From IMG/VR virus record IMGVR_UViG_3300003322_000571, positions 186,001-250,000 of that record: a stretch of DNA of 64,000 nucleotides. One strand, written 5' to 3'. The notes beneath the pieces were generated by a model. That model did not search any database. It was not told where the DNA came from and saw only the letters and a list, made by a program, of their open reading frames with translations. The translations under genes were made by a program, and so were the position numbers. This document shows, piece after piece, positions 1-64,000 of the stretch (its first letter is position 1; each line of letters begins with the position of its first letter).

Positions 1-129
1 ATCCAGAGCCTGCAGTTGACGATCGAAGCGATCGAAGATCAACTGACGACGGCAAACGCCAGCACGACGATCGAACTGCAAGAAGACGTTCGTCTCGTCC
101 TGGTTAACGAGAAGATTTTGGGAGAGTGA
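1..129 (+). CDS. 3' end of a hypothetical protein (truncated by window edge)
   Basis: Frame 1 is open from base 1 (IQSLQLTIEAIEDQLTT...EKILGE) to TGA at 127-129, with helical, protein-like composition. Confidence 0.5.
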   Translation: MQSLQLTIEAIEDQLTTANASTTIELQEDVRLVLVNEKILGE

Positions 130-368
130 TCTCACACGCGAAGTGGACCAGCTTCGAATCGAGGACTACAGCGTTTTTCTTTCGCAAGAAAGAACAACAA
201 CCACCTTAATGGCAACTGGTCTCTTGTTATACGTGCGCTAATTACACCCTGTTTGTTGGATTGATGGATAGTCGTACGTTCTCAGGCCTCTAATTGTTAG
301 ATTGTGCAATTGTTTGATTGTCAGAAATTGTACCTTCTTTCGTTGTCTACCACTTCGCACCTGATGTA

Positions 369-393
369 AAAAGCCGGCTAAACACCGGCTTTT
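369..393. terminator. Intrinsic terminator-like hairpin
   Basis: AAAAGCCGG-ctaaaca-CCGGCTTTT with A/T tracts on both sides, just upstream of the RBS (GGAG) of the 409 gene. Confidence 0.6.
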
Positions 394-408
394 CTTATTG
401 GAGAAAAC

Positions 409-1161
409 ATGTCACACCTTTCATTTGTTTCGTACACTGGTGCGGACGATAACACAAACGTAGAAGCACTTGCACGTTTTGTCGAAGGAAACTCACCTAC
501 GCCTCTTTCCAAAAACGTTGAGATTGCATTGCTGTACTTCCCGGAAAAGGAAGGTCAGAACCGTAATCCAACAAAGAATAAGCGGCTTGAGATCATTGAA
601 GCGCTTCCAAGGCACAATCTTGCAGTCCATCTCTGCGGTGAGCAAGTGTTTCGACAGATTCTCGAAAACGACAAAGATGTGTTCGATGAACTCGATCAGT
701 ATAGTCGCATTCAGTTGAACATCAATGCTCGGAAACAGTTGTTTACGCCGCAGGAAGTCGAAGATGTGTATTACACATTGTGGAACCGTGATTATCAATT
801 GATCTTGCAACACCACGAGAGCACACGATTCATTGTTGAAGATTTTGCGTACTCTCGTTTCCGTACGGGGTATAACGTTCCGCACATTTTGTTTGATACA
901 TCTCGCGGAAAGGGAATTGCACCTGAAATCGTGCCGCATCCTTTGCCGTGGTTGTCGTGCGGTTACGCCGGCGGTCTTAACAAAGACAACATTGCAACTG
1001 TGCGTTGTGATGTCGAAGCAATCTATCAACACATTGAGAACAGTATTACGAGCTACATTGGTGAATTTTGGATGGATCTGGAAACGGGTGCTCGAACCAA
1101 TAACGAATTTGACCTTGACGTTTGCCAACAAATCCAGGATGCTGTCAGCATTACAAAATAA
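409..1161 (+). CDS. TIM-barrel protein, phosphoribosylanthranilate isomerase (TrpF)-like
   Basis: Motifs LFDTSRGKG, GYAGGLNKDNI and WMDLETG parallel the TrpF LLDS..GGTG, LAGGL.P.NV and GVDVSSGVE phosphate-binding motifs; RBS GGAG upstream. Confidence 0.55.
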   Translation: MSHLSFVSYTGADDNTNVEALARFVEGNSPTPLSKNVEIALLYFPEKEGQNRNPTKNKRLEIIEALPRHNLAVHLCGEQVFRQILENDKDVFDELDQYSRIQLNINARKQLFTPQEVEDVYYTLWNRDYQLILQHHESTRFIVEDFAYSRFRTGYNVPHILFDTSRGKGIAPEIVPHPLPWLSCGYAGGLNKDNIATVRCDVEAIYQHIENSITSYIGEFWMDLETGARTNNEFDLDVCQQIQDAVSITK

Positions 1162-1176
1162 GAGGGAAGACCCGTA

Positions 1177-1740
1177 ATGCTATTCGCCATTTCAGGTTCA
1201 CAAGGAACCGGTAAGAGCACATTGCTGAACGCACTTAACTACCCGACTATCGAGCGAAAAACGTCTCGTTCGATTCTTGCGGATTGGGGTGTGACGCTTT
1301 CGCAAGTAAATAACGACCGACCGCTAACGATCAAATTTCAAGACGAAATCCTGCTACGCAAAGTACAGGATGAAAAAGATGCGGTCGACTCGAGTGAAAT
1401 CTACTTCACCGAACGCACATATGCCGATCTGTTTGTTTATGCGCTTGTTGCAATTGGCAAGGATAACGAATACAGTGATTGGCTCGATGATTATTACCAT
1501 CGCTGTGCGGAAGCACAAAAATCGTACCAACGTGTGTTCTATCTAACCGGTGGTCATTTTCGCCCTGTAAACGACGGTGTTCGCGCTATCAACCAGCATT
1601 ACAGCAAGATGGTTGATATGACGATGCTCGAATACACGAAGCGGATGTTTGACCTAGGTGGTGGACTTCAATTCATTGATACGCCTGATATCAATGAGCG
1701 CGTACGATTGGTCCAGCAACAAGTTCAAATCCAACAATAA
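1177..1740 (+). CDS. P-loop nucleotide kinase (AAA_28 / NadR-Ttd14 / dNMP kinase-like)
   Basis: N-terminal Walker A ISGSQGTGKST, the TERTYAD motif typical of nucleoside monophosphate kinases, and a lid-like DGVR. Confidence 0.7.
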   Translation: MLFAISGSQGTGKSTLLNALNYPTIERKTSRSILADWGVTLSQVNNDRPLTIKFQDEILLRKVQDEKDAVDSSEIYFTERTYADLFVYALVAIGKDNEYSDWLDDYYHRCAEAQKSYQRVFYLTGGHFRPVNDGVRAINQHYSKMVDMTMLEYTKRMFDLGGGLQFIDTPDINERVRLVQQQVQIQQ

Positions 1741-1755
1741 GAGAAACGTTTTTAT

Positions 1756-2838
1756 ATGTCCAATAACGAAGGTAAGTACCTGAAGCAAGCTGGCGGCCGA
1801 CTGTTCCGCTTTAATGATTACTCGAAGCACATGCCTCACCTCAAGTTCGAGTATGACGAGGACTACTACCCTGAAGATAGCGATCTGCCAGATCCACAGA
1901 TTGATCCGTTCATCCCTGGTCTTCGTGTCGAACTAAACAAGGTCGGCGTTAACGGCGTCCATCTTCCTATCAAGTTCCTCCGTCGGGACGGTACGGTGCA
2001 AGAACTTCAGGCAGAGGCTTCGCTGTATGGCTCGCTCGACAATCCTAACGCAAAAGGTCTTAACCTGTCGCGTTTCCCGATCGTCATGCACGACGAGATC
2101 GCTGACCATCTGTCAATCGACGGTCTAAAGGGTGTTCTGCAGAAGCTCCAATCGAAGCAGGGAAGTAGCAACACGTTCTGCAAACTGCGTTTCAAGTATC
2201 CGTGGACGCAAGAAGCACTGCGCACTCGTCAAGAACTGAAGCTCAGCAACTACAGTTCCGTTGAAGAATTGAAGGCAGACCCAGATTTCTTCAAGGAAGT
2301 CGAAGGTGTTTATCTCAGCCACAAGAAGGCAATTGGTCACATCTTCTACGATTGTGTTCTCGAAGCACGTTACCACACTGACGGTAACACTGGCACGTAC
2401 CGTTTCTTCTTGACTGTCGATTACGTGTACAGTTCGACTTGCCCTTGCTCTTTCGAGCTGTCGCAAGATGCAACGCTGAAGCGCGGCCAGGCTGCAAACG
2501 GTCACAGTCAACGTTCGATCGCAAAGATCACTGTTGAATTCGATCCTTCGAAGCACATCGTGTACATCGAAGATATCGTTGAGATGGCTCGCCGTCAAGT
2601 TCCGACAGAAGTTGTGATCATCTGCAAGCGTCGTGATGAACAAGCATTCGCTGAACTGAATGGTTCGAACCTGCTGTTCACGGAAGATGCATCGCGTCTG
2701 ATGTACCAAGGGCTTGACGAAATGTTCGATGCTGGTCAGATTAAGGACTTTAGCGTCGTAACAGAACACATCGAATCACTCCATCCTTGGAGTGCAACCG
2801 CAGTCGTTTACAAGGGCATTCCTGGCGGCTTGCGTTAA
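1756..2838 (+). CDS. folE2: GTP cyclohydrolase type IB (FolE2/MptA family)
   Basis: Signature motifs SSTCPCSFELS, GHSQRS, VKRRDEQ-like CKRRDEQAFAELN, FTEDASR and ESLHPWSA; N-terminal LNKVGV and KGLNLSRF. Confidence 0.9.
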   Translation: MSNNEGKYLKQAGGRLFRFNDYSKHMPHLKFEYDEDYYPEDSDLPDPQIDPFIPGLRVELNKVGVNGVHLPIKFLRRDGTVQELQAEASLYGSLDNPNAKGLNLSRFPIVMHDEIADHLSIDGLKGVLQKLQSKQGSSNTFCKLRFKYPWTQEALRTRQELKLSNYSSVEELKADPDFFKEVEGVYLSHKKAIGHIFYDCVLEARYHTDGNTGTYRFFLTVDYVYSSTCPCSFELSQDATLKRGQAANGHSQRSIAKITVEFDPSKHIVYIEDIVEMARRQVPTEVVIICKRRDEQAFAELNGSNLLFTEDASRLMYQGLDEMFDAGQIKDFSVVTEHIESLHPWSATAVVYKGIPGGLR

Positions 2839-2850
2839 TAGGAGAACTAT

Positions 2851-3030
2851 ATGACGACACAAGTAACAATTCTCAATCATGGCCCAGACCATGTTGAAAT
2901 CTTCAATGTAACACCGACGGGTGAACATACCGTGCAACAGCTTGCTCCTGGTTCATTCCGACAAGTGTATGTTCATCAAACGCAAGATTTGAAGATCGTT
3001 GAGATTCGACCGCAGCCAAAGACTGCATAA
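2851..3030 (+). CDS. Small hypothetical protein (59 aa, absent from the ORF track)
   Basis: ATG at 2851 preceded by AGGAGA; reads MTTQVTILNHGPDHVEIF...QPKTA to TAA 3030 and is followed directly by a terminator. Confidence 0.7.
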   Translation: MTTQVTILNHGPDHVEIFNVTPTGEHTVQQLAPGSFRQVYVHQTQDLKIVEIRPQPKTA

Positions 3031-3032
3031 AC

Positions 3033-3056
3033 AAAAGGGCCCGTGAGGCCCTTTTT
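3033..3056. terminator. Bidirectional intrinsic terminator
   Basis: AAAAGGGCC-cgtga-GGCCCTTTTT between convergent genes. Confidence 0.85.
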
Positions 3057-3058
3057 CT

Positions 3059-5872
3059 TTAGCTGATTCCCTGTCCGTGAACAAGCCAGTCGGTTGCACT
3101 AACTTTACGGAGTTCAACGACAGCGTACTGTGCGAGGGATCTATTACCTGTAACCCCCGAGCCAGTTCCAACCCAACGCAATACCATTCCTGGATCGAAT
3201 GTCAATTGATTACCTGTGACAGAACCAACATAGATGGTTACTTTGGCACCAACAGGAACGGAAGGATCGCTCGGTACAGTAACTGTTAAGTTGTTTGCAC
3301 TGACGATAATAACACCGTTGTTATCTGATGCGGATATCACAGTTGACGTAGTTGTATTGCGGACTGTTCCGCTCTTTTCAACCCACAACAACTTCGTGCC
3401 ATCGTTAGACAGAATCTTGTTATCGTTCGATGTGTAAGATGGTAGTCCAGAACCATCGTATGAATACAAAGTGCTTGAGGTAGCAGCTTGTGCATCTGTC
3501 ACGATCTTCGCAAGCAACATTCGAGAGAAAGAGGCAGGCAGAAGCTGTGTTGACACCGTTACAAACACTCCTGTACGTGATCCAGTATCCTTTGTTACGT
3601 AAATGTAGTTTGTTGCATTTGGCAACAGAGAAACCGACGTCGTAGGCGTTTTCGTGAGGTAACCACCAAGGAAAATAGGATATTCAACAAGATACGCAAC
3701 AAGGCCTACAGCAGCTTCAACCGTGTAGAACTTTTGCGGACGAGAGACAGATCCGTCAATCCATTGTACTTCTGTAATTGAAGTTCCCGTTTCAACGTTG
3801 CGAGAGCTGACAACTACCGCAGATGCTGACGACACTTCTGCCATTGACATGAAGTATCCGAAAGTAGATGAAATACCAAATGTACGTGCAGAAATATTCG
3901 ATGCACCGTATGTACCGTATTGTCCGGTTCCGTTTACACCTGTAGGTAAGAACTTGTTTGCAAGGTACGTCGTACTTGTGTTATTAGTCGTGTCGAAGAT
4001 GTTGACGTACTGGTTAGAGCCGCCAATGAACGGAATCGTCATATGGTACAGCATCTTACCTGACGCAGTCAGGATAGAACCACCTGTATAGTAGTTCAAA
4101 TTTGCTGTATCACCACGTGCGGTGTTTCCGTCCGCTACCGCTGTTGCTGCTTGTTCACCGCCGACAAGAGACCACGTTGATCCGCTCCACGTCGCAATGT
4201 ATTGTTTTTGGTCCACAGCATGGACAACAAACCATACCTGAGGCGTAGAAGTACTTCCGTTCCAAACAGGTTGTGAATAAGAAGCGATGTTGATTCCACT
4301 GACAGTTGTAGGAATAACGGGAACGTTAACAGATGTAGCAGTGTACGTCAAAGCTGTTCCTGAAGCAGTCGTTGTATAGATTGGACTTCCTGGCATAGCC
4401 CAGTAGCTAACAGGAGACCCACCGACCATCGTCGAACCATGCAATTCGTTAACCCAGTTGTTCTTTACAATAGTTGGGATACCAGGCTGGTTTTGTGGAG
4501 CAATATATGCGGTTGGCGCATCGAGCTTTAGTGTATCGTTAGTTGTAGGCCCGCTCGTGAAGCTTGTTGTGCTAAATGTAGCAGCGATAGAATTATTACC
4601 ATAGCGAACACTTCCACCATTGAATACAGCGGTAGAATCGTAAATACGAGCGGCGCCTAGTCCTTTAGACCAAGCTGAACCGTCGGGAATTGTAACCTCG
4701 AAGCTGAGCGTTTGAAGTCCAGCGGTATTAGCTCCCATTGTTTTGAGGATTGTACCTGCTGTATATTTGTAGAACGTACCAGCCGTCGTTGATTCAAATG
4801 TGCCACGGCGTGAAAAATATGTCTGACCGCTGTATTCATCGACAATGAATCCGTCAACAAACCCGCTCGTACCGTAGTAGCGAGACATACCACCCGTGTC
4901 TGTATCCCAGGTATCATCTGATAGTTGACGGTAACGATATGTACCATTCTTAATCGTGATGTAGTTTGTTGGTGTGCCTGCCCCTGTATCAAACCACGTC
5001 TTCGGAATGCTCCATGCGATTGAGATACCGAAACCGTCTTCGTGAGCACCTGAAGCATCAGAGTAAGGAGCAAAGTAGTGCCATACACTATTGAAAGCTT
5101 CTGTGTTACGATTCCAAGAGAACGGACACATCAATCCACCAACAGTATATCCCGGACCTTGAATACGAGATACAGTACGACCAGCACCTGTGTGATCTGT
5201 AATGTCAACGTCATTCGTGTAATCAATTAGGACTTGCTGGCGGAGCAAGTTCATTGACGTGTCATACACGTACAAAGTAGCATTCGTACCCGTCGCTGAT
5301 GTAAAGCGCAAAATTCGCTCATTCAATCCTGTGTTGATCAATGCCCAGTTTGTAGTACCACCGATGGACGTAACGTCCTGCAACAGTGTCCAGTCTTGGT
5401 ACTGTGAAGATCCGTTTGTGCGAACCAACAATACACGGCCAGTTGACGTGATCAACGTGATGAAATTTGTACCGAGATTGGAAACAAACTGAACAACTTC
5501 ACCACCAGATACAAATGACGGAGCGATAGGTGCATTGTCAAAGATAAATGATTGATTTTCGTTGTAACGATATGCACGGTACAAGTTAGCAACACCAATG
5601 ATTGGTGAACGTGCTGTGAAGTAGATAACTTGTCGCGATTGGTTGTCTACGAAAATCATCGGTGCTTGCCCCCAAGAACCTAGAGCAAACTTGAAGTCAG
5701 AATAGACAGGAACAATCGAATCTGATGATGTTTGACCAGCTTTAGGACCATATGTCAAAAAATCAGCATCGTCGACGTATGTGCGGGACGTCAATACGTC
5801 AGTTGCGGATCCGGCAGTACCGCCGATGGTCACCGTATTGATTTGATTAGCGCGGATAAGAGGTTGTGTCAT
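3059..5872 (-). CDS. Large tail fibre / receptor-binding-like virion protein (937 aa)
   Basis: Rich in Thr/Ser/Gly and beta-strand sequence; N-terminus MTQPLIRANQI matches other fibre genes here; C-terminal adhesin-like domain (GQGIS); late promoter upstream. Confidence 0.6.
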   Translation of the reverse strand: MTQPLIRANQINTVTIGGTAGSATDVLTSRTYVDDADFLTYGPKAGQTSSDSIVPVYSDFKFALGSWGQAPMIFVDNQSRQVIYFTARSPIIGVANLYRAYRYNENQSFIFDNAPIAPSFVSGGEVVQFVSNLGTNFITLITSTGRVLLVRTNGSSQYQDWTLLQDVTSIGGTTNWALINTGLNERILRFTSATGTNATLYVYDTSMNLLRQQVLIDYTNDVDITDHTGAGRTVSRIQGPGYTVGGLMCPFSWNRNTEAFNSVWHYFAPYSDASGAHEDGFGISIAWSIPKTWFDTGAGTPTNYITIKNGTYRYRQLSDDTWDTDTGGMSRYYGTSGFVDGFIVDEYSGQTYFSRRGTFESTTAGTFYKYTAGTILKTMGANTAGLQTLSFEVTIPDGSAWSKGLGAARIYDSTAVFNGGSVRYGNNSIAATFSTTSFTSGPTTNDTLKLDAPTAYIAPQNQPGIPTIVKNNWVNELHGSTMVGGSPVSYWAMPGSPIYTTTASGTALTYTATSVNVPVIPTTVSGINIASYSQPVWNGSTSTPQVWFVVHAVDQKQYIATWSGSTWSLVGGEQAATAVADGNTARGDTANLNYYTGGSILTASGKMLYHMTIPFIGGSNQYVNIFDTTNNTSTTYLANKFLPTGVNGTGQYGTYGASNISARTFGISSTFGYFMSMAEVSSASAVVVSSRNVETGTSITEVQWIDGSVSRPQKFYTVEAAVGLVAYLVEYPIFLGGYLTKTPTTSVSLLPNATNYIYVTKDTGSRTGVFVTVSTQLLPASFSRMLLAKIVTDAQAATSSTLYSYDGSGLPSYTSNDNKILSNDGTKLLWVEKSGTVRNTTTSTVISASDNNGVIIVSANNLTVTVPSDPSVPVGAKVTIYVGSVTGNQLTFDPGMVLRWVGTGSGVTGNRSLAQYAVVELRKVSATDWLVHGQGIS

Positions 5873-5888
5873 AGTTATATCCAGTAAG

Positions 5889-5936
5889 CTCGTATTTATT
5901 GACCTGTAACACTATGAAAGACGTAATAAATACGAG
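5889..5936. promoter_or_regulatory. Back-to-back divergent late promoters (ATAAATA) forming a 12-bp inverted repeat
   Basis: CTCGTATTTATT (5889-5900) and AATAAATACGAG (5925-5936) are exact reverse complements, placed upstream of the divergent genes starting at 5872(-) and 5955(+). Confidence 0.7.
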
Positions 5937-5954
5937 ATGCAAAAGGACTAAGCC

Positions 5955-6422
5955 ATGAAATTTCTCGCCGAATTATTGACCGATTATCGCCGTCTTGGAC
6001 AACAAGATGATTCTGTGCCTCCGCTTCCTAGCGAAGACGGCACGGGAGAATATGATCTTGACAGCGAAGAAGATATCGATGATACGTTGCCAGATCCCAA
6101 CGGTGAGGAGAATGCAGATCCTGATCCAGACCTCGATGGAGTCGTCAGTCAAGCGTCTGAAGATCCAAATCGTGCAGGTCTGATCCGCACAGTCAAGGAT
6201 GCACATTTGGTGTATAAGCGCAAGACGGAAGATGGATCTTTTGAAGAGTTGTGGATTTACAATGTCAGTTCGCTACGCGGTGATCTTGACATTCGTAAGG
6301 CTATTTTGGCAGGCACAGATATCCCTGTTACAAAAACGCGTTCCCCTGATGGTCAACAGTCGTACGAGCTGTGGTCCGCAGGAAACGCTGAATTGATGCG
6401 AATCGAAGGTCTTCCGAATTAA
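5955..6422 (+). CDS. Hypothetical late protein with acidic N-terminal region
   Basis: 155-aa ORF with an RBS and an upstream ATAAATA; N-terminus MKFLAELL. Confidence 0.7.
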   Translation: MKFLAELLTDYRRLGQQDDSVPPLPSEDGTGEYDLDSEEDIDDTLPDPNGEENADPDPDLDGVVSQASEDPNRAGLIRTVKDAHLVYKRKTEDGSFEELWIYNVSSLRGDLDIRKAILAGTDIPVTKTRSPDGQQSYELWSAGNAELMRIEGLPN

Positions 6423-6488
6423 CGTTTGTTGACCAAACACGGGTACAGATAGGAACATAGAGTCATTCTATAACAATAAGAGGACTCT

Positions 6489-6758
6489 ATGTCACCAGAC
6501 ACCACGCATGCGGAACTCCGCAATACCCGCCAGGCAGAATGGGCCGCCGCCATTGATGCAGAACTACAGTATCTGCTCGGTGAAATGTCCACTCTTGTGA
6601 AAGAGAAGAATACTGCTCAGACTACAACGAAGCGCAAGTACTATGAGAAGAAGATCGGCAAGATCAAACCTCAAGTGATGCAAATGCTCGCTGCGCAAGC
6701 ACATCTGAACAAAGACAAACCCGTTGAAGCAGAAGCCGATGTCAATGCTCAAGCATAA
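6489..6758 (+). CDS. Hypothetical protein (coiled coil)
   Basis: 89-aa ORF with RBS AGAGGA; helical and Lys/Glu-rich. Confidence 0.7.
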   Translation: MSPDTTHAELRNTRQAEWAAAIDAELQYLLGEMSTLVKEKNTAQTTTKRKYYEKKIGKIKPQVMQMLAAQAHLNKDKPVEAEADVNAQA

Positions 6759-7158
6759 TATTGATTGGCCTTCTGTCATCATCGCAGCAGAAGCTGCACG
6801 TGAGCCATTCGAAGAGGTGAAGATTGTTACTGCTCGCAGTAAGTTTGTCGAGCAGGCGTACAGTGCAGCTTACGCGATGTACAAAGATCAAGTTCCTGAC
6901 ATGCTCAATGAGCAAAGCGTCAAGAAGCTAGCACAAGTGTTGATTGGAACGAACAAAATGTTCGTTCAAGAGGCGGTCGAAGTAGGCGATAACGGAATTA
7001 CAATTACGGTTAACGCCCCCACGATTACTGATGAACACTCTTTGTATGCACTCGATTTGCTTGCAAAAGCACTCGATCAATTGAATGATGAACACGGGAC
7101 TGTGTATTTCGGCGAAGAGTTGAGGTTCTCTGTCGCCGAAACACTTGAACTGTTGTAA
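6739..7158 (+). CDS. Hypothetical protein
   Basis: ORF 6724-7158; probable start at ATG 6739 or 6745, overlapping the stop of the preceding gene. Confidence 0.6.
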   Translation: MSMLKHNIDWPSVIIAAEAAREPFEEVKIVTARSKFVEQAYSAAYAMYKDQVPDMLNEQSVKKLAQVLIGTNKMFVQEAVEVGDNGITITVNAPTITDEHSLYALDLLAKALDQLNDEHGTVYFGEELRFSVAETLELL

Positions 7159-7947
7159 TTAACGATTCGCTTCCTCGCGTGTAACTGTCTGCAGATGCAT
7201 TTGCAGGTGGTAGACAATTTCCCACACGTTTGGAACGATTCGCTGCTTTTCCCAATCCATATAGATGCTGGAGAACGCGTTGATAATCTGCGTGATCTCT
7301 TGCATCTTACTTTGGTCGTGCCAGAAAAGTTTGACAATGTCAAACTTTTCTCGTTCCCACTTTTCCTTCATCTGACCGAGCGTCGGAGCAGTACCGAAGA
7401 GCAGGACGTTTTGCGGTGTTCCTGGCTCATGGATGATGTAGTACACCTCAACCTTTTGAGCTTCTTGTCGGACTTCAATTTTCTCGGTTACTTTGTTGCC
7501 GAGCCAGTGATTCCAGCTACGCCAATCACTATACACCAGCTCGGGACGAGCTGGAATGTCAGCAGGAAGATTACCTTCTACTTTACACCATTCGAACCAT
7601 TCGTTCGCGGAGCTGAGTTTCAGTTGATGAACAAAAAGCGTCGCTTCGAGCAGGGGCTTCCATTTCGTGCCGATTTTCTCGTTGAACTTGTTATTCGTTC
7701 CAAGGAAATCGTTCCAGGACGTCCACTCATCAACGTACACGCGGTACGGGTAGCGAGGAATTGCTTTCGGTTTATTGGCGTCGTGCCAGTCGAAGAATTT
7801 ACCGCGCGAAGGAATCATTTCACCGCGAACAAACTCCCTAGCCTCGTTCCAAGGTAGGTAGTTGTCGTTCTTGGGGCGACCGCGCCGCTTTTCTTCCTTC
7901 TTTACAGGTGCCTTAGGACCGTCATCAATTTCTACTTGTTCGCTCAT
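7159..7947 (-). CDS. Protein with AT-hook-like motif and two Trp-rich 'integrase repeat'-like units
   Basis: KRRGRPK, then two ~55-aa repeats of the form P..EA..F......S..(F/W)..W.......IP..P..VY..W.SW..(F/W)LG; no tyrosine-recombinase catalytic domain. Confidence 0.55.
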   Translation of the reverse strand: MSEQVEIDDGPKAPVKKEEKRRGRPKNDNYLPWNEAREFVRGEMIPSRGKFFDWHDANKPKAIPRYPYRVYVDEWTSWNDFLGTNNKFNEKIGTKWKPLLEATLFVHQLKLSSANEWFEWCKVEGNLPADIPARPELVYSDWRSWNHWLGNKVTEKIEVRQEAQKVEVYYIIHEPGTPQNVLLFGTAPTLGQMKEKWEREKFDIVKLFWHDQSKMQEITQIINAFSSIYMDWEKQRIVPNVWEIVYHLQMHLQTVTREEANR

Positions 7948-8540
7948 GGATTTTGCAAATCTTCAGTGGTTGTTGTGTACAGACCCAGATGGCGCAGCTG
8001 CGCTTCTCTCCATGTAGATGGAGCTTGTTGTCCTGTAAACACATCGGTATATGCTTGCTTCATTTGTGAAGCGCACAATTGCGGCGGAACTTTACCAACA
8101 CCAGTACCTAAGCCTGTGATAATGATACTCTTAAATTCCTTCTTGCGCATCTGCAAGAAAGCAGCGCGAGCCGCTAGGTAAGGATTGATCGTATTTGGTC
8201 CAAGAACCATCGGAACACGCATAGTTGGTGCCACGATTAGATATGGCCATAATTGATGATTTGTTAGTTGTGTAAATGCTTGTCCAACTAACAGTTCACC
8301 GTCATAGATGTCATTAATTACGCGCTTCACGTCGCGTTCGACGCTCTCCCCTAGCACTGAGGTTAGCAAATAATCAAAACCGCCATCCATAAATCCGTAG
8401 CTATTGGCTGGACTGACGATTGCTGTAGCTGAAACGGAAAATGCCGATTCAATGATTTTTATCTCAGGACAATCGCTGAACTGTTCAGCCCAGGCGTCGC
8501 GCAAGAGAGGCGACGTATCTGCTAAGAAGACTGTTCTCAT
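7944..8540 (-). CDS. Macrodomain (Appr-1''-p / ADP-ribose hydrolase family) protein
   Basis: AIVSPANSYGFMDGGFD and ITGLGTGVG are the canonical macrodomain ADP-ribose-binding loops. Confidence 0.9.
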   Translation of the reverse strand: MRTVFLADTSPLLRDAWAEQFSDCPEIKIIESAFSVSATAIVSPANSYGFMDGGFDYLLTSVLGESVERDVKRVINDIYDGELLVGQAFTQLTNHQLWPYLIVAPTMRVPMVLGPNTINPYLAARAAFLQMRKKEFKSIIITGLGTGVGKVPPQLCASQMKQAYTDVFTGQQAPSTWREAQLRHLGLYTTTTEDLQNP

Positions 8541-9151
8541 TGTGCTTTCTCAAAACGCTGATTAACAACTTCCCAGTTGATAATATCGAAGATTTGCTGA
8601 ACGTATGTCTTACGATCTGCAGCATATTGCTCGTCGTACAGGTAAGCATGTTCCCACACATCGATCGTCAAGATAGGGACATCTCCCGATTCAGAAAGAG
8701 GATTACGTGCATTAGGAGTCGTCTTAATCTTCAGATTGCTACCGTTCCAAATCAACCACGCCCAACCTGAACCGAATTGATCGACTGCTTTTTCTACAAA
8801 CTGCTTCTTGAATGTTTCAAACGATCCAAAAGCATCGTTGACTTCAGCTAGAATCGCTTCAGACGGTTTTCCAGATTGATTCTTAGGGCAGAGTGATTCA
8901 AAGTAAAAGACATGATTCCAAGCCTGTGCTGCGTTGTTGAACAGTTTCGAGTCCAACTTCATAATCATGTCGCGTGTGAGCAAGTCCGACAACTCAGTGA
9001 ACTTCTCGTATACTGTTCCCTTGATCAACTTGTTTGTTACATCAAAGTACTTTGCCATATGCTTGGAATAATGCAAGTCAACTTGTCGCTTTGACAAAAT
9101 TGGCTCTAGCGCATCGAGTGCATACGGAAGTTTTGGTTGTTCAAAAGCCAT
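8537..9151 (-). CDS. sodB: Fe/Mn superoxide dismutase, Fe-type signature
   Basis: LPY..DALEP, metal ligands in LHYSKH, AQAWNH and DVWEHAY, plus FGSGWAWL; AAQ at the specificity position indicates Fe-SOD. Confidence 0.92.
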   Translation of the reverse strand: MAFEQPKLPYALDALEPILSKRQVDLHYSKHMAKYFDVTNKLIKGTVYEKFTELSDLLTRDMIMKLDSKLFNNAAQAWNHVFYFESLCPKNQSGKPSEAILAEVNDAFGSFETFKKQFVEKAVDQFGSGWAWLIWNGSNLKIKTTPNARNPLSESGDVPILTIDVWEHAYLYDEQYAADRKTYVQQIFDIINWEVVNQRFEKAQ

Positions 9152-9168
9152 GTTGTTCTCCTTTGCGG

Positions 9169-9228
9169 TATTTACATCGCATTTTTACGCTGGTACCAAT
9201 ACTCCCGCTAGGGTGACCTCTATAAATA
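9169..9228. promoter_or_regulatory. Divergent late promoters: TAAATA (- strand, 9169-9174) and exact T4-type TATAAATA (+ strand, 9221-9228)
   Basis: The motifs lie about 18-20 nt upstream of the divergent starts at 9151(-) and 9248(+). TATAAATA is the T4 gp55 late promoter consensus. Confidence 0.7.
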
Positions 9229-9247
9229 GCACCACATAGGAGAACAT

Positions 9248-9763
9248 ATGACCGTCAAAAAAGCGTCCGCTAAGCCAACTGCAACGAAACCACGCCTAGT
9301 AGCGGCGGAGCCTAAGAAGGCCGCTGTTCCTTTGATTATTGAATCACACCCGAAGGATTACACCGGATTTCCATTCATTACACTAATCCAGTACCGCAAA
9401 CAACCGATGCTTGCGATTATTGACAATGCAGATGAGGAAATCATTCGTGCGTTTGTTTTGGACCTTTGCGGCCCGGAGCACGTCGATGAAGAGATGGTAA
9501 TCCACGCCGCTGCGGATTGGTATGCGAATAACAAGGGTAATTATCCGTTGTCTATCGAGTTTTCGCGACGTGGAATGACGTCAATTACGTCGAAGATTTA
9601 CCGTGCGTTGAACATTGAGTTCGTATCACGTGTAATCGGTCCTGTGCCAAAGTACCCTCTGACAACAGTTAAAAGTATTAAGAGGCGCCGTCGTAAACCA
9701 ATCCCGAGTGGAGTTGAAATCCACGGCACCAATGTTGTATCACTTGAGCAACTGTTTAAGTAA
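9248..9763 (+). CDS. Hypothetical late protein
   Basis: 171-aa ORF, RBS AGGAGA, basic N- and C-termini. Confidence 0.75.
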   Translation: MTVKKASAKPTATKPRLVAAEPKKAAVPLIIESHPKDYTGFPFITLIQYRKQPMLAIIDNADEEIIRAFVLDLCGPEHVDEEMVIHAAADWYANNKGNYPLSIEFSRRGMTSITSKIYRALNIEFVSRVIGPVPKYPLTTVKSIKRRRRKPIPSGVEIHGTNVVSLEQLFK

Positions 9764-10201
9764 TTCAAGCCCTTCACCGTAACGCATTTCAGGCTGGCGT
9801 GCAGGTGCAGCCTGAGCTGGGTCTTGCGGTGGGACGTCAACACCGCTGAGATCATCAGGGTCGTCTGACGGTTGATCTTGAGCTTGGTCTGTGTCGGGAC
9901 GACCATCAGGACCTGTGTAAGCAAGCATTTGCCCCATCTTTGTCAACTCGCCGTTGTCATCAATGATGTTTTCATCAACGGCAACTTGCGCTCCGCGATC
10001 TGTCAGCGATGCTTCGCCATTACTGACCATGATTAGTCCAAGTTTCATCAACATATCACGAGCTGCAACCATGTTCTGGCTATCAGAGATTTGTTGAGCA
10101 GCAACTGTTGATGTAGGGGAAGCGGCAATTTTAGCGAGGACTCGCTTTTGATTATCCGTAGGATGTACGGAGTTCATGATTTGAACTTCTTGTAGGCGCA
10201 T
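9740..10201 (-). CDS. Hypothetical late protein, possible winged-helix-like core
   Basis: 153-aa ORF, RBS AAGGAG, exact TATAAATA at 10221-10228 on the minus strand; N-terminus MRLQEV. Confidence 0.7.
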   Translation of the reverse strand: MRLQEVQIMNSVHPTDNQKRVLAKIAASPTSTVAAQQISDSQNMVAARDMLMKLGLIMVSNGEASLTDRGAQVAVDENIIDDNGELTKMGQMLAYTGPDGRPDTDQAQDQPSDDPDDLSGVDVPPQDPAQAAPARQPEMRYGEGLELLKQLLK

Positions 10202-10223
10202 ATTTGTCTCCTTAGCACGCTAT

Positions 10224-10799
10224 TTATATCACGTCAGCAGCGATCAAATGCAATTGAAGAACGATAGTCAAAGCATATGAAATAGCGTGAGACTTCTTGT
10301 AGTACGGCGTATCAACCTTCTGATACAACTCTTTTCTCAATGCCGACCGATCAGAACTTGCAATGTACCGATCGATCAAGTACCGCTTACCGGGCCGAAT
10401 CAATGCAATACAATCAGCGAGCTCTTCGACAGACTGTGGTCGAATGCGTTGCAGCATTTCAGCGTGCTTACTTAGTTGGAACAACTTCTTAACGACATTT
10501 TCGTCTAACAGCAGATCCCACTTCGGAGGATGTTTGATCAGTTGACGGATTTCCTCCTTCGACTCAAACATGTCAAGGACACTCAAGTGAAGAAAGTCGA
10601 TCTTGAAGTACCCCAACACTTCTGCCTCTTCATAGGGAATCGCCGCGAAACCTGTGACAGGATCAACGGGAATATCTTGAAAGTAGTGGCCACAATTGTG
10701 TTTGATCAGTTCACCGTTTCTTACTTGAGACGCAGCGACAGCTTCACGCATAATCTTGCGTGGATCAAACTTAGTAGGGAAGTCGATGTCAATATCCAT
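10224..10799 (-). CDS. dnaE: Miniature DNA polymerase III alpha (DnaE)-like catalytic fragment, C-terminal half
   Basis: Starts MDIDIDFP (DnaE PDxDxDF), then KHNCGHY (HAAG), KIDFLHLSVLD (KxDFLGL, third catalytic Asp), ALIRPG and YYKKSHAISY (YxFNKSHA.AY); only 191 aa. Confidence 0.8.
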   Translation of the reverse strand: MDIDIDFPTKFDPRKIMREAVAASQVRNGELIKHNCGHYFQDIPVDPVTGFAAIPYEEAEVLGYFKIDFLHLSVLDMFESKEEIRQLIKHPPKWDLLLDENVVKKLFQLSKHAEMLQRIRPQSVEELADCIALIRPGKRYLIDRYIASSDRSALRKELYQKVDTPYYKKSHAISYALTIVLQLHLIAADVI

Positions 10800-10830
10800 G
10801 CAGCATTATACGCTGCAACAGATCAACGGA

Positions 10831-11808
10831 TCAAGAAGGGAAACGCCACGAACTTATGTCTCGCAGTATAACATTCGTTGTTGTTTGACGAAGCTGGATA
10901 GCAAACCCTTGTTCACCAAGCGTTCCATCGTTTTGTACGATAATGTCGATTCGGTTAAATCCCTGTCGCAACGTAAAATTGTTCGTTTGATACGTTGTTG
11001 TATAGCCCATCGTTGTGCCAGCTGTCACAGCAACACCGTTAACTACCAGTGATGTCAGGTTGTTGTCAGTACAACCGTACAAATGAGCTGTGATATCAGC
11101 ACCCGTCTCGTTGTAGTACGTATTGAAGTAAGAATAATTGCCAATCGGTTGAGCACCTATAGTACTTGAATACCAGGTTTCACCCATTGCAGCAGTATAT
11201 TCTGGTGTACGACTGTACGGAAGAACGAGCGTTGAGCGATTAACATCGAATACTTTCACCCACGTACCGGCATTATTGACCCACTTTTGTTTGATATTAC
11301 GCCACGTACCGGTATTATCCTGTTGATAAATGACAGAGGGATTACCCCACGTACCGTATGTGTCATATACCCATGTGCGAGGTGTTGTAGTATCGTAAAT
11401 GATATCGCCAGCTAACCCAGGTCCAGTTGGAATGGCGGTCGAAGATGTGAACGTGATGTTACCTACACGTACTTGATTCCAAGCACTCCATGATGATTGA
11501 GAACTTGTATCATCATTGGTGCGAATATACATTGATGTTGGACGTTGTTCTTCTGCATTCCAACTGAATGCAATCTGCATGCTACGTTGACCGACCCCGC
11601 TTGATACGATACCACAAAAATAGTCTCCGGGGAAATCCGTACTATCATACGCATCGTACCCGACAAGACTATCAGAACGGAATTCTTGCGGTCCAGGCGA
11701 CGGAACGCCAACCGTAAAGTTCCTGAAGTCGTCAATCAGGATTCTCGGTTCCGACGAGGAGTCATTAGTAGTAACAAGCTGTTTGGCTTGGATCTTTGGC
11801 TGTGACAT
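10831..11808 (-). CDS. Fibre-associated virion protein with knob-like domain
   Basis: N-terminal ~130 aa closely paralogous to 11808-12236, ending in MYIRTNDD...WSAW as in fibre knob domains; C-terminal beta-sandwich. Confidence 0.6.
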   Translation of the reverse strand: MSQPKIQAKQLVTTNDSSSEPRILIDDFRNFTVGVPSPGPQEFRSDSLVGYDAYDSTDFPGDYFCGIVSSGVGQRSMQIAFSWNAEEQRPTSMYIRTNDDTSSQSSWSAWNQVRVGNITFTSSTAIPTGPGLAGDIIYDTTTPRTWVYDTYGTWGNPSVIYQQDNTGTWRNIKQKWVNNAGTWVKVFDVNRSTLVLPYSRTPEYTAAMGETWYSSTIGAQPIGNYSYFNTYYNETGADITAHLYGCTDNNLTSLVVNGVAVTAGTTMGYTTTYQTNNFTLRQGFNRIDIIVQNDGTLGEQGFAIQLRQTTTNVILRDISSWRFPS

Positions 11809-12236
11809 CAGTATACGTAGACAGTATCGCCTGGACGGCCGCCCGTTGGAGTAGCCGTAGATGTTGTAAAAGTAGTCGAACCTACTTGGACGTTAGCCCA
11901 TGCAGACCACGCAGTAGGATCGGTGGTGTCGTCATTGACACGGAAAATCATTTGAGTAGGCGCTGCTTCTTCCGTGTCCCAATTGATAGCAAGTTGGGCA
12001 CTGCGAACAGTGCCCGGACCGACTACAGAAAAACCCGTCCAGCAAGGACCAGGAAAGTCCGTACTACTATATGCATCGAATCCACTGAGACTATTTGAGC
12101 GGAATGCATTCGGACCTGGTGATACTTCCCCAGGTGTGAAAATCTTAAATTCGTCTACAGCAATGCGTGGATCACTGCCAACGATAGGGTCGTTAACAGT
12201 GTACACTTGACTCGTTCGAATCTTTGACTGTGCCAT
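11808..12236 (-). CDS. Fibre-associated virion protein (short paralog of 10831-11808)
   Basis: Shares PRI..D.F..FT.G..SPGP..FRS.SL.G.DAY.STDFPG and R.NDD.....WSAW with its neighbour. Confidence 0.65.
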   Translation of the reverse strand: MAQSKIRTSQVYTVNDPIVGSDPRIAVDEFKIFTPGEVSPGPNAFRSNSLSGFDAYSSTDFPGPCWTGFSVVGPGTVRSAQLAINWDTEEAAPTQMIFRVNDDTTDPTAWSAWANVQVGSTTFTTSTATPTGGRPGDTVYVY

Positions 12237-12244
12237 ATGTTACC

Positions 12245-14107
12245 TTATAGACCAACAAATGCATTCAAGTGTGGTTGGCAGATAATTGTGACCATGTCAC
12301 TAGACGTAGGTGCAGCTACAAACGTTACTTGGTTAGACATTGAACCCACAGCACCAACTTCTTGGTAACCACCAGTAAATGTCGATGATCCGTTCGAAAT
12401 TACTGCATCGTAGCTTGTCAAAGTCGTTAACAAACTCGTACCAGATGATGGTGGAGCGAATGCAACAGACATACCCGCACCAACTCCTGTTGTTGCAACG
12501 GCAACGCGGTTATTGTCAAGGTATGCGATTGCAGGAACAGAACCAGATGTGAACGCACCGTTCAACAAGGCAACAAAACCATCGTATGTTACGCCACCTG
12601 CTGGTACGGTGATCGCAAAGTCAGTATACAATGTACCGTTGACCGTCAAGTTCATTGTGTATGTGCCGGCTGTCGTCAAGAAAGTTGCTGGACCAGACAG
12701 TAGGAACGGGAACGCAAAATTACCTTCGGCGTGACGTGAAAGTACTTGCAACACACCGTTCAAGAACACTGTAAGTTTGTTTGAGCCAACTTTGTACACA
12801 AAAGGAACTGTAATCGTTGGAGCACCTGCTCCAACGTTTTCATAACGCTGTGCATTGTTGAGCAACGTGCTTACGCCAGTATCAAGTGCAGTAACTGCAC
12901 GCTGATCGGACATGTTAGGGTATGAACCGTCTGCGAATGCAACTTGACTAAGGTAGTTACCTTGAGCACCGGAAATAGCAACAGACACGTCTGACGCTAC
13001 GTGTTGGTGAACAAACGGTGCAGCAGAACCTGTCAGTGTGACTGTTGAACCATCCTGACGATTCAGTGTGACAGCACCGTCAATCGTACTGATGTTACCA
13101 CTAACGATCGTTCCTGTAGATCCACCACTCGTCACAGCATCATCAACATATTGTTTAGACGCTGCTTGATCTTGGTTGATAGGATATCCAACATTGTTGA
13201 TATATCCATTGCCCATATCAAGTGAACCACCGCCAGAAACTGTTACTGTTGTAGCAAGAATACTTACTGGACTCGTGAAGATCGATGGACCGTTAGCTTG
13301 CAAGCTGCTTGAGAAGACTACTGGTCCTGAAGCAGTCAAGCCTGCAACGGTCGATGCTCCTGTTACAGTCAAAGTACCATCAACAGTTGTGTTCTTCAGA
13401 GAAGAAGCACCATTAATAGTCAATGTGCCGGACGCACTGATGTTGCCGCTTTGTAGTGTCAAATTGCCGGATGAGATCGTCAAAGGACCCGTCAGCGTAC
13501 CGCCGGATAGTGGCAGGTAATTGTTACCCACGCCAGCTTCTACATCAGCGATCTGAGCATCAACATAAGCCTTTGAGGCTGCAGCAGTAGCACCAACAGG
13601 TACTGCTGGTAGCCCTAGTACTTGACCACCACCGGTAAACGTAAGGTCTGCTCCCGATGCCATCGAGTCACCGGAAATATTGACGTAACGTGATTCAGCA
13701 AAACCAAAGTTCAATGCGTCAGTTGCAGCCGTAGGGTTGCCAAGATTAATGATCTTGAACCCGTTCATATCCAGGTCGCTTGATGTAGGACCTGAATTGA
13801 TCGCGTTCCATGTTGTGCCGTCGTATACGCTTAGTGTATCCGTTGTGTCATTATACCACAACTGACCTTGAATTGGATATGCTGGAGGTGTTCCGTTAGC
13901 AAAGTTCTCCAGCATATAGACGAAGTCTTGCCACACTGGTTGACCGTAGAATACACGTGTTCTACCAAGGATCTGCAGTGTAGTGTTGGCGGAAACCGCA
14001 TCGGGCATCAACGCTGGTCCGTTAGGAGTGGCAGGACCGTTTGTCCCACCCTCTACGACAACGAATGATGGCTTCGCTGGGTTTGTAAAACGAAGAGTAT
14101 AGTTCAT
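12245..14107 (-). CDS. Tail fibre / virion structural protein (620 aa)
   Basis: N-terminal baseplate-fibre-type domain (ENFANGTPP..PIQGQLWY), K(I/V).NL..PT...DA.NK.YVD fibre repeats and NYLPLSGGTLTG motif. Confidence 0.7.
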   Translation of the reverse strand: MNYTLRFTNPAKPSFVVVEGGTNGPATPNGPALMPDAVSANTTLQILGRTRVFYGQPVWQDFVYMLENFANGTPPAYPIQGQLWYNDTTDTLSVYDGTTWNAINSGPTSSDLDMNGFKIINLGNPTAATDALNFGFAESRYVNISGDSMASGADLTFTGGGQVLGLPAVPVGATAAASKAYVDAQIADVEAGVGNNYLPLSGGTLTGPLTISSGNLTLQSGNISASGTLTINGASSLKNTTVDGTLTVTGASTVAGLTASGPVVFSSSLQANGPSIFTSPVSILATTVTVSGGGSLDMGNGYINNVGYPINQDQAASKQYVDDAVTSGGSTGTIVSGNISTIDGAVTLNRQDGSTVTLTGSAAPFVHQHVASDVSVAISGAQGNYLSQVAFADGSYPNMSDQRAVTALDTGVSTLLNNAQRYENVGAGAPTITVPFVYKVGSNKLTVFLNGVLQVLSRHAEGNFAFPFLLSGPATFLTTAGTYTMNLTVNGTLYTDFAITVPAGGVTYDGFVALLNGAFTSGSVPAIAYLDNNRVAVATTGVGAGMSVAFAPPSSGTSLLTTLTSYDAVISNGSSTFTGGYQEVGAVGSMSNQVTFVAAPTSSDMVTIICQPHLNAFVGL

Positions 14108-14109
14108 GC

Positions 14110-15936
14110 TTAGTACTTGATAATGAAGCGCATCGACAAGTTAACAGGGCGTGTTTCAGAGCCAATCAAACCAACACGGTTCCAGTTTGCAGCACCGGAG
14201 TTTACACCGTCGGAAGGAATGTCCGCACCGTTGTTTGTGAAGCAATCGTAGTTGTCATTGTCAACACCGTTCATACGGAAACCTTGCAGACCGCCTACCG
14301 TACCGCTACCCCACTGACCAGCAGCCCCGTTGTTAATAGCTTCACGGAGCGCAACGTGTTTGTGAGCTTCAATTTGACCTTGTTGAACCGTACCAAGCGC
14401 ACGGCCAGGATCTGTACCAGCACCGTTAGACCAACCACGTGGGAACATACCACGGAAGTCAGGAACACGGAAAGTTGAAGCCGAACCAGCACCGTATGTT
14501 GTACCAATTGCAGCAAACAAGTTCGCGTATGTACCTGTACGGTTCAAATCCTGTCCTTCGCATTCAACCCAACCAGCTGGAACAGAGTTCACTGGCCACA
14601 TCACGATAGCACCTGTAGGTGTACCACTGTTGGCGGCAATGGCGGCGTCAACGTAAGCCTTGTTTGCTGCGTGAGCTGCCGCAGTTGGCGCATTAGGCAA
14701 CGTTACCTGGCTCGAACCACCGCTCAAAATGATCGAAGAATTTGCAAAGAGAGTGCCAGTTTGTGTCAATGTACCAGCAATCGAAACGTTACCAGAAATT
14801 GGACCACCAACTTTGTCGTACTTCGTACTCAAGTCCGGAACACTACCAGCAACAGCTGTGTCGACATACGCCTTGTTTGCTGCATCACCTGCAACAGTAG
14901 GAGTAGCGACGTTAACAATCTTATTGCCGCTCATGTTAACTTGACCGCTGTATACACCGCCTGTGGAAGTGATACCCGCGGAGAAGTTTGCACCACCGTT
15001 AACTTGCAACGTATTCAGCGTTGTAGATCCAGTAACTGTCAAGTTGCCAGAGATCGTGCCGCCTGACAAAGGCAAATAGTTGGCAACACCGCCTGCAACA
15101 GCACTGTCAACATATGTTTTGTTCGCAGCATCACTACCAACAGTTGCAAGCGCAAGATTCGTTACCTTGAACGAATTCATGTTGATAGGGCCATGAGCTG
15201 CAGGCGCATTGCCACCAATAGCCGGCCCAAGGATATCGTGCCAACGTGCAAGGCCTGAAGCAGCAGTATCAGCTGAGTAGACGCGCAGCACGCCAATAGA
15301 AGGCACGTACCAGAACATACCTGTTTGAGGTGCACTCGGAGGGTTTTCGCCGACGAATGTCGTCGTAGGAACAGACCAAACCGCCGCATTACCGTCACGG
15401 ATGCGGACAACTTGCTCGGGAACAACACCGGAACTGACAGGGTTAAAACCGGTACGCTGTGTGAACGAACGTGGCAACCATGCAGCAGGTTCGTAACGAC
15501 CCAATGAGTAATAGCCCCACAATCCAGTGATTGTTTGGCCGTCATATGTTCCCGTACCGTAGTAGTACTGACCGATTGTAGGTGTTGTTGGCGCTACAGT
15601 TGCAACGTTGCCGTTACCGTTCAACAACTCCCAGTTTGCCGTCGTGAAGTTCCAACGATACCAACCAGCGGACGTTGTACCGGAATTGTGGAAGTAGAGC
15701 TTTGTTTCAACCCAGATTTGGCCGGAAATAGCTGCGCTCGGAGGTGAGGCAGAAGCGAAATTTTCAGACAGACGGAGTAGGTCTTCGTCAACAGCTTCGC
15801 CCCACTCGAGAGCACCTCGACCATACAGGCGGAGCGTGCTGTTCGCAGCGGAACCACCAGGGCCGTTCAGTCCACCGGCAGGGATGGAAAAACTCGGGCG
15901 AAGTGGATCTGAATAGTCAATTTGGTATGCCGACAT
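14110..15936 (-). CDS. Tail fibre protein with C-terminal tail-collar domain
   Basis: PTGAIVMWPVNSVPAGWVECEGQ...LFAAIGTTYG...FRVPDFRGMFPRG and ETRPVNLSMRFIIKY are the tail-collar signature; N-terminus paralogous to 12245-14107. Confidence 0.85.
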   Translation of the reverse strand: MSAYQIDYSDPLRPSFSIPAGGLNGPGGSAANSTLRLYGRGALEWGEAVDEDLLRLSENFASASPPSAAISGQIWVETKLYFHNSGTTSAGWYRWNFTTANWELLNGNGNVATVAPTTPTIGQYYYGTGTYDGQTITGLWGYYSLGRYEPAAWLPRSFTQRTGFNPVSSGVVPEQVVRIRDGNAAVWSVPTTTFVGENPPSAPQTGMFWYVPSIGVLRVYSADTAASGLARWHDILGPAIGGNAPAAHGPINMNSFKVTNLALATVGSDAANKTYVDSAVAGGVANYLPLSGGTISGNLTVTGSTTLNTLQVNGGANFSAGITSTGGVYSGQVNMSGNKIVNVATPTVAGDAANKAYVDTAVAGSVPDLSTKYDKVGGPISGNVSIAGTLTQTGTLFANSSIILSGGSSQVTLPNAPTAAAHAANKAYVDAAIAANSGTPTGAIVMWPVNSVPAGWVECEGQDLNRTGTYANLFAAIGTTYGAGSASTFRVPDFRGMFPRGWSNGAGTDPGRALGTVQQGQIEAHKHVALREAINNGAAGQWGSGTVGGLQGFRMNGVDNDNYDCFTNNGADIPSDGVNSGAANWNRVGLIGSETRPVNLSMRFIIKY

Positions 15937-15996
15937 TTGACGTTCCTATAAACAGAGATAGATGTATCTCTATTTATGGAAGTCGACAATGCCTGC

Positions 15997-16722
15997 TTAA
16001 ATCCCCATCTCGGAGATAACTTTGCGGATGTTCTTTACTTCTTCAGCGTATTGTTCCAGTTTTTCGCCCCAGAACTCAGGACGAATCAACTGATCAATTA
16101 AGATCCGTTGCTCACTCGTCAATTGGTCACGATACAAGATTTTGAACTTCTTGCTATTCAGTAGAAGCCACGGGGATAACTGGCGTGTACGTAGTTTTTG
16201 GATAATCTCTTGCGCCTTAAGAACAGTGAATACATCCGCTACGTCAACGTCGTGTTTATCAGATACACTGAGCAAACAGTCGAGCGAAATCTTGAATTGC
16301 TCGATCGGATTTAATTGGCGATCAAGATATTCGATGTACATCACGTATACATCGTCGTTTGTCCACATTGTAGGTGGATAATCCTTACGAACCATCAAGT
16401 TGATGAACTTGTCTGGCTTTGGCATTTCAACGTTCTTAGTAAACTGGACAAAGTTCATGAACGTGCGAAAGAATTTCGATGTCAGGAATGACGACGCAGG
16501 AGGTGGTAGCCGTTTTTGTGCACGTAGCCACAACGAGTAGTAATGCCATGCAGCTTGACCTTGCGGCGTCTTCAGCTCCTCTTCTCGTTTCATTTGCTTG
16601 CACTGATGGACAAGGTACGCTGATTCCTTAACGAAAACCTTGTGGCAGTACTTGCATGTGTACCTCGCTTCAATTGAAGCACGACGTTGTTGCATTTGCG
16701 TCATCGTTCCCAACACGGACAA
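15997..16722 (-). CDS. Hypothetical protein with N-terminal C2H2-like zinc finger
   Basis: YTCKYCHKVFVKESAYLVHQC. Confidence 0.7.
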   Translation of the reverse strand: MSVLGTMTQMQQRRASIEARYTCKYCHKVFVKESAYLVHQCKQMKREEELKTPQGQAAWHYYSLWLRAQKRLPPPASSFLTSKFFRTFMNFVQFTKNVEMPKPDKFINLMVRKDYPPTMWTNDDVYVMYIEYLDRQLNPIEQFKISLDCLLSVSDKHDVDVADVFTVLKAQEIIQKLRTRQLSPWLLLNSKKFKILYRDQLTSEQRILIDQLIRPEFWGEKLEQYAEEVKNIRKVISEMGI

Positions 16723-16729
16723 TTCTTCC

Positions 16730-17671
16730 TTATTTTAACCAGAGCGCGTCATGATGAACCTTTGTGTCATACAGTGCGAACTCTGTGTGTACTTTCCCGC
16801 TGACATAGTCACCTAGGACAGCGACAATCTCTTTGACTTTGCTTTCGAATTGGTCAGCATAACCGTCATACTGGCGGTATGTCAACATCACAATCCCGTA
16901 ACCGTCTTCTAGTTGCTTGAAAGTGTTACGTGATACGTGGACATCCGCAAACCCATTCGTAGCAAGCAGGTACGAAACATTACCGACCTTCTCTGGTTGA
17001 ATACGAACAGGAATGTGTGACTCAAAGTAGCAATCTTTCGGCATTTGGTCACCCTTCTGCTGAGGAGCTGCTGGATGCCAAGGAACAGTTTCAATCTTCG
17101 ACCGAACGACATTAAAACCGGCACCTGTGAGTTGTCCCGCAACCCCGTACACATACTTCAACGCTGACGAATTTGTTCCGAAGTGCTTCGAAGAAGTCAT
17201 CACATCAGACATAACTGACGAACCTTGCTTGTCCTGAAGGTCAAGAATGATTGGCTTGACACTGACTTCAGCACACGTATCGCGGAACTTTTGGATGGCA
17301 CCGGGTCCATCGACCTCATCGAGCTTAACAGTAACGTGGATTTCAAACGGGAGAGGGAATTTTCCTTTTGTTTCACGACGTTGAAGTTCAGCCCACTTCT
17401 GAGCCTTACGCTCCATCATGTTAGTCACTTCAAGGTCAGTTGCCTCGAGATTATACGCAATCGACAGAGCACATAGAATTACGTCAGCAACTTCTTCGAT
17501 GATGTCTTCCCTGCCAACAAGACGGTGATTAGTAGCGAAAGCACCATCATAAGGCAACACTTTCTTTGCTAGCTCACCGACTTCTTCAGCGGTTTTGAGA
17601 GCCTTTTGCGACAATGTCTTAGTATCGTCATCCGACAGAGTCCTTATATAGTCAAGCAAGTTTTGGTTCAT
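16730..17671 (-). CDS. MazG-like NTP pyrophosphohydrolase fused to an uncharacterised C-terminal domain
   Basis: N-terminal KTAEEVGELAKKV...IIEEVADVILCALSIA (MazG EExxE/ExxD acidic motifs); ~210-aa additional domain. Confidence 0.7.
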   Translation of the reverse strand: MNQNLLDYIRTLSDDDTKTLSQKALKTAEEVGELAKKVLPYDGAFATNHRLVGREDIIEEVADVILCALSIAYNLEATDLEVTNMMERKAQKWAELQRRETKGKFPLPFEIHVTVKLDEVDGPGAIQKFRDTCAEVSVKPIILDLQDKQGSSVMSDVMTSSKHFGTNSSALKYVYGVAGQLTGAGFNVVRSKIETVPWHPAAPQQKGDQMPKDCYFESHIPVRIQPEKVGNVSYLLATNGFADVHVSRNTFKQLEDGYGIVMLTYRQYDGYADQFESKVKEIVAVLGDYVSGKVHTEFALYDTKVHHDALWLK

Positions 17672-17672
17672 A

Positions 17673-18212
17673 TTAGAACTCCATTAAGTCGTTGATCGGT
17701 GCGGCCTTTTTCTTCTTGGCTTTTGGTTCATCGGAATCATCGTCCTTCGAGCTCTTCAGTTCGCGCTTGATCTTGGCAATATCTTCCGGCTGCCAACCCA
17801 TTTCCGATGCGATTTCAAGCACGCGGTCACGACTGAGTAGCTCTAATGCATCAGCGGCGTGATTGACGTTGTATCCGAAGTATTCGCATAACAAACGGAT
17901 CGCATTAGACTTCCCCGTCTCTTTTCGTGAGGGAAGTTTATTCCACGCGTAACGTTGATTTTTGCCGATGTTTGCAACCGTCATCAGCTTCCACAAAAGG
18001 TCGGGATGTTTGTACAAAGAGAACGCATACGGATTGACCGTTTCATTGATCAGGTACACTTGAAGAGGACTCGAAGTCCCCGACATCCAACGCATAATAA
18101 CACTCGGCGCAAACCCCTTCTTTTCTTCATCCGTAAGAGATGAATAGAAGTCCTGCTTGCGAGTATTCGCAGCGTTCAACACCCGGAAGATGTCAAGTTT
18201 GCGCTCAGCCAT
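17673..18212 (-). CDS. Clamp loader small subunit (T4 gp62-like)
   Basis: DFYSSLTDEEKKGFAPSVIMRWMS and later helices match the gp62-type pattern; lies near the gp44-like gene. Confidence 0.6.
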   Translation of the reverse strand: MAERKLDIFRVLNAANTRKQDFYSSLTDEEKKGFAPSVIMRWMSGTSSPLQVYLINETVNPYAFSLYKHPDLLWKLMTVANIGKNQRYAWNKLPSRKETGKSNAIRLLCEYFGYNVNHAADALELLSRDRVLEIASEMGWQPEDIAKIKRELKSSKDDDSDEPKAKKKKAAPINDLMEF

Positions 18213-18553
18213 TATTCAGCCTTTGTCAGCAGTGCAAATGTCTTGTCGCAGAACTTGCACACGATCTTACCGTCTGCCTTGTGGGCGAGATGAGAGTACG
18301 GATGAACGCACTCACGAACCATTTCCTTGCGAAGTGCGGCTACTTCATCGAGAATTGGCGTCTTTTCAGCCAACAGCGCAACGATCTTGTCTTCGACAAC
18401 CTTCAGTCTAGCGAGAATCTTGACCATGTTGTCCATCTTACGATCCCAAGACACCTTCTCACTACGAGAAGCTGCATCGGCAATCATTTCAAGTTGACGG
18501 CGCATTGCTGCTTCGTCAACTGTTTCGTTTTCAGGCTTCTTGCGACGTGCCAT
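18212..18553 (-). CDS. Hypothetical protein, coiled coil plus C-terminal Zn-ribbon-like motif
   Basis: ECVHPYSH...CKFCDK; translationally coupled (TAATG) to the next gene. Confidence 0.7.
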   Translation of the reverse strand: MARRKKPENETVDEAAMRRQLEMIADAASRSEKVSWDRKMDNMVKILARLKVVEDKIVALLAEKTPILDEVAALRKEMVRECVHPYSHLAHKADGKIVCKFCDKTFALLTKAE

Positions 18554-18713
18554 TTTGGTTTCCTTGTTCTGTAAATTGAGTACTTTTGTCGTAGTGTGCC
18601 ATCAGTTCTGCACGTGCTTGTTCGTACGTATACCCGTACGCTTCAGGACTGCGTTGCAGATCCTCAAGCCATTCTTCATACGTCAAACAATACCTTCCGC
18701 CATATTCGTTCAT
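18531..18713 (-). CDS. Small hypothetical protein (60 aa)
   Basis: TAATG overlap with the clamp loader stop at 18713. Confidence 0.55.
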   Translation of the reverse strand: MNEYGGRYCLTYEEWLEDLQRSPEAYGYTYEQARAELMAHYDKSTQFTEQGNQNGTSQEA

Positions 18714-19648
18714 TAGATCTGTCCCAGTTGAATGAACAATGCTGCTGCATTGATTTCAGGATCAGCAACGAGTGTGTGCTTATACAAATGTTCAGCGATC
18801 GCCATGATCCCAGCATCCCACTTGTCTCGGTCCTTATACTTCGGTGCTTTGTGGAGGTTCTCGTACAGGAAGCGGTACACATCTTCCCATTCATCAGGAG
18901 AAACTGTAGCACAAACCAGCTTACGAGCACCCGACCAGTCGTCTTCAGCAAGAAGGTCAAGTAACTGGAACTTGTAGTCACCACTAGCCGCAGTAGTATC
19001 CGGCTTAGTCAACACACCTTCAATCGTGTATTGCTCAACCTTGTTGACGATCTTACGAACGTCCGGATACGCGCTAGAGATGAAGTAATCGACAGTCTCG
19101 AGCTTGAACTTGACGCCTTCAGCAGCAAGGATGTTGATCACATATTCAGCAATGTCATCTTTGTTCGACGACTTGAACGTGAACTCCTGGCAGCGAGAAC
19201 GAATCGGAGGAATGATCTTGTTAACGTGGTTGCACGTCAGAATGAATCGAACACTGTCGCTGACCTCTTCCATAAACGCCTTGAGAGCGTTTTGTGCATC
19301 AGGAGTCAGTTTGTCCGCTTCTTCCAGGTGAATGATCTTGAAAGCACCCATCGCCATCGATAGAGCGAAGTTCTGAATCTTCTCACGGAAGACATCAATA
19401 CCACGCTCGGATGATGCGTTGATTTCAAGAACGTCAGCAGGATCGAGCTCACAAGCGTCGATTAGGATTCTCGCTAGAGTTGTCTTACCGGTGCCTTGCA
19501 CACCTGCGAAAATCAGCTGAGGGATCGATTTGTCATTGAGGCAGCGATTAACCGTAGCCTTCAAATTATCGTCTTGGAAGACGTATTGATCGATTGAGGT
19601 CGGTCGATACTTTTCGACCCAAATGTCGCGAATTTTACGTGTGGTCAT
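18713..19648 (-). CDS. Clamp loader large subunit (T4 gp44 / RFC AAA+ ATPase)
   Basis: WVEKYRP, Walker [21 protein letters not shown], Walker B-like LEEADKL, FILTCN and SRC motif; start placed at ATG 19648 after AAGGAG. Confidence 0.92.
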
Positions 19649-19710
19649 CCACAAACTCCTTATTGTGATGCCATTATAGCGATCACAATAAGGGTGGATC
19701 AACTAAAAGG

Positions 19711-21003
19711 TTACAGATACTTGTCGTATCCATTACGCTTGAGGATCTGTTCAATTTGGCGAAGTTCGCTTGCTTGAACATCGTTCAGCGTCTTACCTTG
19801 CGCCTGCTCGTACTTGAGATGGCGGAGATGAGCAACGAGCTCTTCCAACTTTGCGTCAGTGCTGTTGAACTTCTTGCTCGGATTGTACACATATGGTGGC
19901 TGTGTAGTTACCGGTGCAGGAGTCGGCTCAGCTTTCCGTTCAATAAAGATCGGATTGACACGCTCTCCCTCCACTTCTTCGAACACAAACGAAGTCTGAG
20001 GATCAAGCAAAGCTTCCTGTTCATCAGCTGTAACAACTGTTGACGGTTCTACTGTGTCTTCCGTCACAGTCATCGTTGGAGATACGCTGTAACTAGCGAG
20101 TGCATCCAATGTGTTCTGGAACGGTTTCGAATATTCCGCAGGGTTCTGTGGTTCTTCATCTCCAACAGCATTAGGAATAGGTTGATCGATTTCTGATGTA
20201 ACCTCAGGCATTTGCTTTTGTCTGACATCAGCTTTGATACGATCAAGGTATTGTTGTTTCGCTTCTTTCTCTTTATCTTCCTGGCGGAACTTCAAAGCGA
20301 TATTGACAGCAAGTGTCAATGCAACAGCCATTGGATCGAATGCAAAGATAATCAAGAAGATTAGGTATTTCGTCGCATCGTCAGTCGGCATGTCAAATGC
20401 TTTTGCAACGAACATGATCGGACCGATATGCGCTTCTGTCTTGATCAGTTCTTGCTTTAGCTCCATCAACTGTTTGTCCAAATCCGCAACACGTTGCGTA
20501 ACTTGCTTCTGTTCCTCTCGGAACTGACGATTCAGTTGATCACGACCTCGATTAGTTTCGCGGAGGATACGAGCAGCATTCGCATCCGTACCGACTGCAA
20601 TAGATCCAGAGTTCCCTGCGATGATGTCATCGATTTGCTTTTTGCGATCAAGAGCACGCGACTTTTCTTGTTCAAGGAGAGTCACCTGTTCTTGTTTTTG
20701 CTTAAGCGGAAGAACGTCTTGTTGATAGCCGGTAGAAAGGTAGCCAAAAATACCGGTTGAAGTAAGAACCATCAAAGCGACAACACCCGTAATTAGGTAT
20801 GTCTTGAGAATCCAACCCGTCCGAGACCAGTAGCGGTATAGGTAGGAAGCCGCGACGAGCTTACCCGCTTCAAGTGAAGCGCCCATCACGACTACTGACC
20901 AAAACACGCCACTAAATGTGTACGCGAGACCGTACACACTGAAGTAGGCAGCAGCACCAGCAATAGCGGTAGCCGCTGCCATCAGCAGCGCAATGAAGTA
21001 CAT
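19711..21003 (-). CDS. Membrane protein with coiled-coil soluble domain
   Basis: Three N-terminal hydrophobic helices, a long coiled coil, a fourth TM helix (YLIFLIIFAFDPMAVALTLA) and a low-complexity C-terminus. Confidence 0.75.
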   Translation of the reverse strand: MYFIALLMAAATAIAGAAAYFSVYGLAYTFSGVFWSVVVMGASLEAGKLVAASYLYRYWSRTGWILKTYLITGVVALMVLTSTGIFGYLSTGYQQDVLPLKQKQEQVTLLEQEKSRALDRKKQIDDIIAGNSGSIAVGTDANAARILRETNRGRDQLNRQFREEQKQVTQRVADLDKQLMELKQELIKTEAHIGPIMFVAKAFDMPTDDATKYLIFLIIFAFDPMAVALTLAVNIALKFRQEDKEKEAKQQYLDRIKADVRQKQMPEVTSEIDQPIPNAVGDEEPQNPAEYSKPFQNTLDALASYSVSPTMTVTEDTVEPSTVVTADEQEALLDPQTSFVFEEVEGERVNPIFIERKAEPTPAPVTTQPPYVYNPSKKFNSTDAKLEELVAHLRHLKYEQAQGKTLNDVQASELRQIEQILKRNGYDKYL

Positions 21004-21006
21004 TGT

Positions 21007-21600
21007 TTATTCCCCTTGTAGCGTGTACGCGAGAATGTCTGTGTCTTTGATGAACGCAATTGTCTTACCGCGATACTTGATCGTATTGGTAAAATTGCTG
21101 TCATCGTAGAAGATTGTGGCACCAGTCAGATCGTCTACCGACGCTGCTTTTGCATCTGGGCCTACACTCAACACCTTACCAGATGCTGAGTTGTTCACAC
21201 CACCGACGATCATCAACAAACCGTGGCTGCGAACATTTTCGCGGGGTTGGATTTCAAACAGAATCCAGTTGGCGATTGGTTTGAGAGAGGAGCCATCGTT
21301 GTTACTTTCAACAGCGACGACTTCCTTCTCATCAGTCTTCCACAGCTTCTCGCCTTCGACTTTGACACCTTCAGTCCAGCGAAGAGCTGGAACAAGAGCC
21401 ATGTATCCTGGTTTCATCGTTTTGACATCTGGTCCAACGTATCGAACAGTTACAAAACGTGATTCCTTTGCGCTGGAATCGAACTGGTCACCTGCCAGAA
21501 TGATCCCACTATCTGTCTGTCCCTTAACAAACTCATTGCGAGTGTTGATTGCGTCGTTGAACTGGAAGAGAACAGAATTACCGAGTGCCGTGATTGTCAT
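21007..21600 (-). CDS. groES: Co-chaperonin with two tandem GroES (Cpn10) domains
   Basis: Domain 1: ITALGNSVLF...TDSGIILAG...VRYVGPDV...DEKEVVAV. Domain 2: LKPIANWILF...SHGLLMI...GKVLSVGPDA...IKDTDILAY. Each aligns by eye to GroES. Confidence 0.8.
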   Translation of the reverse strand: MTITALGNSVLFQFNDAINTRNEFVKGQTDSGIILAGDQFDSSAKESRFVTVRYVGPDVKTMKPGYMALVPALRWTEGVKVEGEKLWKTDEKEVVAVESNNDGSSLKPIANWILFEIQPRENVRSHGLLMIVGGVNNSASGKVLSVGPDAKAASVDDLTGATIFYDDSNFTNTIKYRGKTIAFIKDTDILAYTLQGE

Positions 21601-21605
21601 TATTG

Positions 21606-21836
21606 TTATTCGCTTTCGTCAGAGGATGGATCTTCATCTTGAAGATCCGTTTCCTCGACTATAGGCTGAGTCGCTTTTTTAGTCAACTTCTTGATCCTAC
21701 GTTTGAATTTCTGGTCAATGAAATCCTCGCGAGCTTTAACCACTTGTGTTTTCGGAGCCGTCGCAATCTGTTGCTTAATCTTGAGCAGGTCAAAATCGAC
21801 GAGTTCTCCACGTGCGCTTCTAACGCTCTTTGCCAT
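21606..21836 (-). CDS. Small basic hypothetical protein
   Basis: 76-aa ORF with RBS AGGAG: VRSARGELVDFDLLKIKQQIA. Confidence 0.7.
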   Translation of the reverse strand: MAKSVRSARGELVDFDLLKIKQQIATAPKTQVVKAREDFIDQKFKRRIKKLTKKATQPIVEETDLQDEDPSSDESE

Positions 21837-21844
21837 AGGTACTC

Positions 21845-22408
21845 CTATTCATGTAAAAAGTCATTGATATCAAGACCGTACGCAAATGAGTCAACGTCGT
21901 GAACGCCAATAACGTACAAGACGTACGAAGACACGCTACTACCACGACCAACACCCCATACGGATTTGTTAGCAGTTAGTGTATTTATGATCCAAATTAT
22001 CGCTCGCAAAACGTCGAAAAGACCACGAGATTTGTAAGCTGCAATTTCTTCCAGCAATCTGTAGTCGCGTTTTTCGATTTCTTCGGCGGACAAATCTACG
22101 GTTAGTTTGATGTGTTTATCAAACAAGTATTCGACGATGTCGAGATACTTATATTCGTCCGGAAATGTCCATTGCTTTGATAATGGACGACATTGAGTTT
22201 TGACCTCAATTTTCTTATCTTGAGGTGCAAACTTATTGTAGTTGCGAACGTCCGGTGTCATTTCGTCAACGTACCGGACGTCATATTGATTCATATAGCG
22301 CAGCAATTTGGCTGGGTCAAACGATGAATCGCCGTCAAACCACAGCCGGCGGTCTTTCAATTCAGTACTACGCAAACGAGCTTTGGTAATTTCCACGTGA
22401 GGTATCAA
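21845..22408 (-). CDS. dnaE: DNA polymerase III alpha (DnaE)-like fragment, N-terminal half of the catalytic core
   Basis: C-terminus YRLLEEI...VWGVGRGSSVSSYVLYVIGVHDVDSFAYGLDINDFL matches DnaE RL..E...VGPGRGSAAGSLVAY.LGIT.IDP..Y.L.FERFL. Confidence 0.8.
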   Translation of the reverse strand: MIPHVEITKARLRSTELKDRRLWFDGDSSFDPAKLLRYMNQYDVRYVDEMTPDVRNYNKFAPQDKKIEVKTQCRPLSKQWTFPDEYKYLDIVEYLFDKHIKLTVDLSAEEIEKRDYRLLEEIAAYKSRGLFDVLRAIIWIINTLTANKSVWGVGRGSSVSSYVLYVIGVHDVDSFAYGLDINDFLHE

Positions 22409-22778
22409 TATCAGGGGTTTTTGCCTTCATTCCCTCTGATCCAAACGGTGCACGAACACCGCCAATCTGCTGCGGTGGAAGCATCGGTTGTGATTGCTGA
22501 GGTTGCATCAAAGGCGAAGGACCTGCTGGAATACCTGGCGCATCCATTCCCATAGGGATATGTTGCATAGGATGCGGGAATTGTGGTACTTGCATCATTT
22601 GTGGTTGATGCTGAACAGCAGGTGCAACGGTTTCCTCAAGATTATCAATCATTGCACGAATCCGTTTCCACTGTTTAGGGGTAGGCGTCCACTCCACCGT
22701 GTCATCGATCTCCGTTGCAAATTCAACTGCATCGATGAACGTTTTCAGCTCGGCAACTGTAAACTTCTTGTCACTCAT
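22368..22778 (-). CDS. Hypothetical protein with Gln/Pro-rich C-terminus
   Basis: 136-aa ORF with RBS GGGAGA. Confidence 0.7.
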   Translation of the reverse strand: MSDKKFTVAELKTFIDAVEFATEIDDTVEWTPTPKQWKRIRAMIDNLEETVAPAVQHQPQMMQVPQFPHPMQHIPMGMDAPGIPAGPSPLMQPQQSQPMLPPQQIGGVRAPFGSEGMKAKTPDIDTSRGNYQSSFA

Positions 22779-22790
22779 ATATTTCTCCCG

Positions 22791-23282
22791 TCAATCGCCG
22801 ATCAAATCGCCGACGATGATGTCTTTAAGGTACTTATTGTATGTGTCAGACGGGGAGACCGATACCCACTCATCAGGTCCAATCGGATGACACAGCATTT
22901 GATGCTTGTTTAACGACGGACCGACGTTCTTTGCCTCGATGAAATAGTTCGTCACAGTTACCACTGCTGGTGCAGGAGCTGACTTGTTTGGACCGTATAC
23001 CATTGCTGTGAATTCACGTCCTGCACATTCGGCAAGCTCAACTACATCTAGCTGAGCTGTATCACGGTCATACACAAGAATGTTCCAGTTTGCTGGCAGA
23101 TTGAATTCAAACCCTTTAATCATCAGTCTGATTGTGGGGCAAACGACTTCTTCCAACATCAGCAACGGGGAGAGTGTGAAGTCAAGCATAGACAGATCGA
23201 GGACCCACATATGGTCTGACACCGTAGGTCCGTGGATACTGTCGAGAATTACTGGCTGAGATTCGCCATCAAAGATTAGCAT
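22791..23282 (-). CDS. Hypothetical protein, possible degenerate Hint (intein-like) fold
   Basis: 163-aa beta-rich ORF whose hydrophobic spacing resembles Hint blocks; lacks Cys1, TxxH and terminal HN. Confidence 0.6.
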   Translation of the reverse strand: MLIFDGESQPVILDSIHGPTVSDHMWVLDLSMLDFTLSPLLMLEEVVCPTIRLMIKGFEFNLPANWNILVYDRDTAQLDVVELAECAGREFTAMVYGPNKSAPAPAVVTVTNYFIEAKNVGPSLNKHQMLCHPIGPDEWVSVSPSDTYNKYLKDIIVGDLIGD

Positions 23283-23284
23283 TG

Positions 23285-23455
23285 TTATTGTCCTTTAGGC
23301 CATGTAAATGCATCAGCCTTGCCTGTTAATACTGCCCATGCGTCTTTGAATCGACGGATAAAAGATCCTGTCAGCGGTCGGGCACGAACCCATTCACCTT
23401 CGATTAATGCGTCGACTTTGAAAGCAGGGTTGAGTAGTTGGTCTAGTGTGTACAT
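23285..23455 (-). CDS. Small hypothetical protein
   Basis: Start placed at ATG 23455 after AAGGGA; MYTLDQLL...AFTWPKGQ. Confidence 0.55.
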   Translation of the reverse strand: MYTLDQLLNPAFKVDALIEGEWVRARPLTGSFIRRFKDAWAVLTGKADAFTWPKGQ

Positions 23456-23468
23456 TATATGTGTTCCC

Positions 23469-25004
23469 TTACATTTGTTCAAGCATTTTCATTTGTTTAG
23501 CGTAGTCGACTTTGATCTTTTTGTACGGATACTGTGCTTCGTCATAGTAGTTCGTACGTGTCTTCAAGTGCTTCTTGCCATACTTCAAGTCACTGCAAAT
23601 GTCGTAGATATTGACAAAATTCTTGTCAGATGACTTACGCAATCCACGACCAACGGCCTGAATCACTCGGATGAACGACTTACCGATGTCAATGAAGAAC
23701 AAGTTGAAGATTCGGTTGATACTAAGCCCCGTACCAGCGATATGAACAGTTGCGAACACAACGAGGTCGTCTCGCTCCTTGAACAACTGGTAAATCTTGT
23801 CACGCTCTGACGACTTTTTAACATCAGTCCCGTTAACGAAGTAAGATCCAGGAATCAACGAAGCGAGCTTTCGGCCTAGAGCAACACTATCGACGAAGAT
23901 CATCGTATTGCCCTTCTTGTTATCCTGCTTGGCCAGGATCATCTCAGCAATCCACTCCATCCGTGTTTCATTACGGTGCGTGAATGACTTTTCAGCAGAG
24001 AAGTCAGGGAAATATCCATCTTTAAACTGTGTATATGTCGGAGGTTTACTTCCTTCAACGTCATTTTCACAGAACTGACGGTACTCAGCATTGAGGTCTT
24101 CTTCGAGCTGGATCACATCGATGTGAAGATTCGACAGGACACCCTCATCAATCAATTGACGTGCAGCGACAGTTTCTCGCACAGGACCGAGTGCAACATG
24201 CACAGCCATTAGATCAGAAGGATCCTTAGGCAAAGTACCCGTGACGCCAAATCTGTATAGAATGTTAGCTGAATGGTCTGTTAGAATCTTCTGCAGGACA
24301 TTTCCCTTTGCACCGTGACATTCGTCAACGAGAACAAGTTGGAATTGTTCAACGATCTTCGGGTTGTTCTTGAGTGCTTGCCATGTTGAAATCACATGCT
24401 GGTGGTTCAACGTTTTTGTTGTACCACTGTACTCACCAACGTCAAGTCCGTAGTGAACGTAGTCCTTCTTTGTCTGACGAATCAAGTCCTGGTTCGGGAC
24501 AATCGTCAATGTTTTGATTCCAAGCTTACCGTATGAATCAACAAGTGCAGTACAAATGATCGTCTTGCCTGCGCCCGTTGACGCGAGAAGGATCCCGTAT
24601 CCAGATTCAATAAGAGCGTTGATACCAGACACTTGGTAATGTCGTAGAACTGTCGGCTCACCAGTATCAGCGTGTGGAACATGAGCATAGAACTGATCCG
24701 TAATCAACGGCGGATCAGCTTTCTCTCCCGTACGAAGGTCTTCAAGTGTAATTTTGTACCCAAGCTTAACGATGATGGGAATCAATTCGTCAAGCAGATA
24801 CATGTACGTCTTCCCGTTCATCGAGAAGTAGTGGATCTTACCGTCCCATTGTCCCAGCTTGTAGCGTGGATTAAAGAAGTAGTTCGGTGCAGGAACTGCA
24901 TACTTATTGTATAGCATCTCGTAGTGATCTCCGTGGAGACCAACTACGACAGCAGTAACTTCGTTCAACAGGCGGATTTTACATTCGCTCTTTTTGTTCA
25001 TCAT
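23469..25004 (-). CDS. uvsW: SF2 DNA helicase, UvsW-like
   Basis: Walker A STGAGKT, DECH box, GVTGT motif III, TGLSINRI and IQAVGRGLR motif VI; follows uvsY as in T4-like phages. Confidence 0.9.
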   Translation of the reverse strand: MMNKKSECKIRLLNEVTAVVVGLHGDHYEMLYNKYAVPAPNYFFNPRYKLGQWDGKIHYFSMNGKTYMYLLDELIPIIVKLGYKITLEDLRTGEKADPPLITDQFYAHVPHADTGEPTVLRHYQVSGINALIESGYGILLASTGAGKTIICTALVDSYGKLGIKTLTIVPNQDLIRQTKKDYVHYGLDVGEYSGTTKTLNHQHVISTWQALKNNPKIVEQFQLVLVDECHGAKGNVLQKILTDHSANILYRFGVTGTLPKDPSDLMAVHVALGPVRETVAARQLIDEGVLSNLHIDVIQLEEDLNAEYRQFCENDVEGSKPPTYTQFKDGYFPDFSAEKSFTHRNETRMEWIAEMILAKQDNKKGNTMIFVDSVALGRKLASLIPGSYFVNGTDVKKSSERDKIYQLFKERDDLVVFATVHIAGTGLSINRIFNLFFIDIGKSFIRVIQAVGRGLRKSSDKNFVNIYDICSDLKYGKKHLKTRTNYYDEAQYPYKKIKVDYAKQMKMLEQM

Positions 25005-25459
25005 GTAGGCAAGTCATGCAGTTGGTTTACTTTTGCTTCTGTTAAGTCGCGTAGCGCGAAGCCACGTTTTGTGAAAGCGTCAGCAACTGCAGTGTATTTT
25101 TCGTATATCTCATTGACTTCGAGGTACAGCTCAAGCATCGATAGATACTCTTTCTCATTGTCAATGTATGCATTGATTTGACGCTCACCGAGCTTCATCG
25201 AATAGTTTTCATTAAATCGTCTTGTCAACGATCCACGAACCTTCGACATTTGGCCGTCAAAGTACTTGACGAGCGTTTTCAGTTCTGCACGTCGTGCTTC
25301 GTAATAGTAAGGCCACGCAGTTTGTTCCTGCTGAGCAACAGCTAGTGTTTTACCACGAATCGCTAGTCTTTCAGGCACGCGATCAAGTTCTGCGTTGTAC
25401 TCAGCGAGTAAGTCCGGTAGATTTGTGTACTTGTCTCCCAAATCATGAATGCGACTCAT
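25001..25459 (-). CDS. uvsY: Recombination mediator, UvsY-like
   Basis: 152-aa helical protein (YIDNEKEY...KRGFALRDL) immediately upstream of uvsW. Confidence 0.65.
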   Translation of the reverse strand: MSRIHDLGDKYTNLPDLLAEYNAELDRVPERLAIRGKTLAVAQQEQTAWPYYYEARRAELKTLVKYFDGQMSKVRGSLTRRFNENYSMKLGERQINAYIDNEKEYLSMLELYLEVNEIYEKYTAVADAFTKRGFALRDLTEAKVNQLHDLPT

Positions 25460-25974
25460 TGTTTTGTCTCCAGAGTGGTCTGTTGGAAGAACAGCATCTG
25501 TCGAATCTGATCTGTTGTAAGCGCTCCTGGATCAAAACTGACTTTGATCGGCTCTGCTTCTTTCTTTGGCTCTGGCTTTTTCAGTTTGTCGCCAAGCAAC
25601 TCCGTAATGTACTGTTTAACGTCGTTAGCTGGTTGGAATGCAACTTCGATCGGAACGTTAAACCGAATATTACGTTCGACATAAGCTGCGTCGTCAGCAC
25701 GACCAGTAGCTGTCGCTTTAAGAAACTCAGATTCATTTTTGGTTGGGTCGTACGAGATGCGAACAACAAGCGAAATTGCTGAGTCAATGATGTCAACAGA
25801 CACCCAATGCAATTGATCAGTTGGAAGACCGAGCAACTCGACGATCGCAAGTAGCATCGTCGGCGCAAGGTGTTCAGCAATTTGCTTGTTGTAGTCAAGG
25901 TGGATCTGGTCTCGTTCCTCTACCAATGACAACAGTTCTTCGATTTGTTTTAGTTTTTGTTCGTTGTGTTCCAC
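25456..25974 (-). CDS. Hypothetical protein
   Basis: 172-aa ORF with overlapping start/stop coupling on both sides. Confidence 0.7.
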   Translation of the reverse strand: MEHNEQKLKQIEELLSLVEERDQIHLDYNKQIAEHLAPTMLLAIVELLGLPTDQLHWVSVDIIDSAISLVVRISYDPTKNESEFLKATATGRADDAAYVERNIRFNVPIEVAFQPANDVKQYITELLGDKLKKPEPKKEAEPIKVSFDPGALTTDQIRQMLFFQQTTLETKQ

Positions 25975-27017
25975 ACGATATCCTGTGTTTCCATGACCAG
26001 TTTGGCAGCTAATTTGATGTCTGGCTTCTTAGGTAGAGTCGTCTTAGGGTACAACTCATCTCTTACCTTAGCATCCATCATTTCAGCGTACTCAACAACT
26101 TCCTCATAGGTCCAGGAACCGTTTCGGATAGCCAAAAGCTCTTGAGCATCGGGTCTAAGCACAACAATCTCGCCCGTTTCAAGTGCTTCAACACCCATAC
26201 GAAGTAGGCGGACAAGATGCATTGCATGCTTCGTGTCGTAACCAAACTTCTCTTCTAGCTCGCTTCGCTTTTCATTGCGATTTTTCTTCCAGTCCCAGTA
26301 GTGCGACCACGTTTCTTTAGCGGTTTCATACACAGAACGGTTGAACTTGATAATGAACAACGGAACGCCTAGTTCGTGACTATCACCTTCATAGTCGGAA
26401 TTAAGAGCGCCGGTTTCATGATTGAACGGAGAATAACCTTTCGCTGGGAATAATCCGTATACATCACTACTAAACGGAACAAGCCGGTGGTCGTTCGCAT
26501 AATCGCGTAAGTCCACTTTAAACGTCTTTACGCCTGTGAAGTTATGAACAAGACTGATGTAATCAATATGTTTTGGACGGTCAGGAGACTGCGGATTGTT
26601 GATCCACTTGTTGTGCCCTTTGATTCGCTTTAGCTGTGACAGCGCGTATCCGCTAGTCGTAAACGCGATTTTGCTCGACAGCAAAGCGTGGCGATGCGCA
26701 CGCAAGTGTTCGTATGCAGGCGTTGTGTGCGTGATACTCGATTCGTCAACCCAAAGTGTTTCAATAACATTGGGATTACAGTCGAGCGAGAGCTTCATGA
26801 ACTGGAACAGTTCATACAACTTTGTGTCTTCTTCCGTCGTATCATCGACTTCCTTAATTGTGTAAAAGGGAGTACGAATGTTGACAGGGTCAGCTACGAA
26901 AATACCGCGGAAATCGGTGTCAGACGTTGGCAATGACGTGCCATACGCTTTTGAACCTGCGTAGTGCTTGACGAGCAAGTTCTCTTTCATTAGTTCTTGT
27001 GGTGTTCTAATATTCAT
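25950..27017 (-). CDS. Pol-beta superfamily nucleotidyltransferase (RlaP / Nuc-transf-like)
   Basis: AGSKAYGTSLPTSDTDFRGIF (GS...DxD) and C-terminal GYDTKHAMHLVRLL; start placed at 27017 after GGGGAG. Confidence 0.85.
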   Translation of the reverse strand: MNIRTPQELMKENLLVKHYAGSKAYGTSLPTSDTDFRGIFVADPVNIRTPFYTIKEVDDTTEEDTKLYELFQFMKLSLDCNPNVIETLWVDESSITHTTPAYEHLRAHRHALLSSKIAFTTSGYALSQLKRIKGHNKWINNPQSPDRPKHIDYISLVHNFTGVKTFKVDLRDYANDHRLVPFSSDVYGLFPAKGYSPFNHETGALNSDYEGDSHELGVPLFIIKFNRSVYETAKETWSHYWDWKKNRNEKRSELEEKFGYDTKHAMHLVRLLRMGVEALETGEIVVLRPDAQELLAIRNGSWTYEEVVEYAEMMDAKVRDELYPKTTLPKKPDIKLAAKLVMETQDIVWNTTNKN

Positions 27018-27035
27018 TATTGTTCTCCCCAACGG

Positions 27036-27063
27036 AAAAAGAGTACACTATGGTACTCTTTTT
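27036..27063. terminator. Intrinsic terminator-like hairpin
   Basis: AAAAAGAGTAC-actatg-GTACTCTTTTT. Confidence 0.75.
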
Positions 27064-27085
27064 GGTTAGTTAAGGCAACTTCAGG

Positions 27086-27427
27086 TTACATTTCGATGTC
27101 TGCGAGATTAACGCTGACTACTGTATGGACGCCGTCCCTGTACACATGTTCCCACATCGAAGCTCCTTGCTCAAGTTGAGCAAATCGAATCTCACCGTTT
27201 ACCTTGTGACGAAGTAGGACATCCTTGACAGAGTCATCCCACAAATGAGCATCGATGTGTTCATCGTGGTTTTCATCAAAGTGCAGATACCGTTTTCCGT
27301 CGTGTTCGAACGTGTAGTGAGTACCGTAATAATTACTGTCTTCTTCACCAATCAACGCTTCGAGCTCAAGAGCGCATTGCTCCGTCAATTCGACAGAGCT
27401 ACAGATCAATTCGACGTGCCAACTCAT
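27086..27427 (-). CDS. Hypothetical protein
   Basis: 113-aa acidic ORF coupled (TAATG) to the uvsX stop. Confidence 0.7.
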   Translation of the reverse strand: MSWHVELICSSVELTEQCALELEALIGEEDSNYYGTHYTFEHDGKRYLHFDENHDEHIDAHLWDDSVKDVLLRHKVNGEIRFAQLEQGASMWEHVYRDGVHTVVSVNLADIEM

Positions 27428-28530
27428 TACTCGTCCCCTTCAGCGGCTTCTGCATCAGCCTTTGCCTTGCGGCGACCTTTGGTTTCAGCCTTTGTCTCTG
27501 TTTCAGTATCGATCTCTACATTCGTATCAAGGAATGCAGCTTGTGCTTCAAGCGCTGCGAGGATTCGTGGAACGTATGGTTCCATATCTTTCTCGTAGAA
27601 CTTCTCGTCCGTACCAGCGAGTTGCAAGTACGATCCGCGTTTCTCAAGGATACCAGCCTTAACAGCGACATCCTTAAGACCAGACGTTGGATCCATGCCG
27701 TCTTCGTATGGCACTTCAATTTCAACCTTCTGGAATGGCTTAGTGAAGCGGGTCTTGTAACCTTCACAAATCATACGAACACCAGCAAAGTCGCCGACCT
27801 TCGCATCCTTTGATTCGTCCTTCAGCTTACGCTTTTGGATCAGGATAATTTGTGAGCAAGCATACTTAACAGCATCAGAAACGATCCACAGGCCTTCACC
27901 GTTCATAACGTCTTGGTTCTTGTACACTTGAGATGTACAAATCATCGCAACGTTCAGGTTCTTAATTGCCTGGACGAATGTACGAAGCATAGCCTTCAAC
28001 TGCTTGTTCTTCTGACCTTGGTCACCCTTCGTGTCACCTTTTGCAAAGTGTTCACGTTCGGTTTCCGTCATCAACATGTCAAGTGAGTCGATCAGGATTA
28101 GAACTTGCTGCGCACCTTCGCCTTCACCTTCTTGCGCTTTGTAGGCTTTCAAGAATGATGAAACGATCTTCGTCACTTGCGGAATTGTTGTAACACCAAC
28201 GTACTTGTAGTTTTCGTTGACATTGACACCAATCTTCGACATGAATTCGTCATCAAGAGCGTTTTCACTGTCAATAACAAGAATGTATGCACCTTCGCGT
28301 TGAGCTGCTGCAACGAGGTTAGCAGAGATGAACGACTTACCTGCTCCTGATGGACCAGCCAAGTCAGTGATACGGCCTTGAGGAATACCTTTCAGAGCAC
28401 TGCCTGAAATGATCTTGTTGAGGACGTAGTTACCGGTAGAATACCAATAACGTGGGGGGAGAGATGACGTACCAATGTCGTCAATCTTTTCGAGGTCCTT
28501 CTCGAAATCTTTCAAAAAGTCAAATGCCAT
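27427..28530 (-). CDS. uvsX: RecA-like recombinase UvsX
   Basis: STGNYVLNKIISG, Walker A GPSGAGKS, IDSENALD, Walker B LILIDSL and KTRFTKPF; start at 28530 after GGAG. Confidence 0.92.
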   Translation of the reverse strand: MAFDFLKDFEKDLEKIDDIGTSSLPPRYWYSTGNYVLNKIISGSALKGIPQGRITDLAGPSGAGKSFISANLVAAAQREGAYILVIDSENALDDEFMSKIGVNVNENYKYVGVTTIPQVTKIVSSFLKAYKAQEGEGEGAQQVLILIDSLDMLMTETEREHFAKGDTKGDQGQKNKQLKAMLRTFVQAIKNLNVAMICTSQVYKNQDVMNGEGLWIVSDAVKYACSQIILIQKRKLKDESKDAKVGDFAGVRMICEGYKTRFTKPFQKVEIEVPYEDGMDPTSGLKDVAVKAGILEKRGSYLQLAGTDEKFYEKDMEPYVPRILAALEAQAAFLDTNVEIDTETETKAETKGRRKAKADAEAAEGDE

Positions 28531-28548
28531 ATGTTTCTCCAATATAGA

Positions 28549-28570
28549 AGGGAGGGACTAGCCCTCCCTT
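28549..28570. terminator. Hairpin between ssb and uvsX
   Basis: AAGGGAGGG-actag-CCCTCCCTT. Confidence 0.55.
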
Positions 28571-28586
28571 TTGTATGCTCGTTGTA

Positions 28587-29522
28587 TTAAGCCTTGTTGC
28601 GACGTGCGCGGATTTGCGCAAGCATGTCGTCAACATCGCTCGCGCCGTCATCGTCACCAGACGATGCAGGTGCTGGAGCTGGCTTCGGGGCCTTCACAGG
28701 CTTAGCCGATTCAACGAATGGAGAATCATCATCGTCTCCGCCCTTCTGCTTCGGTGCAGCCTTAGAAGCTGGCTTAGCAGAGTCATCGGAGTATTCTTCG
28801 CCGTTCAGGTCAGCACTCAACTGAGCGTCAACCTTGTCGAAACCTGGATTCTTCGGCAGAAGAGTCTTCAGTTCGACCATACCAGCTTCGGCAACAGCGA
28901 GTTCATCTTCAGTCAGAGCACGCTGCTTCGACATGAACTTCGTACCAGTCGTGTACGAAGGGTATTGACCTTGGTCAGTACGCTTGATGATGAAGTCGTA
29001 ACCGTCTTCGAAGTCGTAAGGAATGCCTTCCAGCGGATCATCTTCCGAAGCGAACGCTTCCTTGATGATGTTGTAAATCTGGAAGCCCAGAGCGAGGAAA
29101 CGAACCTTACCGGCGTGAGTTTCACCAGTTTCTGGATCAGCTGGCAGCGGATCTTCAACAACCAGAGCTTGCGCCAGGTACTGCTTCTTCCTCCAGTACT
29201 TCTTGCCATTAACTTCGTCCTTGGCCTTGTAGTAGTCTTGAGAAATCTTGCAGACAGGGCAATCTTCACCGTACATGCTCAGGCATGGCACAGTCTTCTT
29301 CTGTCCGTTGATTGTAAGGTTGTGGGAGACTTTTTCAACCATGAATCCACGAGGATTGGATTCATCTGCGTCAGGCAAGAAGCGGATCTTCGCGCTTTGG
29401 CCAGACTTCATGTTCCAGAATGGGTAGTAGTTGTTGACGCGTTGTTCGCCATTACCACCGGAACCTTCCTTGTTAGCAGCAAATTGTGCCTTAAGGGCTG
29501 CGAGTTTGTCTTTGGAGCTCAT
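28587..29522 (-). CDS. Single-stranded DNA-binding protein (T4 gp32-like)
   Basis: IRFLPD, CPVC Zn-binding-like motif, YDFEDGYDFIIK, Y..TKF and an acidic flexible C-terminal tail. Confidence 0.85.
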   Translation of the reverse strand: MSSKDKLAALKAQFAANKEGSGGNGEQRVNNYYPFWNMKSGQSAKIRFLPDADESNPRGFMVEKVSHNLTINGQKKTVPCLSMYGEDCPVCKISQDYYKAKDEVNGKKYWRKKQYLAQALVVEDPLPADPETGETHAGKVRFLALGFQIYNIIKEAFASEDDPLEGIPYDFEDGYDFIIKRTDQGQYPSYTTGTKFMSKQRALTEDELAVAEAGMVELKTLLPKNPGFDKVDAQLSADLNGEEYSDDSAKPASKAAPKQKGGDDDDSPFVESAKPVKAPKPAPAPASSGDDDGASDVDDMLAQIRARRNKA

Positions 29523-29591
29523 GTCTTTTTCCTTCTAATTGTTTTTGTTAAGACTTCTAATTAATGTGAACTGTTTCGATCACATTTGTAG

Positions 29592-29620
29592 ACTATAAAG
29601 TCAGTTCTGATTCAAGTCAA
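29592..29620 (-). promoter_or_regulatory. Sigma70-type early promoter for the ssb-uvsX block
   Basis: Minus strand reads TTGACT-17 bp-TATAGT, about 70 bp upstream of the ssb start; a late ATAAATA also lies at 29686-29692. Confidence 0.7.
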
Positions 29621-29719
29621 GAGGTTGGGACCCTACCCAATTTAGAGCTGCCTCTCAGCTCATTTAGTGTCCTTTTGGACCTAGGTATTTATGCCTAACC
29701 CTCAAAAGGACACCAATTT

Positions 29720-30745
29720 TTACACACCGTAGATGATCAATTCGGCACGTCCGCCTGTACCTGATCGTGTAACAGCGTACCGATCCATCCAAGGTAGATA
29801 AGCCATTGCGTAATATGGTCCTGCAACAGTTGTATCATAAGATGTCCACGTGATACCATCTGTACTTTCATAGAACAGCGTTGACGTTGTATTCAGAGCT
29901 GTCTTGAACTTACCCAGCGTAGGCACCCATGTAACACAATACAACTGTACGGCTGTCGAAGAACTATTTGTCCAGGTAGTACCGTCGGGAGTATATGCGA
30001 TACAAGGTGTGGCAGCGTTGAAGCCAACAGCAACCAAACGGCCTAGTTCAGGACTGTATACGGTATCACGACCTGCGCGCATCGTATTGGTCTGAACAGT
30101 CCAATTGATACCGTCAGGACTTGTTACTGTATGTGTCAACAAGTTGTTTGTGTTGTTCTGACTAATCCAAACAAACTTTGCTAGTTCAGGAACCCAACGC
30201 ATACGGCCTACACCTGTTGTCGAAGGGAACAAGTTAGCTGGTGTTGTTCGTTCTGTCCATGTTACAGCATCGGGACTTGTCAAAAATACAGTTGCCCCAC
30301 CAGACGTCTTAATAGCAGCACAAGCAAACAAACCGAGTGTTGGAGACCAGTCGATTTGATACAGTTTGTACAAAACAACAGGACTTGTTGTCCATGTAAT
30401 CCCGTCAGAGGACTGAATCGTTGCACCCGCTGAGCCTGAATTCCCCGTAACAACGAACTTGTTTAGCGCAGCTGACCAGCAGCCGTCACTTAATGTAACA
30501 GACGTTGGGTTATAAGTGCCCCACGTAGTGAAGTTACGCGTTGAAGCAATGTGCGGTGAGGACGAAGGAGCACCGCGGTTGATCAATACGATACGTTGCA
30601 ACTCTTCTGAGACGACGATTTTACCCCAGCCACCAGCACCGCCAGCACCAGGTGTTGTCGTTACTTCACCACCTGAAGGTGGGAATACAGGAGCCTCGTC
30701 ACCATCACCGGCCGCTTGACGCATCAATTTCCACAATTCTTGCAT
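29720..30745 (-). CDS. Beta-propeller (BNR/Asp-box-like) fibre-associated protein
   Basis: Repeated S.DG.TWT motifs and WSP.LG.F blades. Confidence 0.65.
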   Translation of the reverse strand: MQELWKLMRQAAGDGDEAPVFPPSGGEVTTTPGAGGAGGWGKIVVSEELQRIVLINRGAPSSSPHIASTRNFTTWGTYNPTSVTLSDGCWSAALNKFVVTGNSGSAGATIQSSDGITWTTSPVVLYKLYQIDWSPTLGLFACAAIKTSGGATVFLTSPDAVTWTERTTPANLFPSTTGVGRMRWVPELAKFVWISQNNTNNLLTHTVTSPDGINWTVQTNTMRAGRDTVYSPELGRLVAVGFNAATPCIAYTPDGTTWTNSSSTAVQLYCVTWVPTLGKFKTALNTTSTLFYESTDGITWTSYDTTVAGPYYAMAYLPWMDRYAVTRSGTGGRAELIIYGV

Positions 30746-30748
30746 CGA

Positions 30749-31186
30749 TTACTCCTCAGAAGGAGCCGTAGGCCACTGAATAGTCCAAGGAAAACCTGGC
30801 TGAGATGTAATATCGCGCAACGCTTGACGATATTGACGCCATTCCGCTACTTTTGCTTCCGTGAACAACGCATCAGGCAATTGTGTCCAATCACTAGCTG
30901 ACAAAAGCAAATCACGATCTGCTCGTACTTGATTTGCACGTGCGTCGATACGTGCTTGAACTTCAACTGCAGGAGCAGTAACTACCTTCCATTGCTGAAC
31001 CCCGTTAGACGGCGGAGCTTCTTTTACGTCTTGATTCCATTCAACTTGCGGTTGTGTACGTGAAACGTAACCTTTGAAAGGACCAATCTCAGCCGTTGCT
31101 TCTGGAATCGAAACATTGGGAATTGCACGACGAACTTGATACAATGTAATGCCAAATTCACCTGTTTGTGTATTTTCGTAGAACAT
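30749..31186 (-). CDS. Tail fibre assembly chaperone-like protein
   Basis: C-terminal RADRDLLLSASDWTQLPDA...W.QYRQALRDIT.QPGFP..I.WP.AP. Confidence 0.8.
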   Translation of the reverse strand: MFYENTQTGEFGITLYQVRRAIPNVSIPEATAEIGPFKGYVSRTQPQVEWNQDVKEAPPSNGVQQWKVVTAPAVEVQARIDARANQVRADRDLLLSASDWTQLPDALFTEAKVAEWRQYRQALRDITSQPGFPWTIQWPTAPSEE

Positions 31187-31264
31187 AATGTTTTCCTCAA
31201 GAACCAGTATTTACTCAGGGTGTATTGGAACGATTGGCCATGACCCGATCGTAAAACAATATGG

Positions 31265-31690
31265 TTAATCCTTTGGCGGTGGAGGAAATACTGTGTCTGA
31301 AGTGATGAACAATTCACGCAACTTGTTGCGATAATCCGCCCACAATTTACGTTGCTCAACGCTGAGAGGGCTATCAGGAAGTTGAGTCCAAAGTGTATCA
31401 CGAAGAATGCCTTCGCGCTCCAACTTCTTCATCATAACACGAGACTTGTGATATTCGTTAATCTCTTGAGGAGACAAATTAATCACTTCCCATTGCTGCT
31501 TCCCGTCCTTAGGAGGAAGTTCACGGAATCGCTGATATACTGTAACAGCTGGTGGAGGGACCAGCTCGTAGCGTTCAAATACACCAGCTACTGGAATGTC
31601 AGTAGGGACGGAAACGTTTGGCATGCACTGACGTACATGATGAATCGACAGTCCATACTGACCAGTACTTTTGTTGATGTATAGGTACAT
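31265..31690 (-). CDS. Tail fibre assembly chaperone-like protein (paralog)
   Basis: EREGILRDTLWTQLPDSPL...WADYRNKLREL; N-terminus also similar to 30749-31186. Confidence 0.75.
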   Translation of the reverse strand: MYLYINKSTGQYGLSIHHVRQCMPNVSVPTDIPVAGVFERYELVPPPAVTVYQRFRELPPKDGKQQWEVINLSPQEINEYHKSRVMMKKLEREGILRDTLWTQLPDSPLSVEQRKLWADYRNKLRELFITSDTVFPPPPKD

Positions 31691-31692
31691 GA

Positions 31693-33216
31693 TTACGATG
31701 AGTAGTTAATCAATGCAGCGCCACGCCAAGACGTACCACCATTATCCGTTTCAAACAACAGAAGGTCGTAACCACTTGCTGTAAGTGTCGGAGCTGTACC
31801 ACCCGGCCAAACCACACTAGCTGGCCATGTTTGAAGACCCGTGCCACCGTTTTGTAGACGGAGAACCATGATATAAGCACGGTTATTCGGCGGTGGGTTC
31901 GTAAACGTCCACGTCAAAGCACCAGATGCTGTCTTACGGAAATAGTTGCTTGCTGAGCAGTCAATTGCAGATGCCGCCACATCAACAACGTTGCTTGTGT
32001 AACGACCAGAGGTGTTTACAGAGGCGAGTGTTGACGTCGTTGAAACCGCCAAGTTAGGCACCGACAATGTCGAAGCGTTATATGTGAAGTTTGCATCACC
32101 AGTGAATACACCACCGACGTTATACTGTACTTGTGTAGAAGATCCACCTGGTGAAGACGTAACTGGTTGCCACGAAGCAGTTGTACCATCAGTTGACAAA
32201 TAACGACCGTTGTTACCCGACTGTGAAGGCAATGCAGCTGCAATCAACCCAGCAGTCGTATTAGCACCTGTACCGCCGTTTGCCACTGCCAAAACACCGC
32301 TCATCGTCATTGTACCTGACGAAGTGATAGGACCGCCTGTAAATGCCAAGCCAGTTGAACCACCTGATACGTTGACAGACGATACGCCACCTGTAGGAGC
32401 AGCCCACGAAGCAGTAGTACCATTCGTTGTCAGTACGAAGCCAGTTTGACCCGTTTGAACAGGTAGCAATGCTGTCAAAGCAGCTGCAGCTGATGTAGCG
32501 CCCGTACCGCCATTAGAAACACCAAGCGTACCACCGAGAGTCAATGTTCCCGACGTCAAGATAGGTGAACCACTGAACGTCAATCCCGTCGTGCCACCAG
32601 AAGCAGCTACGGACGTAACGCCGCCACCTGCAGCTGCCTGCCATGTTGCGTTTGTACCGTTAGACGTTAGTACGTAACCAGCGTTGCCAGTTTGTGACGG
32701 AAGGAGAGCTGTCAATGCTGCTGCTTGTGTTGTTGCACCTGTACCACCTGCTGCAATACCGAGAACACCACCAAGCGTGATTGTACCAGAACCTGTAATT
32801 GGACCACCTGACGTTGTCAATCCCGTCGAACCACCAGAAACGGCAACAGAAGTCACACCCGTTACAGGAGTTGACCATGTTGCAGTTGTTCCGTTCGAAG
32901 TCAATACTTGACCAACAGAACCAGAAGGAAGAGCGGTGAAACCACCAGCACCGTTACTTGATTGCAAACGGCCAGCAGGACCAGAACTAGCAACAGTTGT
33001 CGAAATAATGTTGCTCGGATCGATCGCAATACCAGCACCTGCAGTGTACGTTGGACCGCCTACATCAACGACAGAGATTGAGTTACCGTCATTCTTCTTT
33101 GTGTAAATCTTACCAGAGTACACGTTAATAGCGATTTCACCGAAGTCCAAGTCACTAACTGTAGGAACTTGGTTCGGAACGCTACTACGCTTGAATTTGA
33201 TCGTTGTATTTGCCAT
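31693..33216 (-). CDS. Gly/Thr-rich fibre protein with three ~78-aa repeats
   Basis: N-terminal IKFKRS...GEIAIN domain; repeat GVTSV..SGG.TGL..SG.PI..SGT.TL.G.L....GGTGA...LP.Q.G..G.VL..NGT.A.W. Confidence 0.75.
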   Translation of the reverse strand: MANTTIKFKRSSVPNQVPTVSDLDFGEIAINVYSGKIYTKKNDGNSISVVDVGGPTYTAGAGIAIDPSNIISTTVASSGPAGRLQSSNGAGGFTALPSGSVGQVLTSNGTTATWSTPVTGVTSVAVSGGSTGLTTSGGPITGSGTITLGGVLGIAAGGTGATTQAAALTALLPSQTGNAGYVLTSNGTNATWQAAAGGGVTSVAASGGTTGLTFSGSPILTSGTLTLGGTLGVSNGGTGATSAAAALTALLPVQTGQTGFVLTTNGTTASWAAPTGGVSSVNVSGGSTGLAFTGGPITSSGTMTMSGVLAVANGGTGANTTAGLIAAALPSQSGNNGRYLSTDGTTASWQPVTSSPGGSSTQVQYNVGGVFTGDANFTYNASTLSVPNLAVSTTSTLASVNTSGRYTSNVVDVAASAIDCSASNYFRKTASGALTWTFTNPPPNNRAYIMVLRLQNGGTGLQTWPASVVWPGGTAPTLTASGYDLLLFETDNGGTSWRGAALINYSS

Positions 33217-33245
33217 TGTCGTATGGAATAATCCACCTTATGTAA

Positions 33246-33267
33246 GAGGAGGGGGCGAACCCTCCTC
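33246..33267. terminator. Hairpin
   Basis: GAGGAGGG-ggcgaa-CCCTCCTC in the intergenic gap. Confidence 0.5.
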
Positions 33268-33275
33268 AATCCAAT

Positions 33276-34418
33276 TTAGAACGTGCCGCAGTCAATCTCG
33301 CCGAACGAGAGGTTAACTTGGTTAGCTGTGTTCGTTACAACGATCTGATTAGCTGTGCCTGTGATTGACTTGTATTCCAATCCTGCACCGTCACCAGAAA
33401 CACCGAGGACCTGGTTAGGGCTACCAATTGGAGGCAACCCACCGCCACCGCCTCCACCACCATTGATGATCGTCGTTGAAGACTTGATCAAGATCGTGTC
33501 AGACGTCAAAACGTGAGCGATGATGATTGGTGTCACAGGAGGTGTTGCTGTCAATCCACCTGTCGTTGTCAAGTACAACGGAGCATTAACACCAGCAGCT
33601 GTCCAGTCCCATGCAGGATTGGAAACTACACCTTCCATCATGACCGATACGATGTCGCCAGTAGCAGCATCTTGGTCCGTCAAACCATAAGGAGCTTCCG
33701 AAGCTACACTGCTGTTGCCAAGGATAATCTTGTTGAAGTCGCTGAATTGAACGACGGAAAACGCTGGGATGTTTGTTTGCGCTGCAGCTTCGAGAACAAG
33801 ACCGCCAAGCTTAACTTGTGAGCTAGAAGCAACACCTGTTACTGCAACATCTTCAGTCGTGAAGAACGTACCATTGTTACGCTTGAGGACTTTACCGTCA
33901 GCATCATACACCAAGGCTCCCGCCAGGATTTGTGTAGGCGTAGAGATGCCTGTTTGCGTTCCAGTGAAGGCTGGAGAGTTAATTGACATACTCGTGAAAG
34001 TATTGCCACCAAGCAACTGTGCTGCAAACACACGGATTTTTTGCTGCCAACGGTTAGCGGTAGTGTTCCACACAAACATTTTGTTGCTTGTTGTGTCATA
34101 CCAGTGTTGGTCATTCTGTGGGAATGAAGGGGCAACTGCACCTTCGACAGGTTCATACAACGTGTGACCGTACGTCTTTGTACCTGTCAAACGGTCAATG
34201 TCCCAGTACAACCAGTACGATTGTGAACCAGTTGCAAATGGTCCTGGCCATGCATCGTTGACATCAAGACGTTCTGTCAACAGGTAGTTCGACGCGCCGT
34301 CTGCAAACGTAACAATAACGCTTTCAGCTGACGGAACAACAATACTAACTGAACCACCCGACAGTTCGAGAAAATTTGGCGGGCAACGAACGATACCCTG
34401 ACGGAATGTAATACGCAT
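33276..34418 (-). CDS. Virion decoration/fibre-attachment protein (capsid cement-like domain)
   Basis: AAAQTNIPAFSVV...GLT..DAATGD.VSV.MEGVV...LYL...G.LT..PP resembles cement/decoration domains; C-terminus IDCGTF. Confidence 0.5.
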   Translation of the reverse strand: MRITFRQGIVRCPPNFLELSGGSVSIVVPSAESVIVTFADGASNYLLTERLDVNDAWPGPFATGSQSYWLYWDIDRLTGTKTYGHTLYEPVEGAVAPSFPQNDQHWYDTTSNKMFVWNTTANRWQQKIRVFAAQLLGGNTFTSMSINSPAFTGTQTGISTPTQILAGALVYDADGKVLKRNNGTFFTTEDVAVTGVASSSQVKLGGLVLEAAAQTNIPAFSVVQFSDFNKIILGNSSVASEAPYGLTDQDAATGDIVSVMMEGVVSNPAWDWTAAGVNAPLYLTTTGGLTATPPVTPIIIAHVLTSDTILIKSSTTIINGGGGGGGGLPPIGSPNQVLGVSGDGAGLEYKSITGTANQIVVTNTANQVNLSFGEIDCGTF

Positions 34419-34508
34419 TTCGGCTTCTCCTTGGAGCTTTTGCTTGCCCGATATTTATCAGGCAGACACAAAAGTACCTTAAATCAGCCAGGGTTAGTCG
34501 CCGCAGAA

Positions 34509-35084
34509 TTACGCTACCAAACCTTGTTGACGTAGTGTTTGGACGAGTTTCAACAGATGCTTGCACATACCTGGGACTTGCATCGGGTTGACAGGAGGAC
34601 GCGTCGTAGTCTTACGACGGTATAGCGGAGGGGGGCGACCTACAAGTGACTTGTCGCCACTGTTATAGTTCGCAAAACGGAAACGGAAGTCAAGACATCC
34701 GCAACGGACTTTACAATTATGCCCCGACAATTGGATCGGCTTAGCGTGAGCATCGCGACCATCTACTGCTTGGAACGTTACGACTTCAGGGCTGTCCTGC
34801 GAAGCAAATTGAACTCCATTGAATTGAATTGCCTGCTGGTATTGATTGCCATTGCTATTTGAAATCGACCTAACGTGCAGCATTTTAGTGCCAAGATACG
34901 GGATCATTTCCACCCCAGAAATGCGTACTTCACCAGTAGCATTTTGACGCTTTCGAGTATCAGGCCATGCAGCTCGAATGTTTTGGTCAAGTTGAGGAAC
35001 GGTCGACACCTCAGCCAACACTTGTTCGTGTAGCTGCGCAAGGATGCGGTCACCGCGAATGATCATGCAATCTTTAGAGTCCAT
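34509..35084 (-). CDS. Hypothetical late protein with SWIM-like zinc finger
   Basis: VRCGCLDF...GMCKHL (CxC...CxH); ATAAATA at 35091-35097. Confidence 0.7.
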   Translation of the reverse strand: MDSKDCMIIRGDRILAQLHEQVLAEVSTVPQLDQNIRAAWPDTRKRQNATGEVRISGVEMIPYLGTKMLHVRSISNSNGNQYQQAIQFNGVQFASQDSPEVVTFQAVDGRDAHAKPIQLSGHNCKVRCGCLDFRFRFANYNSGDKSLVGRPPPLYRRKTTTRPPVNPMQVPGMCKHLLKLVQTLRQQGLVA

Positions 35085-35104
35085 GGACTCTATTTATGCA
35101 AAAC

Positions 35105-35128
35105 GAAGAGCCCCTCGCGGGGCTCTTC
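35105..35128. terminator. Intrinsic terminator hairpin
   Basis: GAAGAGCCCC-tcgc-GGGGCTCTTC just downstream of the HD-kinase gene. Confidence 0.7.
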
Positions 35129-35143
35129 TACATGGTGTAATTA

Positions 35144-36268
35144 TTACACCATGTTGTGGTTCGACGTCGTGATCTTGTCGAATTCACCGATCAGAGGCAT
35201 TTGAAGCGACTTATACTGCTGACGAACAGCCGCTTCCGGAACAACTTTATCACCACGCGTCTTCTGACGGTCGATCAGCGTTTGCAGCTTGATCGGCATC
35301 AGCACAGCTTCCGTGAAGAAACCATGCTTCTTCAGCACACGAAGATACCAGCCACGACGCTTCGCACTGAGGTTCGTGTTGTCGACGTACAGGATTGCGT
35401 TGTCTTCAGCCGCTTGCTTTGCCATAGCATGGAATCGAGCGTTAGCACGCGATTCAAACGACTTGTCTTCCACAGACCCTTGGAAAGCCTTGTTGTAATC
35501 AGTCGGATGGTAGAACTCGTGACGAAGCAGATCGAGCGAAAACACGACCACTTCAACACCAGCTTCCTTTGCCTTGTCACGCAGCTGCTTCAGGTACGTC
35601 GACTTACCAGCACCAGAGGGAGCGATCGGGAAGACCGCATGAGGCGCTTGAAGGTTAACGCTGCGAGGCGACAGATTTTCAACGATCACGTTAAAGTCCT
35701 CAACCCACTTGTCAGAGCGGGCAGTGTTAATATCCCAGTCATCAGACGTACGTCCGTACTGGTCGGCGAGCAGCGAACGGGTGTACACATCGTGACCATA
35801 CAGTTTCGAAGTGTAACCAATCGATTCAAGCTTTTCTTTGTCTTCAATCTTCCACGGCATGTGGTACTCGATCATCCAACTGATCCGCGAGATTTCTTCT
35901 GCAGTGAATCCGCTGTACTTATTCGCAGCGTAATCTTCAAACAGACGAGCAGACAGCAGTTCGTGACCGTGATACGCACGGTACTTGCCACGCGTTTCGC
36001 TGTACTTTTCGATCTCAGCAGGCGGCTTACCGATGTCATGGAAGATGCACTCAACCGCGCCAAGATAGTCGTCGCGAGTCCATTCATCATCAGCCTTGAT
36101 CAGACCAACACGGCGACAGTAATCGTTCAGCACCATTTCGGTGTGAACGAGCACGTTTGCTTCCCGGTGCCACGGAGAACCTTCGACAGTGCGTGCCATC
36201 TTCTGGAACGCAGGAGTGTCCTTCATTGCGTCAAACAGGAGGTGAGCTTTCGCTTTGTAGTTGGTCAT
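35144..36268 (-). CDS. HD-domain phosphohydrolase fused to a polynucleotide-kinase-like P-loop domain
   Basis: SPWHREANVLVHT...IFHDIGKP...YHGHE (HD domain of CCA-enzyme type); APSGAGKST, VDNTNL..KRR and R..TRGDKVVPE..V..QY (PNK/AAA_33). Confidence 0.8.
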   Translation of the reverse strand: MTNYKAKAHLLFDAMKDTPAFQKMARTVEGSPWHREANVLVHTEMVLNDYCRRVGLIKADDEWTRDDYLGAVECIFHDIGKPPAEIEKYSETRGKYRAYHGHELLSARLFEDYAANKYSGFTAEEISRISWMIEYHMPWKIEDKEKLESIGYTSKLYGHDVYTRSLLADQYGRTSDDWDINTARSDKWVEDFNVIVENLSPRSVNLQAPHAVFPIAPSGAGKSTYLKQLRDKAKEAGVEVVVFSLDLLRHEFYHPTDYNKAFQGSVEDKSFESRANARFHAMAKQAAEDNAILYVDNTNLSAKRRGWYLRVLKKHGFFTEAVLMPIKLQTLIDRQKTRGDKVVPEAAVRQQYKSLQMPLIGEFDKITTSNHNMV

Positions 36269-36270
36269 TT

Positions 36271-36327
36271 GGGTTACCTAGTTATGAATTGACACGCACT
36301 ATAACTAGGTAACCCTAAAAATGTCAA
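36271..36327 (-). promoter_or_regulatory. Sigma70-like promoter overlapped by a 15-bp perfect inverted repeat
   Basis: Minus strand TTGACA (36322-36327), 18 bp, TATAGT (36298-36303); GGGTTACCTAGTTAT (36271-36285) pairs with ATAACTAGGTAACCC (36301-36315). Confidence 0.7.
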
Positions 36328-37904
36328 CCGAAAACCATTCCGCCACCAAGATCGTTTTCATCCCAGTCAGAAACGTCTGACGACGAATCGTCGAAATAAG
36401 CATGTGCGTACAATTTGTCGTATGCTTCTTGGTCAAAAGAAGAGATTTCCTCAAGCAACCTAACAGCAATGACAGAAGCCATAATCAAGTCGTCCGTTGC
36501 ACCAACTTTAGCAGCGTAAGATCCACCTTTACGGACGAAGTTCTTCAACTCATGCAACAAAGCCTTGGACTTGATGTGCAAGCTATTACGTTCAAGCATT
36601 TCTTTCAATGCAAGGCATCCCTTGATCTTTGTCTTACCAGTTGTTGTCATTCCCTTGCGCTTTTGGCCAGCTTCGGAAACAAACTCAGCGATATCTGGTG
36701 GATCATCGTCTGCTTCCATTAGAGCAACAATAGCTTCACCAACACCGTTTACTTCGACAGAGTAGTATACGTTCGCTTCGGCTTTTTCGTAGATCCGCAA
36801 CATCTTCTTTAACATATGATAGCCAGTGACAGACGACGCTGTGTTTGATCTAAACTCAGCTACCTGCTCCATCGAAGGGAATTCATATGACACAATTGTT
36901 GTGTAGTCTGAACCAGTACCTGTCGACGGGTCCATACCAATTAGATATACAGTTCCCGCGGTTGGCATCTTGTAGAAGACAATCTCTCCTGCAGTAGCAA
37001 CAGGTTTTCCTGTTACTTTACTGTTTAAGTTCTCAAGGACAATTGTATCAATTAGCAGCGGATCGTTCGAAATGAACTTGCATTCATATTCTTGCTGCCA
37101 ACGGATTTCACCAATTTTAGCAGTTTCTTCACGCTTGAACTTCTCATCGCGGCCAGGTGGTTCGTCCCACTTGACTTCAATTGGTGCGAAACCGTTGATA
37201 CCAACACCGGCAAGTGCAGGATCAGGGTTCGGGTTATTTGCGCCACGCCAAATCTGTGCAAAACGGTTTGTATCACCGTTGGGAGTAGAACAGATAATGC
37301 AACTACCACCGGTCGCAAGCGTTGGTGAAACGGAAGTCCAGAATTCTTCAGCAATTGTGTCACGTACGAATGCAAATTCGTCGAGGAACATCAAAGAGAT
37401 AGAAAGACCACGACCTGTGTTTTCTGTTGTAGCTTGAGAAATAATACGGCTACCATTATCAAACCCAACGCTGTGTTTATTCCATCCGTCGTCTGGTAGA
37501 CCTGGTTTAATCCAGTGCGGAAGACGTTCGTACATAAATCGAACGCGGTTAATCATTTCCATAGCGTTGTCGTTCTTGTTAGAAGCGATCAACACAGTCT
37601 TCTCAAAGTGGAACATAGCGAACCACAGCAGATACGCTCCAGCGATCCAAGATTTCCCAATCTGACGCGGAGCTAGGGCAATTGACAAACGATTGTTTTC
37701 AAATACCTTGATGATTCGGCGTTGGTAAGCACGAAGCTTGAACGGAGCAGAACCTTGGACAGGGTGTTGCAGTTGACAATATGTGTCAATAAAGTACTCA
37801 GCAGATTGCATGCACTTTGAAATCTCATGCACTTGCTCTGCTGTATATTCGTGCTGTTCATTAGCACGTTTTAGAAAGGGATTACGTGGCGCTGCCATAA
37901 ACAC
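36324..37904 (-). CDS. terL: Terminase large subunit (T4 gp17-like)
   Basis: LAPRQIGKS Walker A, FLDEFAF Walker B, CSTPNG, GMDPSTGTGSDY nuclease motif and TDDLIMA. Confidence 0.95.
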   Translation of the reverse strand: MFMAAPRNPFLKRANEQHEYTAEQVHEISKCMQSAEYFIDTYCQLQHPVQGSAPFKLRAYQRRIIKVFENNRLSIALAPRQIGKSWIAGAYLLWFAMFHFEKTVLIASNKNDNAMEMINRVRFMYERLPHWIKPGLPDDGWNKHSVGFDNGSRIISQATTENTGRGLSISLMFLDEFAFVRDTIAEEFWTSVSPTLATGGSCIICSTPNGDTNRFAQIWRGANNPNPDPALAGVGINGFAPIEVKWDEPPGRDEKFKREETAKIGEIRWQQEYECKFISNDPLLIDTIVLENLNSKVTGKPVATAGEIVFYKMPTAGTVYLIGMDPSTGTGSDYTTIVSYEFPSMEQVAEFRSNTASSVTGYHMLKKMLRIYEKAEANVYYSVEVNGVGEAIVALMEADDDPPDIAEFVSEAGQKRKGMTTTGKTKIKGCLALKEMLERNSLHIKSKALLHELKNFVRKGGSYAAKVGATDDLIMASVIAVRLLEEISSFDQEAYDKLYAHAYFDDSSSDVSDWDENDLGGGMVFG

Positions 37905-37936
37905 TCCTTGTTTACGGCATATTTACGGACTAATTT

Positions 37937-38377
37937 TTAGGGGTTACCTTTGTTAGCGAGCGCGCGCATGATTTCATTACGGTCAGCGACAATCAAATTA
38001 TTTGTTACGTTGCCGTTTACCGTCTGCTGACCTTTTGCTGGTGTCAATTTGTCCTTGTGCATCTTCACAGATGCTTTTTCACGAACAGCAGCCAAAGCAA
38101 CGTTCAACATCGTTGCAGTTACTTCACCAATACGCGCCTTATGGCGACCTTCAACTCGATCCATTTCATCGCTGATGTTTTGGACTTGCGTCATTGCAAC
38201 AGCGTAGATTTCTTCAAGTTGCCCTTCGATTTCTGTGTCTTTTTCGTCGTAATTGGCGGGTTTCACCGGTTCTTCAGCGACTACCTCCTGAAATTCAACC
38301 AAAGTTGTCCCTGTCTCGATATCCAAGATTGTTTCGAGAGGATGTTCAATCAACTTTTCGCCAACTACCGTTTTCAT
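37937..38377 (-). CDS. Probable terminase small subunit (gp16-like)
   Basis: Directly upstream of terL; helical core and C-terminal VTNNLIVADRNEIMRAL, as in gp16-type proteins. Confidence 0.55.
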   Translation of the reverse strand: MKTVVGEKLIEHPLETILDIETGTTLVEFQEVVAEEPVKPANYDEKDTEIEGQLEEIYAVAMTQVQNISDEMDRVEGRHKARIGEVTATMLNVALAAVREKASVKMHKDKLTPAKGQQTVNGNVTNNLIVADRNEIMRALANKGNP

Positions 38378-39129
38378 TTGAAAATGCTCTTTTCTGTGAT
38401 GAACGTCTGAATTTGCTGTTGTTGATTCAACTCAAAACATTCAGTGTGTCCACTGAATCGTACGTTCGGTCGGTATTTATAAACCTTAAATGCCCGCTTT
38501 ACCTGTTGTTCAAGTTGAAATAGTTCCCACATTGTACCAACAACAGTTGTAATTGTTTTCACAATATAAGGCATTTGTCCTGTAAAACGCTTTTTAACGC
38601 TAAACTGTGTGATCCCCACCTTAGTAAAACGTTCCGTAGCGTTGTTGCATTCAACGAGGTACAGTATTCCCTGCTTATCTTTCAATTCGGGGAAGGTTGT
38701 GAATCGTTTGACGCCGTATCCGCCTTCGTAATTTTTCTTTGAGCATGTTGGACAGCCTTGTTTTTGACTAATATGTGCTGCTGCCGTTTGGAAGAATGAA
38801 CCGTGTTCATTGCAAATGATCTCAACTTTATCGTGGTACCGTTTGTAGTTAACCTTCACGTAGTCGTACTTGTCACCGTGTATCAGTTGTGCTTTATGCG
38901 CAAACCAATTAGTGTCCTTCTTGTGGTACGCTCCCTTACCATAGTTCCCACATGTTGGACATCCTGATCCATTAAACGTATGCACAGTCGGTATCTGTTG
39001 GAAGGCCCCATGTTCGCGACAAATAATAGTTACAGGTGTTGTACTACCAACATACATGACGTGCGAATAATCGTACTTGTCACCATGAACTGTATAAGCT
39101 GCTCTTGTGAAATCTTCTGTTGAAAGCAT
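38374..39129 (-). mobile_element. Free-standing homing endonuclease (Zn-binding repeats plus GIY-YIG-like domain)
   Basis: Two HGDKYDY..V.Y......V.IIC.EHG.F.Q....H....GCPTC repeats, then LYLVEC...FTKVGITQ...KRF; visibly AT-richer than flanking genes. Confidence 0.75.
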
Positions 39130-39163
39130 ATTCCTCTCCTCGAGGTATTTATGCTCGTATCAG

Positions 39164-39649
39164 TTATTTGAAAATCGATTTCTCGGTAATGATTCTAAAC
39201 TTGATTCCGTGCGCTTTGCAATAAGCAACAGCAGCTTGCCACTTTGCTGTATTGACAGCATAAGTCAACTGCTCATATAACTTATGCTTAGAATTCGAGC
39301 GGGGTGCCTTTGTTTGCGTCAAAGGCTTGACTTCGATAATCTCTTTGACTAGCTGTCCAGCGTTGTTGATATACTCAACATAGTAGTCAGGATAGTACAT
39401 GTGAACTCGGCCGTCGGTCGGTTTCATATAAGGAATTGCAATTTCTTCACTTCCCCAACGAACAACCTTTTCGTTACAATCGAAGAACTTGTGTGTTTCA
39501 AGTTCCCACGACGACATGTAACGAATCTTAGCAGGATCACCCATGTACTTCTGAGGGTTTTTAGGGATATAGTATCCCTGTGAGAACCTGCTACCCTTTG
39601 ATGGCTTCGTTCTGTTTACTTTTCTAGCGAGATTGTCGTTCATATCCAC
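39164..39649 (-). CDS. Head completion nuclease (T4 gp4-like, PD-(D/E)xK)
   Basis: YMSSWE...WGSEEIAIPY..PTDGRVH.YYPDY...IEVKP...NTAKWQAA..YC. Confidence 0.85.
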   Translation of the reverse strand: MDMNDNLARKVNRTKPSKGSRFSQGYYIPKNPQKYMGDPAKIRYMSSWELETHKFFDCNEKVVRWGSEEIAIPYMKPTDGRVHMYYPDYYVEYINNAGQLVKEIIEVKPLTQTKAPRSNSKHKLYEQLTYAVNTAKWQAAVAYCKAHGIKFRIITEKSIFK

Positions 39650-39651
39650 CT

Positions 39652-41100
39652 TTAACCAAACAAGCCACCAAGACTCTGACTAAACTTCGTAGACAAGTCA
39701 GATACGGCTGTCGTAGCTTGGTTAACCGCCCCGCCGATTCCTGCAACCGGTGAGCCGGTACTTGTAGTGTTAAGAGGATCGCACGATGTAGTCGCAGGAG
39801 TTGGTGCACCAAATGGATTGATACCGCCCGTACGTGGACCTTCCGTAGTTGTAGAGCCGTCGTTGTAGCGCAATGGATACACTGCACCACGCTGAAGGTC
39901 TGCAATCTTGTACTTACCGCCGTTGAGATCGCTGCTGACGCTTGTTGTGTCGATGAAAACGCTGTCGTATGCGAACGACATAGTCAATTCAGTACCTTCC
40001 GTACCGTCAGCCATATCAAGGTCGTCGAGTGCAAGTTGTGTGATACGTGGGTTGAAGAAACGGTGTACGTTCATCATGTTGCCACCGTCGTACACATGGT
40101 ACAGACGAATTTCACGGAAGATTTGCTTAGCGTCACCTGCCAAAGCTCCAAGAGATGCAGCATATGTGCTGCCTGGAACCGCTCCGTTGATCGTATTCGC
40201 AACTAGCGTCTTATCGACAAAGTCCATACCACCTTCTTCAAACATGCCTGAATCACCGTTCTCCATGCTTGTGATTGGAGACATTGCTTGGAGATATGCT
40301 TTGTAGAAAGAAACAGCAAAGTTCAAGTTGTCATCATGGAACGACATACTCATTTCGCCAAATTCAGTACGAATAGGTACTTTTGAGCGGAAATTGTAGT
40401 AATTGACGTCTTCGTGGACAAATTTAGCATCTGGACGAGTCGTCTTCTTGACAGTGAAGGCCATGTCAAGAGGACCAAATTGATTACTTCCGAGTGCTGA
40501 ATATGCAGCATCGGGAATAAACTGGACTACGAACAGAAACTTGAACTTAGGAGCTCGTGCAATCAAGTCAAGAGCGTATGGAGACGCTTCGCAGTGCTCA
40601 CCGAGAGCAGTTTGTGCATCACCTTGCGCAGGCGTGAAGATATTACGCGCCAAGCGTTCCAAATTGGTGAAGTCCTGAATGTATCCTGGAATGTCTCTGG
40701 ACTTAAATGTACCGCCCTTTACCTGCTGGAAAATCTGCTTTGCTTGCCCGTATGCTTGGTTCGCAATTGCGGGATTGAATCCTTGAACGGCTTGAATAAC
40801 CGTTGGTGCGATTCCTGTTTGATCCAACACCCAATTAGCACCTGACTCGAGTGTAGAGCCGATGGTGTTAGGCAATGCGCCACAACCCGCACGGATTGAA
40901 TTTGAAATGCTAGCAAGATTACGAAGGCCAGCACCGATTTTACCGCCACCTACACTATTAAGAACAGCGAGATCGCCGACTTTTCCAACAGAGTTAAAGA
41001 AGTCATGGCGAGTAGATGTAGCGGCTGCAATACCTGCTCCGCTTTTTGCAGCGTAAGCAGGTTCACATTGCTTGACAGTAAAAGTCCTTGGATCAGCCAT
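39652..41100 (-). CDS. Baseplate/tail-tube initiator-like protein (tube-fold C-terminal domain)
   Basis: C-terminal half has tube-like motifs (VKKTTRPDAKF..EDVNYYNFR...EFGEMSMSFHDDN...LTMSFAYD); lies next to the tube gene. Confidence 0.5.
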   Translation of the reverse strand: MADPRTFTVKQCEPAYAAKSGAGIAAATSTRHDFFNSVGKVGDLAVLNSVGGGKIGAGLRNLASISNSIRAGCGALPNTIGSTLESGANWVLDQTGIAPTVIQAVQGFNPAIANQAYGQAKQIFQQVKGGTFKSRDIPGYIQDFTNLERLARNIFTPAQGDAQTALGEHCEASPYALDLIARAPKFKFLFVVQFIPDAAYSALGSNQFGPLDMAFTVKKTTRPDAKFVHEDVNYYNFRSKVPIRTEFGEMSMSFHDDNLNFAVSFYKAYLQAMSPITSMENGDSGMFEEGGMDFVDKTLVANTINGAVPGSTYAASLGALAGDAKQIFREIRLYHVYDGGNMMNVHRFFNPRITQLALDDLDMADGTEGTELTMSFAYDSVFIDTTSVSSDLNGGKYKIADLQRGAVYPLRYNDGSTTTEGPRTGGINPFGAPTPATTSCDPLNTTSTGSPVAGIGGAVNQATTAVSDLSTKFSQSLGGLFG

Positions 41101-41148
41101 ATTCAGCCTCAGTTAATGTGGTATTTATGCAGTGGAAACACCAAAAGA

Positions 41149-41172
41149 AAAGGCGCTCCGAAGAGCGCCTTT
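41149..41172 (-). terminator. Intrinsic terminator after the tail tube gene
   Basis: AAAGGCGCTC-cgaa-GAGCGCCTTT; U-tract on the minus strand. Confidence 0.85.
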
Positions 41173-41191
41173 GAAGCTATGTGCTGTTGAA

Positions 41192-41782
41192 TTACTGAAC
41201 TCGACCAGCACCACCAGTTGCAACACCTTGACCTTGTGTGTAGCCACCGATGTTCTGACGAGCATGGTCATAGCTAACTGTCAATGCGATTGTTACTGGT
41301 TCACCAGTTTCATAGTTCAATTCACCGTAGTCGACAGACTCAATGAAGCAGCCTTCAACCGTCCACTTTTCAACAACTTGATCGTTACCGTCCATCAAGT
41401 CGAGGTACGTCACATACTTGTACAGCGAACCTTCACCAGCTGTTGCAAGCCACTGGCCTTCAGCACCAGTAAGCCATTGTTGCTTCTGCATTTGTTGTTG
41501 AACAACAATAGCAGCAGTACCAGTGATATCGTTCTGCAAAGTCAGTGTCATTGGATCCCACGAGTGCTTCGTAGCGATCATCGACACAGAGTTGTAACGG
41601 TGCAAAGCGACCTTTTCCCACGTCAACTTAGGAAGTGTGACTTGCGTAGCCTGCATAGAAACAGGTTGGCTATCAGCACCACCACCCATGTTGGCGAACG
41701 TTACACGCCACAGGTTCTTGCGCTTAGGCTGCAAGATACCCGAGCCTACGCCCGGGATACCAAAATCGTTGATTGTACTCAC
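41192..41782 (-). CDS. Tail tube protein (gp19-like)
   Basis: GTG start after GGAGAG; QVTLPKL, W.PMTLTLQ, EKWTVEGCFI..VDYGELNY and LTVSYD; downstream of the sheath gene. Confidence 0.85.
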   Translation of the reverse strand: MSTINDFGIPGVGSGILQPKRKNLWRVTFANMGGGADSQPVSMQATQVTLPKLTWEKVALHRYNSVSMIATKHSWDPMTLTLQNDITGTAAIVVQQQMQKQQWLTGAEGQWLATAGEGSLYKYVTYLDLMDGNDQVVEKWTVEGCFIESVDYGELNYETGEPVTIALTVSYDHARQNIGGYTQGQGVATGGAGRVQ

Positions 41783-41805
41783 GCTAATCTCTCCTTCTAT
41801 TCTAT

Positions 41806-43533
41806 TTAGATCTCAGCGCCAGTTGCGACGATGCGGATCGGGATGTACAAGAATTCAACTGCCTTGACTGGCTTGACAGCGATGTCGATGTACAGCTCAT
41901 TCCTGTCAATACGATCAGGTGTGTTGTTCGTTTCGTCACAAACTGTTGCGAAGTCATACAGACCGCGCTTAACAATCAGATCACCCAAGAAGCCGTCAAC
42001 CATTGCCTTCAAGTTGTCGCGTGTCAGTTGATCGTTTGGTTCGAACAGGAACGCGATCGTGTTCTTGCGGAGTTGACGCTTGATGTAAACCATCAGACGG
42101 GCAACGTTGACACGGTCAAGTGCGGATGCATCAGGCGCAGAAGTCTTCTGACCAAATACCATCAAACCACGACCTGGCATGTAGTACATTGGGTTGACGT
42201 TCGTGAAGTACTTGTACAAGTTATCACGTTGGCCACGGTTCAAAGCCGTATTAACAAACGTTGTTGCTGTGCCAAGCGTACCGGATACATAACCGACATC
42301 GGAAACGCCAGAGATCAAACCACGACGTGTACCTGCAGGAGCCCACCACACATCAGCAACGTTGTCACTGTATGTGTACGTACGCAGTGCTGTACCGGAA
42401 GCTGCAACGAATACGTTTGCACCGTCCAGGTTTGAAGCCAAGCTGTGTGGGTAGTAGTAAGCGACGTATGGCGAATTGCGACGTGCAGTTGTACCAGCCC
42501 ATGTTGCTGTATCTTCAGGCGACAAATTGAATGGTGTGTCAGCAATAACGAAAGCTTCTTCGTTGATGTCAACGTTCAAAGCGAGCAATTCGTCAATCGT
42601 TTCATGGAAGCCAGGGCACAAGATCAAGTTGTACTCGTACGTTTCACCACGAATGTCTGTATTGCTGTTGATCGAAGCCTGGAGAGCCTGAACAACTGCG
42701 ACACGACGTGCAGCGTCGTTAGCACCGAGACTTGTCTGGTTCATGAATGGAATTGTGTACTTGAACTGATCAGCAGCACCGAGCAACGTGTTAGCTGCTT
42801 CTTGAGCTGTCCATTCCGTAGGAACAACACCGCCGAGACCAGCCGTAACCCATTCGATCGCAATACCTGTCAAACCAATAAACTGGCCTGTAGGAGCTGC
42901 ATCATAGCCGTTAGCGTATACGTTGTACGGAGACGCCGTTGCGTTGTTTGTGAACGTAGCTTGCGAGTTACGGAACGAGAACGATTCCCAAACCATTTGC
43001 GTAGCTTGTGCAGACAACGACAAGAAACGTGTTTGATCAACAGTTACCTTGTAACCAGGATCAGCTGGTGTATAACCGTTCGACAAGTTGTATTCATTCA
43101 ACCAAGCATTAACGAGGTTTTCGAGAACGTATGCGGATTCCTGCAATTTGCGATCCCACATTGCACGAATGTTGAGCAAGCTATCGTCCAAGTTGACGTT
43201 CGCACGAATGACATAAGCGAGATTACCAACACCGAGGAACTGGTTCAGAGCGAACAAACCATACTCGTTACGGCAATCACCGTGCTGCGGCAAGCCGGCC
43301 GTATCTGTCAAGAAACGTGGAACACCATACAATTCTGTACTCTGCTTAAGCGACGTAACAGTACGGATGACGTCATGTTCAAACGTACCAGCGGCATCAG
43401 ACGTACCATTAGCCTGTTTCTTTTCATCAGCGGTAGCAATGAAAATCAAAGGCACAGTGACGGCGGAAGCTGGGATGAAGAAGCTCTCATCCGTAATTGT
43501 AACGCTTACGCCAGGACTCACTAGATTTGCCAT
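41806..43533 (-). CDS. Tail sheath protein (gp18-like)
   Basis: LVSPGVSVTITDES, WWAPAGTRRG, GQKT, LDRVNVARL, FEPND..TR and VCDETNNTPDRIDRNEL..DIAVKP.KAVEF. Confidence 0.95.
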   Translation of the reverse strand: MANLVSPGVSVTITDESFFIPASAVTVPLIFIATADEKKQANGTSDAAGTFEHDVIRTVTSLKQSTELYGVPRFLTDTAGLPQHGDCRNEYGLFALNQFLGVGNLAYVIRANVNLDDSLLNIRAMWDRKLQESAYVLENLVNAWLNEYNLSNGYTPADPGYKVTVDQTRFLSLSAQATQMVWESFSFRNSQATFTNNATASPYNVYANGYDAAPTGQFIGLTGIAIEWVTAGLGGVVPTEWTAQEAANTLLGAADQFKYTIPFMNQTSLGANDAARRVAVVQALQASINSNTDIRGETYEYNLILCPGFHETIDELLALNVDINEEAFVIADTPFNLSPEDTATWAGTTARRNSPYVAYYYPHSLASNLDGANVFVAASGTALRTYTYSDNVADVWWAPAGTRRGLISGVSDVGYVSGTLGTATTFVNTALNRGQRDNLYKYFTNVNPMYYMPGRGLMVFGQKTSAPDASALDRVNVARLMVYIKRQLRKNTIAFLFEPNDQLTRDNLKAMVDGFLGDLIVKRGLYDFATVCDETNNTPDRIDRNELYIDIAVKPVKAVEFLYIPIRIVATGAEI

Positions 43534-43591
43534 ATTTTTCTCCTGTCCATTCCTAAAGAGGTGTGATGATATTTATGGATTTGAACCACAA

Positions 43592-44359
43592 TCAGTCTAA
43601 TTTCAAGTTCGATCCGTCGGCCCACAACTGATACGGAATCCCCTGCTCATCGAGTTCATAGATCATTTCAGCATGCGTGGTAGCTCCGCTGGAGACAGCG
43701 CCAAGACGAACGTAAATCTTCTTGATAAAATCATCATGAACGTCTGCTGGAATATCGATCCAAATAGCGACTTCAAATGTCAAAGTACTCTGACAAATAC
43801 GACGGTCATTACCAATTGGAAAATTGGAGTCCAATTGGACGTTTTTCAAATCAATAGTTGTTTGACGTGCCCAGTCAAAAATAGCATCAGATGTTTGGAT
43901 CTGTACAGTCGGATTAAAGTGAGGAATAATCTGTTCAAGCATCTGACAATGCTGATCAGTATTACTTGCATATAGTCCAAGCTCCACTTCCATAATATAA
44001 GGAACTGGCTTCATCTGGTGAATAACACGTGTATCGTCAGGTACGAGCCCACCTACCGGTGTATACGTTTGACGACGGCCTGTTCCAACTCCTGACAGAC
44101 GTGATGTGTCAAGACGAAGATTACGCATGTAGCAACTCATCGTCGGAAGACGTAGCATCTTGTTCTGCGTGTTTTCAGCAATAATCGAAGCAACAACTCG
44201 TTCACGATGCCCGTACGCAATTGGAACAGTAACGAGTCGTTCTTCCTCAGTAGCGCTCTTGCCAACATGAACTTGGAGTCCGTAGAATACGTTCATGAAT
44301 TGGTAAATCCACTTACGCAATTGTTGGTTGTAGTAAAAACCGTCTTGTCTAATAGCCAT
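43592..44359 (-). CDS. Tail terminator / sheath stabiliser (gp15-like)
   Basis: FYYNQQLRKWI.QF..VF, VPI.YG.RE, LRLPTMS, PVPY..E.EL and QMLEQI.P.FNP. Confidence 0.85.
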   Translation of the reverse strand: MAIRQDGFYYNQQLRKWIYQFMNVFYGLQVHVGKSATEEERLVTVPIAYGHRERVVASIIAENTQNKMLRLPTMSCYMRNLRLDTSRLSGVGTGRRQTYTPVGGLVPDDTRVIHQMKPVPYIMEVELGLYASNTDQHCQMLEQIIPHFNPTVQIQTSDAIFDWARQTTIDLKNVQLDSNFPIGNDRRICQSTLTFEVAIWIDIPADVHDDFIKKIYVRLGAVSSGATTHAEMIYELDEQGIPYQLWADGSNLKLD

Positions 44360-45930
44360 TATTTGATACTCTGTGGTGTTACTTTTGTTTTGCTCGTCAG
44401 ATACTCTGTCAGAATTGGATTCTGTTCGTTATATTGCTGACGGCGATCGACTTCCATGAAAACCCATGTGTTTTTCACCGCTGAATAACGCGTCAAACGC
44501 GGTGGAATGTCGGCTGCCGCACCTGTATATGTCAGGCGGTGCCAATCACCATTCTTCGGATTCGGCGGATATGAAGGCCCTTCTGTATATGGTTGGCCGT
44601 TTTGTGGAATACCGTCCTCAACGTATAGTTGATTAGGACGGAAATTCATTTTGACAATCGCACCAGCACCTTGCGTACGTGCTTTAGCAATTTCCTCTTC
44701 CGAGAAGTGACGAATCGTGTTTGATCCTTCGCTTCCACGTTCAGGAACGTCTGTAAGCGACTGTTGATTAACAGTTTGACTGTAGTTAGAAATGTCCTGG
44801 TATACCTGGTTATTACCGTCGTCAGTACTAAACAAGCCTGAATCGTCAACATGTCGCGACAAATCACCGAACAAATCTTGTGTTTCCTGTGAAGCAAGAG
44901 CCGGTTGTGCTGTTACAAGCAGCATCGTTGGACGCCAGCCTGGTGTATACGTTGTTGCATCCCATGTGACATCTGTTACTTCGAGATATCGTTTGACAGG
45001 ACGCAGATCTGCTGTATATTGCGTTTCACTTGGCAGTTCGATAATGTCACCAATAACGATCGGACGACCCAGCTTTTGCACTGTCGTCGTAAAGTTGACT
45101 TTGATATAGTATGTCGATGTAGGAATCTCAATACCAAATCGCGTCAAGTCTGTTGTCACATTGACGAGTTCGTAATATCCTTTGAGATTGACAGGTTGCT
45201 CTTGGTAATCACGATCGCGGTTTTCCAGGAAGATAGGATCCTGGACGTTACTGATGTGAGTAGCTGAATAGTCGTACATTTCAAGTGCTTGGACGCCCCA
45301 CGAATCGCATTCACCGCCAACAAAATTGACAGGACGAATACGCCAGTAGCGGTTTGGGACTGATTGCTTGAAGTAGATTGTGTTGAGAGCGTCGTCGTTT
45401 GGCAGGTTGACAATTGCAACACCAAACCACTGCTGACCGTTCTCAGAGCGTTCAATACGAGCTTTTGTTACGCGAGACAGAGGATCAGAGCTTTGCTTGA
45501 TCTTAATCGCTGTAATCATCTGTCGAACACTTGCATCGATTCCGTAGCGTTGTCGACCGTTTGGGATCTTGACCACACCAAAGTCGTATCCGATGTATGT
45601 TGAGGCAGTAATAGCAGCCGCCCCTGATTGCTTGGATTTCCATTCATTGGCGAAAGTGGTGAATGCGTTCGAGGCTGGGTAGCCTGGTGCATTACCACTA
45701 GAAATAGGATTACCATCGCCGATAAGATCAACCAGTTTCGTTTGTTCATGGACGCCAAGTAGTTTATAGACGTTAACATTTGCACCCGCGAGCTCAACCG
45801 CGTCGTTGATTACAGAATCAACGTAGCAATTGTTGGCGTTGTCGTCGGTTAGAGACCAAGGACGGCACGTTGACCAGTCGGAAGGCGCAGGACATACTTT
45901 ACCATCTGGTGTTGTTACGCAATCATTCAT
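44359..45930 (-). CDS. Neck protein gp14-like with inserted discoidin (F5/8 type C) domain
   Basis: V.VYKLLG, then a discoidin domain (YIGYDFG...ITAIKIKQ...SENGQQW...YWRIRP), then DPIFLENRDRDY...KGYYE; start moved to ATG 45930. Confidence 0.7.
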   Translation of the reverse strand: MNDCVTTPDGKVCPAPSDWSTCRPWSLTDDNANNCYVDSVINDAVELAGANVNVYKLLGVHEQTKLVDLIGDGNPISSGNAPGYPASNAFTTFANEWKSKQSGAAAITASTYIGYDFGVVKIPNGRQRYGIDASVRQMITAIKIKQSSDPLSRVTKARIERSENGQQWFGVAIVNLPNDDALNTIYFKQSVPNRYWRIRPVNFVGGECDSWGVQALEMYDYSATHISNVQDPIFLENRDRDYQEQPVNLKGYYELVNVTTDLTRFGIEIPTSTYYIKVNFTTTVQKLGRPIVIGDIIELPSETQYTADLRPVKRYLEVTDVTWDATTYTPGWRPTMLLVTAQPALASQETQDLFGDLSRHVDDSGLFSTDDGNNQVYQDISNYSQTVNQQSLTDVPERGSEGSNTIRHFSEEEIAKARTQGAGAIVKMNFRPNQLYVEDGIPQNGQPYTEGPSYPPNPKNGDWHRLTYTGAAADIPPRLTRYSAVKNTWVFMEVDRRQQYNEQNPILTEYLTSKTKVTPQSIK

Positions 45931-45950
45931 GTTGTTTTCCGGAGGCAAAA

Positions 45951-45976
45951 AAATACCCCACCTAGGTGGGGTATTT
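45951..45976. terminator. Perfect 26-bp palindrome acting as terminator and overlapping a late promoter
   Basis: AAATACCCCACCTAGGTGGGGTATTT; followed by a T7 run on the minus strand; TAAATA overlaps the 5' arm. Confidence 0.7.
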
Positions 45977-45995
45977 AGTGTCAATGGTTACGTGA

Positions 45996-47072
45996 TTATG
46001 CGCAGACTGGTGTATCGTCGTCCTGGTACAACCATTCCGTACCGTTGTAGTAAACGAACGCAATGCTGTGTGGTGTGTTTGGAAGAACGACTGGCTTCGA
46101 ACCAACTTGTTCAACCTTGATCACGTCGGAGTACAAAGCACCGTTTGGCGAACGTGTCGTCTGGAACAAAGACCACAAATCAGGAGCTGCTGCACCTGGT
46201 GTTACAACCGTACCTGCGTAGCCTGCAATAGCAGCAAACAAGTTACCGTTAGCAACAGCAACTGTCGAAGCGGCACCTGTCGTTGCGGAAGTGATAACGA
46301 TCTTACCTGCTGTCAAAGCAACCGTACCAGCAGCACCAACTGCTGTCGACAATTGCGAAACGAGGTTCGTAAATGTCTGAGCTGCGGAGCCGAGGAACGA
46401 TACTGGCTTAGCAACACCGTCAACAGTGATTGTAGCTGTGTATGTCGTTGCTGGAACTGCTGCCGTACCTGCAACTGCAGCTGCCGTAGACTGGTAACCA
46501 GCGAGTGCTGGGAACAATGTACCTGTACCAGCGATAGCAACCGTTGAAGATGTGCCTGTCGTTGCTGACGTTACTCGAAGAGCTGTCGTACCTTGTGCTG
46601 CGATCGTTGCAGAAGCACCGAGGTCAGCTTGGATTTCAGAGATCAATGCTGTGAAAGTCTGAGCTGCTGAACCAACAACAGAAATTGGCTTAGCGACACC
46701 GTCAACAGTGATCGTAGCTGTGTAAGCTGTTGCGTCGTTTGCGAGGCCAGTAGCCGTCGAACCAACAACAGTCGTGAACAAGGCGTCTTGACGACCTGCA
46801 GTAGCTGCCGTACCGTTGTTCAAACCAGTAGCTGTCGAACCAACAGCTGAGCCGTAGTTCAATTCAGCCTTACCAGCGGATGCTGGCGTCGTCGACGGTG
46901 CTGTACCGCCGTTAGCGTTAACGAAACCAATTACGATATCCTGGTCAGCAACACTGAGGTCGTCCCACAAGATCAACTTGCGAACACCACCTGATGTGCT
47001 GAGAACAACTGCGTTTTCTGTAGTACCGTCGAACTTAACGTTCTGCGGCGTTACGTATGCTGGATTTGCCAT
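45996..47072 (-). CDS. Ala/Thr-rich virion structural protein with a duplicated domain
   Basis: Two copies of YTATITVDGVAKP(I/V)S..GSAAQTF..L(I/V)S...A.GA...(L/I)..TSATTG..STVA; late promoter upstream. Confidence 0.7.
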   Translation of the reverse strand: MANPAYVTPQNVKFDGTTENAVVLSTSGGVRKLILWDDLSVADQDIVIGFVNANGGTAPSTTPASAGKAELNYGSAVGSTATGLNNGTAATAGRQDALFTTVVGSTATGLANDATAYTATITVDGVAKPISVVGSAAQTFTALISEIQADLGASATIAAQGTTALRVTSATTGTSSTVAIAGTGTLFPALAGYQSTAAAVAGTAAVPATTYTATITVDGVAKPVSFLGSAAQTFTNLVSQLSTAVGAAGTVALTAGKIVITSATTGAASTVAVANGNLFAAIAGYAGTVVTPGAAAPDLWSLFQTTRSPNGALYSDVIKVEQVGSKPVVLPNTPHSIAFVYYNGTEWLYQDDDTPVCA

Positions 47073-47129
47073 TTGTGTAGCTCCTAGAAATTAGGGTTAT
47101 AGCAATATTTATCGATTGCTAGTTGAAAC

Positions 47130-48086
47130 TCAGAAAGTTCCGCCGTCGATTTGATTAGAGAACTCAAGACCATCTTCAGAACTCTTAACGATTACAGCGA
47201 ACCCGGCTTGTCCAGAGTAATCATGCGGTACATCAGTCAATTGTGTAAAGAATGACAGAGCAGGAACAGGATCAGCAGCAATCCACTGTGCATCAGCTGT
47301 GCTGTATGTCAACAGTTGTGAATTTGTTGGATTAGGTACACTAACGTCTGCTAGCTGATCGAGCGATGTAGCAGCAATTGTGTTGTTAACGACAGTTTCG
47401 ACCGCTGATGCAAAATCCGTGATCGCTGCAGTCGTATGAGTGTGAACTGTAGCAGCTGCGCCAACATCAACATTGTTGAGAACAACATCGCCTGTCTTAC
47501 CATTGACGGAATCGACAGGAATGAGAGCTTCAACAGCCGTTACGAAGTCAGTGATTGCTGATGCTGTGTGAGTGTGAACCGTCGCCGCAGCACCAACGTC
47601 TACGTTATTAAGAACAACAGCACCCGTCTTTGTGTTGACCGACGTGACAGGTGGTGTAGGGATCAAAGCATTGACGGCAGCTGTGAAGTCGGTGATTTGA
47701 GAAGCAGTATGCGTGTGAACCGTAGCAGCTGCGCCAACATCAACGTTTGTAAGAACAACAGCACCCGTCTTTGTGTTGACCGACGTGACAGGTGGTGTAG
47801 GGATCAAAGCATTGACGGCAGCTGTGAAGTCGGTGATCTGTGATGCAGTATGTGTGTGAACCGTCGCTGCAGCTCCTACGTCAACGTTGTTAAGAACAAC
47901 AACACCCGTCTTACCGTTGACAGAAGCAACAGCTTGAGGGCTTGTGATAGGGATTACCGTTGCGCCACCAACACCACCAATGAACAGTTGGTTAGAACTG
48001 TACGAGAAAGCAAGTTCGCCTTCCTTCAAAGTAGGTGGTGTCGCAGTGGTCTGCGAACGTTTAATCTTAAGTGAGGTATCAGCCAT
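47130..48086 (-). CDS. Fibre protein with four HTH(T)-containing tandem repeats
   Basis: 47-aa unit SVN.KTG.VVL.NVDVGAAATVHTHTAS.ITDF..AV.ALIP; N-terminal KIKRS...EGELAF domain; C-terminus IDGGTF. Confidence 0.8.
   Translation of the reverse strand: MADTSLKIKRSQTTATPPTLKEGELAFSYSSNQLFIGGVGGATVIPITSPQAVASVNGKTGVVVLNNVDVGAAATVHTHTASQITDFTAAVNALIPTPPVTSVNTKTGAVVLTNVDVGAAATVHTHTASQITDFTAAVNALIPTPPVTSVNTKTGAVVLNNVDVGAAATVHTHTASAITDFVTAVEALIPVDSVNGKTGDVVLNNVDVGAAATVHTHTTAAITDFASAVETVVNNTIAATSLDQLADVSVPNPTNSQLLTYSTADAQWIAADPVPALSFFTQLTDVPHDYSGQAGFAVIVKSSEDGLEFSNQIDGGTF
47400..47935. repeat. Intragenic tandem repeat, 141-bp period
   Basis: 47609-47696 is identical to 47750-47837 (88 bp); flanking copies are diverged. 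Confidence 0.85.
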
Positions 48087-48151
48087 GACGACTCCAAAAT
48101 ATCGTTACTAAGTGTGCGGGTATTTATTGTGCCCGCACCCCCATTCCTGGT

Positions 48152-51100
48152 TTATCCGAAGAGGAACTGAGTTCCCATACCGTATTCATCAGGCTTATCA
48201 ACAACGTAGTCCTCAATCTCTTGAATGCACTGTTCAAGCGCTGTTTGAGCTGCTTGACGCAAGTCAGCAGAGTTGAGAGATACAGAGCCCCCAGCACCTG
48301 GCAACGTTGAATACTTACCGCGAATTTCAGCAAGCATCAAACGAGCTGTTGCAGCTGCATACTTACGAATCCACGTGCGAGCGTAACGGTCAGTCATAAT
48401 ATCCTGTTCCGTACGCTCAACAGTAGCTTCAATGGAAACTACAGGTTCAGATTCAGGGAATCGCGTGTACAACTGCAAGTGACGCGTTTGTTCATTCCAA
48501 TTGAACGTGATACGTGTAGAGAACAATTGTTCCATTAGACTCGTGTACTCACCCATCAAGTGGAAACTGAGCAAGTCGAACGTACCCATGTTGTACATAT
48601 GTTGCATAACAATCTGGCCATACACACCTGCACCGTGAGCAGAAGCAAGATACGAAGAGTTCATGCGGTAAACACCAAGAATGTCAACGATCTTGTTCAT
48701 TCCCTGGATCTTGTTTGTCAGGTAGTAATGCTGCGTATTCGGAAGGATACGCATGAAGTAGAAGCCACGCTTATATGCAATGCTAGAGCGACTACGCAAC
48801 TCTTCGAGAGCCTTTGTAATAGCGTAATCAAGCTGTTCCTTCGTCAATTCGACTGTCATGATCGGATAACCGAGCTCATAACGAATTTCGTTCATGATCT
48901 CAGCACGAATTGCATCATTGCCGTCTGTACCAATACCAAGTTCGTCATACGATGGAACATCAGAAGCGCCGTCTGTACCAGGCTTAGGATTATCGAGCTT
49001 ATTAGGAGCGTCGAGCGACTTAAACAACGAACCATCGGTAATTTGGACGTACGAGTAGCTACCGACTGTTGTGTCAGTAAACAGCAAATTACCACGGCAG
49101 TCAAGTTCAACTGTCGCGATCGGTGTTCCCTTAACCCAGCCTACACCGTTCCACTCTTTCAGAATTCCTGTTGAAGTGTCAAACCAGCACGATCCAGTTG
49201 CAGGCGTCAGCGGCGTCGTTGAATACGTTACCGAAACCCACGACACACCATTCCACATCTGCAAAGCAAGATTAGAAGGGTTAAACCAGAATGTTCCTGT
49301 TGGCAAGTTACGTGGATCGACGCCGGCTTTGACAGGAGAAATCTCTGTCCAACCTGACATATCCTTAACATACCACTTATTATTCTTCGTGTCGTGCCAT
49401 ACCGTACCGAGCGTGATACACGTTGTCGGATCACGTTCCCAGAAAATGTAGTCTACCGGCTTCCAGCAATTGTTAACCCAGATTTGGAGAACCTTCGTAT
49501 CGGGATTGTACCAAGCCCATCCTTCCTGCATAACAGGAGCAGCAGACGGATCAGTAGCTTGCTGGTAGAACTTCGCAACGGGAACCCACTTGCCGTGAAC
49601 GCCATCCCAAGTATTGAGAACGTCGTTGGCAATATCCCACCACAAGTCGCAGTAGCTACGAACAGTTGGATCAACTGGGAATGAGATAACGTCAAGATCG
49701 ACCCAAGCTGTGTTGGCTTGGTTGCGTTGCTTCAACGACTCGTCAGAAGGGTTATACCAGTACTTTCCTGGAGCTGGCGTAGTTGGTTCAGTTTCAGTTA
49801 CGGCAACGTTAGATTGCTCATTCCAGCCTGGATTCGGCGTATTCAATGCAAATAGCTTCTGGCGTGTTTCATCAAACCAGTAAGAACCAACAGCCAAAGC
49901 GTTTGGATCGACTTCTGATTGAACAGCAGTCGTTGCTTCCCACAGTTCGAGAACACCATTCCACTTGAACAACCCACCGTTCAAATCATACCAGTATGAA
50001 CCAGGAACAGGAAGAACACCGAGTGATGGGTCGGTTGTCTGCACGAACGTCATCACCGGACACCATGTGGCACCGTTCCACAAATATGCCTGAACCCCGT
50101 CGAACCAATATGACTTGTCAGCAATCGGAGCTGTCGGATCAGAAGAATAGTCGATTACAGTGACTGTAACCCATGTTGTACCATTCCAAAACGACAACAC
50201 GTTCGTTGTTGTGTTCAACCAATATGTACCGACAGGAACGAGGTTTGGTGGATCGACATCAATGATGACAGGAATCTCGACGTGGGCACTACCGTTCCAT
50301 TGATACAGTTTCTGTGTTGCACCGTTCCAGTAGTAACCACCAGTATTTGGTGCGTACGGTCCTTGTGCACAATTTTTCAACAAACCAAACTGTTTGTTAA
50401 TCGATGACACAAGGTCTTCGTAAGTCTGTGCGTACGTACCGTCAACTTCGATTGTGTAAGTTGGAGCTGTAGGTACGCAATCTGTAGGACGAACAGGAGT
50501 GATTGGCTTAGGTACAACACCGAGCTGAATCGAAAAGTCGTACTTGATCCCTGGCATTAGACCAGTGTAATCTGTTGGCTTAACGCCTTGCTGAGGGTTT
50601 GTAGAAGGATTGAGAATGACGACCTGAGAGCCGTTCGTTCCTTCGTGGCCACGGTTGGTGAAATCTTGGCTGTAAGCGTGAACACCTTCAACAAAGTAAC
50701 GGTACTGGCAATCCATAGGGAAACCAGTAACGTAGTACGGAGTGTTAGGCATCAAACCGTCGATATCGAAGAACTTCGTTTCGCGGTCATTGTAGAATGC
50801 ACCAATGACAAAAGCTGTCCCCAGCTTGTCACCAGCAAATAGGTTGGCATCCGCAGTCGCGTCAGAGCTGTACACCTGACCGTTCTTCGGAATCTTCGTG
50901 GCGTTTGTTGACGTTGTGTCAATAGTCACAAGCATACCGCAATATGCTTGTGTATCAGCCGTACAACCTGCCGCAGGCGTTGGAATATTCCAGCTCACGC
51001 GGCCCGTTGACGGGCCTGTGCGCTCGAATTTCAGCGTGATATTGATTGACTCAGCGCGGAGTAGGCCCGGTGCGTCAGGAATTAGATCGAGTGTGCTCAT
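48152..51100 (-). CDS. Neck protein gp13-like with very large Trp-rich repeat extension (982 aa)
   Basis: C-terminal ELGYP.MTVELT.EQLD.AI..AL and WIRKYAAA.A..ML..IRGKY..LPG.GG.V.LN; about 11 G.YW(Y/F)......L..W.G..W repeats upstream. Confidence 0.8.
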   Translation of the reverse strand: MSTLDLIPDAPGLLRAESINITLKFERTGPSTGRVSWNIPTPAAGCTADTQAYCGMLVTIDTTSTNATKIPKNGQVYSSDATADANLFAGDKLGTAFVIGAFYNDRETKFFDIDGLMPNTPYYVTGFPMDCQYRYFVEGVHAYSQDFTNRGHEGTNGSQVVILNPSTNPQQGVKPTDYTGLMPGIKYDFSIQLGVVPKPITPVRPTDCVPTAPTYTIEVDGTYAQTYEDLVSSINKQFGLLKNCAQGPYAPNTGGYYWNGATQKLYQWNGSAHVEIPVIIDVDPPNLVPVGTYWLNTTTNVLSFWNGTTWVTVTVIDYSSDPTAPIADKSYWFDGVQAYLWNGATWCPVMTFVQTTDPSLGVLPVPGSYWYDLNGGLFKWNGVLELWEATTAVQSEVDPNALAVGSYWFDETRQKLFALNTPNPGWNEQSNVAVTETEPTTPAPGKYWYNPSDESLKQRNQANTAWVDLDVISFPVDPTVRSYCDLWWDIANDVLNTWDGVHGKWVPVAKFYQQATDPSAAPVMQEGWAWYNPDTKVLQIWVNNCWKPVDYIFWERDPTTCITLGTVWHDTKNNKWYVKDMSGWTEISPVKAGVDPRNLPTGTFWFNPSNLALQMWNGVSWVSVTYSTTPLTPATGSCWFDTSTGILKEWNGVGWVKGTPIATVELDCRGNLLFTDTTVGSYSYVQITDGSLFKSLDAPNKLDNPKPGTDGASDVPSYDELGIGTDGNDAIRAEIMNEIRYELGYPIMTVELTKEQLDYAITKALEELRSRSSIAYKRGFYFMRILPNTQHYYLTNKIQGMNKIVDILGVYRMNSSYLASAHGAGVYGQIVMQHMYNMGTFDLLSFHLMGEYTSLMEQLFSTRITFNWNEQTRHLQLYTRFPESEPVVSIEATVERTEQDIMTDRYARTWIRKYAAATARLMLAEIRGKYSTLPGAGGSVSLNSADLRQAAQTALEQCIQEIEDYVVDKPDEYGMGTQFLFG

Positions 51101-51137
51101 ACGGTTCCTCTATGGAGGACCGTATTTATCGAGCAGA

Positions 51138-51755
51138 TCAGACTTCCTCTTCGTCTTCCAGAGCGATATCTGCAAGCAGCGCAATCAATGCGTCACGCTG
51201 CGATTGACGACGTGGTTTACGTGCTGCATCACGGAGAGCCTTCTTTTCAGCTTCTTTCTGTGAAATCAGCATTCGCACTTGTTCCTGAGCGATAATCGCA
51301 TCATCAACACTGCCGTAGTCGTCGCACTCCCGTACGACTTGGATGATGTCTTCGATCAATTCAGGGGCAATCACCAGTGCTTCCATGTGTGAGAGCCCGT
51401 CAAACAGTCGAACGGTTGGCTCGATCACGAGGTGGAACATTGGGAGGTTTCGCTTGCGCCAGTAGGCAAGCTCACTTTCGTCTCGTCCTGTCAAAAGATA
51501 CGACGACATGTCTTGCAGGACTTGTTGTGTGACGTTGAAATCAACACCTTGGTACTTTCGCTTGCCGAGCATTCGACGAGACATTTCGAATGAATCGCGA
51601 ACGCTGTCTAGAGCGGCGATCAAGTCCTGTTCTTCGGCAATAAAACGTCCGTGAAGAGGATCAGCGAATAAGCCAATCATCCTGATAAACGTTCGGACAC
51701 CGTTATGAATTTCTGCGCATTGTGCTTCTGAGTAGTTGGCGGTCAGGTAAGACAT
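51138..51755 (-). CDS. Hypothetical protein
   Basis: 205-aa helical ORF coupled to the upstream small ORF. Confidence 0.7.
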   Translation of the reverse strand: MSYLTANYSEAQCAEIHNGVRTFIRMIGLFADPLHGRFIAEEQDLIAALDSVRDSFEMSRRMLGKRKYQGVDFNVTQQVLQDMSSYLLTGRDESELAYWRKRNLPMFHLVIEPTVRLFDGLSHMEALVIAPELIEDIIQVVRECDDYGSVDDAIIAQEQVRMLISQKEAEKKALRDAARKPRRQSQRDALIALLADIALEDEEEV

Positions 51756-51929
51756 CTAAATCAAATCTTCTGGTTCTAATAATGAAATAGGTTTCACACG
51801 CGTCAGGCCCATCGCGTATTCCTGCTCAATCTGGTGCTCCATGCACAGCAAATTGAGCATCTTGCTCTCGAACGACACATCAGCATTGAGAATGTTCTGG
51901 ATGTCGATCGCGGTCATGTCTTGATCCAT
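51756..51929 (-). CDS. Small hypothetical protein (57 aa, absent from the ORF track)
   Basis: MDQDMTAIDIQNILN...LEPEDLI-TAG; the stop abuts the ATG of the 51138-51755 gene. Confidence 0.55.
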   Translation of the reverse strand: MDQDMTAIDIQNILNADVSFESKMLNLLCMEHQIEQEYAMGLTRVKPISLLEPEDLI

Positions 51930-51979
51930 GATCAGCCCTAGAGGTTTTAGATTTGCGCATCTTCTTAAACCCCAACGAA

Positions 51980-52003
51980 AAAGGCAACCGATCGGTTGCC
52001 TTT
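51980..52003. terminator. Intrinsic terminator
   Basis: AAAGGCAACCG-at-CGGTTGCCTTT; longer U-tract on the minus strand. Confidence 0.8.
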
Positions 52004-52025
52004 ATGCGTGAAAACTCTACGTAAA

Positions 52026-52634
52026 TTACATTACGCCAGGTTGTGCTGCCGCCTTGTTTGCGGAGAATGTTGTTTCACCTCGAGCTTCAGAACCGGCTTG
52101 CTGTCCGCCTTGACCTGCAGCTGCCTGACGCATAGCCTGGTCGATCTTCATTTGCAGAACACGAGCCGCTTGTTGAAGCGCTTTACCGTTTGGCTTGCCA
52201 ATTGCTGTGCTTTGCTCGTAGTCGTTAACAATCTTCTGGTACTTTGCGTACATATTCTGATCCTGAGCGCCAAGACGAGCAATTGGCACTGTCGCATACG
52301 TTACTTCGCCAGAAGGATCGACATTGACAGCAGCGAGTGCGCGAAGAGAGTTTGCCTTCTTCGTAGCGTCTTGCAAGTTAGGAAGCTTTTGCGATAGGAT
52401 ATCAACACCGGACAGGAATGCAGCGATTGAGTTTGCATTCATCAACTGGATTGGCTTGTTTTCAGCTGCAGTCGTAGCAATGTTCGCGAGGACATTTGTT
52501 ACGTTTTCAATCAAAACACCTGGATTTTCGCCTTCAATCTTGGCGAACTCAAGCAGGTTCGTGAACATTGTTGTTGCAGCGTCGATTTGCTCTGTCAGAG
52601 CTTGGTTTACCGACTTGATGAGATTAAAACTCAT
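52026..52634 (-). CDS. Hypothetical helical protein, possibly an internal virion protein
   Basis: Start moved to ATG 52634 after GAGGTG; Ala/Gln-rich C-terminus. Confidence 0.7.
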   Translation of the reverse strand: MSFNLIKSVNQALTEQIDAATTMFTNLLEFAKIEGENPGVLIENVTNVLANIATTAAENKPIQLMNANSIAAFLSGVDILSQKLPNLQDATKKANSLRALAAVNVDPSGEVTYATVPIARLGAQDQNMYAKYQKIVNDYEQSTAIGKPNGKALQQAARVLQMKIDQAMRQAAAGQGGQQAGSEARGETTFSANKAAAQPGVM

Positions 52635-52968
52635 TGTTAACACCTCGTTTCGTGTGGCGATTGAGCCATTTTTGTAGTTTGTTTCCGGTCCAGAACACGT
52701 CATGCTTGACATCACTTTCGATGTCCTTTGCACCGATGAATCGGACTGACTCAGGCGTTGGATTGTGGATATCTACGTGACGCCACTCAACGACAATTTG
52801 TGCCTTTGGCTTCAAGCCAACGAGGATCTTTTCCTCTTCAGATTCCCCAATAGTCAAAGAGCAGTACTTTTGCACATCATACACCTCTGTCGTAACGGGC
52901 GTATTCTTGATCGCATCAAGCAACTGCTTCTTGCTCTCGAGGTACTGTTTAAACGTTTGCTTTTCCAT
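52624..52968 (-). CDS. Hypothetical late protein
   Basis: MEKQTFKQYLES...; ATAAATA at 53002-53008. Confidence 0.65.
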   Translation of the reverse strand: MEKQTFKQYLESKKQLLDAIKNTPVTTEVYDVQKYCSLTIGESEEEKILVGLKPKAQIVVEWRHVDIHNPTPESVRFIGAKDIESDVKHDVFWTGNKLQKWLNRHTKRGVNNEF

Positions 52969-53033
52969 TAGTCCCATTCAAACCGTTGATTTGTATGGTG
53001 ATATTTATCGAAGTCGCAGAACGACAGGCAAAT

Positions 53034-53477
53034 TTAAGGGTTAGTTGGTACCCCGTTAGGTGTTGCTTGCCTCAGATCTACGTAAAACTTTTGTCCGCCA
53101 GTAAGTGAAGGTTTAGTTGTTACGTTTGCGTTGGGTGCAAACCTCTGTATTAATCGTTTGTAGAGGGCGATTCGCGACGGTTCTTCAGCTGTAAAGATCA
53201 CAATGTCTGGACGACGTTTGTTAACATAGTCATTAATTACCTTGATTACAGTACCAAATACTACTGACGATGCAGACTGATCGCCTGTGATATCAAACGC
53301 GTTTCGTCTGCCGTTTGGGTTTGATGACATAAAGTCGACCTCAACTGCTGTCTTTGCAGGGATGTACTTGAATCCAACGTAGTATTGAATTCCGTTCACC
53401 GCAAAAGTAGCTTCGTCATCTCCCCCACCAGCAATCCACTTATACTGAACCGGTTGTAGTAATTCGCACAGCAACAT
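53034..53477 (-). CDS. Hypothetical late protein
   Basis: 147-aa ORF, RBS GAGGA, TAAATA at 53500-53505, N-terminus MLLCELL. Confidence 0.7.
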   Translation of the reverse strand: MLLCELLQPVQYKWIAGGGDDEATFAVNGIQYYVGFKYIPAKTAVEVDFMSSNPNGRRNAFDITGDQSASSVVFGTVIKVINDYVNKRRPDIVIFTAEEPSRIALYKRLIQRFAPNANVTTKPSLTGGQKFYVDLRQATPNGVPTNP

Positions 53478-53520
53478 GTTGTTAGTCCTCTAGAACCTAT
53501 ATTTACACACGCAAAAGAAA

Positions 53521-53536
53521 ACCGCCCGAAGGCGGT
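53521..53536 (-). terminator. Intrinsic terminator
   Basis: ACCGCC-cgaa-GGCGGT with TTTTCTTTT following on the minus strand. Confidence 0.7.
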
Positions 53537-53543
53537 ATAGTGA

Positions 53544-54269
53544 TTATTCGTTTGCGTATGGATCGTATGGTGGCCATACAGGTGCAACATACGGGTGATG
53601 CGGTGTAATAGCGATCGTAGTATTACGGACACGACTATTAGCAGGAATACCACTCAAATCCCAATCAGGATCACCAAAATATAGTGTACCTGACTTTTGT
53701 GTTGTTGCTTCAAGACGATGGTACGCGTACGTTGTTTTGTCACGCAAGAACACATTAAACTTGAGATTAACGTGTGTGGCTTTGTTTGCAGGGAGAACAC
53801 AAAGTTGCTCATCCGAAACAATATATCCTTCATAGATCCACACAAATCGCAGACGGAGAAGTGTATCACCGGTTTCTGTTGGATCAGCAGGAACGTACTT
53901 CAGAATTGAGGACATGTCAACGAGATAATGTCCTTCTTTCCAGCCTTCAAGGTGTGGATACCAAGCAGGTGTTGAAACAGCAGCGTAAGTTTGATCGGCC
54001 AAAGGAAGATCAGTCCAATCCGACGGTGTAATCACATATCCACCATGCGTACTTGGATGAACTACACTGTTATACGAATGTTGGTGCGTTCGTGTTAGAT
54101 ACTCTGGAGGATGTTGCTCCAAAGACGTCACTTGACTTGCGTCAATAGTCAAAGCCGACTGATTGACATCGATTGTTGGGTTACCAGCAAGACCATCGCC
54201 GTTTGTAACCGTTACTTTGTCGCTTCCCGCGACAATTTCTCGAGTTGTACTAAAAACTAGACCTGACAT
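53544..54269 (-). CDS. Virion fibre/decoration-like protein
   Basis: N-terminal IVAGSDKVTVTNGDGLAGNPTIDV fibre-type motif; late promoter upstream. Confidence 0.55.
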   Translation of the reverse strand: MSGLVFSTTREIVAGSDKVTVTNGDGLAGNPTIDVNQSALTIDASQVTSLEQHPPEYLTRTHQHSYNSVVHPSTHGGYVITPSDWTDLPLADQTYAAVSTPAWYPHLEGWKEGHYLVDMSSILKYVPADPTETGDTLLRLRFVWIYEGYIVSDEQLCVLPANKATHVNLKFNVFLRDKTTYAYHRLEATTQKSGTLYFGDPDWDLSGIPANSRVRNTTIAITPHHPYVAPVWPPYDPYANE

Positions 54270-54396
54270 AATGATTACTCCTTCTAAATGTTGTCTAAAA
54301 TAGTAGATCCCACGAGAGGATCATATGTATTTAGGGTCAAATTTAGAGGAGTTACCTTACGTATCAAGCGTAGTCACCAATAATCCTACCAGTCCC

Positions 54397-54771
54397 TCAA
54401 CGACGTGGTTTTGGTTGTCTCGGTTGGAAAATTTGCGCCTGCACAGTACTGTCACCACGCAGAATTGCAGCCATCAACCTATGATTTCCATCGATAACAA
54501 CTAGTTGACCATCCTGATCAACCAACGTCAACGGAGCATTGGACGGTTGTTCCACGTAATGTTTAACGCGTGACCGAATCAGATACGGCTGACCTGTTTG
54601 AATAGCACTGATGGGAACGGTTACAACCGGCTGCTCCTTCAGCATCTTCTTGGTCACATTCGGCACATACACAGGCTTAGCATGCATCGTCAGTCCTGCT
54701 TTAACTGAACTGACATAATCAGGCCCAATAGGCAAAGCTGGCAGCTGTGACAATACTTCAAACACCTTCAT
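54397..54771 (-). CDS. ParB/Srx-like N-terminal domain protein
   Basis: VPISAIQTGQ...LVVIDGNHRLMAAILRG (DGxHR motif). Confidence 0.7.
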   Translation of the reverse strand: MKVFEVLSQLPALPIGPDYVSSVKAGLTMHAKPVYVPNVTKKMLKEQPVVTVPISAIQTGQPYLIRSRVKHYVEQPSNAPLTLVDQDGQLVVIDGNHRLMAAILRGDSTVQAQIFQPRQPKPRR

Positions 54772-54824
54772 AGTGATCCTCCAAGCAGCTATTTATTCTG
54801 CATACAGAACTTGTGAGTTACCTG

Positions 54825-55016
54825 TCAGTCGGGTATTACAGTGATCTGATATTGTTTTGTACTACCGATGCCAGCTGAAGCGACAATAGCGCCGTCAACA
54901 TATGCGTGAATTTGTGTTAATTGGTCGTTATACTGCGATACTGTGTAGTAATCACATGTCCTATTGATCATGGTGCGAAGCCCCGCTTCAGCTTCAACTA
55001 TGACAGTCAACTTCAT
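54825..55016 (-). CDS. Small hypothetical protein
   Basis: 63-aa ORF with RBS GGAGA. Confidence 0.5.
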   Translation of the reverse strand: MKLTVIVEAEAGLRTMINRTCDYYTVSQYNDQLTQIHAYVDGAIVASAGIGSTKQYQITVIPD

Positions 55017-55058
55017 ATGTAGATCTCCAAAGAGATCTACAATACCGTAACCGCAATA

Positions 55059-55084
55059 AAAAAGCCACCCGAAGGTGGCTTTTT
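55059..55084. terminator. Strong terminator after the major capsid gene
   Basis: AAAAAGCCACC-cgaa-GGTGGCTTTTT. Confidence 0.9.
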
Positions 55085-55111
55085 GAGATCGTCTTTCGAC
55101 TAACTTAGCAA

Positions 55112-56533
55112 TTAAGCGAAGTTGAAGTTCGAGACATTGATTTTGCCATAGTAGTCTGCGCTGTTACCGAGCGACGTTTCCGTAGCCGTGAACGCTGTCT
55201 TACCGTAGCGAGTCATCATCGATACAACTGGCTGGAACGTGACTGGGTTGATAACAACGCCAGAGCTCATCAGCGGGATGTATGGGCAGTAGAAGTAGCC
55301 CGTGTCAGTTTCGCCATTACCACCTTTGTAACCAACGAGGATAACGTCGTTAACTGCTGCACCGAGACCGGACACTTGGTTCCACAGGTAGCTGTAGACC
55401 TTGATCGTACCATTCAACGTACCAACCAACATTGTGTTGTTAGGACCCTTGAACGAACCTGCAACAGCTGGTGCGAACACCGACTTAGCAGCGGACTGGA
55501 GGATCGAGACAACCATTGGGCTGACAACGATGAAGTTACCTGGACCACGACGTGTCTTACGAGCAATTTCGTTACACACTGCGTTGATCACGATACCGAG
55601 GTTCGCGAAACGGTCACCGAGGTATGCTGGCTGGTACTGTGGGCCGAGGCCGATAGTAGCGTAGTCGTATGTACCGACCGTGCCTGCCAAAGCGAGCAAG
55701 TCAGACAAGATTTCGCTGTCAATTTCCTGAACGATTTCAGCCGAAACAACTTGGCTGAGTTCGCTCTCGAGGTCGAGACCGTGTTGGCTCTTCAAGTCTT
55801 GCATAGCTTCGACTGTCCAACCTGCTTGCAGCTTACGCGTGCCAGCTTCAACAGCCTGCGATACAACTTCGAGCTTAACCTTACGGCCGCCAGAACCTTC
55901 AATGAACGAACCAGAACCACCGTACAGACGACCGGAAACTTGTTGACCAAGACCGTTGCTGTATGGGCCGAAGTACGTTGTGTCATACGAAGGGAGGCTT
56001 GAAGGCCATGCACCACGCGATGCAGCGCCGTCGATGTCACCAACTGGGTTAGCAGCGATGCCAGATGCGCCTGGATCTTGTGCGAGCGGTGTGCCTACAA
56101 CCGTACCAGCTGCGCCAGAGTAGAACTGACGGAGAACTGGGTTGTTACCGAACATTTCGGCGTTAGCAGCGATCGTACCGTCCGAACCGTTAGCCGTCCA
56201 AGGGTTACCTGGAGTGCCAGCAGCTGGAACTTGAACGCCTTCACCGTACTTGTAGCGCATCGTGTAAACGAGGCCAACTGGACCTTGCATTGGCTGAACA
56301 CCAACGATTTCCGTTGCGATCGTACCAGGGATGATACGGCGGATCATTGGGATCAGGATCTTGCGGAAGCCAGCAACGTCGTGAGCAGCAACAGCGCCAG
56401 CAGCAGCTGTTTCAGACAAGATGTGCTGCTTTTGGTTTTCCAAAAGCGTACCAACGATTTGGCGCTTAGTTTGGTCGAGGTCGTCCAGGAGCGTTTCCTT
56501 GACTTCTGACCAATTTTCAAACAATTCGTTCAT
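55112..56533 (-). CDS. Major capsid protein (T4 gp23-like)
   Basis: LIPMIRRIIP, EIVGVQPMQGPVGL, AGTRKLQAGWTVEAMQDL, EIVQEIDSEI, FYCPYIPL and TFQP...MTRYG. Confidence 0.95.
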   Translation of the reverse strand: MNELFENWSEVKETLLDDLDQTKRQIVGTLLENQKQHILSETAAAGAVAAHDVAGFRKILIPMIRRIIPGTIATEIVGVQPMQGPVGLVYTMRYKYGEGVQVPAAGTPGNPWTANGSDGTIAANAEMFGNNPVLRQFYSGAAGTVVGTPLAQDPGASGIAANPVGDIDGAASRGAWPSSLPSYDTTYFGPYSNGLGQQVSGRLYGGSGSFIEGSGGRKVKLEVVSQAVEAGTRKLQAGWTVEAMQDLKSQHGLDLESELSQVVSAEIVQEIDSEILSDLLALAGTVGTYDYATIGLGPQYQPAYLGDRFANLGIVINAVCNEIARKTRRGPGNFIVVSPMVVSILQSAAKSVFAPAVAGSFKGPNNTMLVGTLNGTIKVYSYLWNQVSGLGAAVNDVILVGYKGGNGETDTGYFYCPYIPLMSSGVVINPVTFQPVVSMMTRYGKTAFTATETSLGNSADYYGKINVSNFNFA

Positions 56534-56559
56534 TATGAACTCCTTTAGAGATTAAAAAC

Positions 56560-57498
56560 TCAGTTACGGCGAATGCCACCGAGAGCCTTGAGGCGTTGAC
56601 GGAAATCCGTCGACAAACCTGTCTTAACATCCTCGGACTCGACAATCACCTTGTCCTCGGCAATAGCTTCTTTGTTGTCGCCAGTCTTGACGACACCGCT
56701 AGTTACTTCCTTCTTACCTTCAGCTAGTACTGTAGTTTCCTTCTCTGAGGCACCTTCCTTATTGGAGGTTTCTTTGATCACGCGACCAATGAATGTCTCG
56801 TAACCTTCTTCCAACTGGCTAGTTTCGTAGCGAGCCAGAATTGCTTCCATCACTTCTTTCGCGCGGCCTGAAAGAGGCGACAAAACTTTTTCCATCTTGA
56901 TCGAACGTTCGAACGATGCAGCCTTCTTTTCTGCTTCTTCGAGAGCGATCTGTGTATCTTCCAAACGCTGTTGAGCTTCGTTCAACTTAGCTTCGATCGA
57001 ATCGTCGCCAGCGTAGTGCTTCTTGAATTCTTCAACGAATGCTTCGAAAACACTCTTACCGAATTCTTGCTTCTTGATTTCTTGAACGTCAGTTTCAAAT
57101 TCTGCGAGTTCTTCGCTGAGACGTGTAGTCAAGAATGCATCGAGGCTTTCTACGAGTTCTTGAATACCTGTTTCCAACTGCGTTTGCATGTCAGCACGTG
57201 CTTCAACGAGCTTGACTGCGTATTCAGCTTCTACGTCGCGGAATTCAGCAACGCTTTCTGACCACTCTTGCTTTTCGTCTTCGAACAAGTCCGAAACCTT
57301 TGCGTCAAGTGCTTCAATCAAAGCATCACGTTCTTGTGCCCACGATTCGTGCAGTTCTGCTGTTACCGATGCGATCGCATCTGCCTTAGCGGATTCAACT
57401 GCTTCGCTGAGCTGCTTCTCGAGAGCTGTTTCGAGTTCGGCCTTCGTTTCCTCATTGAGGATGTTGGCTTCGAACAACTTCTTGAACAATTCATTCAT
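56560..57498 (-). CDS. Prohead core scaffold protein (gp22-like)
   Basis: Glu-rich coiled coil between the protease and MCP genes. Confidence 0.85.
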   Translation of the reverse strand: MNELFKKLFEANILNEETKAELETALEKQLSEAVESAKADAIASVTAELHESWAQERDALIEALDAKVSDLFEDEKQEWSESVAEFRDVEAEYAVKLVEARADMQTQLETGIQELVESLDAFLTTRLSEELAEFETDVQEIKKQEFGKSVFEAFVEEFKKHYAGDDSIEAKLNEAQQRLEDTQIALEEAEKKAASFERSIKMEKVLSPLSGRAKEVMEAILARYETSQLEEGYETFIGRVIKETSNKEGASEKETTVLAEGKKEVTSGVVKTGDNKEAIAEDKVIVESEDVKTGLSTDFRQRLKALGGIRRN

Positions 57499-57585
57499 TG
57501 TGAATCTCCCTTACAAGTTCAACTTGTGTGAATTTATTTATGGTTCCGCCCTGCGGGCATTTCAAAATTTCCTGCGGAGCATAAA

Positions 57586-57609
57586 AAACCCGCATGAATA
57601 CGCGGGTTT
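57586..57609. terminator. Hairpin after the protease gene
   Basis: AAACCCGC-atgaatac-GCGGGTTT with a T tract on the minus strand. Confidence 0.6.
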
Positions 57610-57638
57610 AATAGGCACCTAAAATTTTGGAATTTCAG

Positions 57639-58277
57639 TTATGCTTTACGGGCAAACAGGCCTTCTGACAGATATTTCAGGAATTCCTTCTTGAAATATT
57701 TCTGTGCATCAGCATCGTGTTGCATTTGCTCAGCTAGTGTCAGAACGCGCTTACCGAGCTTTGAATCGAGAGATTCATACATCATGCCTGGATATGCATT
57801 TGGGGCGCTTGGTGTAATAACAATGTCGTAAGTAATGAACTGGAATCCCTGAACATCACCGCTTTCATTGACATTACCTGCACCGCGGCTCGATACCCCA
57901 ATCTTGACGCCACTCTTAACTAGTTCCTGAGCGATCAAGCCCATAGGAGTATTCAAAAGCTTTGCCTTGCCGTATGCGTCATTTCCGTGCATCCACATTT
58001 CTGTAATGACGTGACTAATACGGTCGCTGTTAATAGTCAGCGACTGTGGGTGGTCGAGCTCACCAAAGATACCGTTGCATTCTTTGATGCGCTGTTTAGC
58101 GTTTTCGACTGCTGCCGAAATTTCTGAGATTGGGTAATTGCGACCGTTGCGGTTTTTGATCGAGCTCTGCATGCAGATACCGTTCAACCACATCGATTTA
58201 CCGTCAGAAGAAGACTCGTTAATCACACGAGCTTCCAACGGTTGCAATTCCTCAACGAGAAGGATTGGTGATGTCAT
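57639..58277 (-). CDS. Prohead protease (gp21-like)
   Basis: NRNGRNYP, GELDHP (catalytic His), KAKLLNTPMG, GVSSRGAG (catalytic Ser) and DIVITPSAPNA. Confidence 0.95.
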   Translation of the reverse strand: MTSPILLVEELQPLEARVINESSSDGKSMWLNGICMQSSIKNRNGRNYPISEISAAVENAKQRIKECNGIFGELDHPQSLTINSDRISHVITEMWMHGNDAYGKAKLLNTPMGLIAQELVKSGVKIGVSSRGAGNVNESGDVQGFQFITYDIVITPSAPNAYPGMMYESLDSKLGKRVLTLAEQMQHDADAQKYFKKEFLKYLSEGLFARKA

Positions 58278-58300
58278 AAGAACTCCTTAAGAAGTGCGAA

Positions 58301-58597
58301 TTACATTTCGCAGTCTTCTTCGTCCTTCTTTTGATCCTTTTTGGCCTTCTTCACATCCTTTTCGACTTTGTCAAGGTCTTTGTCGACTTTCTTATCGTCT
58401 TCATCGTCCTTGTCGTCGTCTTCTTTCTTGTCTTCCTTCTTATCGTCCTTGTCTTCTTCGTCAGCTTCCTCACCAAGGAGGATACCGCGAGTCTTGTCAC
58501 GGAGATATTCATGGAAAGCAGTCTTAGCAGCAGCATCGTCCTTATTGATAACTGCTTCGATAACAGCCGTCAGCTGTTGCTTCATTTTCTCGTTCAT
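58301..58597 (-). CDS. Prohead core protein (gp67/gp68-like), highly charged
   Basis: Between portal and protease; Asp/Glu/Lys low-complexity tail. Confidence 0.65.
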   Translation of the reverse strand: MNEKMKQQLTAVIEAVINKDDAAAKTAFHEYLRDKTRGILLGEEADEEDKDDKKEDKKEDDDKDDEDDKKVDKDLDKVEKDVKKAKKDQKKDEEDCEM

Positions 58598-58682
58598 AGT
58601 GGCTCCAAATTTGAAGTTAGGTGTGTTTCGTTGGAGAAACCTCGGGTGTATTTATCAATAAGGGGTTCAGTGATCCATTAGA

Positions 58683-60362
58683 TCACTGTGTTTGAGGTGG
58701 ATTACCGCTATTTGCGGCGGGCTGCGCGCCGCCTGCATTTTGTGTATTTCCACCTCCACCCGCCATTTCATCGCCTACAGGACCGCCGAAATCGTCGCCT
58801 AGACCTTGTGGTCCACCTAGGGTTCCAGCCATCATTCCGCTTCCTTCCATACCACCCATTCCGCCTTCTTCAGGTGGTGGACCGTATACAGCGAGCATCA
58901 GTTCCTTAGGATCGCTATCGGGATCCAATCCAAGTTCTTCAACACGCATACGGAAGTTGATCAGAATTTCTTCTTCAGTCCAACCGAGGTATTTGCTCAG
59001 ACCCATACGCTTAGACATGTGAGCAATCTGGTCAGCTTGTGAATATGTAGACAACAAATCGTTGTTCAATTGCTGTTCGCGGTAGATACCGAAGTTTTCT
59101 GGTTCAACCAACTTAATACGGAAAATCGTTGGGTCAATGTTGATACCAGCAGCACGAAGATAACGCTTGAATTCACGGTCAACTACTCGGTCAATGTATC
59201 CCTGGAGACGTTTGACATACATCGCGAAACGCAATTCCATAATGTACGCAACGCCTGTCTTACCGTCGTTAACGATTGCGTTATCTTGACCTTCACGCAT
59301 GTACGACAAAGGAATACGCAAGCCACGGAACACCTTCCACTGGAAGTATTCCAAGTCAGCAAGTTCACCGAGTCCTGCACCACCTGGCAATGTTTCAACC
59401 TTCGAACCACGACCATCCGGACGTTGTGCAAAGAAGAAGTCTTCACTCATTTGCTGCGGGTTGTATACGGAGTCAACTTGCTCAACACCGCCGCCGTACG
59501 TAGGGATCTTTTTCTGACGAATTTCGTTCTTGATCTGCTCAAGGTATGATTTAACACGCTGTGGTGGCATCTTGCCTACGTCAATGTAGAATACACGACG
59601 TTCAGGTGCACGCTGAATACGGTAAATGATGACAGCGTCTTCTAGCAGTTCTTTTTGCTTCTGAGCACGGTAAACGGCGCGGAGAATTGATTCGCCAAAC
59701 GGAGCAGACTCACTGATATCGTCGTTCAGTGTGAACCACACAACGTCATCAGCTGGGAACGTATCAATCAACTCGTTTGAGTTGTTGCCGTAGTGACCAG
59801 TTTGAGAATTGACAGGAGAGTTGGGCGCTTTCGTTTCACGCTTAATTTGCCAGCCGATAACATGCGTCATATCACGTTCATCGACAACAGCTGCGACAAC
59901 GTTCTTCGGATGAACGTATTCCCAACGTGCTGTGTCTTTGTGTCGGATGAAGAAGCAGTCACCGTACTTGATCGTTACACGCGATACTTTGAATAGACGA
60001 GTATCCCAGTCGTGCAGCTTGTTCCAGTAGCGGAGAGTTGCACGAAGCGTTTCTACTACAGACGTGGGGATGTTACGGTCCTTCTCACCTTCAATGACGA
60101 GTTCGAGTGGCATATCGGAGTTAGGATCCGAGCCGACCATTTCTTCTGCAATTGTGTCGAGGGAACGTGCGACTTCTACGTCATTGTCCATCAGGTCGTA
60201 TTCGCGGTAACGCGTAATACGCGACGCAGATCCCTGTACGAGACGTTGATACCAAGTGTAATTCGCATACGATCCCTGATCACCAATATTTTGGTTGTCT
60301 GTCATGGTAGTAACGCCCGGACGAGGGGTTACTACCTTGAAGTAATCAGTGAATTTTGCCAT
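58683..60362 (-). CDS. Portal protein (T4 gp20-like)
   Basis: LLEDAVIIYRIQRAPERRVFYIDVGKMP, EDFFFAQR..GRGSKVETLPGG and LEYFQWKVFRGLRIP.S. Confidence 0.95.
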   Translation of the reverse strand: MAKFTDYFKVVTPRPGVTTMTDNQNIGDQGSYANYTWYQRLVQGSASRITRYREYDLMDNDVEVARSLDTIAEEMVGSDPNSDMPLELVIEGEKDRNIPTSVVETLRATLRYWNKLHDWDTRLFKVSRVTIKYGDCFFIRHKDTARWEYVHPKNVVAAVVDERDMTHVIGWQIKRETKAPNSPVNSQTGHYGNNSNELIDTFPADDVVWFTLNDDISESAPFGESILRAVYRAQKQKELLEDAVIIYRIQRAPERRVFYIDVGKMPPQRVKSYLEQIKNEIRQKKIPTYGGGVEQVDSVYNPQQMSEDFFFAQRPDGRGSKVETLPGGAGLGELADLEYFQWKVFRGLRIPLSYMREGQDNAIVNDGKTGVAYIMELRFAMYVKRLQGYIDRVVDREFKRYLRAAGINIDPTIFRIKLVEPENFGIYREQQLNNDLLSTYSQADQIAHMSKRMGLSKYLGWTEEEILINFRMRVEELGLDPDSDPKELMLAVYGPPPEEGGMGGMEGSGMMAGTLGGPQGLGDDFGGPVGDEMAGGGGNTQNAGGAQPAANSGNPPQTQ

Positions 60363-60429
60363 GCTTTGCTTCCTAAACGTGGATTGAGGCTATCTACGTA
60401 TTTATGAAGCGGTTTTCGCGGCAGTCAAA

Positions 60430-62733
60430 TCAGCCGATATATTGATATTTTGAACTAAATTTAGTATCTGCGCGAAGTGGTTGGGTCTTCGTTTGATCGC
60501 TCTTTTCACGATCAGTCAAAGTAGAAGCTGCAAGTGTCTTCTTTTGCAAATCAATTAGTTCGCGATTCTGACTAATCATCGTCGACAAATAATCGTTCGA
60601 CTGATCAAGCTGTTTAACTTGCTGAGCAATTCCGCTAGCAGTAGCAGTTGTCGCTGATTCGATCACGACATTTGACTCAATCATCGCTTTTGTCTGATCC
60701 TTGACAGCCTTAGTAACAGATGTTGTCGGCAAATTAACAGGTGCAGTAGACGCTGGGCTTGCACCTGCAGGACTATCAGGATCAAACTGACTGCCTACGG
60801 CTTTACCAGCTTTACCACCGAGGTACGATCCGCCAATACCGCCGCCAAGTCCGCCTAGCAAACCACCGAGAACCGTACCAATCCCCGGCAAGATAGCCGT
60901 ACCGAGTGCTGCACCAGCAAGTGCACCACCCCATCCGCCTGCAATACCACCACCTGCAGAGCCGACTCCCTTACCAATCGACGCTCCAGCTTTGCCTGTT
61001 TGCTGATACTCGTCATATCCTTCGTACGCACCGTAGGCGAGCGATGCAGCAGGACCTAGGATCTTTCCAGCTGTACCGAGAGTACGGCCAAGACCACTCG
61101 CGGCTTTACCAGCCGCGGCCCCCTCACCAGCGACTGCACCGCCAATTCCAAGCTTTCCACCGAGCTTGCCAATGTTGCCGACCATGCCACGAGCAGCAAT
61201 CACGGCAACCATTGCGGCAATCCCCGATAGCACGACTCCAGACCAATGTTGTCCAGAAGCGATCAGCTTAGCTTGTTCCCAGATACCTGCAGTAGCAAGT
61301 GCTGTTTTAGCGAGTGGATCCTTCGTGGCATCAATGAATTGCTTCGAAAGATCAGCATTAGCACTCTTCAACGTATCACCAAGCGTTGTTGAGAAGTTGC
61401 TATTCTTGCCGTAATACTGTTCTAGATCCAGCTTGTCAAGAAGCGTTGTGGCAAAAATCTCCGTACCTAGACCTTGACCTGCTGCTTGGTCCATTGCATT
61501 AGCAGCACGTTGGCTGAACTCTTGCAACATGCGGGTTTGCTCAGGCGTTGCTCGCTTACCAGCAGTAATTGCCTGCGCAGCTTCCTCACCACCAGCAATA
61601 CCCATTGCTCCCGACAATGCTCGAACGCGAGCTGCTTGACGGAGACGATCAAGAGGTTTTGCAGCAACCATCTTGTTCAACATCTTTGCAGCTTCGCGCG
61701 CTTGCTCAGCAGACATTCCTGCTGCAATAGACTGTTGAATCAACGCACGTTGGCTGCGAAGGATTGCTTCACGTTCTTCCTTACGCGCTGAACGAAGCAT
61801 GTCAATCGATTCAGCGTCACCGGCAACATCGTTATACAGTTGATGCGCTTGTTCGACAGAAAGTCCTGTTTGACGACGAAGCGCTACGAGATCGTTCTGG
61901 TATTGTTCCATACCGATCATCGTTGGGCGAATGCCCTTTGTAGCAAAGTCGTTAGCTGTCTGAGTGGCGAGTTTGAGGCCTTCCTCGAACGAGCCAGTCA
62001 TGATCGTGAAGCGATCAACAGAATTTGTCAGCTGCTTAAGCCCTTCAGACGTGCCGCCCATAGCATTAAACATCTGACGAGCACCGTTTGTGATGTTCGC
62101 AAATGTCGTTGCATCAAGCTTAAACTTGAGAGCTTCGTTCTGCTGAGCAGCCATTGCATCAATCAAGTTCCCGGTACCTTCTACAAGACCACCGTTCGCT
62201 TTATTTTGCGATAGAACTTGCTTGCCTGCTGTCGTTACGGCAGAGCCGAACCATGAAACGGCAAGGCTAGCCCAGTCAACATTCTTAACGAGGCCACTGA
62301 ATGATTTGTTAACAGCGGTCGTTGCTGATTGCAGCCTCTGCGAAGCAGTGCGGTGTCTGTCAGCAGCATTAGTGACAGTACGGCCAAGACGCTCTAGTTC
62401 ATCTGTAGGAGCGTTGTTTGCAATTGCAGCAGCTTGATCACGGTGAGCCTTTTCAAGAGCATGTGCCGCTTCAATCTCAGCCTTCTTTGCCTTGATTGCT
62501 TCTTGGACAAGCTTTTCTTGCTGTTCGTTCAGTTTCCTACCAGCGCGCAATTGCTTCGAGAACTCAGCAAGGTCGTTTGTTGCGTCTTCACGCGCCCGAC
62601 GTTGTGCTTCTTGTGCTCGAGCAATATTCGATTGACTTGCCAACAAACGTTCAATACCTTGAGTCAACAACTGCAGTTGTTGCGCGGTTGCTTGAAGCTG
62701 TTGATTAAGTACTGTGGTGTTGACGTCTGCCAT
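60430..62733 (-). CDS. Tape-measure-like protein (767 aa)
   Basis: Long Ala/Gln-rich helical protein with C-terminal Gly-zipper hydrophobic segments; adjacent to the gp26-like gene. Confidence 0.65.
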   Translation of the reverse strand: MADVNTTVLNQQLQATAQQLQLLTQGIERLLASQSNIARAQEAQRRAREDATNDLAEFSKQLRAGRKLNEQQEKLVQEAIKAKKAEIEAAHALEKAHRDQAAAIANNAPTDELERLGRTVTNAADRHRTASQRLQSATTAVNKSFSGLVKNVDWASLAVSWFGSAVTTAGKQVLSQNKANGGLVEGTGNLIDAMAAQQNEALKFKLDATTFANITNGARQMFNAMGGTSEGLKQLTNSVDRFTIMTGSFEEGLKLATQTANDFATKGIRPTMIGMEQYQNDLVALRRQTGLSVEQAHQLYNDVAGDAESIDMLRSARKEEREAILRSQRALIQQSIAAGMSAEQAREAAKMLNKMVAAKPLDRLRQAARVRALSGAMGIAGGEEAAQAITAGKRATPEQTRMLQEFSQRAANAMDQAAGQGLGTEIFATTLLDKLDLEQYYGKNSNFSTTLGDTLKSANADLSKQFIDATKDPLAKTALATAGIWEQAKLIASGQHWSGVVLSGIAAMVAVIAARGMVGNIGKLGGKLGIGGAVAGEGAAAGKAASGLGRTLGTAGKILGPAASLAYGAYEGYDEYQQTGKAGASIGKGVGSAGGGIAGGWGGALAGAALGTAILPGIGTVLGGLLGGLGGGIGGSYLGGKAGKAVGSQFDPDSPAGASPASTAPVNLPTTSVTKAVKDQTKAMIESNVVIESATTATASGIAQQVKQLDQSNDYLSTMISQNRELIDLQKKTLAASTLTDREKSDQTKTQPLRADTKFSSKYQYIG

Positions 62734-62752
62734 GGAAACCCCTTTTATCCAG

Positions 62753-62784
62753 GTATTTAGACGAAGGAACCGTTGGCTAAATAC
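62753..62784. promoter_or_regulatory. Divergent late promoter pair (TAAATA), 8-bp inverted repeat
   Basis: GTATTTAG (62753-62760) and CTAAATAC (62777-62784) upstream of divergent starts 62733(-) and 62806(+). Confidence 0.65.
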
Positions 62785-62805
62785 GCAGTACTAAAAGGAG
62801 TCTAT

Positions 62806-63612
62806 ATGACAGAAACAACAAACCCACTGTTGAAACGTTTGCGCATTCCCGGTGCAACATTTAGATTGCCGTCTCAGGGAATCCTGTATACAAACGGTGA
62901 ACTAGATCAGTCGGTTAAGAATGGTGAGGTTGAAGTAAATCCGTTGACGGCAATTGATGAAATTGCTCTCAGCTCGTCCGATAAACTAATTTCCGGTAAG
63001 GCTGTTACGGAAGTAATCTCACGTTGTATTCCTCAGGTTTTGAAGCCAGAACTACTGCTCAATACCGACGTTGAATTCTTGCTTGTTGCACTTCGCATTG
63101 TTACATTTGGCGATGTGATTGAAGTGCAGTACCAACATACATGCGATGGTGCAAAGGAACATACGTACAAGGTTAACTTGCAAGCCATGTCGGCACGTGC
63201 TCGTCCTCTTGATCCGACTGCGATCACAAAGGAATACACGATCACATTGCCTAATGAACAAGTCGTTGTTCTTCGCCCGCTGATCTTCTCTGATGTAATT
63301 GCACTTGTTCAGTCACATGCAGAACTCAGCGGTAAGGAACGGAACGAGATCCCAGTAGATCAGGAAGAGCTGATGCAATTTGCTAACAAGTCGATTGCAG
63401 CTATTGTGATGTCAGTTGATGGAATCACAAACCAGGAGCAGATTCGTGAATGGGTTTCCGCATTGCCACTGGGCTATAAGAGGCAAATTGAGCAAACTGC
63501 TCATGCGGTAACAAGGTGGGGTGTAGATACGACGAGTAAGCAGGTATGTGCTGATTGCAAAGCGAAAATCGATGTCCCAGTGATTGTCAATCCAGTAAGT
63601 TTTTTTACCTAA
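62806..63612 (+). CDS. Baseplate hub assembly protein (T4 gp26-like)
   Basis: LPSQG..Y...VEVNPLTAIDEI...DVEFLLVALRI.TFG, CxHxC and terminal CADC; start at 62806 after AAGGAG. Confidence 0.75.
   Translation: MTETTNPLLKRLRIPGATFRLPSQGILYTNGELDQSVKNGEVEVNPLTAIDEIALSSSDKLISGKAVTEVISRCIPQVLKPELLLNTDVEFLLVALRIVTFGDVIEVQYQHTCDGAKEHTYKVNLQAMSARARPLDPTAITKEYTITLPNEQVVVLRPLIFSDVIALVQSHAELSGKERNEIPVDQEELMQFANKSIAAIVMSVDGITNQEQIREWVSALPLGYKRQIEQTAHAVTRWGVDTTSKQVCADCKAKIDVPVIVNPVSFFT
63600..63606 (+). promoter_or_regulatory. Candidate -1 ribosomal frameshift heptamer T TTT TTT
   Basis: agT TTT TTT ACC TAA, in phase at the end of the gp26-like ORF; the -1 frame stays open to 63839. Confidence 0.6.
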
Positions 63613-63839
63613 CACTTAGGTCAGGCGATCTGGATAACATCCGAAAGATGTTCGCCAGCTTGAAACAAGACATCGACAATCTGATACTCAATATTACTGA
63701 GCTGACGTACTTCATGCGAGGTGCGATTCAATACGACGACATGTTTGACATGTGTTTCCTAGAGCGGCAGAAGGTGAGTGAATTCATCGAAAAACGCCTG
63801 GAAGTAGAGAAGAAGAAACCACCATCGCAGCAATATTGA
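63600..63839 (+). CDS. gp51-like baseplate assembly domain, probably expressed as a frameshift extension of the upstream ORF (or from ATG 63648)
   Basis: -1 frame reads FYLTLRSGDLDNIRKMFASLKQDIDNLILNITELTYFMRGAIQYDDMFDMCFLERQKVSEFIEKRLE, resembling gp51/chaperone C-terminal helices. Confidence 0.6.
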   Translation, partial: FFYLTLRSGDLDNIRKMFASLKQDIDNLILNITELTYFMRGAIQYDDMFDMCFLERQKVSEFIEKRLEVEKKKPPSQQY

Positions 63840-63886
63840 GCTGAACTAAGTGATCTAGTCCTGCATGCCGGCATTATCAGCTTCGC

Positions 63887-63924
63887 AGAACTCGTAGGAG
63901 CGCTTCGCTTATCCTACGAGTTCT
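63887..63924. other. 13-bp perfect inverted repeat (hairpin)
   Basis: AGAACTCGTAGGA-12 nt-TCCTACGAGTTCT downstream of the last ORF. Confidence 0.6.
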
Positions 63925-64000
63925 CGTTTCGTTTGAAGTACCTAGCGGAAATAAACGGGAAGCAATCACAATCCCTCCCCCGCATTTTCGTAGCTGACTG

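What the first reader, a model, noticed from the sequence alone, without database searches (positions are those of the whole stretch)
10224..10799. Miniature split DnaE-like polymerase: catalytic C-half beginning at the DIDID motif
Seen: a 191-aa ORF starts at MDIDIDF and keeps, in DnaE order, the HxxG, KxDFL (third catalytic Asp), ALIRPG and KSHA.xY motifs, with the intervening finger regions deleted. Its apparent partner (21845-22408, about 11 kb away) ends at the segment that immediately precedes PDxDxDF in DnaE. Established: bacterial DnaE is ~1,100+ aa with PHP, clamp-binding and OB domains. Inference: two ~190-aa proteins reconstitute a stripped C-family polymerase without inteins. In a T4-like replisome it may be repurposed, for example as a primase, a repair or protein-primed nucleotidyltransferase, or an anti-defence enzyme. 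Homologs in related jumbo phages may already be annotated as 'Pol III alpha'; I cannot check whether their function has been tested.
Basis: partly seen in the sequence, partly recalled or inferred. Interest (0 to 1): 0.85.

Follow-up and report, generated by a model that had tools for sequence, protein, structure and literature searches.

The report
Split minimal Pol III polymerase, already described
Two small genes 11 kb apart in this uncultured jumbo phage encode the two halves of a stripped-down bacterial-type (DnaE-like) DNA polymerase core, a split enzyme already predicted from sequence in 2021, for which I found no functional test in the held paper library.

Summary
On the minus strand, 10224-10799 (191 aa) and 21845-22396/22408 (183/187 aa) are real, conserved genes. 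Sequence profiles and confident AlphaFold2 models match only Pol III alpha (DnaE).

The N-half carries the GRGS phosphate-binding loop and ends about 7 residues before the DxD motif. The C-half starts at M-DIDID and carries all three catalytic Asp plus the RPG and KSHAxxY finger motifs. All of these residues are invariant in homologs.

The break point is fixed across hundreds of diverged lineages. Both halves co-occur in about 100 cultured jumbo phages, from 0.76 kb to more than 200 kb apart. There are no inteins and no sign of decay.

Iyer et al. 2021 (PMC7824862) described this "minimal, split DNA polymerase III alpha" of group 2.2 jumbo phages, which accompanies a family B polymerase. I found no functional test in the literature.

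New here:
- The break position is nearly constant.
- Rare natural single-chain fusions exist: two in N-to-C order and one circularly permuted singleton. Two of them sit beside a replicase or helicase gene.

The primase, protein-priming and anti-defence ideas have no support.

Verdict: a new member of a known kind, of moderate interest.

The parts
10224..10799 (-). C-subunit of the split minimal Pol III alpha (191 aa): metal-binding palm strands plus a truncated fingers domain
   Evidence: ORF. PF17657 and phrog_11778 at 4e-67. AF2 pLDDT 92.8. Foldseek finds only Pol III alpha. 1811 homolog clusters of about 190 aa.
10782..10796 (-). DIDID motif (residues 2-6): the first two catalytic Asp, directly after the start codon
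   Evidence: Translation. D2, D4 and D6 are invariant. 96 of 98 diverged representatives have DxDx[DE] within the first 12 residues.
10596..10604 (-). K66-I-D68: the third catalytic Asp and its neighbouring Lys (Taq alpha K616/D618)
   Evidence: Alignment to 3e0d. Invariant.
10386..10397 (-). RPGK finger motif (R135, P136, K138)
   Evidence: Aligned to the LYRPGP segment of Taq alpha. Invariant.
10275..10295 (-). KSHAISY finger motif (H171, Y175)
   Evidence: Weak, individually non-significant alignment to Taq alpha 809-823, FNKSHAAAY. H171 and Y175 are invariant.
21845..22396 (-). N-subunit of the split minimal Pol III alpha (183 aa from the GTG at 22396; the mechanical ORF starts at the TTG at 22408)
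   Evidence: ORF. PF07733 and phrog_11127 at 3e-37. AF2 pLDDT 90.2. Foldseek finds only Pol III alpha. 2713 homolog clusters. Start inferred from relatives.
21938..21955 (-). GVGRGS loop (residues 148-153), the phosphate-binding G-S motif of the Pol-beta-like fold (E. coli alpha G359-S364)
   Evidence: Ungapped alignment to 2hnh residues 320-393. Invariant.

Best explanation
The two genes encode the two subunits of the phage-specific 'minimal split Pol III alpha' described by Iyer et al. 2021.

How the parts fit together:
- The N-subunit supplies the helices and the G-R-G-S loop that binds the triphosphate of the incoming nucleotide.
- The C-subunit supplies the strand with the DxD pair, the strand with Lys and the third Asp, and a shortened fingers domain that keeps the RPG and KSHAxxY motifs.
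- The break falls inside the Pol-beta-like catalytic core, between the GS-loop helix and the DxD strand. A complete active site therefore exists only when the two chains associate non-covalently.
- The enzyme lacks the PHP, thumb, clamp-binding, OB and tau-binding parts of bacterial DnaE.

Most likely it is a short-patch, low-processivity, DNA-templated DNA polymerase. It would work beside the phage's family B replicase in recombination-dependent replication or in gap filling and repair.

Shown: homology, conservation of catalytic residues, a fixed break point, co-occurrence, and natural fusions.

Inferred: heterodimer formation, catalytic activity, DNA as the template, and the role in the cell.
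For: Homology to DnaE on both sides of the break:
- Sequence and profile matches.
- Structure matches.

Invariant active-site residues are divided between the two chains.

The break point is fixed:
- N-halves end D-[IV]-D-D-F-L-H-[ED] and C-halves begin M-D-[IV]-D-[IL]-D.
- 96 of 98 representatives, each from a different 50%-identity cluster, have DxDx[DE] within their first 12 residues.
- All 80 IMG/VR loci carry a stand-alone C-half.

Co-occurrence:
- Genus counts nearly match. Escherichia 34/34, Erwinia 8/8, Xanthomonas 4/4 and Yersinia 4/4. Klebsiella is 11 (C) against 10 (N), and Pseudomonas 11 (C) against 14 (N); the N-half query also picks up ordinary dnaE genes of other phages.
- Both halves are also present in a 141-kb Alishewanella phage.
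- The same layout is found in XacN1.

Natural single-chain fusions:
- P0317 is N-to-C. DnaE models align straight through its junction, residues 92-206 to TIGR00594 302-417.
- P0360 is N-to-C.
- P0377 is permuted, C-to-N.

Replication context:
- In the window the N-half lies near UvsW, a RecA/UvsX-like gene and a clamp loader. N-half and clamp-loader synteny is kept in GAP32.
- The fusions overlap a PF03090 replicase gene and an AAA_25 helicase-like gene.

The published prediction is the same.
Against: - I found no biochemical or genetic test in the literature.
- No model of the pair could be made, so complementarity of the two halves is inferred and not shown.
- There is no thumb, and about two thirds of the fingers are missing. 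Stable primer-template binding is therefore uncertain.
- No clamp-binding motif was identified.
- The family B polymerase was seen only in the relative XacN1 and in the literature, not inside this 64-kb window.
- The permuted fusion is a singleton on a 3.4-kb contig.
Confidence: 0.72

Rival explanations
1. The pair is an active nucleotidyltransferase but not a templated DNA polymerase. It could instead be a terminal transferase, a primer-synthesising enzyme, a protein-priming enzyme, or a maker of a nucleotide signal or DNA modification.
For: - The thumb, most of the fingers, and the clamp-binding and OB domains are absent, judged from length and secondary structure.
- A complete family B replicase with an exonuclease domain already exists in relatives.
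- The Pol-beta-like superfamily includes many non-polymerase transferases (established knowledge).
Against: - The retained finger motifs RPG and KSHAxxY are DnaE-specific and invariant.
- The only structural relatives are replicative Pol III alpha enzymes.
- There is no PADLOC match.
- The fused forms sit with replicase or helicase genes.
Confidence: 0.17
2. The two proteins are catalytically dead relics kept for a structural or regulatory role in the replisome.
For: Activity has never been shown, and the domain loss is extreme.
Against: All three catalytic Asp, the Lys, the GRGS loop and the finger motifs are invariant across diverged lineages. Dead enzymes usually lose such residues.
Confidence: 0.05
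3. The halves are fragments of one broken full-length dnaE (a pseudogene or an assembly artefact), or they are joined after translation by a split intein.
For: Cyanobacterial DnaE is known to be split and rejoined by a split intein (established knowledge).
Against: - The same two roughly 190-aa genes occur in about 100 cultured phage genomes and in thousands of metagenome clusters.
- The N-half stops 7 residues before the DxD position, and the C-half starts with Met directly on DxD. This leaves no room for intein fragments.
- Neither ORF has an intein family hit in Pfam.
- No PHP or OB fragments flank either gene.
Confidence: 0.01

Closest known systems
Minimal split DNA polymerase III alpha of group 2.2 jumbo phages (Iyer, Anantharaman, Krishnan, Burroughs, Aravind 2021, Viruses 13:63, PMC7824862)
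   Same: - An N-terminal NTP-binding unit and a C-terminal Mg- and template-binding unit are separate proteins from distant genes.
- There are no other Pol III domains.
- The genome type is the same, with UvsW, a gp23-type capsid and a clamp loader.
- The same PHROG families are hit, and the cultured relatives are the same (XacN1, Atu_ph07, GAP32, RaK2, 121Q).
   Different: Nothing essential. This is an uncultured relative, 57% (C-half) and 40% (N-half) identical to the nearest cultured phage. The fixed break point, the rare fused and permuted single-chain forms, and the presence in a 141-kb phage do not appear in the passages of that paper I retrieved.
Bacterial DnaE / Pol III alpha (for example E. 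coli 2hnh, Taq 2hpi and 3e0d)
   Same: The palm fold, the catalytic Asp triad plus Lys, the GRGS loop and the RPG and KSHAxxY finger motifs are shared, in the same order.
   Different: - About 375 aa in two chains, against about 1160 aa in one.
- No PHP, thumb, beta-clamp motif, OB fold or tau-binding domain.
- NCBIfam scores of 21-24 bits against cutoffs of 434-1806.
Compact one-piece phage DnaE-like polymerases (450-650 aa; for example Cellulophaga phage phiST 525 aa, Pseudomonas phage PA5 466 aa, and the 563-aa ORF of L074)
   Same: They are phage-borne C-family cores, shorter than cellular DnaE. The L074 ORF, the one checked here, has no PHP domain.
   Different: They are a single chain with a full-length PF07733 domain and larger fingers. 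The window's enzyme is smaller and split.
Cyanobacterial split-intein DnaE
   Same: A C-family polymerase is encoded by two separate genes.
   Different: There the halves carry intein fragments and are spliced into one full-length chain, and the split lies elsewhere. Here there are no intein sequences, and the break lies inside the catalytic palm.
Split multisubunit RNA polymerases of phiKZ-like jumbo phages
   Same: A core nucleic-acid polymerase is divided into several separately encoded polypeptides in jumbo phages.
   Different: The fold and function are unrelated, and the phage group is different.

Membership tests
Split minimal Pol III alpha (Iyer et al. 2021) | Stand-alone N-unit homologous to the NTP-binding part of the Pol III alpha palm | tested here: met
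   PF07733 above its cutoff. Profile residues 109-182 align to E. coli alpha 320-393. The GRGS loop is invariant.
Split minimal Pol III alpha (Iyer et al. 2021) | Stand-alone C-unit with the Mg-chelating Asp residues and the template-binding fingers remnant | tested here: met
   D2, D4 and D68 are invariant. PF17657 is above its cutoff. There is an alignment to Taq alpha.
Split minimal Pol III alpha (Iyer et al. 2021) | The two units are encoded by separate, distant genes | tested here: met
   They are 11 kb apart on the same strand, and 0.76 kb to more than 200 kb apart in relatives.
Split minimal Pol III alpha (Iyer et al. 2021) | No other Pol III alpha domains (PHP, OB and others) | tested here: met
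   Pfam finds only the palm and finger pieces in the two ORFs, and no PHP or OB in the neighbours scanned.
Split minimal Pol III alpha (Iyer et al. 2021) | The genome also has a classic family B polymerase (group 2.2 replication set) | tested here: inconclusive
   UvsW, a clamp loader, RecA/UvsX, a T4-type terminase and a gp23-type head protein are in the window. No PolB was found among the window ORFs scanned. PolB is confirmed in the relative XacN1.
Bacterial DnaE / Pol III alpha | Curated whole-protein score for DnaE models | tested here: not met
   21.5 and 24.1 bits against a TIGR00594 cutoff of 434.
Bacterial DnaE / Pol III alpha | N-terminal PHP domain | tested here: not met
   No PHP match in either ORF or in the neighbours.
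Bacterial DnaE / Pol III alpha | Catalytic Asp triad in a Pol-beta-like palm | tested here: met
   The triad is present (D2, D4, D68), but the palm is shared between two chains.
Bacterial DnaE / Pol III alpha | Thumb, beta-clamp-binding motif and OB fold | tested here: not met
   Only 60 residues, mostly strands, lie between the DxD motif and K66, against about 150 in DnaE. The protein ends about 16 residues after KSHAxxY.
Split-intein DnaE | Intein N- and C-fragments flanking the break | tested here: not met
   The N-half ends at the residue aligned to E. coli 393. The C-half begins with Met directly on DxD. There is no spare sequence and no intein family hit.
Known anti-phage defence or counter-defence proteins (PADLOC) | Match to any defence-system model | tested here: not met
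   No hits for either half or for the fusions.

The most novel reading that the evidence does not exclude
The roughly 340-400-residue minimal C-family core may be a self-sufficient replicative DNA polymerase.

In small mobile elements it would occur as one chain, in either domain order. There it is translationally coupled to a replicase/primase or to a helicase, and it could serve as the element's polymerase.

In jumbo phages the same core is kept as two separately encoded subunits. Active enzyme would then form only when both are made. In this window the N-half lies in the replication cluster and the C-half lies behind tail-fibre genes. That arrangement would give a temporally gated second polymerase.
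Probability: 0.2. Interest if true: 0.7.

Novelty: new member of a known kind. Interest (0 to 1): 0.4.

Why it matters
If the pair is active, it would be by far the smallest C-family polymerase. It would also be a rare case of a polymerase whose catalytic palm is assembled from two polypeptides.

That bears on three questions:
- How little of DnaE is needed for catalysis.
- How Pol III evolved.
- Why T4-like jumbo phages keep a second polymerase beside their family B replicase.

The prediction was published in 2021, and I found no functional test of it. The value of this window is therefore mainly as one more well-conserved example. The natural fusions could make handy single-chain constructs for biochemistry.

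Tried and rejected
- **Single-sequence search of the C-half against PDB.** It gave only chance hits, such as thioredoxin reductase at E 0.06. Profiles were needed.
- **Literature searches for experimental work.** Searches on the split enzyme found nothing beyond Iyer et al. and genome notes that list 'DNA polymerase III' genes.
- **Anti-defence idea.** No PADLOC hit.
- **Corroborating the permuted fusion P0377.** No relatives were found in the 5.8-billion-protein set, so it stays a singleton. Its GC content is even along the contig.
- **Tree of C-halves, to ask whether fusions are basal or derived.** The three fusions fall in three separate places. P0360 sits in a 96% SH-aLRT clade of stand-alone C-halves, which suggests secondary fusion. 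However, 53 of 102 forks are unresolved, and the root rests on one very long outgroup branch.
- **Hairpin over the C-half start codon.** z = -1.85, and 10 of 200 shuffles fold as well, so it is not significant.
- **The C-terminal 'QLHLI' as a beta-clamp-binding motif.** I considered this and set it aside. It lies in the long helix that continues from KSHAxxY, as in DnaE. This is sequence reasoning only and was not tested.
- **tRNA scan of the window.** None found.

Full report
**1. Observation**

Both ORFs are real and lie on the minus strand. The C-half is 10224-10799, 191 aa, and begins MDIDIDF. The partner is 21845-22408, 187 aa from a TTG, and ends ...WGVGRGSSVSSYVLYVIGVHDVDSFAYGLDINDFLHE.

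Close relatives of the partner begin M-x-x-T-K/R-A-R-L-R-S-T. The real start is therefore probably the GTG at 22396, giving 183 aa. N-half residue numbers in this report count from that GTG. The motif coordinates were checked by translation. The two genes are 11,045 nt apart.

**2. Homology to DnaE**

- Pfam places the N-half in PF07733 (30.2 bits, cutoff 23.9) and the C-half in PF17657 (27 bits, cutoff 22).
- PHROGs places them in phrog_11127 (3e-37) and phrog_11778 (4e-67), both labelled DNA polymerase.
- A profile of 76 N-half homologs aligns residues 109-182 without gaps to E. coli alpha 320-393. R151-G152-S153 therefore fall on R362-G363-S364, and the protein ends seven residues before the DxD position.
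- A profile of 76 C-half homologs aligns residues 59-159 to Taq alpha 609-722, so K66/D68 correspond to K616/D618. A weaker stretch, not significant on its own, aligns 162-176 to Taq 809-823 (KSHAAAY). About 85 finger residues between these stretches are missing, and so is everything after the KSHAxxY helix.
- The AlphaFold2 models are confident (pLDDT 92.8 and 90.2). Their only meaningful matches in the PDB and in BFVD are Pol III alpha proteins, at probability 1.00.
- Only 60 residues, mostly beta strands, separate the DxD motif from K66. DnaE has about 150 there, including the helical thumb. The thumb is therefore absent. This is an inference and the published domain borders.

**3. Conservation and the break point**

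The large protein collection holds 1811 C-half clusters and 2713 N-half clusters, almost all of 176-203 aa.

D2, D4, D6, K66, D68, H71, R135, P136, K138, H171 and Y175 are invariant in the C-half. W147, G148, G150, R151, G152 and S153 are invariant in the N-half.

The break is fixed. N-halves end D-[IV]-D-D-F-L-H-[ED] and C-halves begin M-D-[IV]-D-[IL]-D. An exhaustive profile search of 1.84 billion representatives found 624 relatives. Of the 98 full-length ones among the best 150, 96 carry DxDx[DE] within their first 12 residues. In 80 IMG/VR loci, every C-half is a stand-alone ORF of at most 232 codons from stop to stop.

This excludes a broken dnaE and leaves no room for intein fragments.

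**4. Co-occurrence**

The C-half is found in 97 cultured phage records. The more divergent N-half needed a second query, taken from GAP32. That query found it in the same genera with nearly the same counts:

| Genus | C-half records | N-half records |
|---|---|---|
| Escherichia | 34 | 34 |
| Erwinia | 8 | 8 |
| Xanthomonas | 4 | 4 |
| Yersinia | 4 | 4 |
| Klebsiella | 11 | 10 |
| Pseudomonas | 11 | 14 |

The N-half query also picks up ordinary dnaE genes of other phages, which accounts for the extra Pseudomonas records.

The distance between the two genes ranges widely:
- 0.76 kb in L007.
- About 11 kb in this window and in Alishewanella phage Slicko01.
- 15 kb in XacN1.
- About 31 kb in 121Q and 34 kb in GAP32.
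- More than 180 kb in Atu_ph07 and Phosso.

Slicko01 is only 141 kb, so the pair is not confined to jumbo genomes.

Synteny of the N-half with a GroES-like gene and the clamp loader is shared by the window and GAP32.

**5. Context**

The window mixes T4-like replication and recombination genes with structural genes.

| Group | Gene | Coordinates |
|---|---|---|
| Replication and recombination | UvsW | 23469-25004 |
| Replication and recombination | RecA/UvsX-like | 27427-28542 |
| Replication and recombination | AAA+ clamp loader | 18713-19702 |
| Structural | Tail fibre | 14110-15936 |
| Structural | Terminase | 36324-37904 |
| Structural | Sheath | 41806-43533 |
| Structural | Major head protein | 55112-56533 |
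| Structural | Portal | 58683-60362 |

No family B polymerase was found among the window ORFs I scanned. XacN1, one of the two closest cultured relatives, has one with an exonuclease domain. The literature reports the same for the group.

**6. Prior knowledge**

Iyer et al. [quoted passage not shown] They propose that it cooperates with the family B enzyme in synthesis of one strand or in repair.

Many GenBank and RefSeq records already label one or both halves as DNA polymerase III alpha. I found no experimental test of the function.

**7. What seems to be added here**

Three of the 150 best representatives are natural single-chain versions.

- **P0317** (375 aa) joins an N-half to a C-half through ...FIKDN-KEGIYNIA-DFDID.... 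DnaE models align straight through the junction.
- **P0360** (336 aa, a two-member cluster) joins an N-half core to a C-half. It overlaps the stop codon of a PF03090 replicase gene.
- **P0377** (398 aa) has the order reversed, with the C-half at 6-194 and the N-half core at 240-312. It overlaps a downstream AAA_25 helicase-like gene. It is a singleton on a 3.4-kb contig, so it needs confirmation.

These fusions are gene-fusion evidence that the two halves act as one enzyme. Their neighbours point to DNA replication.

In a weakly resolved tree, the three fusions fall in three separate places among stand-alone C-halves. Fusion therefore looks secondary and repeated.

**8. Mechanism and verdict**

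The best-supported reading is an obligate two-chain C-family nucleotidyltransferase. Its active site is completed across the subunit interface. It most likely acts as a low-processivity DNA polymerase auxiliary to the family B replicase.

- Heterodimer formation, activity and the nature of the template are inferred.
- Alternative transferase activities cannot be excluded.
- A dead relic is unlikely, given the invariant catalytic residues.
- Pseudogene and intein explanations are refuted.

It is not a DnaE ortholog. It scores 21-24 bits against cutoffs of 434 or more, and it has no PHP, thumb, clamp motif or OB fold. It does meet every testable feature of the published split minimal Pol III alpha.

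Novelty: a new member of a known kind. Interest is moderate, because I found no functional test and the natural fusions offer an easy experimental entry.

Noticed in passing
L074:8884-10575 (+), with L074:2144-2734 (+): One 14-kb IMG/VR contig carries a split-type stand-alone C-half. About 6 kb downstream, after a Toprim protein, a DnaB-like helicase and an HhH-GPD glycosylase, it carries an unsplit, PHP-less, compact DnaE-like gene of 563 aa. That gene has a full PF07733 domain at 1e-43 and a fingers domain. A split-type half and a one-piece compact C-family polymerase can therefore coexist.
   Followed up: partly
L086:871-2067 (P0377); L085:1066-2193 (P0317); L087:3171-4181 (P0360): These are natural single-chain versions of the split enzyme. 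Two are in N-to-C order and one is circularly permuted, C-to-N. Two of them overlap a neighbouring PF03090 replicase gene or an AAA_25 helicase-like gene. All are on short metagenome contigs, and the permuted one is a singleton.
   Followed up: yes
window 10799-10817 (-): The C-half has no Shine-Dalgarno sequence. Its ATG sits at the 3' foot of a perfect 6-bp hairpin, TGCAGC-gtataat-GCTGCA, whose loop reads TATAAT. The fold is not significantly better than shuffles, at z = -1.85.
   Followed up: partly
window 21845-22396 (-), residues 11-24 of the N-half: The first 75 or so residues of the N-half have no DnaE counterpart. They carry a motif that is invariant within this clade, R-x-L-W-F-D-G-D-S-S, and looser in distant clades (R-h-h-x-x-x-G). 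The region is missing from the fusion P0360 and did not align in PA5oct-like phages. It could be an interface or accessory element.
   Followed up: partly
window 25950-27032 (-): A second Pol-beta-fold nucleotidyltransferase of the RlaP RNA-repair family (PF10127, 5e-11) lies between UvsW and the RecA/UvsX-like gene. An HD plus AAA_33 kinase-like protein lies at 35144-36268. Together they suggest an RNA-repair set.
   Followed up: no
window 7944-9151 (-): A macro-domain protein (7944-8540) lies next to an ORF (8537-9151) whose translation looks like an Fe/Mn superoxide dismutase. The two overlap by 4 nt and lie about 1 kb downstream of the C-half. The macro domain was seen. The SOD identity was judged by eye from the translation and was not scanned.
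   Followed up: no
L001:22868-23461 (XacN1 ORF223): In XacN1 a stand-alone DnaQ/RNase T-type 3'-5' exonuclease, annotated as Pol III epsilon, lies 2.3 kb downstream of the C-half. It could be a proofreading partner. No equivalent was recognised among the window ORFs scanned near the C-half.
   Followed up: partly
window 21007-21600 (-): A 197-aa protein has a Cpn10/GroES-like C-terminal half (PF00166, 7e-7), about twice the length of GroES. It sits between the N-half and the clamp loader. GAP32 has a 'head morphogenesis' gene in the same position.
   Followed up: no

What the first reader, a model, noticed from the sequence alone, without database searches (positions are those of the whole stretch)
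21007..21600. Tandem double-domain GroES (Cpn20-like) encoded by a phage
Seen: the 197-aa protein contains two complete GroES-like domains, each with the initial P(L/I)xxxV(L/I) strand, a mobile-loop G(I/L)(I/L) motif, the V..VGPD hairpin and a terminal (E/D)(V/I)(V/L)A strand. Established: T4 gp31 and most phage co-chaperonins are single-domain, while tandem Cpn10 fusions are characteristic of plastid Cpn20. Inference: an even-numbered domain ring or a mixed ring with host GroES could alter the folding cage for the capsid protein, or retune host GroEL.
Basis: partly seen in the sequence, partly recalled or inferred. Interest (0 to 1): 0.65.

Follow-up and report, generated by a model that had tools for sequence, protein, structure and literature searches.

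The report
Phage gp31-like plus GroES-like fused co-chaperonin
A 350-kb jumbo phage encodes one 197-residue protein made of a T4-gp31-like domain fused to a GroES-like domain, a two-domain lid for the host GroEL folding machine of a kind so far described only for chloroplast Cpn20.

Summary
Window 21007-21600 (minus strand) is one intact 197-aa ORF with two GroES-fold domains joined by a 7-residue linker. Only the C-domain (106-191) passes Pfam Cpn10. The N-domain (1-98) is nevertheless a Cpn10 homologue. It hits the T4 gp31 PHROG, aligns to the C-domain by hhalign (95%), superposes on GroES/Cpn10/gp31 at Z about 9, and its family profile hits GroES structures at 1e-10.

The halves are not twins. 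The N-domain belongs to a large phage-only gp31-like subfamily with a long mobile loop, no roof hairpin and 'PRW...RWT...WKTDE' motifs. The C-domain resembles short canonical GroES.

At least 53 proteins share this architecture, always in the same replication-module slot. Cultured relatives (XacN1, Xoo-sp13, RsoM2USA, RAS14) carry only the gp31-like single domain there, plus a separate GroES elsewhere. One related contig carries the reverse-order fusion in the same slot.

The genome has a gp23-type capsid protein, no GroEL and no other Cpn10. Both mobile-loop hydrophobic triplets are conserved. A 4-copy model gives the canonical head-to-tail GroES interface.

Most likely it is a co-chaperonin lid for host GroEL that folds the capsid protein. 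Ring stoichiometry and GroEL binding are untested. It is a new variant of a known kind.

The parts
21007..21600 (-). Whole gene for the 197-aa tandem co-chaperonin (P0001), stop codon included. It lies 5 nt after the stop of the upstream 76-aa ORF and 3 nt before the ATG of the downstream 430-aa membrane-protein gene.
   Evidence: same architecture in at least 53 homologues
21307..21600 (-). N-domain, residues 1-98: a gp31-like ('RWT') Cpn10 domain with a long mobile loop and no roof hairpin. Invariant P71-A-L-R-W-T76 and W87.
   Evidence: phrog_931 (the T4 gp31 family) E 1.2e-6; structural Z 8.5-9.4 to GroES/Cpn10 and 8.6 to gp31; family profile hits GroES structures at 1e-10; more than 100 single-domain relatives
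21496..21507 (-). N-domain mobile-loop core G32-I33-I34-L35, the presumed GroEL-binding triplet.
   Evidence: G in 47 of 53; I/L/F at 33 in 52 of 53; commonest I/V/L at 34 and L/I/M at 35; pLDDT below 50 at 28-36
21286..21306 (-). Inter-domain linker, residues 99-105. Variable in sequence and length.
21010..21285 (-). C-domain, residues 106-197: a GroES-like Cpn10 domain with a canonical-length mobile loop and no roof hairpin. A 4-residue insertion (153-156) occurs in only 1 to 5 of the 53 family members.
   Evidence: Pfam PF00166 29.7 bits; phrog_3188; PDB profile best hit Cpn20 domain 2 at 5.8e-8
21211..21222 (-). C-domain mobile-loop core G127-L128-L129-M130.
   Evidence: G in 45 of 53, followed by hydrophobic residues at 128-130 and V131 in 40 of 53; pLDDT below 50 at 129-134
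55112..56533 (-). T4 gp23-type major capsid protein (473 aa), the presumed client. The link is inferred, not shown.
   Evidence: PF07068 325 bits; prohead protease at 57639-58277 and portal at 58683-60362 next to it

Best explanation
The gene encodes a phage co-chaperonin whose single polypeptide supplies two adjacent positions of a GroES-type lid. One is a gp31-like domain with a long mobile loop and no roof hairpin. The other is a GroES-like domain with a normal-length loop and also no roof hairpin. Protomers join head to tail: the last strand of the C-domain pairs with the first strand of the next N-domain. Both mobile loops dock on host GroEL, because the phage has no GroEL of its own. The resulting roofless dome serves folding of the phage's gp23-type major capsid protein, as gp31 does in T4. 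The architecture most likely arose by fusing two co-chaperonin types that related jumbo phages still encode as separate genes. Shown here: the two Cpn10 folds, their subfamily identities, conservation of both loops, the synteny history, and the absence of GroEL or a second Cpn10. Inferred: GroEL binding, the capsid client and the ring stoichiometry. The ring could be a homotetramer of 8 domains or 3 protomers plus one host GroES.
For: Domain identity. gp31-like features of the N-domain family against E. coli GroES are about 9 extra residues before and in the mobile loop and a 9-residue roof-hairpin deletion. The C-domain lacks the roof-hairpin insertion of Cpn20 domain 2. Both loops keep Gly plus a hydrophobic triplet across 53 proteins and are the two low-confidence segments of the model. 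A four-copy model gave ipSAE 0.58 against a best control of 0.01. In the tool's calibration that mark was reached by 20 of 30 proteins solved as pairs and 1 of 23 solved as single chains, counts that hold only roughly here because my own alignment and four copies were used. The runs agree in at least 71% of contacts and partner pLDDT is at least 72. The interface is 186-194 of one copy against 1-11, 54-57 and 77-88 of the next, which is the GroES inter-subunit geometry. The genome has a gp23-type MCP, no Cpn60 and no other Cpn10 or gp31-like gene. Fusion history: the same slot (helicase ... pol fragment, orf76, X, membrane protein, clamp loader) holds a 103-aa gp31-like single domain in XacN1 and Xoo-sp13 and the tandem gene in 8 IMG/VR relatives. 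XacN1, Xoo-sp13, RsoM2USA and RAS14 each also carry at least one separate canonical Cpn10 (PMC5852040). A reverse-order GroES-like plus gp31-like fusion sits in the same slot on L023. The C-domain profile ranks short canonical GroES (36-48 bits) above every gp31-like single (1-35 bits). In the free tree the N-domains fall inside the gp31-like clade (SH-aLRT 98) and the C-domains form one separate clade (88). Precedent that tandem co-chaperonins work with 7-fold chaperonins: PMC3542282 and PMC5780408.
Against: There is no experimental or read-level evidence of expression or GroEL binding. The host is unknown. The N-domain alone fails Pfam Cpn10 and its narrow profile finds no GroES in the PDB. 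The C-domain evolves faster (50% against 64% mean column identity; longer branches), so it could be partly relaxed. The C-domain shows no detectable specific kinship to XacN1's separate GroES (hhalign 8%; no tblastn hit). The AU test does not reject N- and C-domains grouping together (p 0.457), so fusion versus ancient duplication is unresolved. The complex model may pass from memory of solved GroES rings. The gene lies in a replication module, not the head module.
Confidence: 0.7

Rival explanations
1. Same function, different origin. The second domain arose by internal tandem duplication of the gp31-like gene, as is assumed for Cpn20, followed by fast divergence. It was not a fusion with a separate GroES gene.
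For: hhalign links the two halves (95.4%). The halves share an 'aromatic-T ... K..G' pattern. The AU test does not reject N plus C as one group (p 0.457, lnL difference 3.15). No free-standing close relative of the C-domain was found.
Against: The C-domain would have had to lose every gp31-like signature (long loop, PRW, RWT, WKTDE) and regain canonical features. Its profile prefers canonical GroES over all gp31-like singles in an unbiased 1.8-billion-protein search. The free tree puts it outside the 98%-supported gp31-like clade. Relatives carry both types as separate genes, and a reverse-order fusion exists.
Confidence: 0.22
2. Only one domain is a working GroEL-binding unit. The other, probably the faster-evolving C-domain, is a structural spacer or regulatory appendage, so the lid engages GroEL through fewer than seven loops.
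For: The C-domain is less conserved. In several relatives it falls below the Pfam threshold or is not detected at all. The Cellulophaga phage 200-aa 'cpn10' has an N-half with no Pfam hit and only a weak profile match.
Against: The Gly plus hydrophobic triplet of the C-domain loop is kept in most of the 53 proteins. The strands that form the ring interface are well conserved, with invariant or near-invariant F115, F170 and F183.
Confidence: 0.15
3. The protein does not act on GroEL. It caps another heptameric machine, such as the phage's ClpP-like protease, as the plastid Cpn11/20/23 complex caps ClpP in entry 7ekq.
For: The best structural match is the Cpn20 chain of a ClpP-co-chaperonin complex. 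The genome has a ClpP-family hit at G000:C1:303943-304230.
Against: The match is to the co-chaperonin fold, not to a ClpP-specific feature. The ClpP-like gene is about 97 kb away. gp31-family proteins are established GroEL partners (annotation; PMC5649160).
Confidence: 0.04
4. Artefact: two adjacent single-domain genes joined by an assembly or frameshift error.
For: None found.
Against: The frame is continuous with a short linker. The same 185-198-aa architecture appears in at least 53 independent proteins and 8 IMG/VR loci. Base composition is even across the gene.
Confidence: 0.01

Closest known systems
Plastid Cpn20 / Cpn21 / Cpn23 (for example Chlamydomonas CPN20, PDB 7ekq chain R)
   Same: Two Cpn10 domains joined head to tail in one chain of about 190 residues with a short linker, and a mobile loop in each domain. 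It is the best whole-length structural match (Foldseek E 8e-8, TM 0.63; Z 12.7 over 173 residues) and the best sequence match of the C-domain profile (5.8e-8).
   Different: This protein is phage-encoded and has no transit peptide. Identity to Cpn20 is only about 19%. The two halves belong to different Cpn10 subfamilies (gp31-like plus GroES-like). Both lack the roof hairpin that Cpn20 domain 2 keeps. The single-domain state in syntenic relatives suggests the second domain was gained within a phage lineage, which would make this an independent invention rather than descent from Cpn20.
T4 gp31 and RB49 CocO (phage co-chaperonins for gp23 folding; phrog_931)
   Same: The N-domain matches the gp31 PHROG (E 1.2e-6), and its family profile aligns to T4 gp31 (hhalign 94.5%; PDB 1g31 at 4e-3; Z 8.6). 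It has a long mobile loop and no roof hairpin. The phage has a gp23-type capsid protein and no GroEL.
   Different: gp31 and CocO are single-domain homoheptamers. Here the gp31-like unit is covalently tied to a second, GroES-like unit. Sequence similarity to gp31 itself is weak and confined to the first two thirds of the domain.
Single-domain gp31-like protein plus separate GroES of XacN1-group jumbo phages (XacN1 ORF243 and ORF282)
   Same: ORF243 is the syntenic orthologue of the N-domain (hhalign 99.5%, 38% identity; the neighbouring genes match at 39-54% identity). These phages also encode a canonical GroES (PMC5852040).
   Different: Those are two separate genes about 32 kb apart, and ORF243 is unannotated ('predicted ORF'). 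Here there is one fused gene and no free GroES.
Cellulophaga phage phi18:3 gp096 'chaperonin cpn10' (200 aa) and other multi-Cpn10 metagenomic proteins (P0173, P0168, P0229)
   Same: These are double-length or triple-length Cpn10 proteins in or near phages. phi18:3 gp096 matches the whole model (TM 0.64).
   Different: They are unrelated lineages with different domain pairs. The phi18:3 N-half has no Pfam hit and only a weak profile match (hhalign 30%). P0173 and P0168 are repeats of canonical GroES. P0229 has the reverse order of the same two domain types.

Membership tests
Cpn10 / GroES (Pfam PF00166) | Sequence scores above the family's curated threshold | tested here: met
   The C-domain 106-191 scores 29.7 bits against a cut-off of 21.1. 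The N-domain alone gives no hit. However, 27 of 39 members of its subfamily alignment pass, and that profile hits GroES structures at about 1e-10 over the full length.
Cpn10 / GroES (Pfam PF00166) | GroES beta-barrel fold in each domain | tested here: met
   Model residues 1-100 match Cpn10/GroES at Z 8.5-9.4, rmsd 2.2-2.8 A over 83-88 residues. The whole model matches Cpn20 at Z 12.7. This is a predicted model, pLDDT 79.
Cpn10 / GroES (Pfam PF00166) | Flexible mobile loop carrying Gly plus a hydrophobic triplet that binds GroEL | tested here: met
   G32-I-I-L and G127-L-L-M are conserved across 53 proteins. Both lie in the only two segments with pLDDT below 50. Actual binding was not tested.
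Cpn10 / GroES (Pfam PF00166) | Ring assembly through pairing of first and last strands of neighbouring subunits (seven positions) | tested here: inconclusive
   The four-copy model shows this interface (ipSAE 0.58, best control 0.01). It cannot give ring size or closure, and it may reflect memory of solved GroES rings.
Cpn10 / GroES (Pfam PF00166) | Nucleotide-dependent binding to GroEL and co-chaperonin activity | not testable with these tools
   This needs biochemistry or genetics. The host is unknown.
T4 gp31 / CocO phage co-chaperonins (phrog_931) | Homology to gp31 | tested here: met
   The N-domain matches phrog_931 at E 1.2e-6. T4 gp31 itself scores 169 bits on that PHROG. The family profile aligns to gp31 at hhalign 94.5% and to PDB 1g31 at 4e-3. 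The match is weak and applies to the N-domain only.
T4 gp31 / CocO phage co-chaperonins (phrog_931) | Roof hairpin deleted and mobile loop lengthened relative to GroES | tested here: met
   The alignment to E. coli GroES shows about 9 extra residues around the loop and a 9-residue roof deletion in the N-domain family. The C-domain lacks the roof hairpin but has a normal-length loop.
T4 gp31 / CocO phage co-chaperonins (phrog_931) | Single-domain subunit forming a homoheptamer | tested here: not met
   There are two domains per chain. It is therefore not a plain gp31-type protein.
T4 gp31 / CocO phage co-chaperonins (phrog_931) | Serves a gp23-type major capsid protein with host GroEL | tested here: inconclusive
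   A gp23-family MCP is present (325 bits) and no phage GroEL is found. The client relationship is inferred only.
Plastid Cpn20 | Two Cpn10 domains head to tail in one polypeptide | tested here: met
Plastid Cpn20 | Common descent with plastid Cpn20 (nuclear-encoded, with a transit peptide) | tested here: not met
   The gene is in a phage genome and has no N-terminal extension. Syntenic relatives have the single-domain state, which suggests an in-lineage gain of the second domain. No phylogeny including Cpn20 sequences was run.

The most novel reading that the evidence does not exclude
Jumbo phages of this group build their GroEL lid from two different subunit types, gp31-like and GroES-like, in alternation. 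XacN1-type phages supply them as two genes. This clade, and independently the reverse-order L023 lineage, hard-wire the 1:1 alternation by fusion. The resulting lid would be either an 8-domain ring on a 7-fold GroEL or a 3-protomer ring completed by one captured host GroES. Obligate hetero-oligomeric co-chaperonin lids would then not be a plastid peculiarity, and the lid would be a way for a phage to commandeer host GroEL.
Probability: 0.3. Interest if true: 0.75.

Novelty: new variant of a known kind. Interest (0 to 1): 0.6.

Why it matters
Co-chaperonin lids are textbook homoheptamers. The one accepted exception, tandem Cpn20, is described as chloroplast-specific (PMC5780408), and it poses an unsolved question: how does an even number of domains cap a 7-fold ring? 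Here the same architecture appears in a simple phage-bacterium setting, and the two halves differ visibly (long against short loop). There are natural 'split' relatives and a reverse-order fusion to compare with. That gives a tractable system for the symmetry-mismatch problem and for asking whether phages mix their own subunits with host GroES. It also identifies the unannotated single-domain genes of XacN1, Xoo-sp13, RsoM2USA and RAS14 (listed as 'predicted ORF' or 'hypothetical protein') as gp31-like co-chaperonins. I found no paper in the searchable library that mentions a tandem phage co-chaperonin. That library is incomplete, so earlier mention elsewhere cannot be excluded.

Tried and rejected
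(1) A near-identity DNA search of 19000-24000 against GenBank phages found nothing. tblastn found only N-domain matches in five jumbo phages. The C-domain alone gave one non-significant hit.

(2) The narrow N-domain profile against the PDB gave only weak alcohol-dehydrogenase hairpin hits and no GroES. This was superseded by the broader family profile.

(3) The word-index search with the C-domain profile found nothing. The exhaustive search was therefore used.

(4) I tried to tie the C-domain to XacN1's separate GroES. hhalign gave 8%, there was no tblastn hit in the genome, and the XacN1 GroES neighbourhood is not conserved here. No direct donor was identified.

(5) The AU test of 'N and C domains form one group' gave p 0.457, so it was not rejected. 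The tree cannot settle duplication against fusion.

(6) P0157, a 108-aa free-standing C-like protein, was examined as a possible 'split' form. Its contig is only 778 bp and the upstream fragment is unrelated, so it is uninformative.

(7) The 98-aa ORF at 58301-58597 near the head genes was checked as a possible second GroES. It has no PHROG hit, and no Cpn10 hit was found anywhere else in the genome.

(8) The frameshift or assembly-artefact reading was rejected (see rivals).

Full report
**The object.**
- Window 21007-21600 on the minus strand is one uninterrupted 197-codon ORF (P0001).
- It starts 5 nt after the stop of a 76-aa ORF and ends 3 nt before the ATG of a 430-aa membrane-protein gene.
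- Base composition is even across it.
- The window belongs to a 350,089-bp virus record with direct terminal repeats, rated complete.
- The neighbours are replication genes: clamp loader, a small Pol III-alpha-like fragment and a helicase.
- About 34 kb away in the window lies a T4-type head module. It holds a gp23-family major capsid protein (PF07068, 325 bits), a prohead protease and a portal.

**Two domains.**
- Pfam Cpn10 matches only residues 106-191 (29.7 bits). The N-half alone gives no Pfam hit.
- PHROGs give 'co-chaperonin GroES' in two stretches, and 'head morphogenesis' phrog_931 on residues 2-93 (E 1.2e-6).
- phrog_931 is the family of T4 gp31, which itself scores 169 bits on it.
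- Profiles of the two halves, built from 13 homologues, align to each other at 95.4% probability, E 1.7e-8.
- An AlphaFold2 model (pLDDT 79, pTM 0.76) has exactly two disordered segments, 28-36 and 129-134. These lie at the two predicted mobile loops.
- The best solved-structure match over the whole length is the tandem Chlamydomonas Cpn20: Foldseek E 8e-8 and TM 0.63, then Z 12.7 over 173 residues.
- Residues 1-100 superpose on GroES/Cpn10 at Z 8.5-9.4 and on T4 gp31 at Z 8.6.
The N-half qualifies as Cpn10 only through family-level and structural evidence.

**The halves are different kinds of Cpn10.**
- The N-domain profile retrieves more than 100 single-domain proteins of 96-135 aa. They share 'SGI.L ... 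PRWA.V..VGPD ... RWT ... WKTDE' motifs.
- Many of these are labelled GroES or carry PF00166. In a broad subfamily alignment, 27 of 39 members pass Pfam Cpn10.
- That alignment's profile hits GroES, Cpn10 and Cpn11 structures at about 1e-10, and gp31 at 4e-3.
- Against E. coli GroES this subfamily has about 9 extra residues around the mobile loop and lacks the 9-residue roof hairpin. These are the hallmarks of gp31 and CocO (PMC5649160).
- The C-domain profile found nothing in the word-index search.
- In an exhaustive search of 1.8 billion representatives, the C-domain profile found about 50 tandem proteins first. Short (82-99 aa) canonical GroES-like proteins followed at 36-48 bits. No gp31-like single was in the top 150.
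- In a maximum-likelihood tree the N-domains sit inside the gp31-like clade (SH-aLRT 98). XacN1 ORF243 sits there too.
- The C-domains form one separate clade (88), weakly joined to canonical GroES.
- An AU test does not reject forcing N and C together (p 0.457). The tree alone therefore cannot exclude an ancient duplication.

**A conserved family and its history.**
- At least 53 proteins of 185-198 aa share the N-then-C architecture.
- Eight IMG/VR loci carry it in an identical gene order: helicase, orf163, orf136, pol fragment, orf76, tandem gene, membrane protein, clamp loader.
- In XacN1 and Xoo-sp13 the same slot holds a 103-aa single gp31-like domain, annotated only as 'predicted ORF' or 'hypothetical protein'. 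The same single-domain gene is present in RsoM2USA and RAS14.
- All four of these phages also carry at least one separate canonical Cpn10 gene elsewhere (PMC5852040).
- The window's genome has no other Cpn10 or gp31-like gene and no GroEL.
- On contig L023 the same slot holds a 198-aa protein with the reverse order, GroES-like then gp31-like.
- Two separate genes in relatives, plus two fusions in opposite orders at one locus, is the classic signature of proteins that work together. This is the main argument for fusion and for a mixed lid.

**Functional constraint and assembly.**
- Across the 53 proteins both loops keep a glycine followed by a hydrophobic triplet. For the N-loop, G32 is kept in 47 of 53 and I/L/F at 33 in 52 of 53. 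For the C-loop, G127 is kept in 45 of 53 and V131 in 40 of 53.
- The C-domain is less conserved than the N-domain (mean column identity 50% against 64%).
- A four-copy complex prediction scored ipSAE 0.58 against 0.01 for the best of three controls.
- In the tool's calibration that mark was reached by 20 of 30 proteins solved as pairs and 1 of 23 solved as single chains. Those counts hold only roughly here, because my own alignment and four copies were used.
- The runs agreed in at least 71% of contacts, with partner pLDDT of at least 72.
- The interface pairs residues 186-194 of one copy with 1-11, 54-57 and 77-88 of the next. This is the GroES inter-subunit contact continued from protomer to protomer.
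- The prediction may reflect memory of solved GroES rings, and it gives no ring size.

**Interpretation.**
- The best-supported reading is a co-chaperonin lid for host GroEL, built from alternating gp31-like and GroES-like domains, both roofless.
- It would serve folding of the gp23-type capsid protein, as gp31 does in T4.
- Plastid and apicoplast precedents show that tandem co-chaperonins work with 7-fold chaperonins. They do so as homo-oligomers or as seven-domain mixtures with single Cpn10 (PMC5780408, PMC3542282, PMC4242682).
- Both an 8-domain homotetramer and a ring of 3 protomers plus host GroES remain open.
- GroEL binding, the client and the stoichiometry are inferences.

**Novelty.**
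- Searches of the paper library found no mention of a tandem phage co-chaperonin. Reviews call Cpn20 chloroplast-specific.
- The architecture is not unique to this clade.
- Cultured Cellulophaga phages carry a 200-aa 'cpn10' that matches the two-domain model.
- Metagenomes also hold other double and triple Cpn10 proteins.
- The finding is a new variant of a known kind, not a new category.

Noticed in passing
L023:1630-2226 (protein P0229): A 198-aa protein with the same two domain types in reverse order (GroES-like first, gp31-like second). It sits in the same syntenic slot of a related phage contig, which implies a second, independent fusion.
   Followed up: partly
L002:2992-3303 (XacN1 ORF243); L003:2989-3300; L021:1501-1815; L022:1501-1812: The single-domain proteins of about 103 aa in cultured jumbo phages XacN1, Xoo-sp13, RsoM2USA and RAS14 are annotated 'predicted ORF' or 'hypothetical protein'. 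They are gp31-like co-chaperonin homologues. Each of these phages also has a separate canonical GroES gene.
   Followed up: partly
proteins P0168 (307 aa), P0254 (300 aa), P0173 (198 aa), P0241 (368 aa): Metagenomic proteins with two or three Cpn10 domains in tandem (Pfam finds 3 stretches in P0168 and 2 in P0173). Their origin, viral or cellular, was not checked.
   Followed up: no
L025:1501-2103 (Cellulophaga phage phi18:3 gp096): The 200-aa 'chaperonin cpn10' of cultured Cellulophaga phages has a Pfam Cpn10 C-half, and its predicted structure matches the whole two-domain model (TM 0.64). Its N-half has no Pfam hit and only a weak profile match. It lies next to the large terminase gene.
   Followed up: partly
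G000:C1:303943-304230 (outside the window): A ClpP-family protease match (56 bits, partial) in a 306-aa frame. It may matter because the plastid Cpn11/20/23 complex caps ClpP in entry 7ekq.
   Followed up: no
window 19711-21003 (-): A 430-aa predicted membrane protein immediately downstream. It is conserved in synteny with the co-chaperonin gene in all relatives examined (XacN1 ORF242 and others) and has no PHROG match. Its function is unknown.
   Followed up: no
window 21845-22408 (-): A 187-aa stand-alone fragment-like homologue of the DNA polymerase III alpha subunit (phrog_11127). It is conserved in the same position in XacN1 (ORF245) and in all relatives. Its start overlaps the end of the upstream 136-aa ORF by 41 nt.
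   Followed up: no
window 21133-21144 (-), residues 153-156: A four-residue insertion in the C-domain hairpin region. Of the 53 family members, 48 lack residue 153 and 52 lack residues 154-156.
   Followed up: no
G000:C1:66105-66860 and 69790-69939 (outside the window): Further gp23-family matches: a 444-aa gp24-like paralogue at 112 bits and a short 66-aa fragment.
   Followed up: no
window 60430-62733 (-): A 767-aa protein next to the portal gene with weak tape-measure, tail-lysin and endolysin PHROG matches. It was not examined further.
   Followed up: no

What the first reader, a model, noticed from the sequence alone, without database searches (positions are those of the whole stretch)
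62806..63839. Probable programmed -1 frameshift fusing gp26-like and gp51-like ORFs beside the tape-measure gene
Seen: the gp26-like ORF ends ...S-F-F-T-stop over agT TTT TTT ACC TAA, a perfect X XXY YYZ heptamer at 63600-63606. The -1 frame is open for ~79 more codons, and its first in-frame ATG after the overlap (63648) has only a weak RBS. The gene is divergent from, and adjacent to, the tape-measure-like gene. Established: tail assembly chaperones of lambda (G/GT) and P2 (E/E', a T-run slip site) use this arrangement. Inference: this T4-like phage makes gp26 and a gp26-gp51 fusion by frameshifting, which would functionally link T4 hub-assembly proteins to G/GT-type tape-measure chaperones.
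Basis: partly seen in the sequence, partly recalled or inferred. Interest (0 to 1): 0.75.

Follow-up and report, generated by a model that had tools for sequence, protein, structure and literature searches.

The report
Frameshifted tail chaperone gene, jumbo phage
A jumbo phage's gp26-like tail-assembly gene carries a conserved slippery T-run that most likely lets one gene make a short and a long protein, the same pair that phage T4 encodes as two genes (gp26 and gp51); the principle was published for T4-like phages in 2022, so this is a clear new example, not a new mechanism.

Summary
A gp26-like ORF (62806-63612, Pfam PF12322) ends AGT TTT TTT ACC TAA. The T7 run at 63600-63606 is in X_XXY_YYZ phase, and the -1 frame stays open for 77 more codons, to 63839.

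Comparative evidence supports programmed recoding.
- All 20 homologous loci examined (jumbo phages, metagenomic relatives, cyanophages, KVP40) have NNT TTT TTY in the same phase.
- The zero-frame tail after the heptamer is short and unconserved. The -1 peptide is conserved from the first codon after the slip.
- PA5oct has no ATG, GTG or TTG anywhere in its -1 ORF.
- Three natural proteins carry the same extension fused in frame.
- T7 runs are depleted in the window (2 found, about 21 expected). This is the only one inside coding sequence.

The extension matches the C-terminal tail of T4 gp51. T4 gp26 and gp51 are both full-length PF12322 proteins. T4 has two such genes; this phage and 13 other phages have one.

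The two best structural matches of the gp26-like model are tail assembly chaperones, with modest scores.

The gp26/gp51 chaperone link and poly-T slip signals in T4-like phages were published by Vladimirov et al. 2022, which I know only from citations. Verdict: a new member of a known kind. Ribosomal versus transcriptional slippage is unresolved.

The parts
62795..62800 (+). Shine-Dalgarno-like aaggag, 5 nt before the ATG of the gp26-like gene
   Evidence: read directly from the sequence
62806..63612 (+). gp26-like gene, zero-frame (short) product of 268 aa; the TAC-N equivalent
   Evidence: PF12322 T4_baseplate E 3.9e-15, 56.6 bits against a cut-off of 24.5; phrog_150 baseplate hub E 9.5e-19; AF2 model pLDDT 91.7; the only PF12322 gene in the 350-kb genome
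63600..63606 (+). slippery heptamer T_TTT_TTT in X_XXY_YYZ phase (codons AGT TTT TTT)
   Evidence: NNT TTT TTY in the same phase in 20 of 20 homologous loci, after seven different preceding amino acids; only T7 in coding sequence in the window
63610..63612 (+). zero-frame stop TAA, one codon after the heptamer
   Evidence: in the window's clade the zero frame always ends one residue after FF
63606..63839 (+). -1 frame extension: 77 codons plus TGA, matching the C-terminal tail of T4 gp51; predicted helical hairpin
   Evidence: colinear alignment from the slip site in 10 phages; hhalign against the gp51 C-terminus E 8.5e-5 and 6.2e-6; 199 library hits including 3 in-frame fusions; AF2 pLDDT 86.9, helices 9-38, 43-47 and 51-69
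62806..63839 (+). span coding the inferred long (frameshift) product of 344 aa: residues 1-267 in frame 0, then 77 in frame -1; the TAC-NC / gp51 equivalent
   Evidence: inference from the parts above; natural single-ORF counterparts P0268, P0284 and P0302 (325-340 aa) exist
63608..63663 (+). predicted stem-loops 3' of the heptamer (63608-63620 and 63621-63663); a possible stimulator, not conserved across the family
   Evidence: -18 kcal/mol, z -2.56; comparable hairpins in RsoM2USA, Xoo-sp13 and PA5oct, none in RaK2, L024 or L029
63648..63650 (+). in-frame ATG (codon 15 of the extension), the gene callers' start for a 63-aa ORF; a possible minor independent start
   Evidence: Met15 is conserved in the window's clade, but the 14 codons before it are also conserved and free of stops in the -1 frame only
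60430..62733 (-). tape-measure-like gene (767 aa), divergent neighbour and presumed client of the chaperone
   Evidence: phrog_167 and phrog_794 tail length tape measure E 6e-13 and 2e-10; the portal<-TMP<- ->gp26 synteny is conserved in most jumbo relatives examined (not in Atu_ph07)

Best explanation
The gp26-like gene is the tail assembly chaperone gene of a RaK2/PA5oct/RsoM2USA-type jumbo myophage, and it encodes two proteins. Most ribosomes stop at TAA 63610 and make a 268-aa short form, the equivalent of T4 gp26. A minority slip back one base on T_TTT_TTT (63600-63606), where both tRNA-Phe can re-pair. These ribosomes continue in the -1 frame to 63839 and make a 344-aa long form, whose extra 77-residue helical tail corresponds to the C-terminal tail of T4 gp51. 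By analogy with lambda G/GT and with T4 gp26/gp51, the shared N-terminal body would hold the tape measure protein encoded next door, and the long form's tail would recruit tube or hub components. Shown here: the motif, its phase, the open and conserved -1 frame, the single gene copy, and the similarity to gp26 and gp51. Inferred: that the shift is ribosomal, its efficiency, and the chaperone activity.
For: PF12322 membership. In-phase NNT TTT TTY in 20 of 20 loci spanning jumbo phages, metagenomic relatives, cyanophages S-PM2 and P-SSM2, and KVP40; the preceding residue varies (S, V, A, H, R, N, D) but always uses a T-ending codon, and the product of the background T3 frequencies is 1e-8.7. 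HTVC008M has the same in-phase heptamer. All 61 database homologues end FF plus 0-4 residues. The zero-frame tails after the heptamer are 0-11 codons long and unconserved, while the -1 peptides align colinearly from the first codon. In the window's clade, the 14 codons before the first ATG show 49% identity and no stops in frame -1, against 22-26% identity with stops in the other frames. PA5oct has no start codon in its -1 ORF; RsoM2USA and RaK2 have none until codons 48 and 31. Gene callers pick starts giving 40, 58, 62, 74-76 and 93 aa. Three natural proteins of 325-340 aa carry the extension in frame. The extension matches the gp51 C-terminus. There is one PF12322 gene in this genome and in 13 other phages, and two in T4. 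T7 runs are depleted and this is the only coding one. The T-run is reproduced by an independent assembly and by a relative without gaps. The top two structural matches are tail assembly chaperones. Prior literature describes the same system in T4-like phages.
Against: There is no protein or RNA data for this phage or any relative, and no RNA run holds the sequence. A conserved Met at extension codon 15 allows some independent initiation in this clade. A 3' stimulatory structure is predicted here but is not conserved across the family. Many T-runs also suit RNA-polymerase slippage, which would give the identical protein. RM378 has its extension in the +1 frame, which a simple -1 ribosomal model does not cover. 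Structural similarity to TACs is modest (Z 6.4 and 5.5; Foldseek E 0.4). The gene is not between the tube and tape-measure genes as in classical TAC loci. The complex prediction gave no answer.
Confidence: 0.72

Rival explanations
1. The same two products are made, but by transcriptional slippage. RNA polymerase stutters on the T-run and adds one U to a fraction of the mRNAs, and standard translation of those mRNAs gives the long form.
For: The site is a pure homopolymer: T7 here, T8-T9 in L024 and RsoM2USA. RM378 has a T7 run with the extension in the +1 frame, which loss of one U would explain as easily as gain of one U explains the others. The title of Vladimirov et al. [quoted passage not shown] The protein product would be identical, so none of my comparative evidence excludes this.
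Against: Most lineages keep only six T's followed by C (T_TTT_TTC), although a synonymous TTC-to-TTT change would lengthen the run. Runs of six are poor polymerase slippage sites by established knowledge. The strict codon phase, with a T in the third position of seven different preceding codons, is what tandem tRNA re-pairing requires; it lengthens the run by only one base.
Confidence: 0.17
2. There is no recoding. The downstream ORF is a separate small gene (63 aa from ATG 63648), as annotated in cyanophages and KVP40 ('gp51'), and it acts as a free subunit.
For: Met15 is conserved in the window's clade. Several relatives have ATGA or TAATG stop-start overlaps typical of coupled genes (Phosso, 121Q, L028, L030). 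Public records annotate it as a separate gene.
Against: PA5oct lacks any start codon. RsoM2USA and RaK2 lack one for the conserved first half. The -1 frame is conserved and free of stops upstream of the ATG. Called starts are heterogeneous. The nucleotide-level conservation of the heptamer would be left unexplained. In-frame fusions and T4 gp51 show that the piece works as a C-terminal tail. The RBS before 63648 is weak.
Confidence: 0.08
3. It is a homopolymer sequencing or assembly error, and the real gene is a single in-frame long ORF, as in P0284.
For: Metagenomic contig; homopolymers are error-prone; one relative (L047) is in frame at CAA TTT TTT AAC.
Against: The same frame relation holds in 20 independent genomes, including Sanger-era and hybrid-sequenced isolates. 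An independent assembler reproduces T7, and a diverged relative shows no gap.
Confidence: 0.02

Closest known systems
T4 gp26 and gp51 (baseplate hub subunit and hub assembly catalyst; identified as the T4 tail assembly chaperones by Vladimirov, Gautam and Davidson, Virology 2022)
   Same: Same Pfam family, PF12322. T4 gp26 stops 3 residues after the FF motif, like the zero-frame product here. T4 gp51 continues past the equivalent motif with a tail that matches the -1 extension.
   Different: T4 uses two separate, divergently transcribed genes and has no slippery site (GAG TTC TTT GAG). This phage has one gene plus a T-run. The extension here is about 25 residues longer.
gp26 plus mini-'gp51' of cyanomyophages (S-PM2, P-SSM2), pelagiphage HTVC008M and vibriophage KVP40
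   Same: A single PF12322 gene ending NNT TTT TTY, followed within 0-1 codons by a stop. A 55-57-codon annotated 'gp51' ORF (S-PM2, P-SSM2, KVP40), or in HTVC008M an open -1 frame, lies in the -1 frame.
   Different: About 25% identity or less to the window's protein. Those phages have a start codon right after the stop, so the piece is annotated as a separate gene. Sullivan et al. 2010 (PMC3037559) noted the missing ~200 N-terminal residues without explaining them.
Lambda G/GT and P2 E/E+E' tail assembly chaperones (Levin 1993; Christie 2002; Xu, Hendrix and Duda 2004; from established knowledge)
   Same: Short and long forms from one locus through a -1 shift at an in-phase heptamer near the 3' end. 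The gene lies next to the tape measure gene. P2 also uses a T-run.
   Different: No sequence similarity. The protein is twice as large and has conserved cysteine pairs. The gene is divergent from the tape measure gene rather than upstream of it on the same strand, and it is 21 kb from the tube gene.
HK97 tail assembly chaperone (PDB 2ob9) and B. subtilis YqbN (PDB 3klu, an XkdN-like TAC by my own knowledge)
   Same: These are the best two structural matches of the AF2 model: Z 6.4 with 98 of 107 residues aligned, and Z 5.5. Foldseek gives probability 0.80 and TM 0.51 by target.
   Different: The scores are below the level at which a shared fold is safe to call. The match is spread over residues 17-237 with large insertions.

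Membership tests
Pfam PF12322 T4_baseplate (T4 gp26/gp51 family) | Match to the family profile above the curated cut-off over most of its length | tested here: met
   56.6 bits against a cut-off of 24.5; residues 45-267 on profile positions 19-218 of 219. T4 gp26 and gp51 both match the profile from 1 to 219.
Pfam PF12322 T4_baseplate (T4 gp26/gp51 family) | Conserved C-terminal CxxC followed by the ...FF motif at the end of the common domain | tested here: met
   C248, C251, F266 and F267 are invariant in 10 jumbo homologues. All 61 database homologues end FF plus 0-4 residues. T4 gp26 ends CPEC...EFFELL.
Frameshift-encoded tail assembly chaperone pair (lambda G/GT paradigm) | [quoted passage not shown] | tested here: met
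   T_TTT_TTT at 63600-63606; NNT TTT TTY in 20 of 20 loci.
Frameshift-encoded tail assembly chaperone pair (lambda G/GT paradigm) | Downstream ORF open and conserved in the shifted frame from the slip site, with no need for its own start | tested here: met
   PA5oct has no ATG/GTG/TTG in 73 codons.
Frameshift-encoded tail assembly chaperone pair (lambda G/GT paradigm) | Position between the tail tube gene and the tape measure gene, on the same strand | tested here: not met
   The gene is adjacent to the tape-measure-like gene but divergent from it (60430-62733, minus strand). The tube gene is at 41192-41782.
Frameshift-encoded tail assembly chaperone pair (lambda G/GT paradigm) | TAC fold | tested here: inconclusive
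   The top two of 952 aligned PDB chains are TACs (2ob9, Z 6.4; 3klu, Z 5.5), but Z is below 8 and the Foldseek E-value is 0.4.
Frameshift-encoded tail assembly chaperone pair (lambda G/GT paradigm) | Both forms are made in a fixed ratio and required for tail assembly; they bind the tape measure and tube proteins | not testable with these tools
   No RNA or protein data. The complex prediction of tube plus extension gave no answer.
T4 gp51-type long form | PF12322 body followed by a C-terminal tail homologous to gp51 residues ~200-249 | tested here: met
   hhalign of extension profiles against the gp51 C-terminal profile: E 8.5e-5 (probability 60%) and, with 86 sequences, E 6.2e-6 (probability 85%) over 35 columns. 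Colinear near-global alignment of natural fusions to gp51. The evidence is of moderate strength.
T4 gp51-type long form | Encoded as one uninterrupted ORF | tested here: not met
   A -1 shift at 63600-63606 is needed. Uninterrupted versions exist elsewhere (P0268, P0284, P0302).
Transcriptional (RNA polymerase) slippage sites | Long homopolymer run, and mRNA heterogeneous in run length | not testable with these tools
   The run is T7 here and T6 in most lineages. No RNA run holds the sequence.

The most novel reading that the evidence does not exclude
The single-gene, slip-site arrangement is the ancestral state of the whole T4 supergroup, jumbo RaK2/PA5oct-like phages included. It has been resolved into separate short and long genes more than once independently: a divergent pair in T4 and a tandem pair in the uncultured phage L048. 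At least one lineage (RM378) has moved the extension to the +1 frame, which suggests that the T-run can act in either direction, possibly at the RNA polymerase level.
Probability: 0.4. Interest if true: 0.5.

Novelty: new member of a known kind. Interest (0 to 1): 0.4.

Why it matters
It gives a simple account of the 'truncated gp51' of cyanophages and vibriophages noted in 2010: the missing 200 residues come from gp26 through the slip. It also extends that account to the large RaK2/121Q/PA5oct/RsoM2USA/Atu_ph07 group of jumbo phages. None of the annotated public records I inspected carries a joined CDS for this gene, and several (PA5oct, RaK2, RsoM2USA) leave the extension unannotated. For annotation pipelines the rule is clear: a PF12322 gene ending NNT TTT TTY should be called with a -1 shift. 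For phage biology it offers cultured systems in which the short-to-long chaperone ratio can be manipulated. Because the principle is already published for T4-like phages, the gain is breadth and confirmation, not a new mechanism.

Tried and rejected
- blastn of the region against the phage collection: no match.
- The search for related loci with an alignment and with the single protein in IMG/VR: no usable pattern, no relatives.
- PF28602, a newer Pfam family precomputed on gp51 homologues: not in the local library, so it could not be scanned.
- hhalign of the extension profile against the single T4 gp51 sequence: weak (E 0.05). Profiles on both sides were needed.
- Complex prediction of the tail tube protein with the extension: no answer, so it counts neither for nor against.
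- Foldseek of the extension model against BFVD: only an unnamed 60-aa protein at 51% identity, nothing named gp51.
- Promoter and terminator scan of 62600-64000: nothing beyond chance.
- Homopolymer error: considered and rejected (and the 20-genome comparison).
- A conserved 3' stimulatory hairpin: considered and rejected. It is present in four of the nine sequences folded and clearly absent in three.
- The primary paper by Vladimirov et al. 2022 is not held. I rely on two citing papers for its content.

Full report
**Observation**

An ORF starting at ATG 62806, preceded by aaggag, ends ...CCA GTA AGT TTT TTT ACC TAA. Its stop is at 63610-63612, and the seven T's at 63600-63606 are in exact X_XXY_YYZ phase. 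The -1 frame is open from 63555 to 63839. A -1 slip on the heptamer would join residues 1-267 to 77 further codons (63606-63836) and give 344 aa instead of 268. The junction reads ...NPVSFF-YLTLR.

T7/A7 runs are strongly avoided in this window: 2 found against 20.7 +/- 5.4 in shuffles. The other run is the T-tail of an intergenic hairpin terminator. The slip site is therefore the only T7 inside coding sequence in 64 kb.

The run is not an assembler's slip as far as can be checked. A Logan contig of the source run matches 62700-63900 without a difference. A diverged relative from another metagenome covers 63494-63834 with 26 substitutions and no gap. Both are contigs, not raw reads.

**What the gene is**

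- The 268-aa protein is a member of Pfam PF12322 (T4_baseplate; 56.6 bits against a cut-off of 24.5) and of phrog_150, baseplate hub.
- The window belongs to a complete 350,089-bp virus record with terminal repeats.
- Its nearest cultured relatives are jumbo myophages: RsoM2USA at 38% identity, then Xoo-sp13, CM1, PA5oct, Phosso, Atu_ph07, RaK2, 121Q and CBB.
- The neighbours are a T4-type prohead protease, a portal and a 767-aa tape-measure-like protein on the opposite strand. The order portal <- tape measure <- -> gp26-like is kept in most of these phages (Atu_ph07 lacks it).

**Comparative test of the frameshift**

I examined 20 loci in the codon-level test:
- ten in the named-phage comparison: this window and nine named jumbo phages;
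- seven metagenomic relatives;
- S-PM2, P-SSM2 and KVP40.

HTVC008M shows the same in-phase heptamer.

In every locus the gene ends with NNT TTT TTY in the same phase. The residue before the two Phe varies (S, V, A, H, R, N, D) yet always uses its T-ending codon, and the first Phe is always TTT. The product of the genes' own third-position T frequencies is 1e-8.7, which ignores shared ancestry.

After the heptamer the zero frame runs on for 0-11 unconserved codons. The -1 frame is open for 58-82 codons, and its translation aligns colinearly from the first codon in all ten phages.

In the window's own clade, the 14 codons between the slip and the first ATG have no stop and 49% identity in frame -1. 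The other two frames show 22-26% identity and contain stops.

PA5oct has no ATG, GTG or TTG in its 73-codon -1 ORF. RsoM2USA and RaK2 have none before codons 48 and 31, and their records leave the stretch unannotated.

All 61 database homologues of the protein end FF plus 0-4 residues.

A profile of the extension finds 199 cluster representatives. Almost all are small ORFs whose called starts are scattered, giving 40, 58, 62, 74-76 and 93 aa. That is what gene callers do when there is no real start. Three hits are 325-340-aa proteins with the PF12322 body and the extension in one frame.

**Relation to T4**

In T4, genes 26 and 51 are divergent neighbours. Both products match PF12322 from end to end.
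- gp26 (208 aa) stops three residues after its FF motif and has no slippery site.
- gp51 (249 aa) continues with a 48-residue tail.

That tail matches the -1 extension. Profile-profile E-values are 8.5e-5 with 10 sequences and 6.2e-6 (probability 85%) with 86 sequences. The natural fusions align colinearly with gp51 through both cysteine motifs and the tail. The KVP40 record itself notes that its 55-aa ORF resembles the last 40 residues of T4 gp51.

T4 has two PF12322 genes. This genome, nine jumbo relatives, S-PM2, P-SSM2, HTVC008M, KVP40 and RM378 have one each.

The simplest reading is that the unshifted product corresponds to gp26 and the shifted product to gp51. An uncultured phage (L048) shows a third layout: a tandem short and long gene pair in the same synteny.

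**Chaperone link**

The AF2 model of the 268-aa protein is confident (pLDDT 91.7). Its two best PDB matches by VIA-align are:
- the HK97 tail assembly chaperone, Z 6.4, with 98 of 107 residues aligned;
- B. subtilis YqbN, Z 5.5.

Foldseek ranks 2ob9 second, with probability 0.80 but E 0.4. This is suggestive, not proof. The extension is predicted as a helical hairpin (pLDDT 86.9).

**Mechanism**

Tandem re-pairing of two tRNA-Phe on U_UUU_UUY fits the strict phase and the retention of TTC in most lineages. The stop one codon downstream and a predicted hairpin (z -2.56) could help, but hairpins are not conserved.

RNA-polymerase slippage would give the same protein and cannot be excluded. In RM378 the extension lies in the +1 frame after a T7 run, which is a point in favour of polymerase slippage or of a different kind of shift.

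**Prior art**

- Sullivan et al. 2010 recorded that cyanophage and vibriophage gp51 lack the first ~200 residues.
- Vladimirov, Gautam and Davidson (Virology 2022) identified the TAC genes of T4-like phages. I could not read the paper.
- One citing paper says that some T4-like phages carry a short gene and a long fusion gene instead of frameshifting.
- Another citing paper says that poly-T sequences are known -1 signals in the TAC-N genes of T4-like phages.
- I found no paper that applies this to the RaK2/PA5oct-type jumbo phages. None of the annotated records I inspected carries a joined CDS.

**Verdict**

This is a well-supported new member of a known kind. The ribosomal-versus-transcriptional question and all the biochemistry remain open.

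Noticed in passing
window 45947-45953 (minus strand) and the whole window: T7/A7 runs are about ten-fold depleted: 2 found against about 21 expected. The only other run is the T-tail of a hairpin terminator (ccccacc tagg tggggta + T7) between two minus-strand structural genes.
   Followed up: yes
L042 (Rhodothermus phage RM378, NC_004735 around 25.9-26.7 kb): Its single PF12322 gene ends TCC TTT TTT TGG AAT AAG TTA TGA, and a 76-codon extension is open in the +1 frame, not the -1 frame. This could be a +1/-2 shift, loss of a U by the polymerase, or an old sequencing error.
   Followed up: partly
L048 3988-5996 (contig of GCA_902386595.1): A tandem pair of PF12322 genes: a 338-aa short form ending ...GSNFLPEQK, then a 331-aa long form with the extension in frame. 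It lies beside a tape-measure-like gene and a T4-type portal that carries a weak intein hit. This is a second, independent-looking 'two genes instead of a slip' layout.
   Followed up: partly
L047 225-1247 (P0284): A 340-aa long form encoded in frame through CAA TTT TTT AAC, so no shift is needed. The 4-kb contig is too short to show whether a separate short gene exists, and a homopolymer miscount cannot be excluded.
   Followed up: no
window 58301-58597 (minus strand): A 98-aa ORF between the prohead protease and portal genes whose C-terminal half is almost entirely D, E and K. It may be a scaffold or internal head protein.
   Followed up: no
window 39652-41100 (minus strand): A 482-aa protein with a tail-tube-like domain (phrog_4542, E 4.5e-8, residues 182-385), directly beside the 196-aa tail tube gene (41192-41782) and the sheath gene (41806-43533).
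   Followed up: no
window 63887-63924: A 13-bp inverted repeat (agaactcgtagga / tcctacgagttct) followed by a T-rich stretch, just after the extension's stop. It is a likely terminator closing the two-ORF unit but was not called by the scan because its loop is 12 nt. A RuvC-like gene converges from beyond the window's end (L012 2816-3295, minus strand).
   Followed up: partly
public records MK797984 (PA5oct), JQ513383 (RaK2), MG752970 (RsoM2USA): The conserved -1 extension is not annotated at all in these records. In others it appears as a 39-76-aa hypothetical protein with arbitrary starts.
   Followed up: yes
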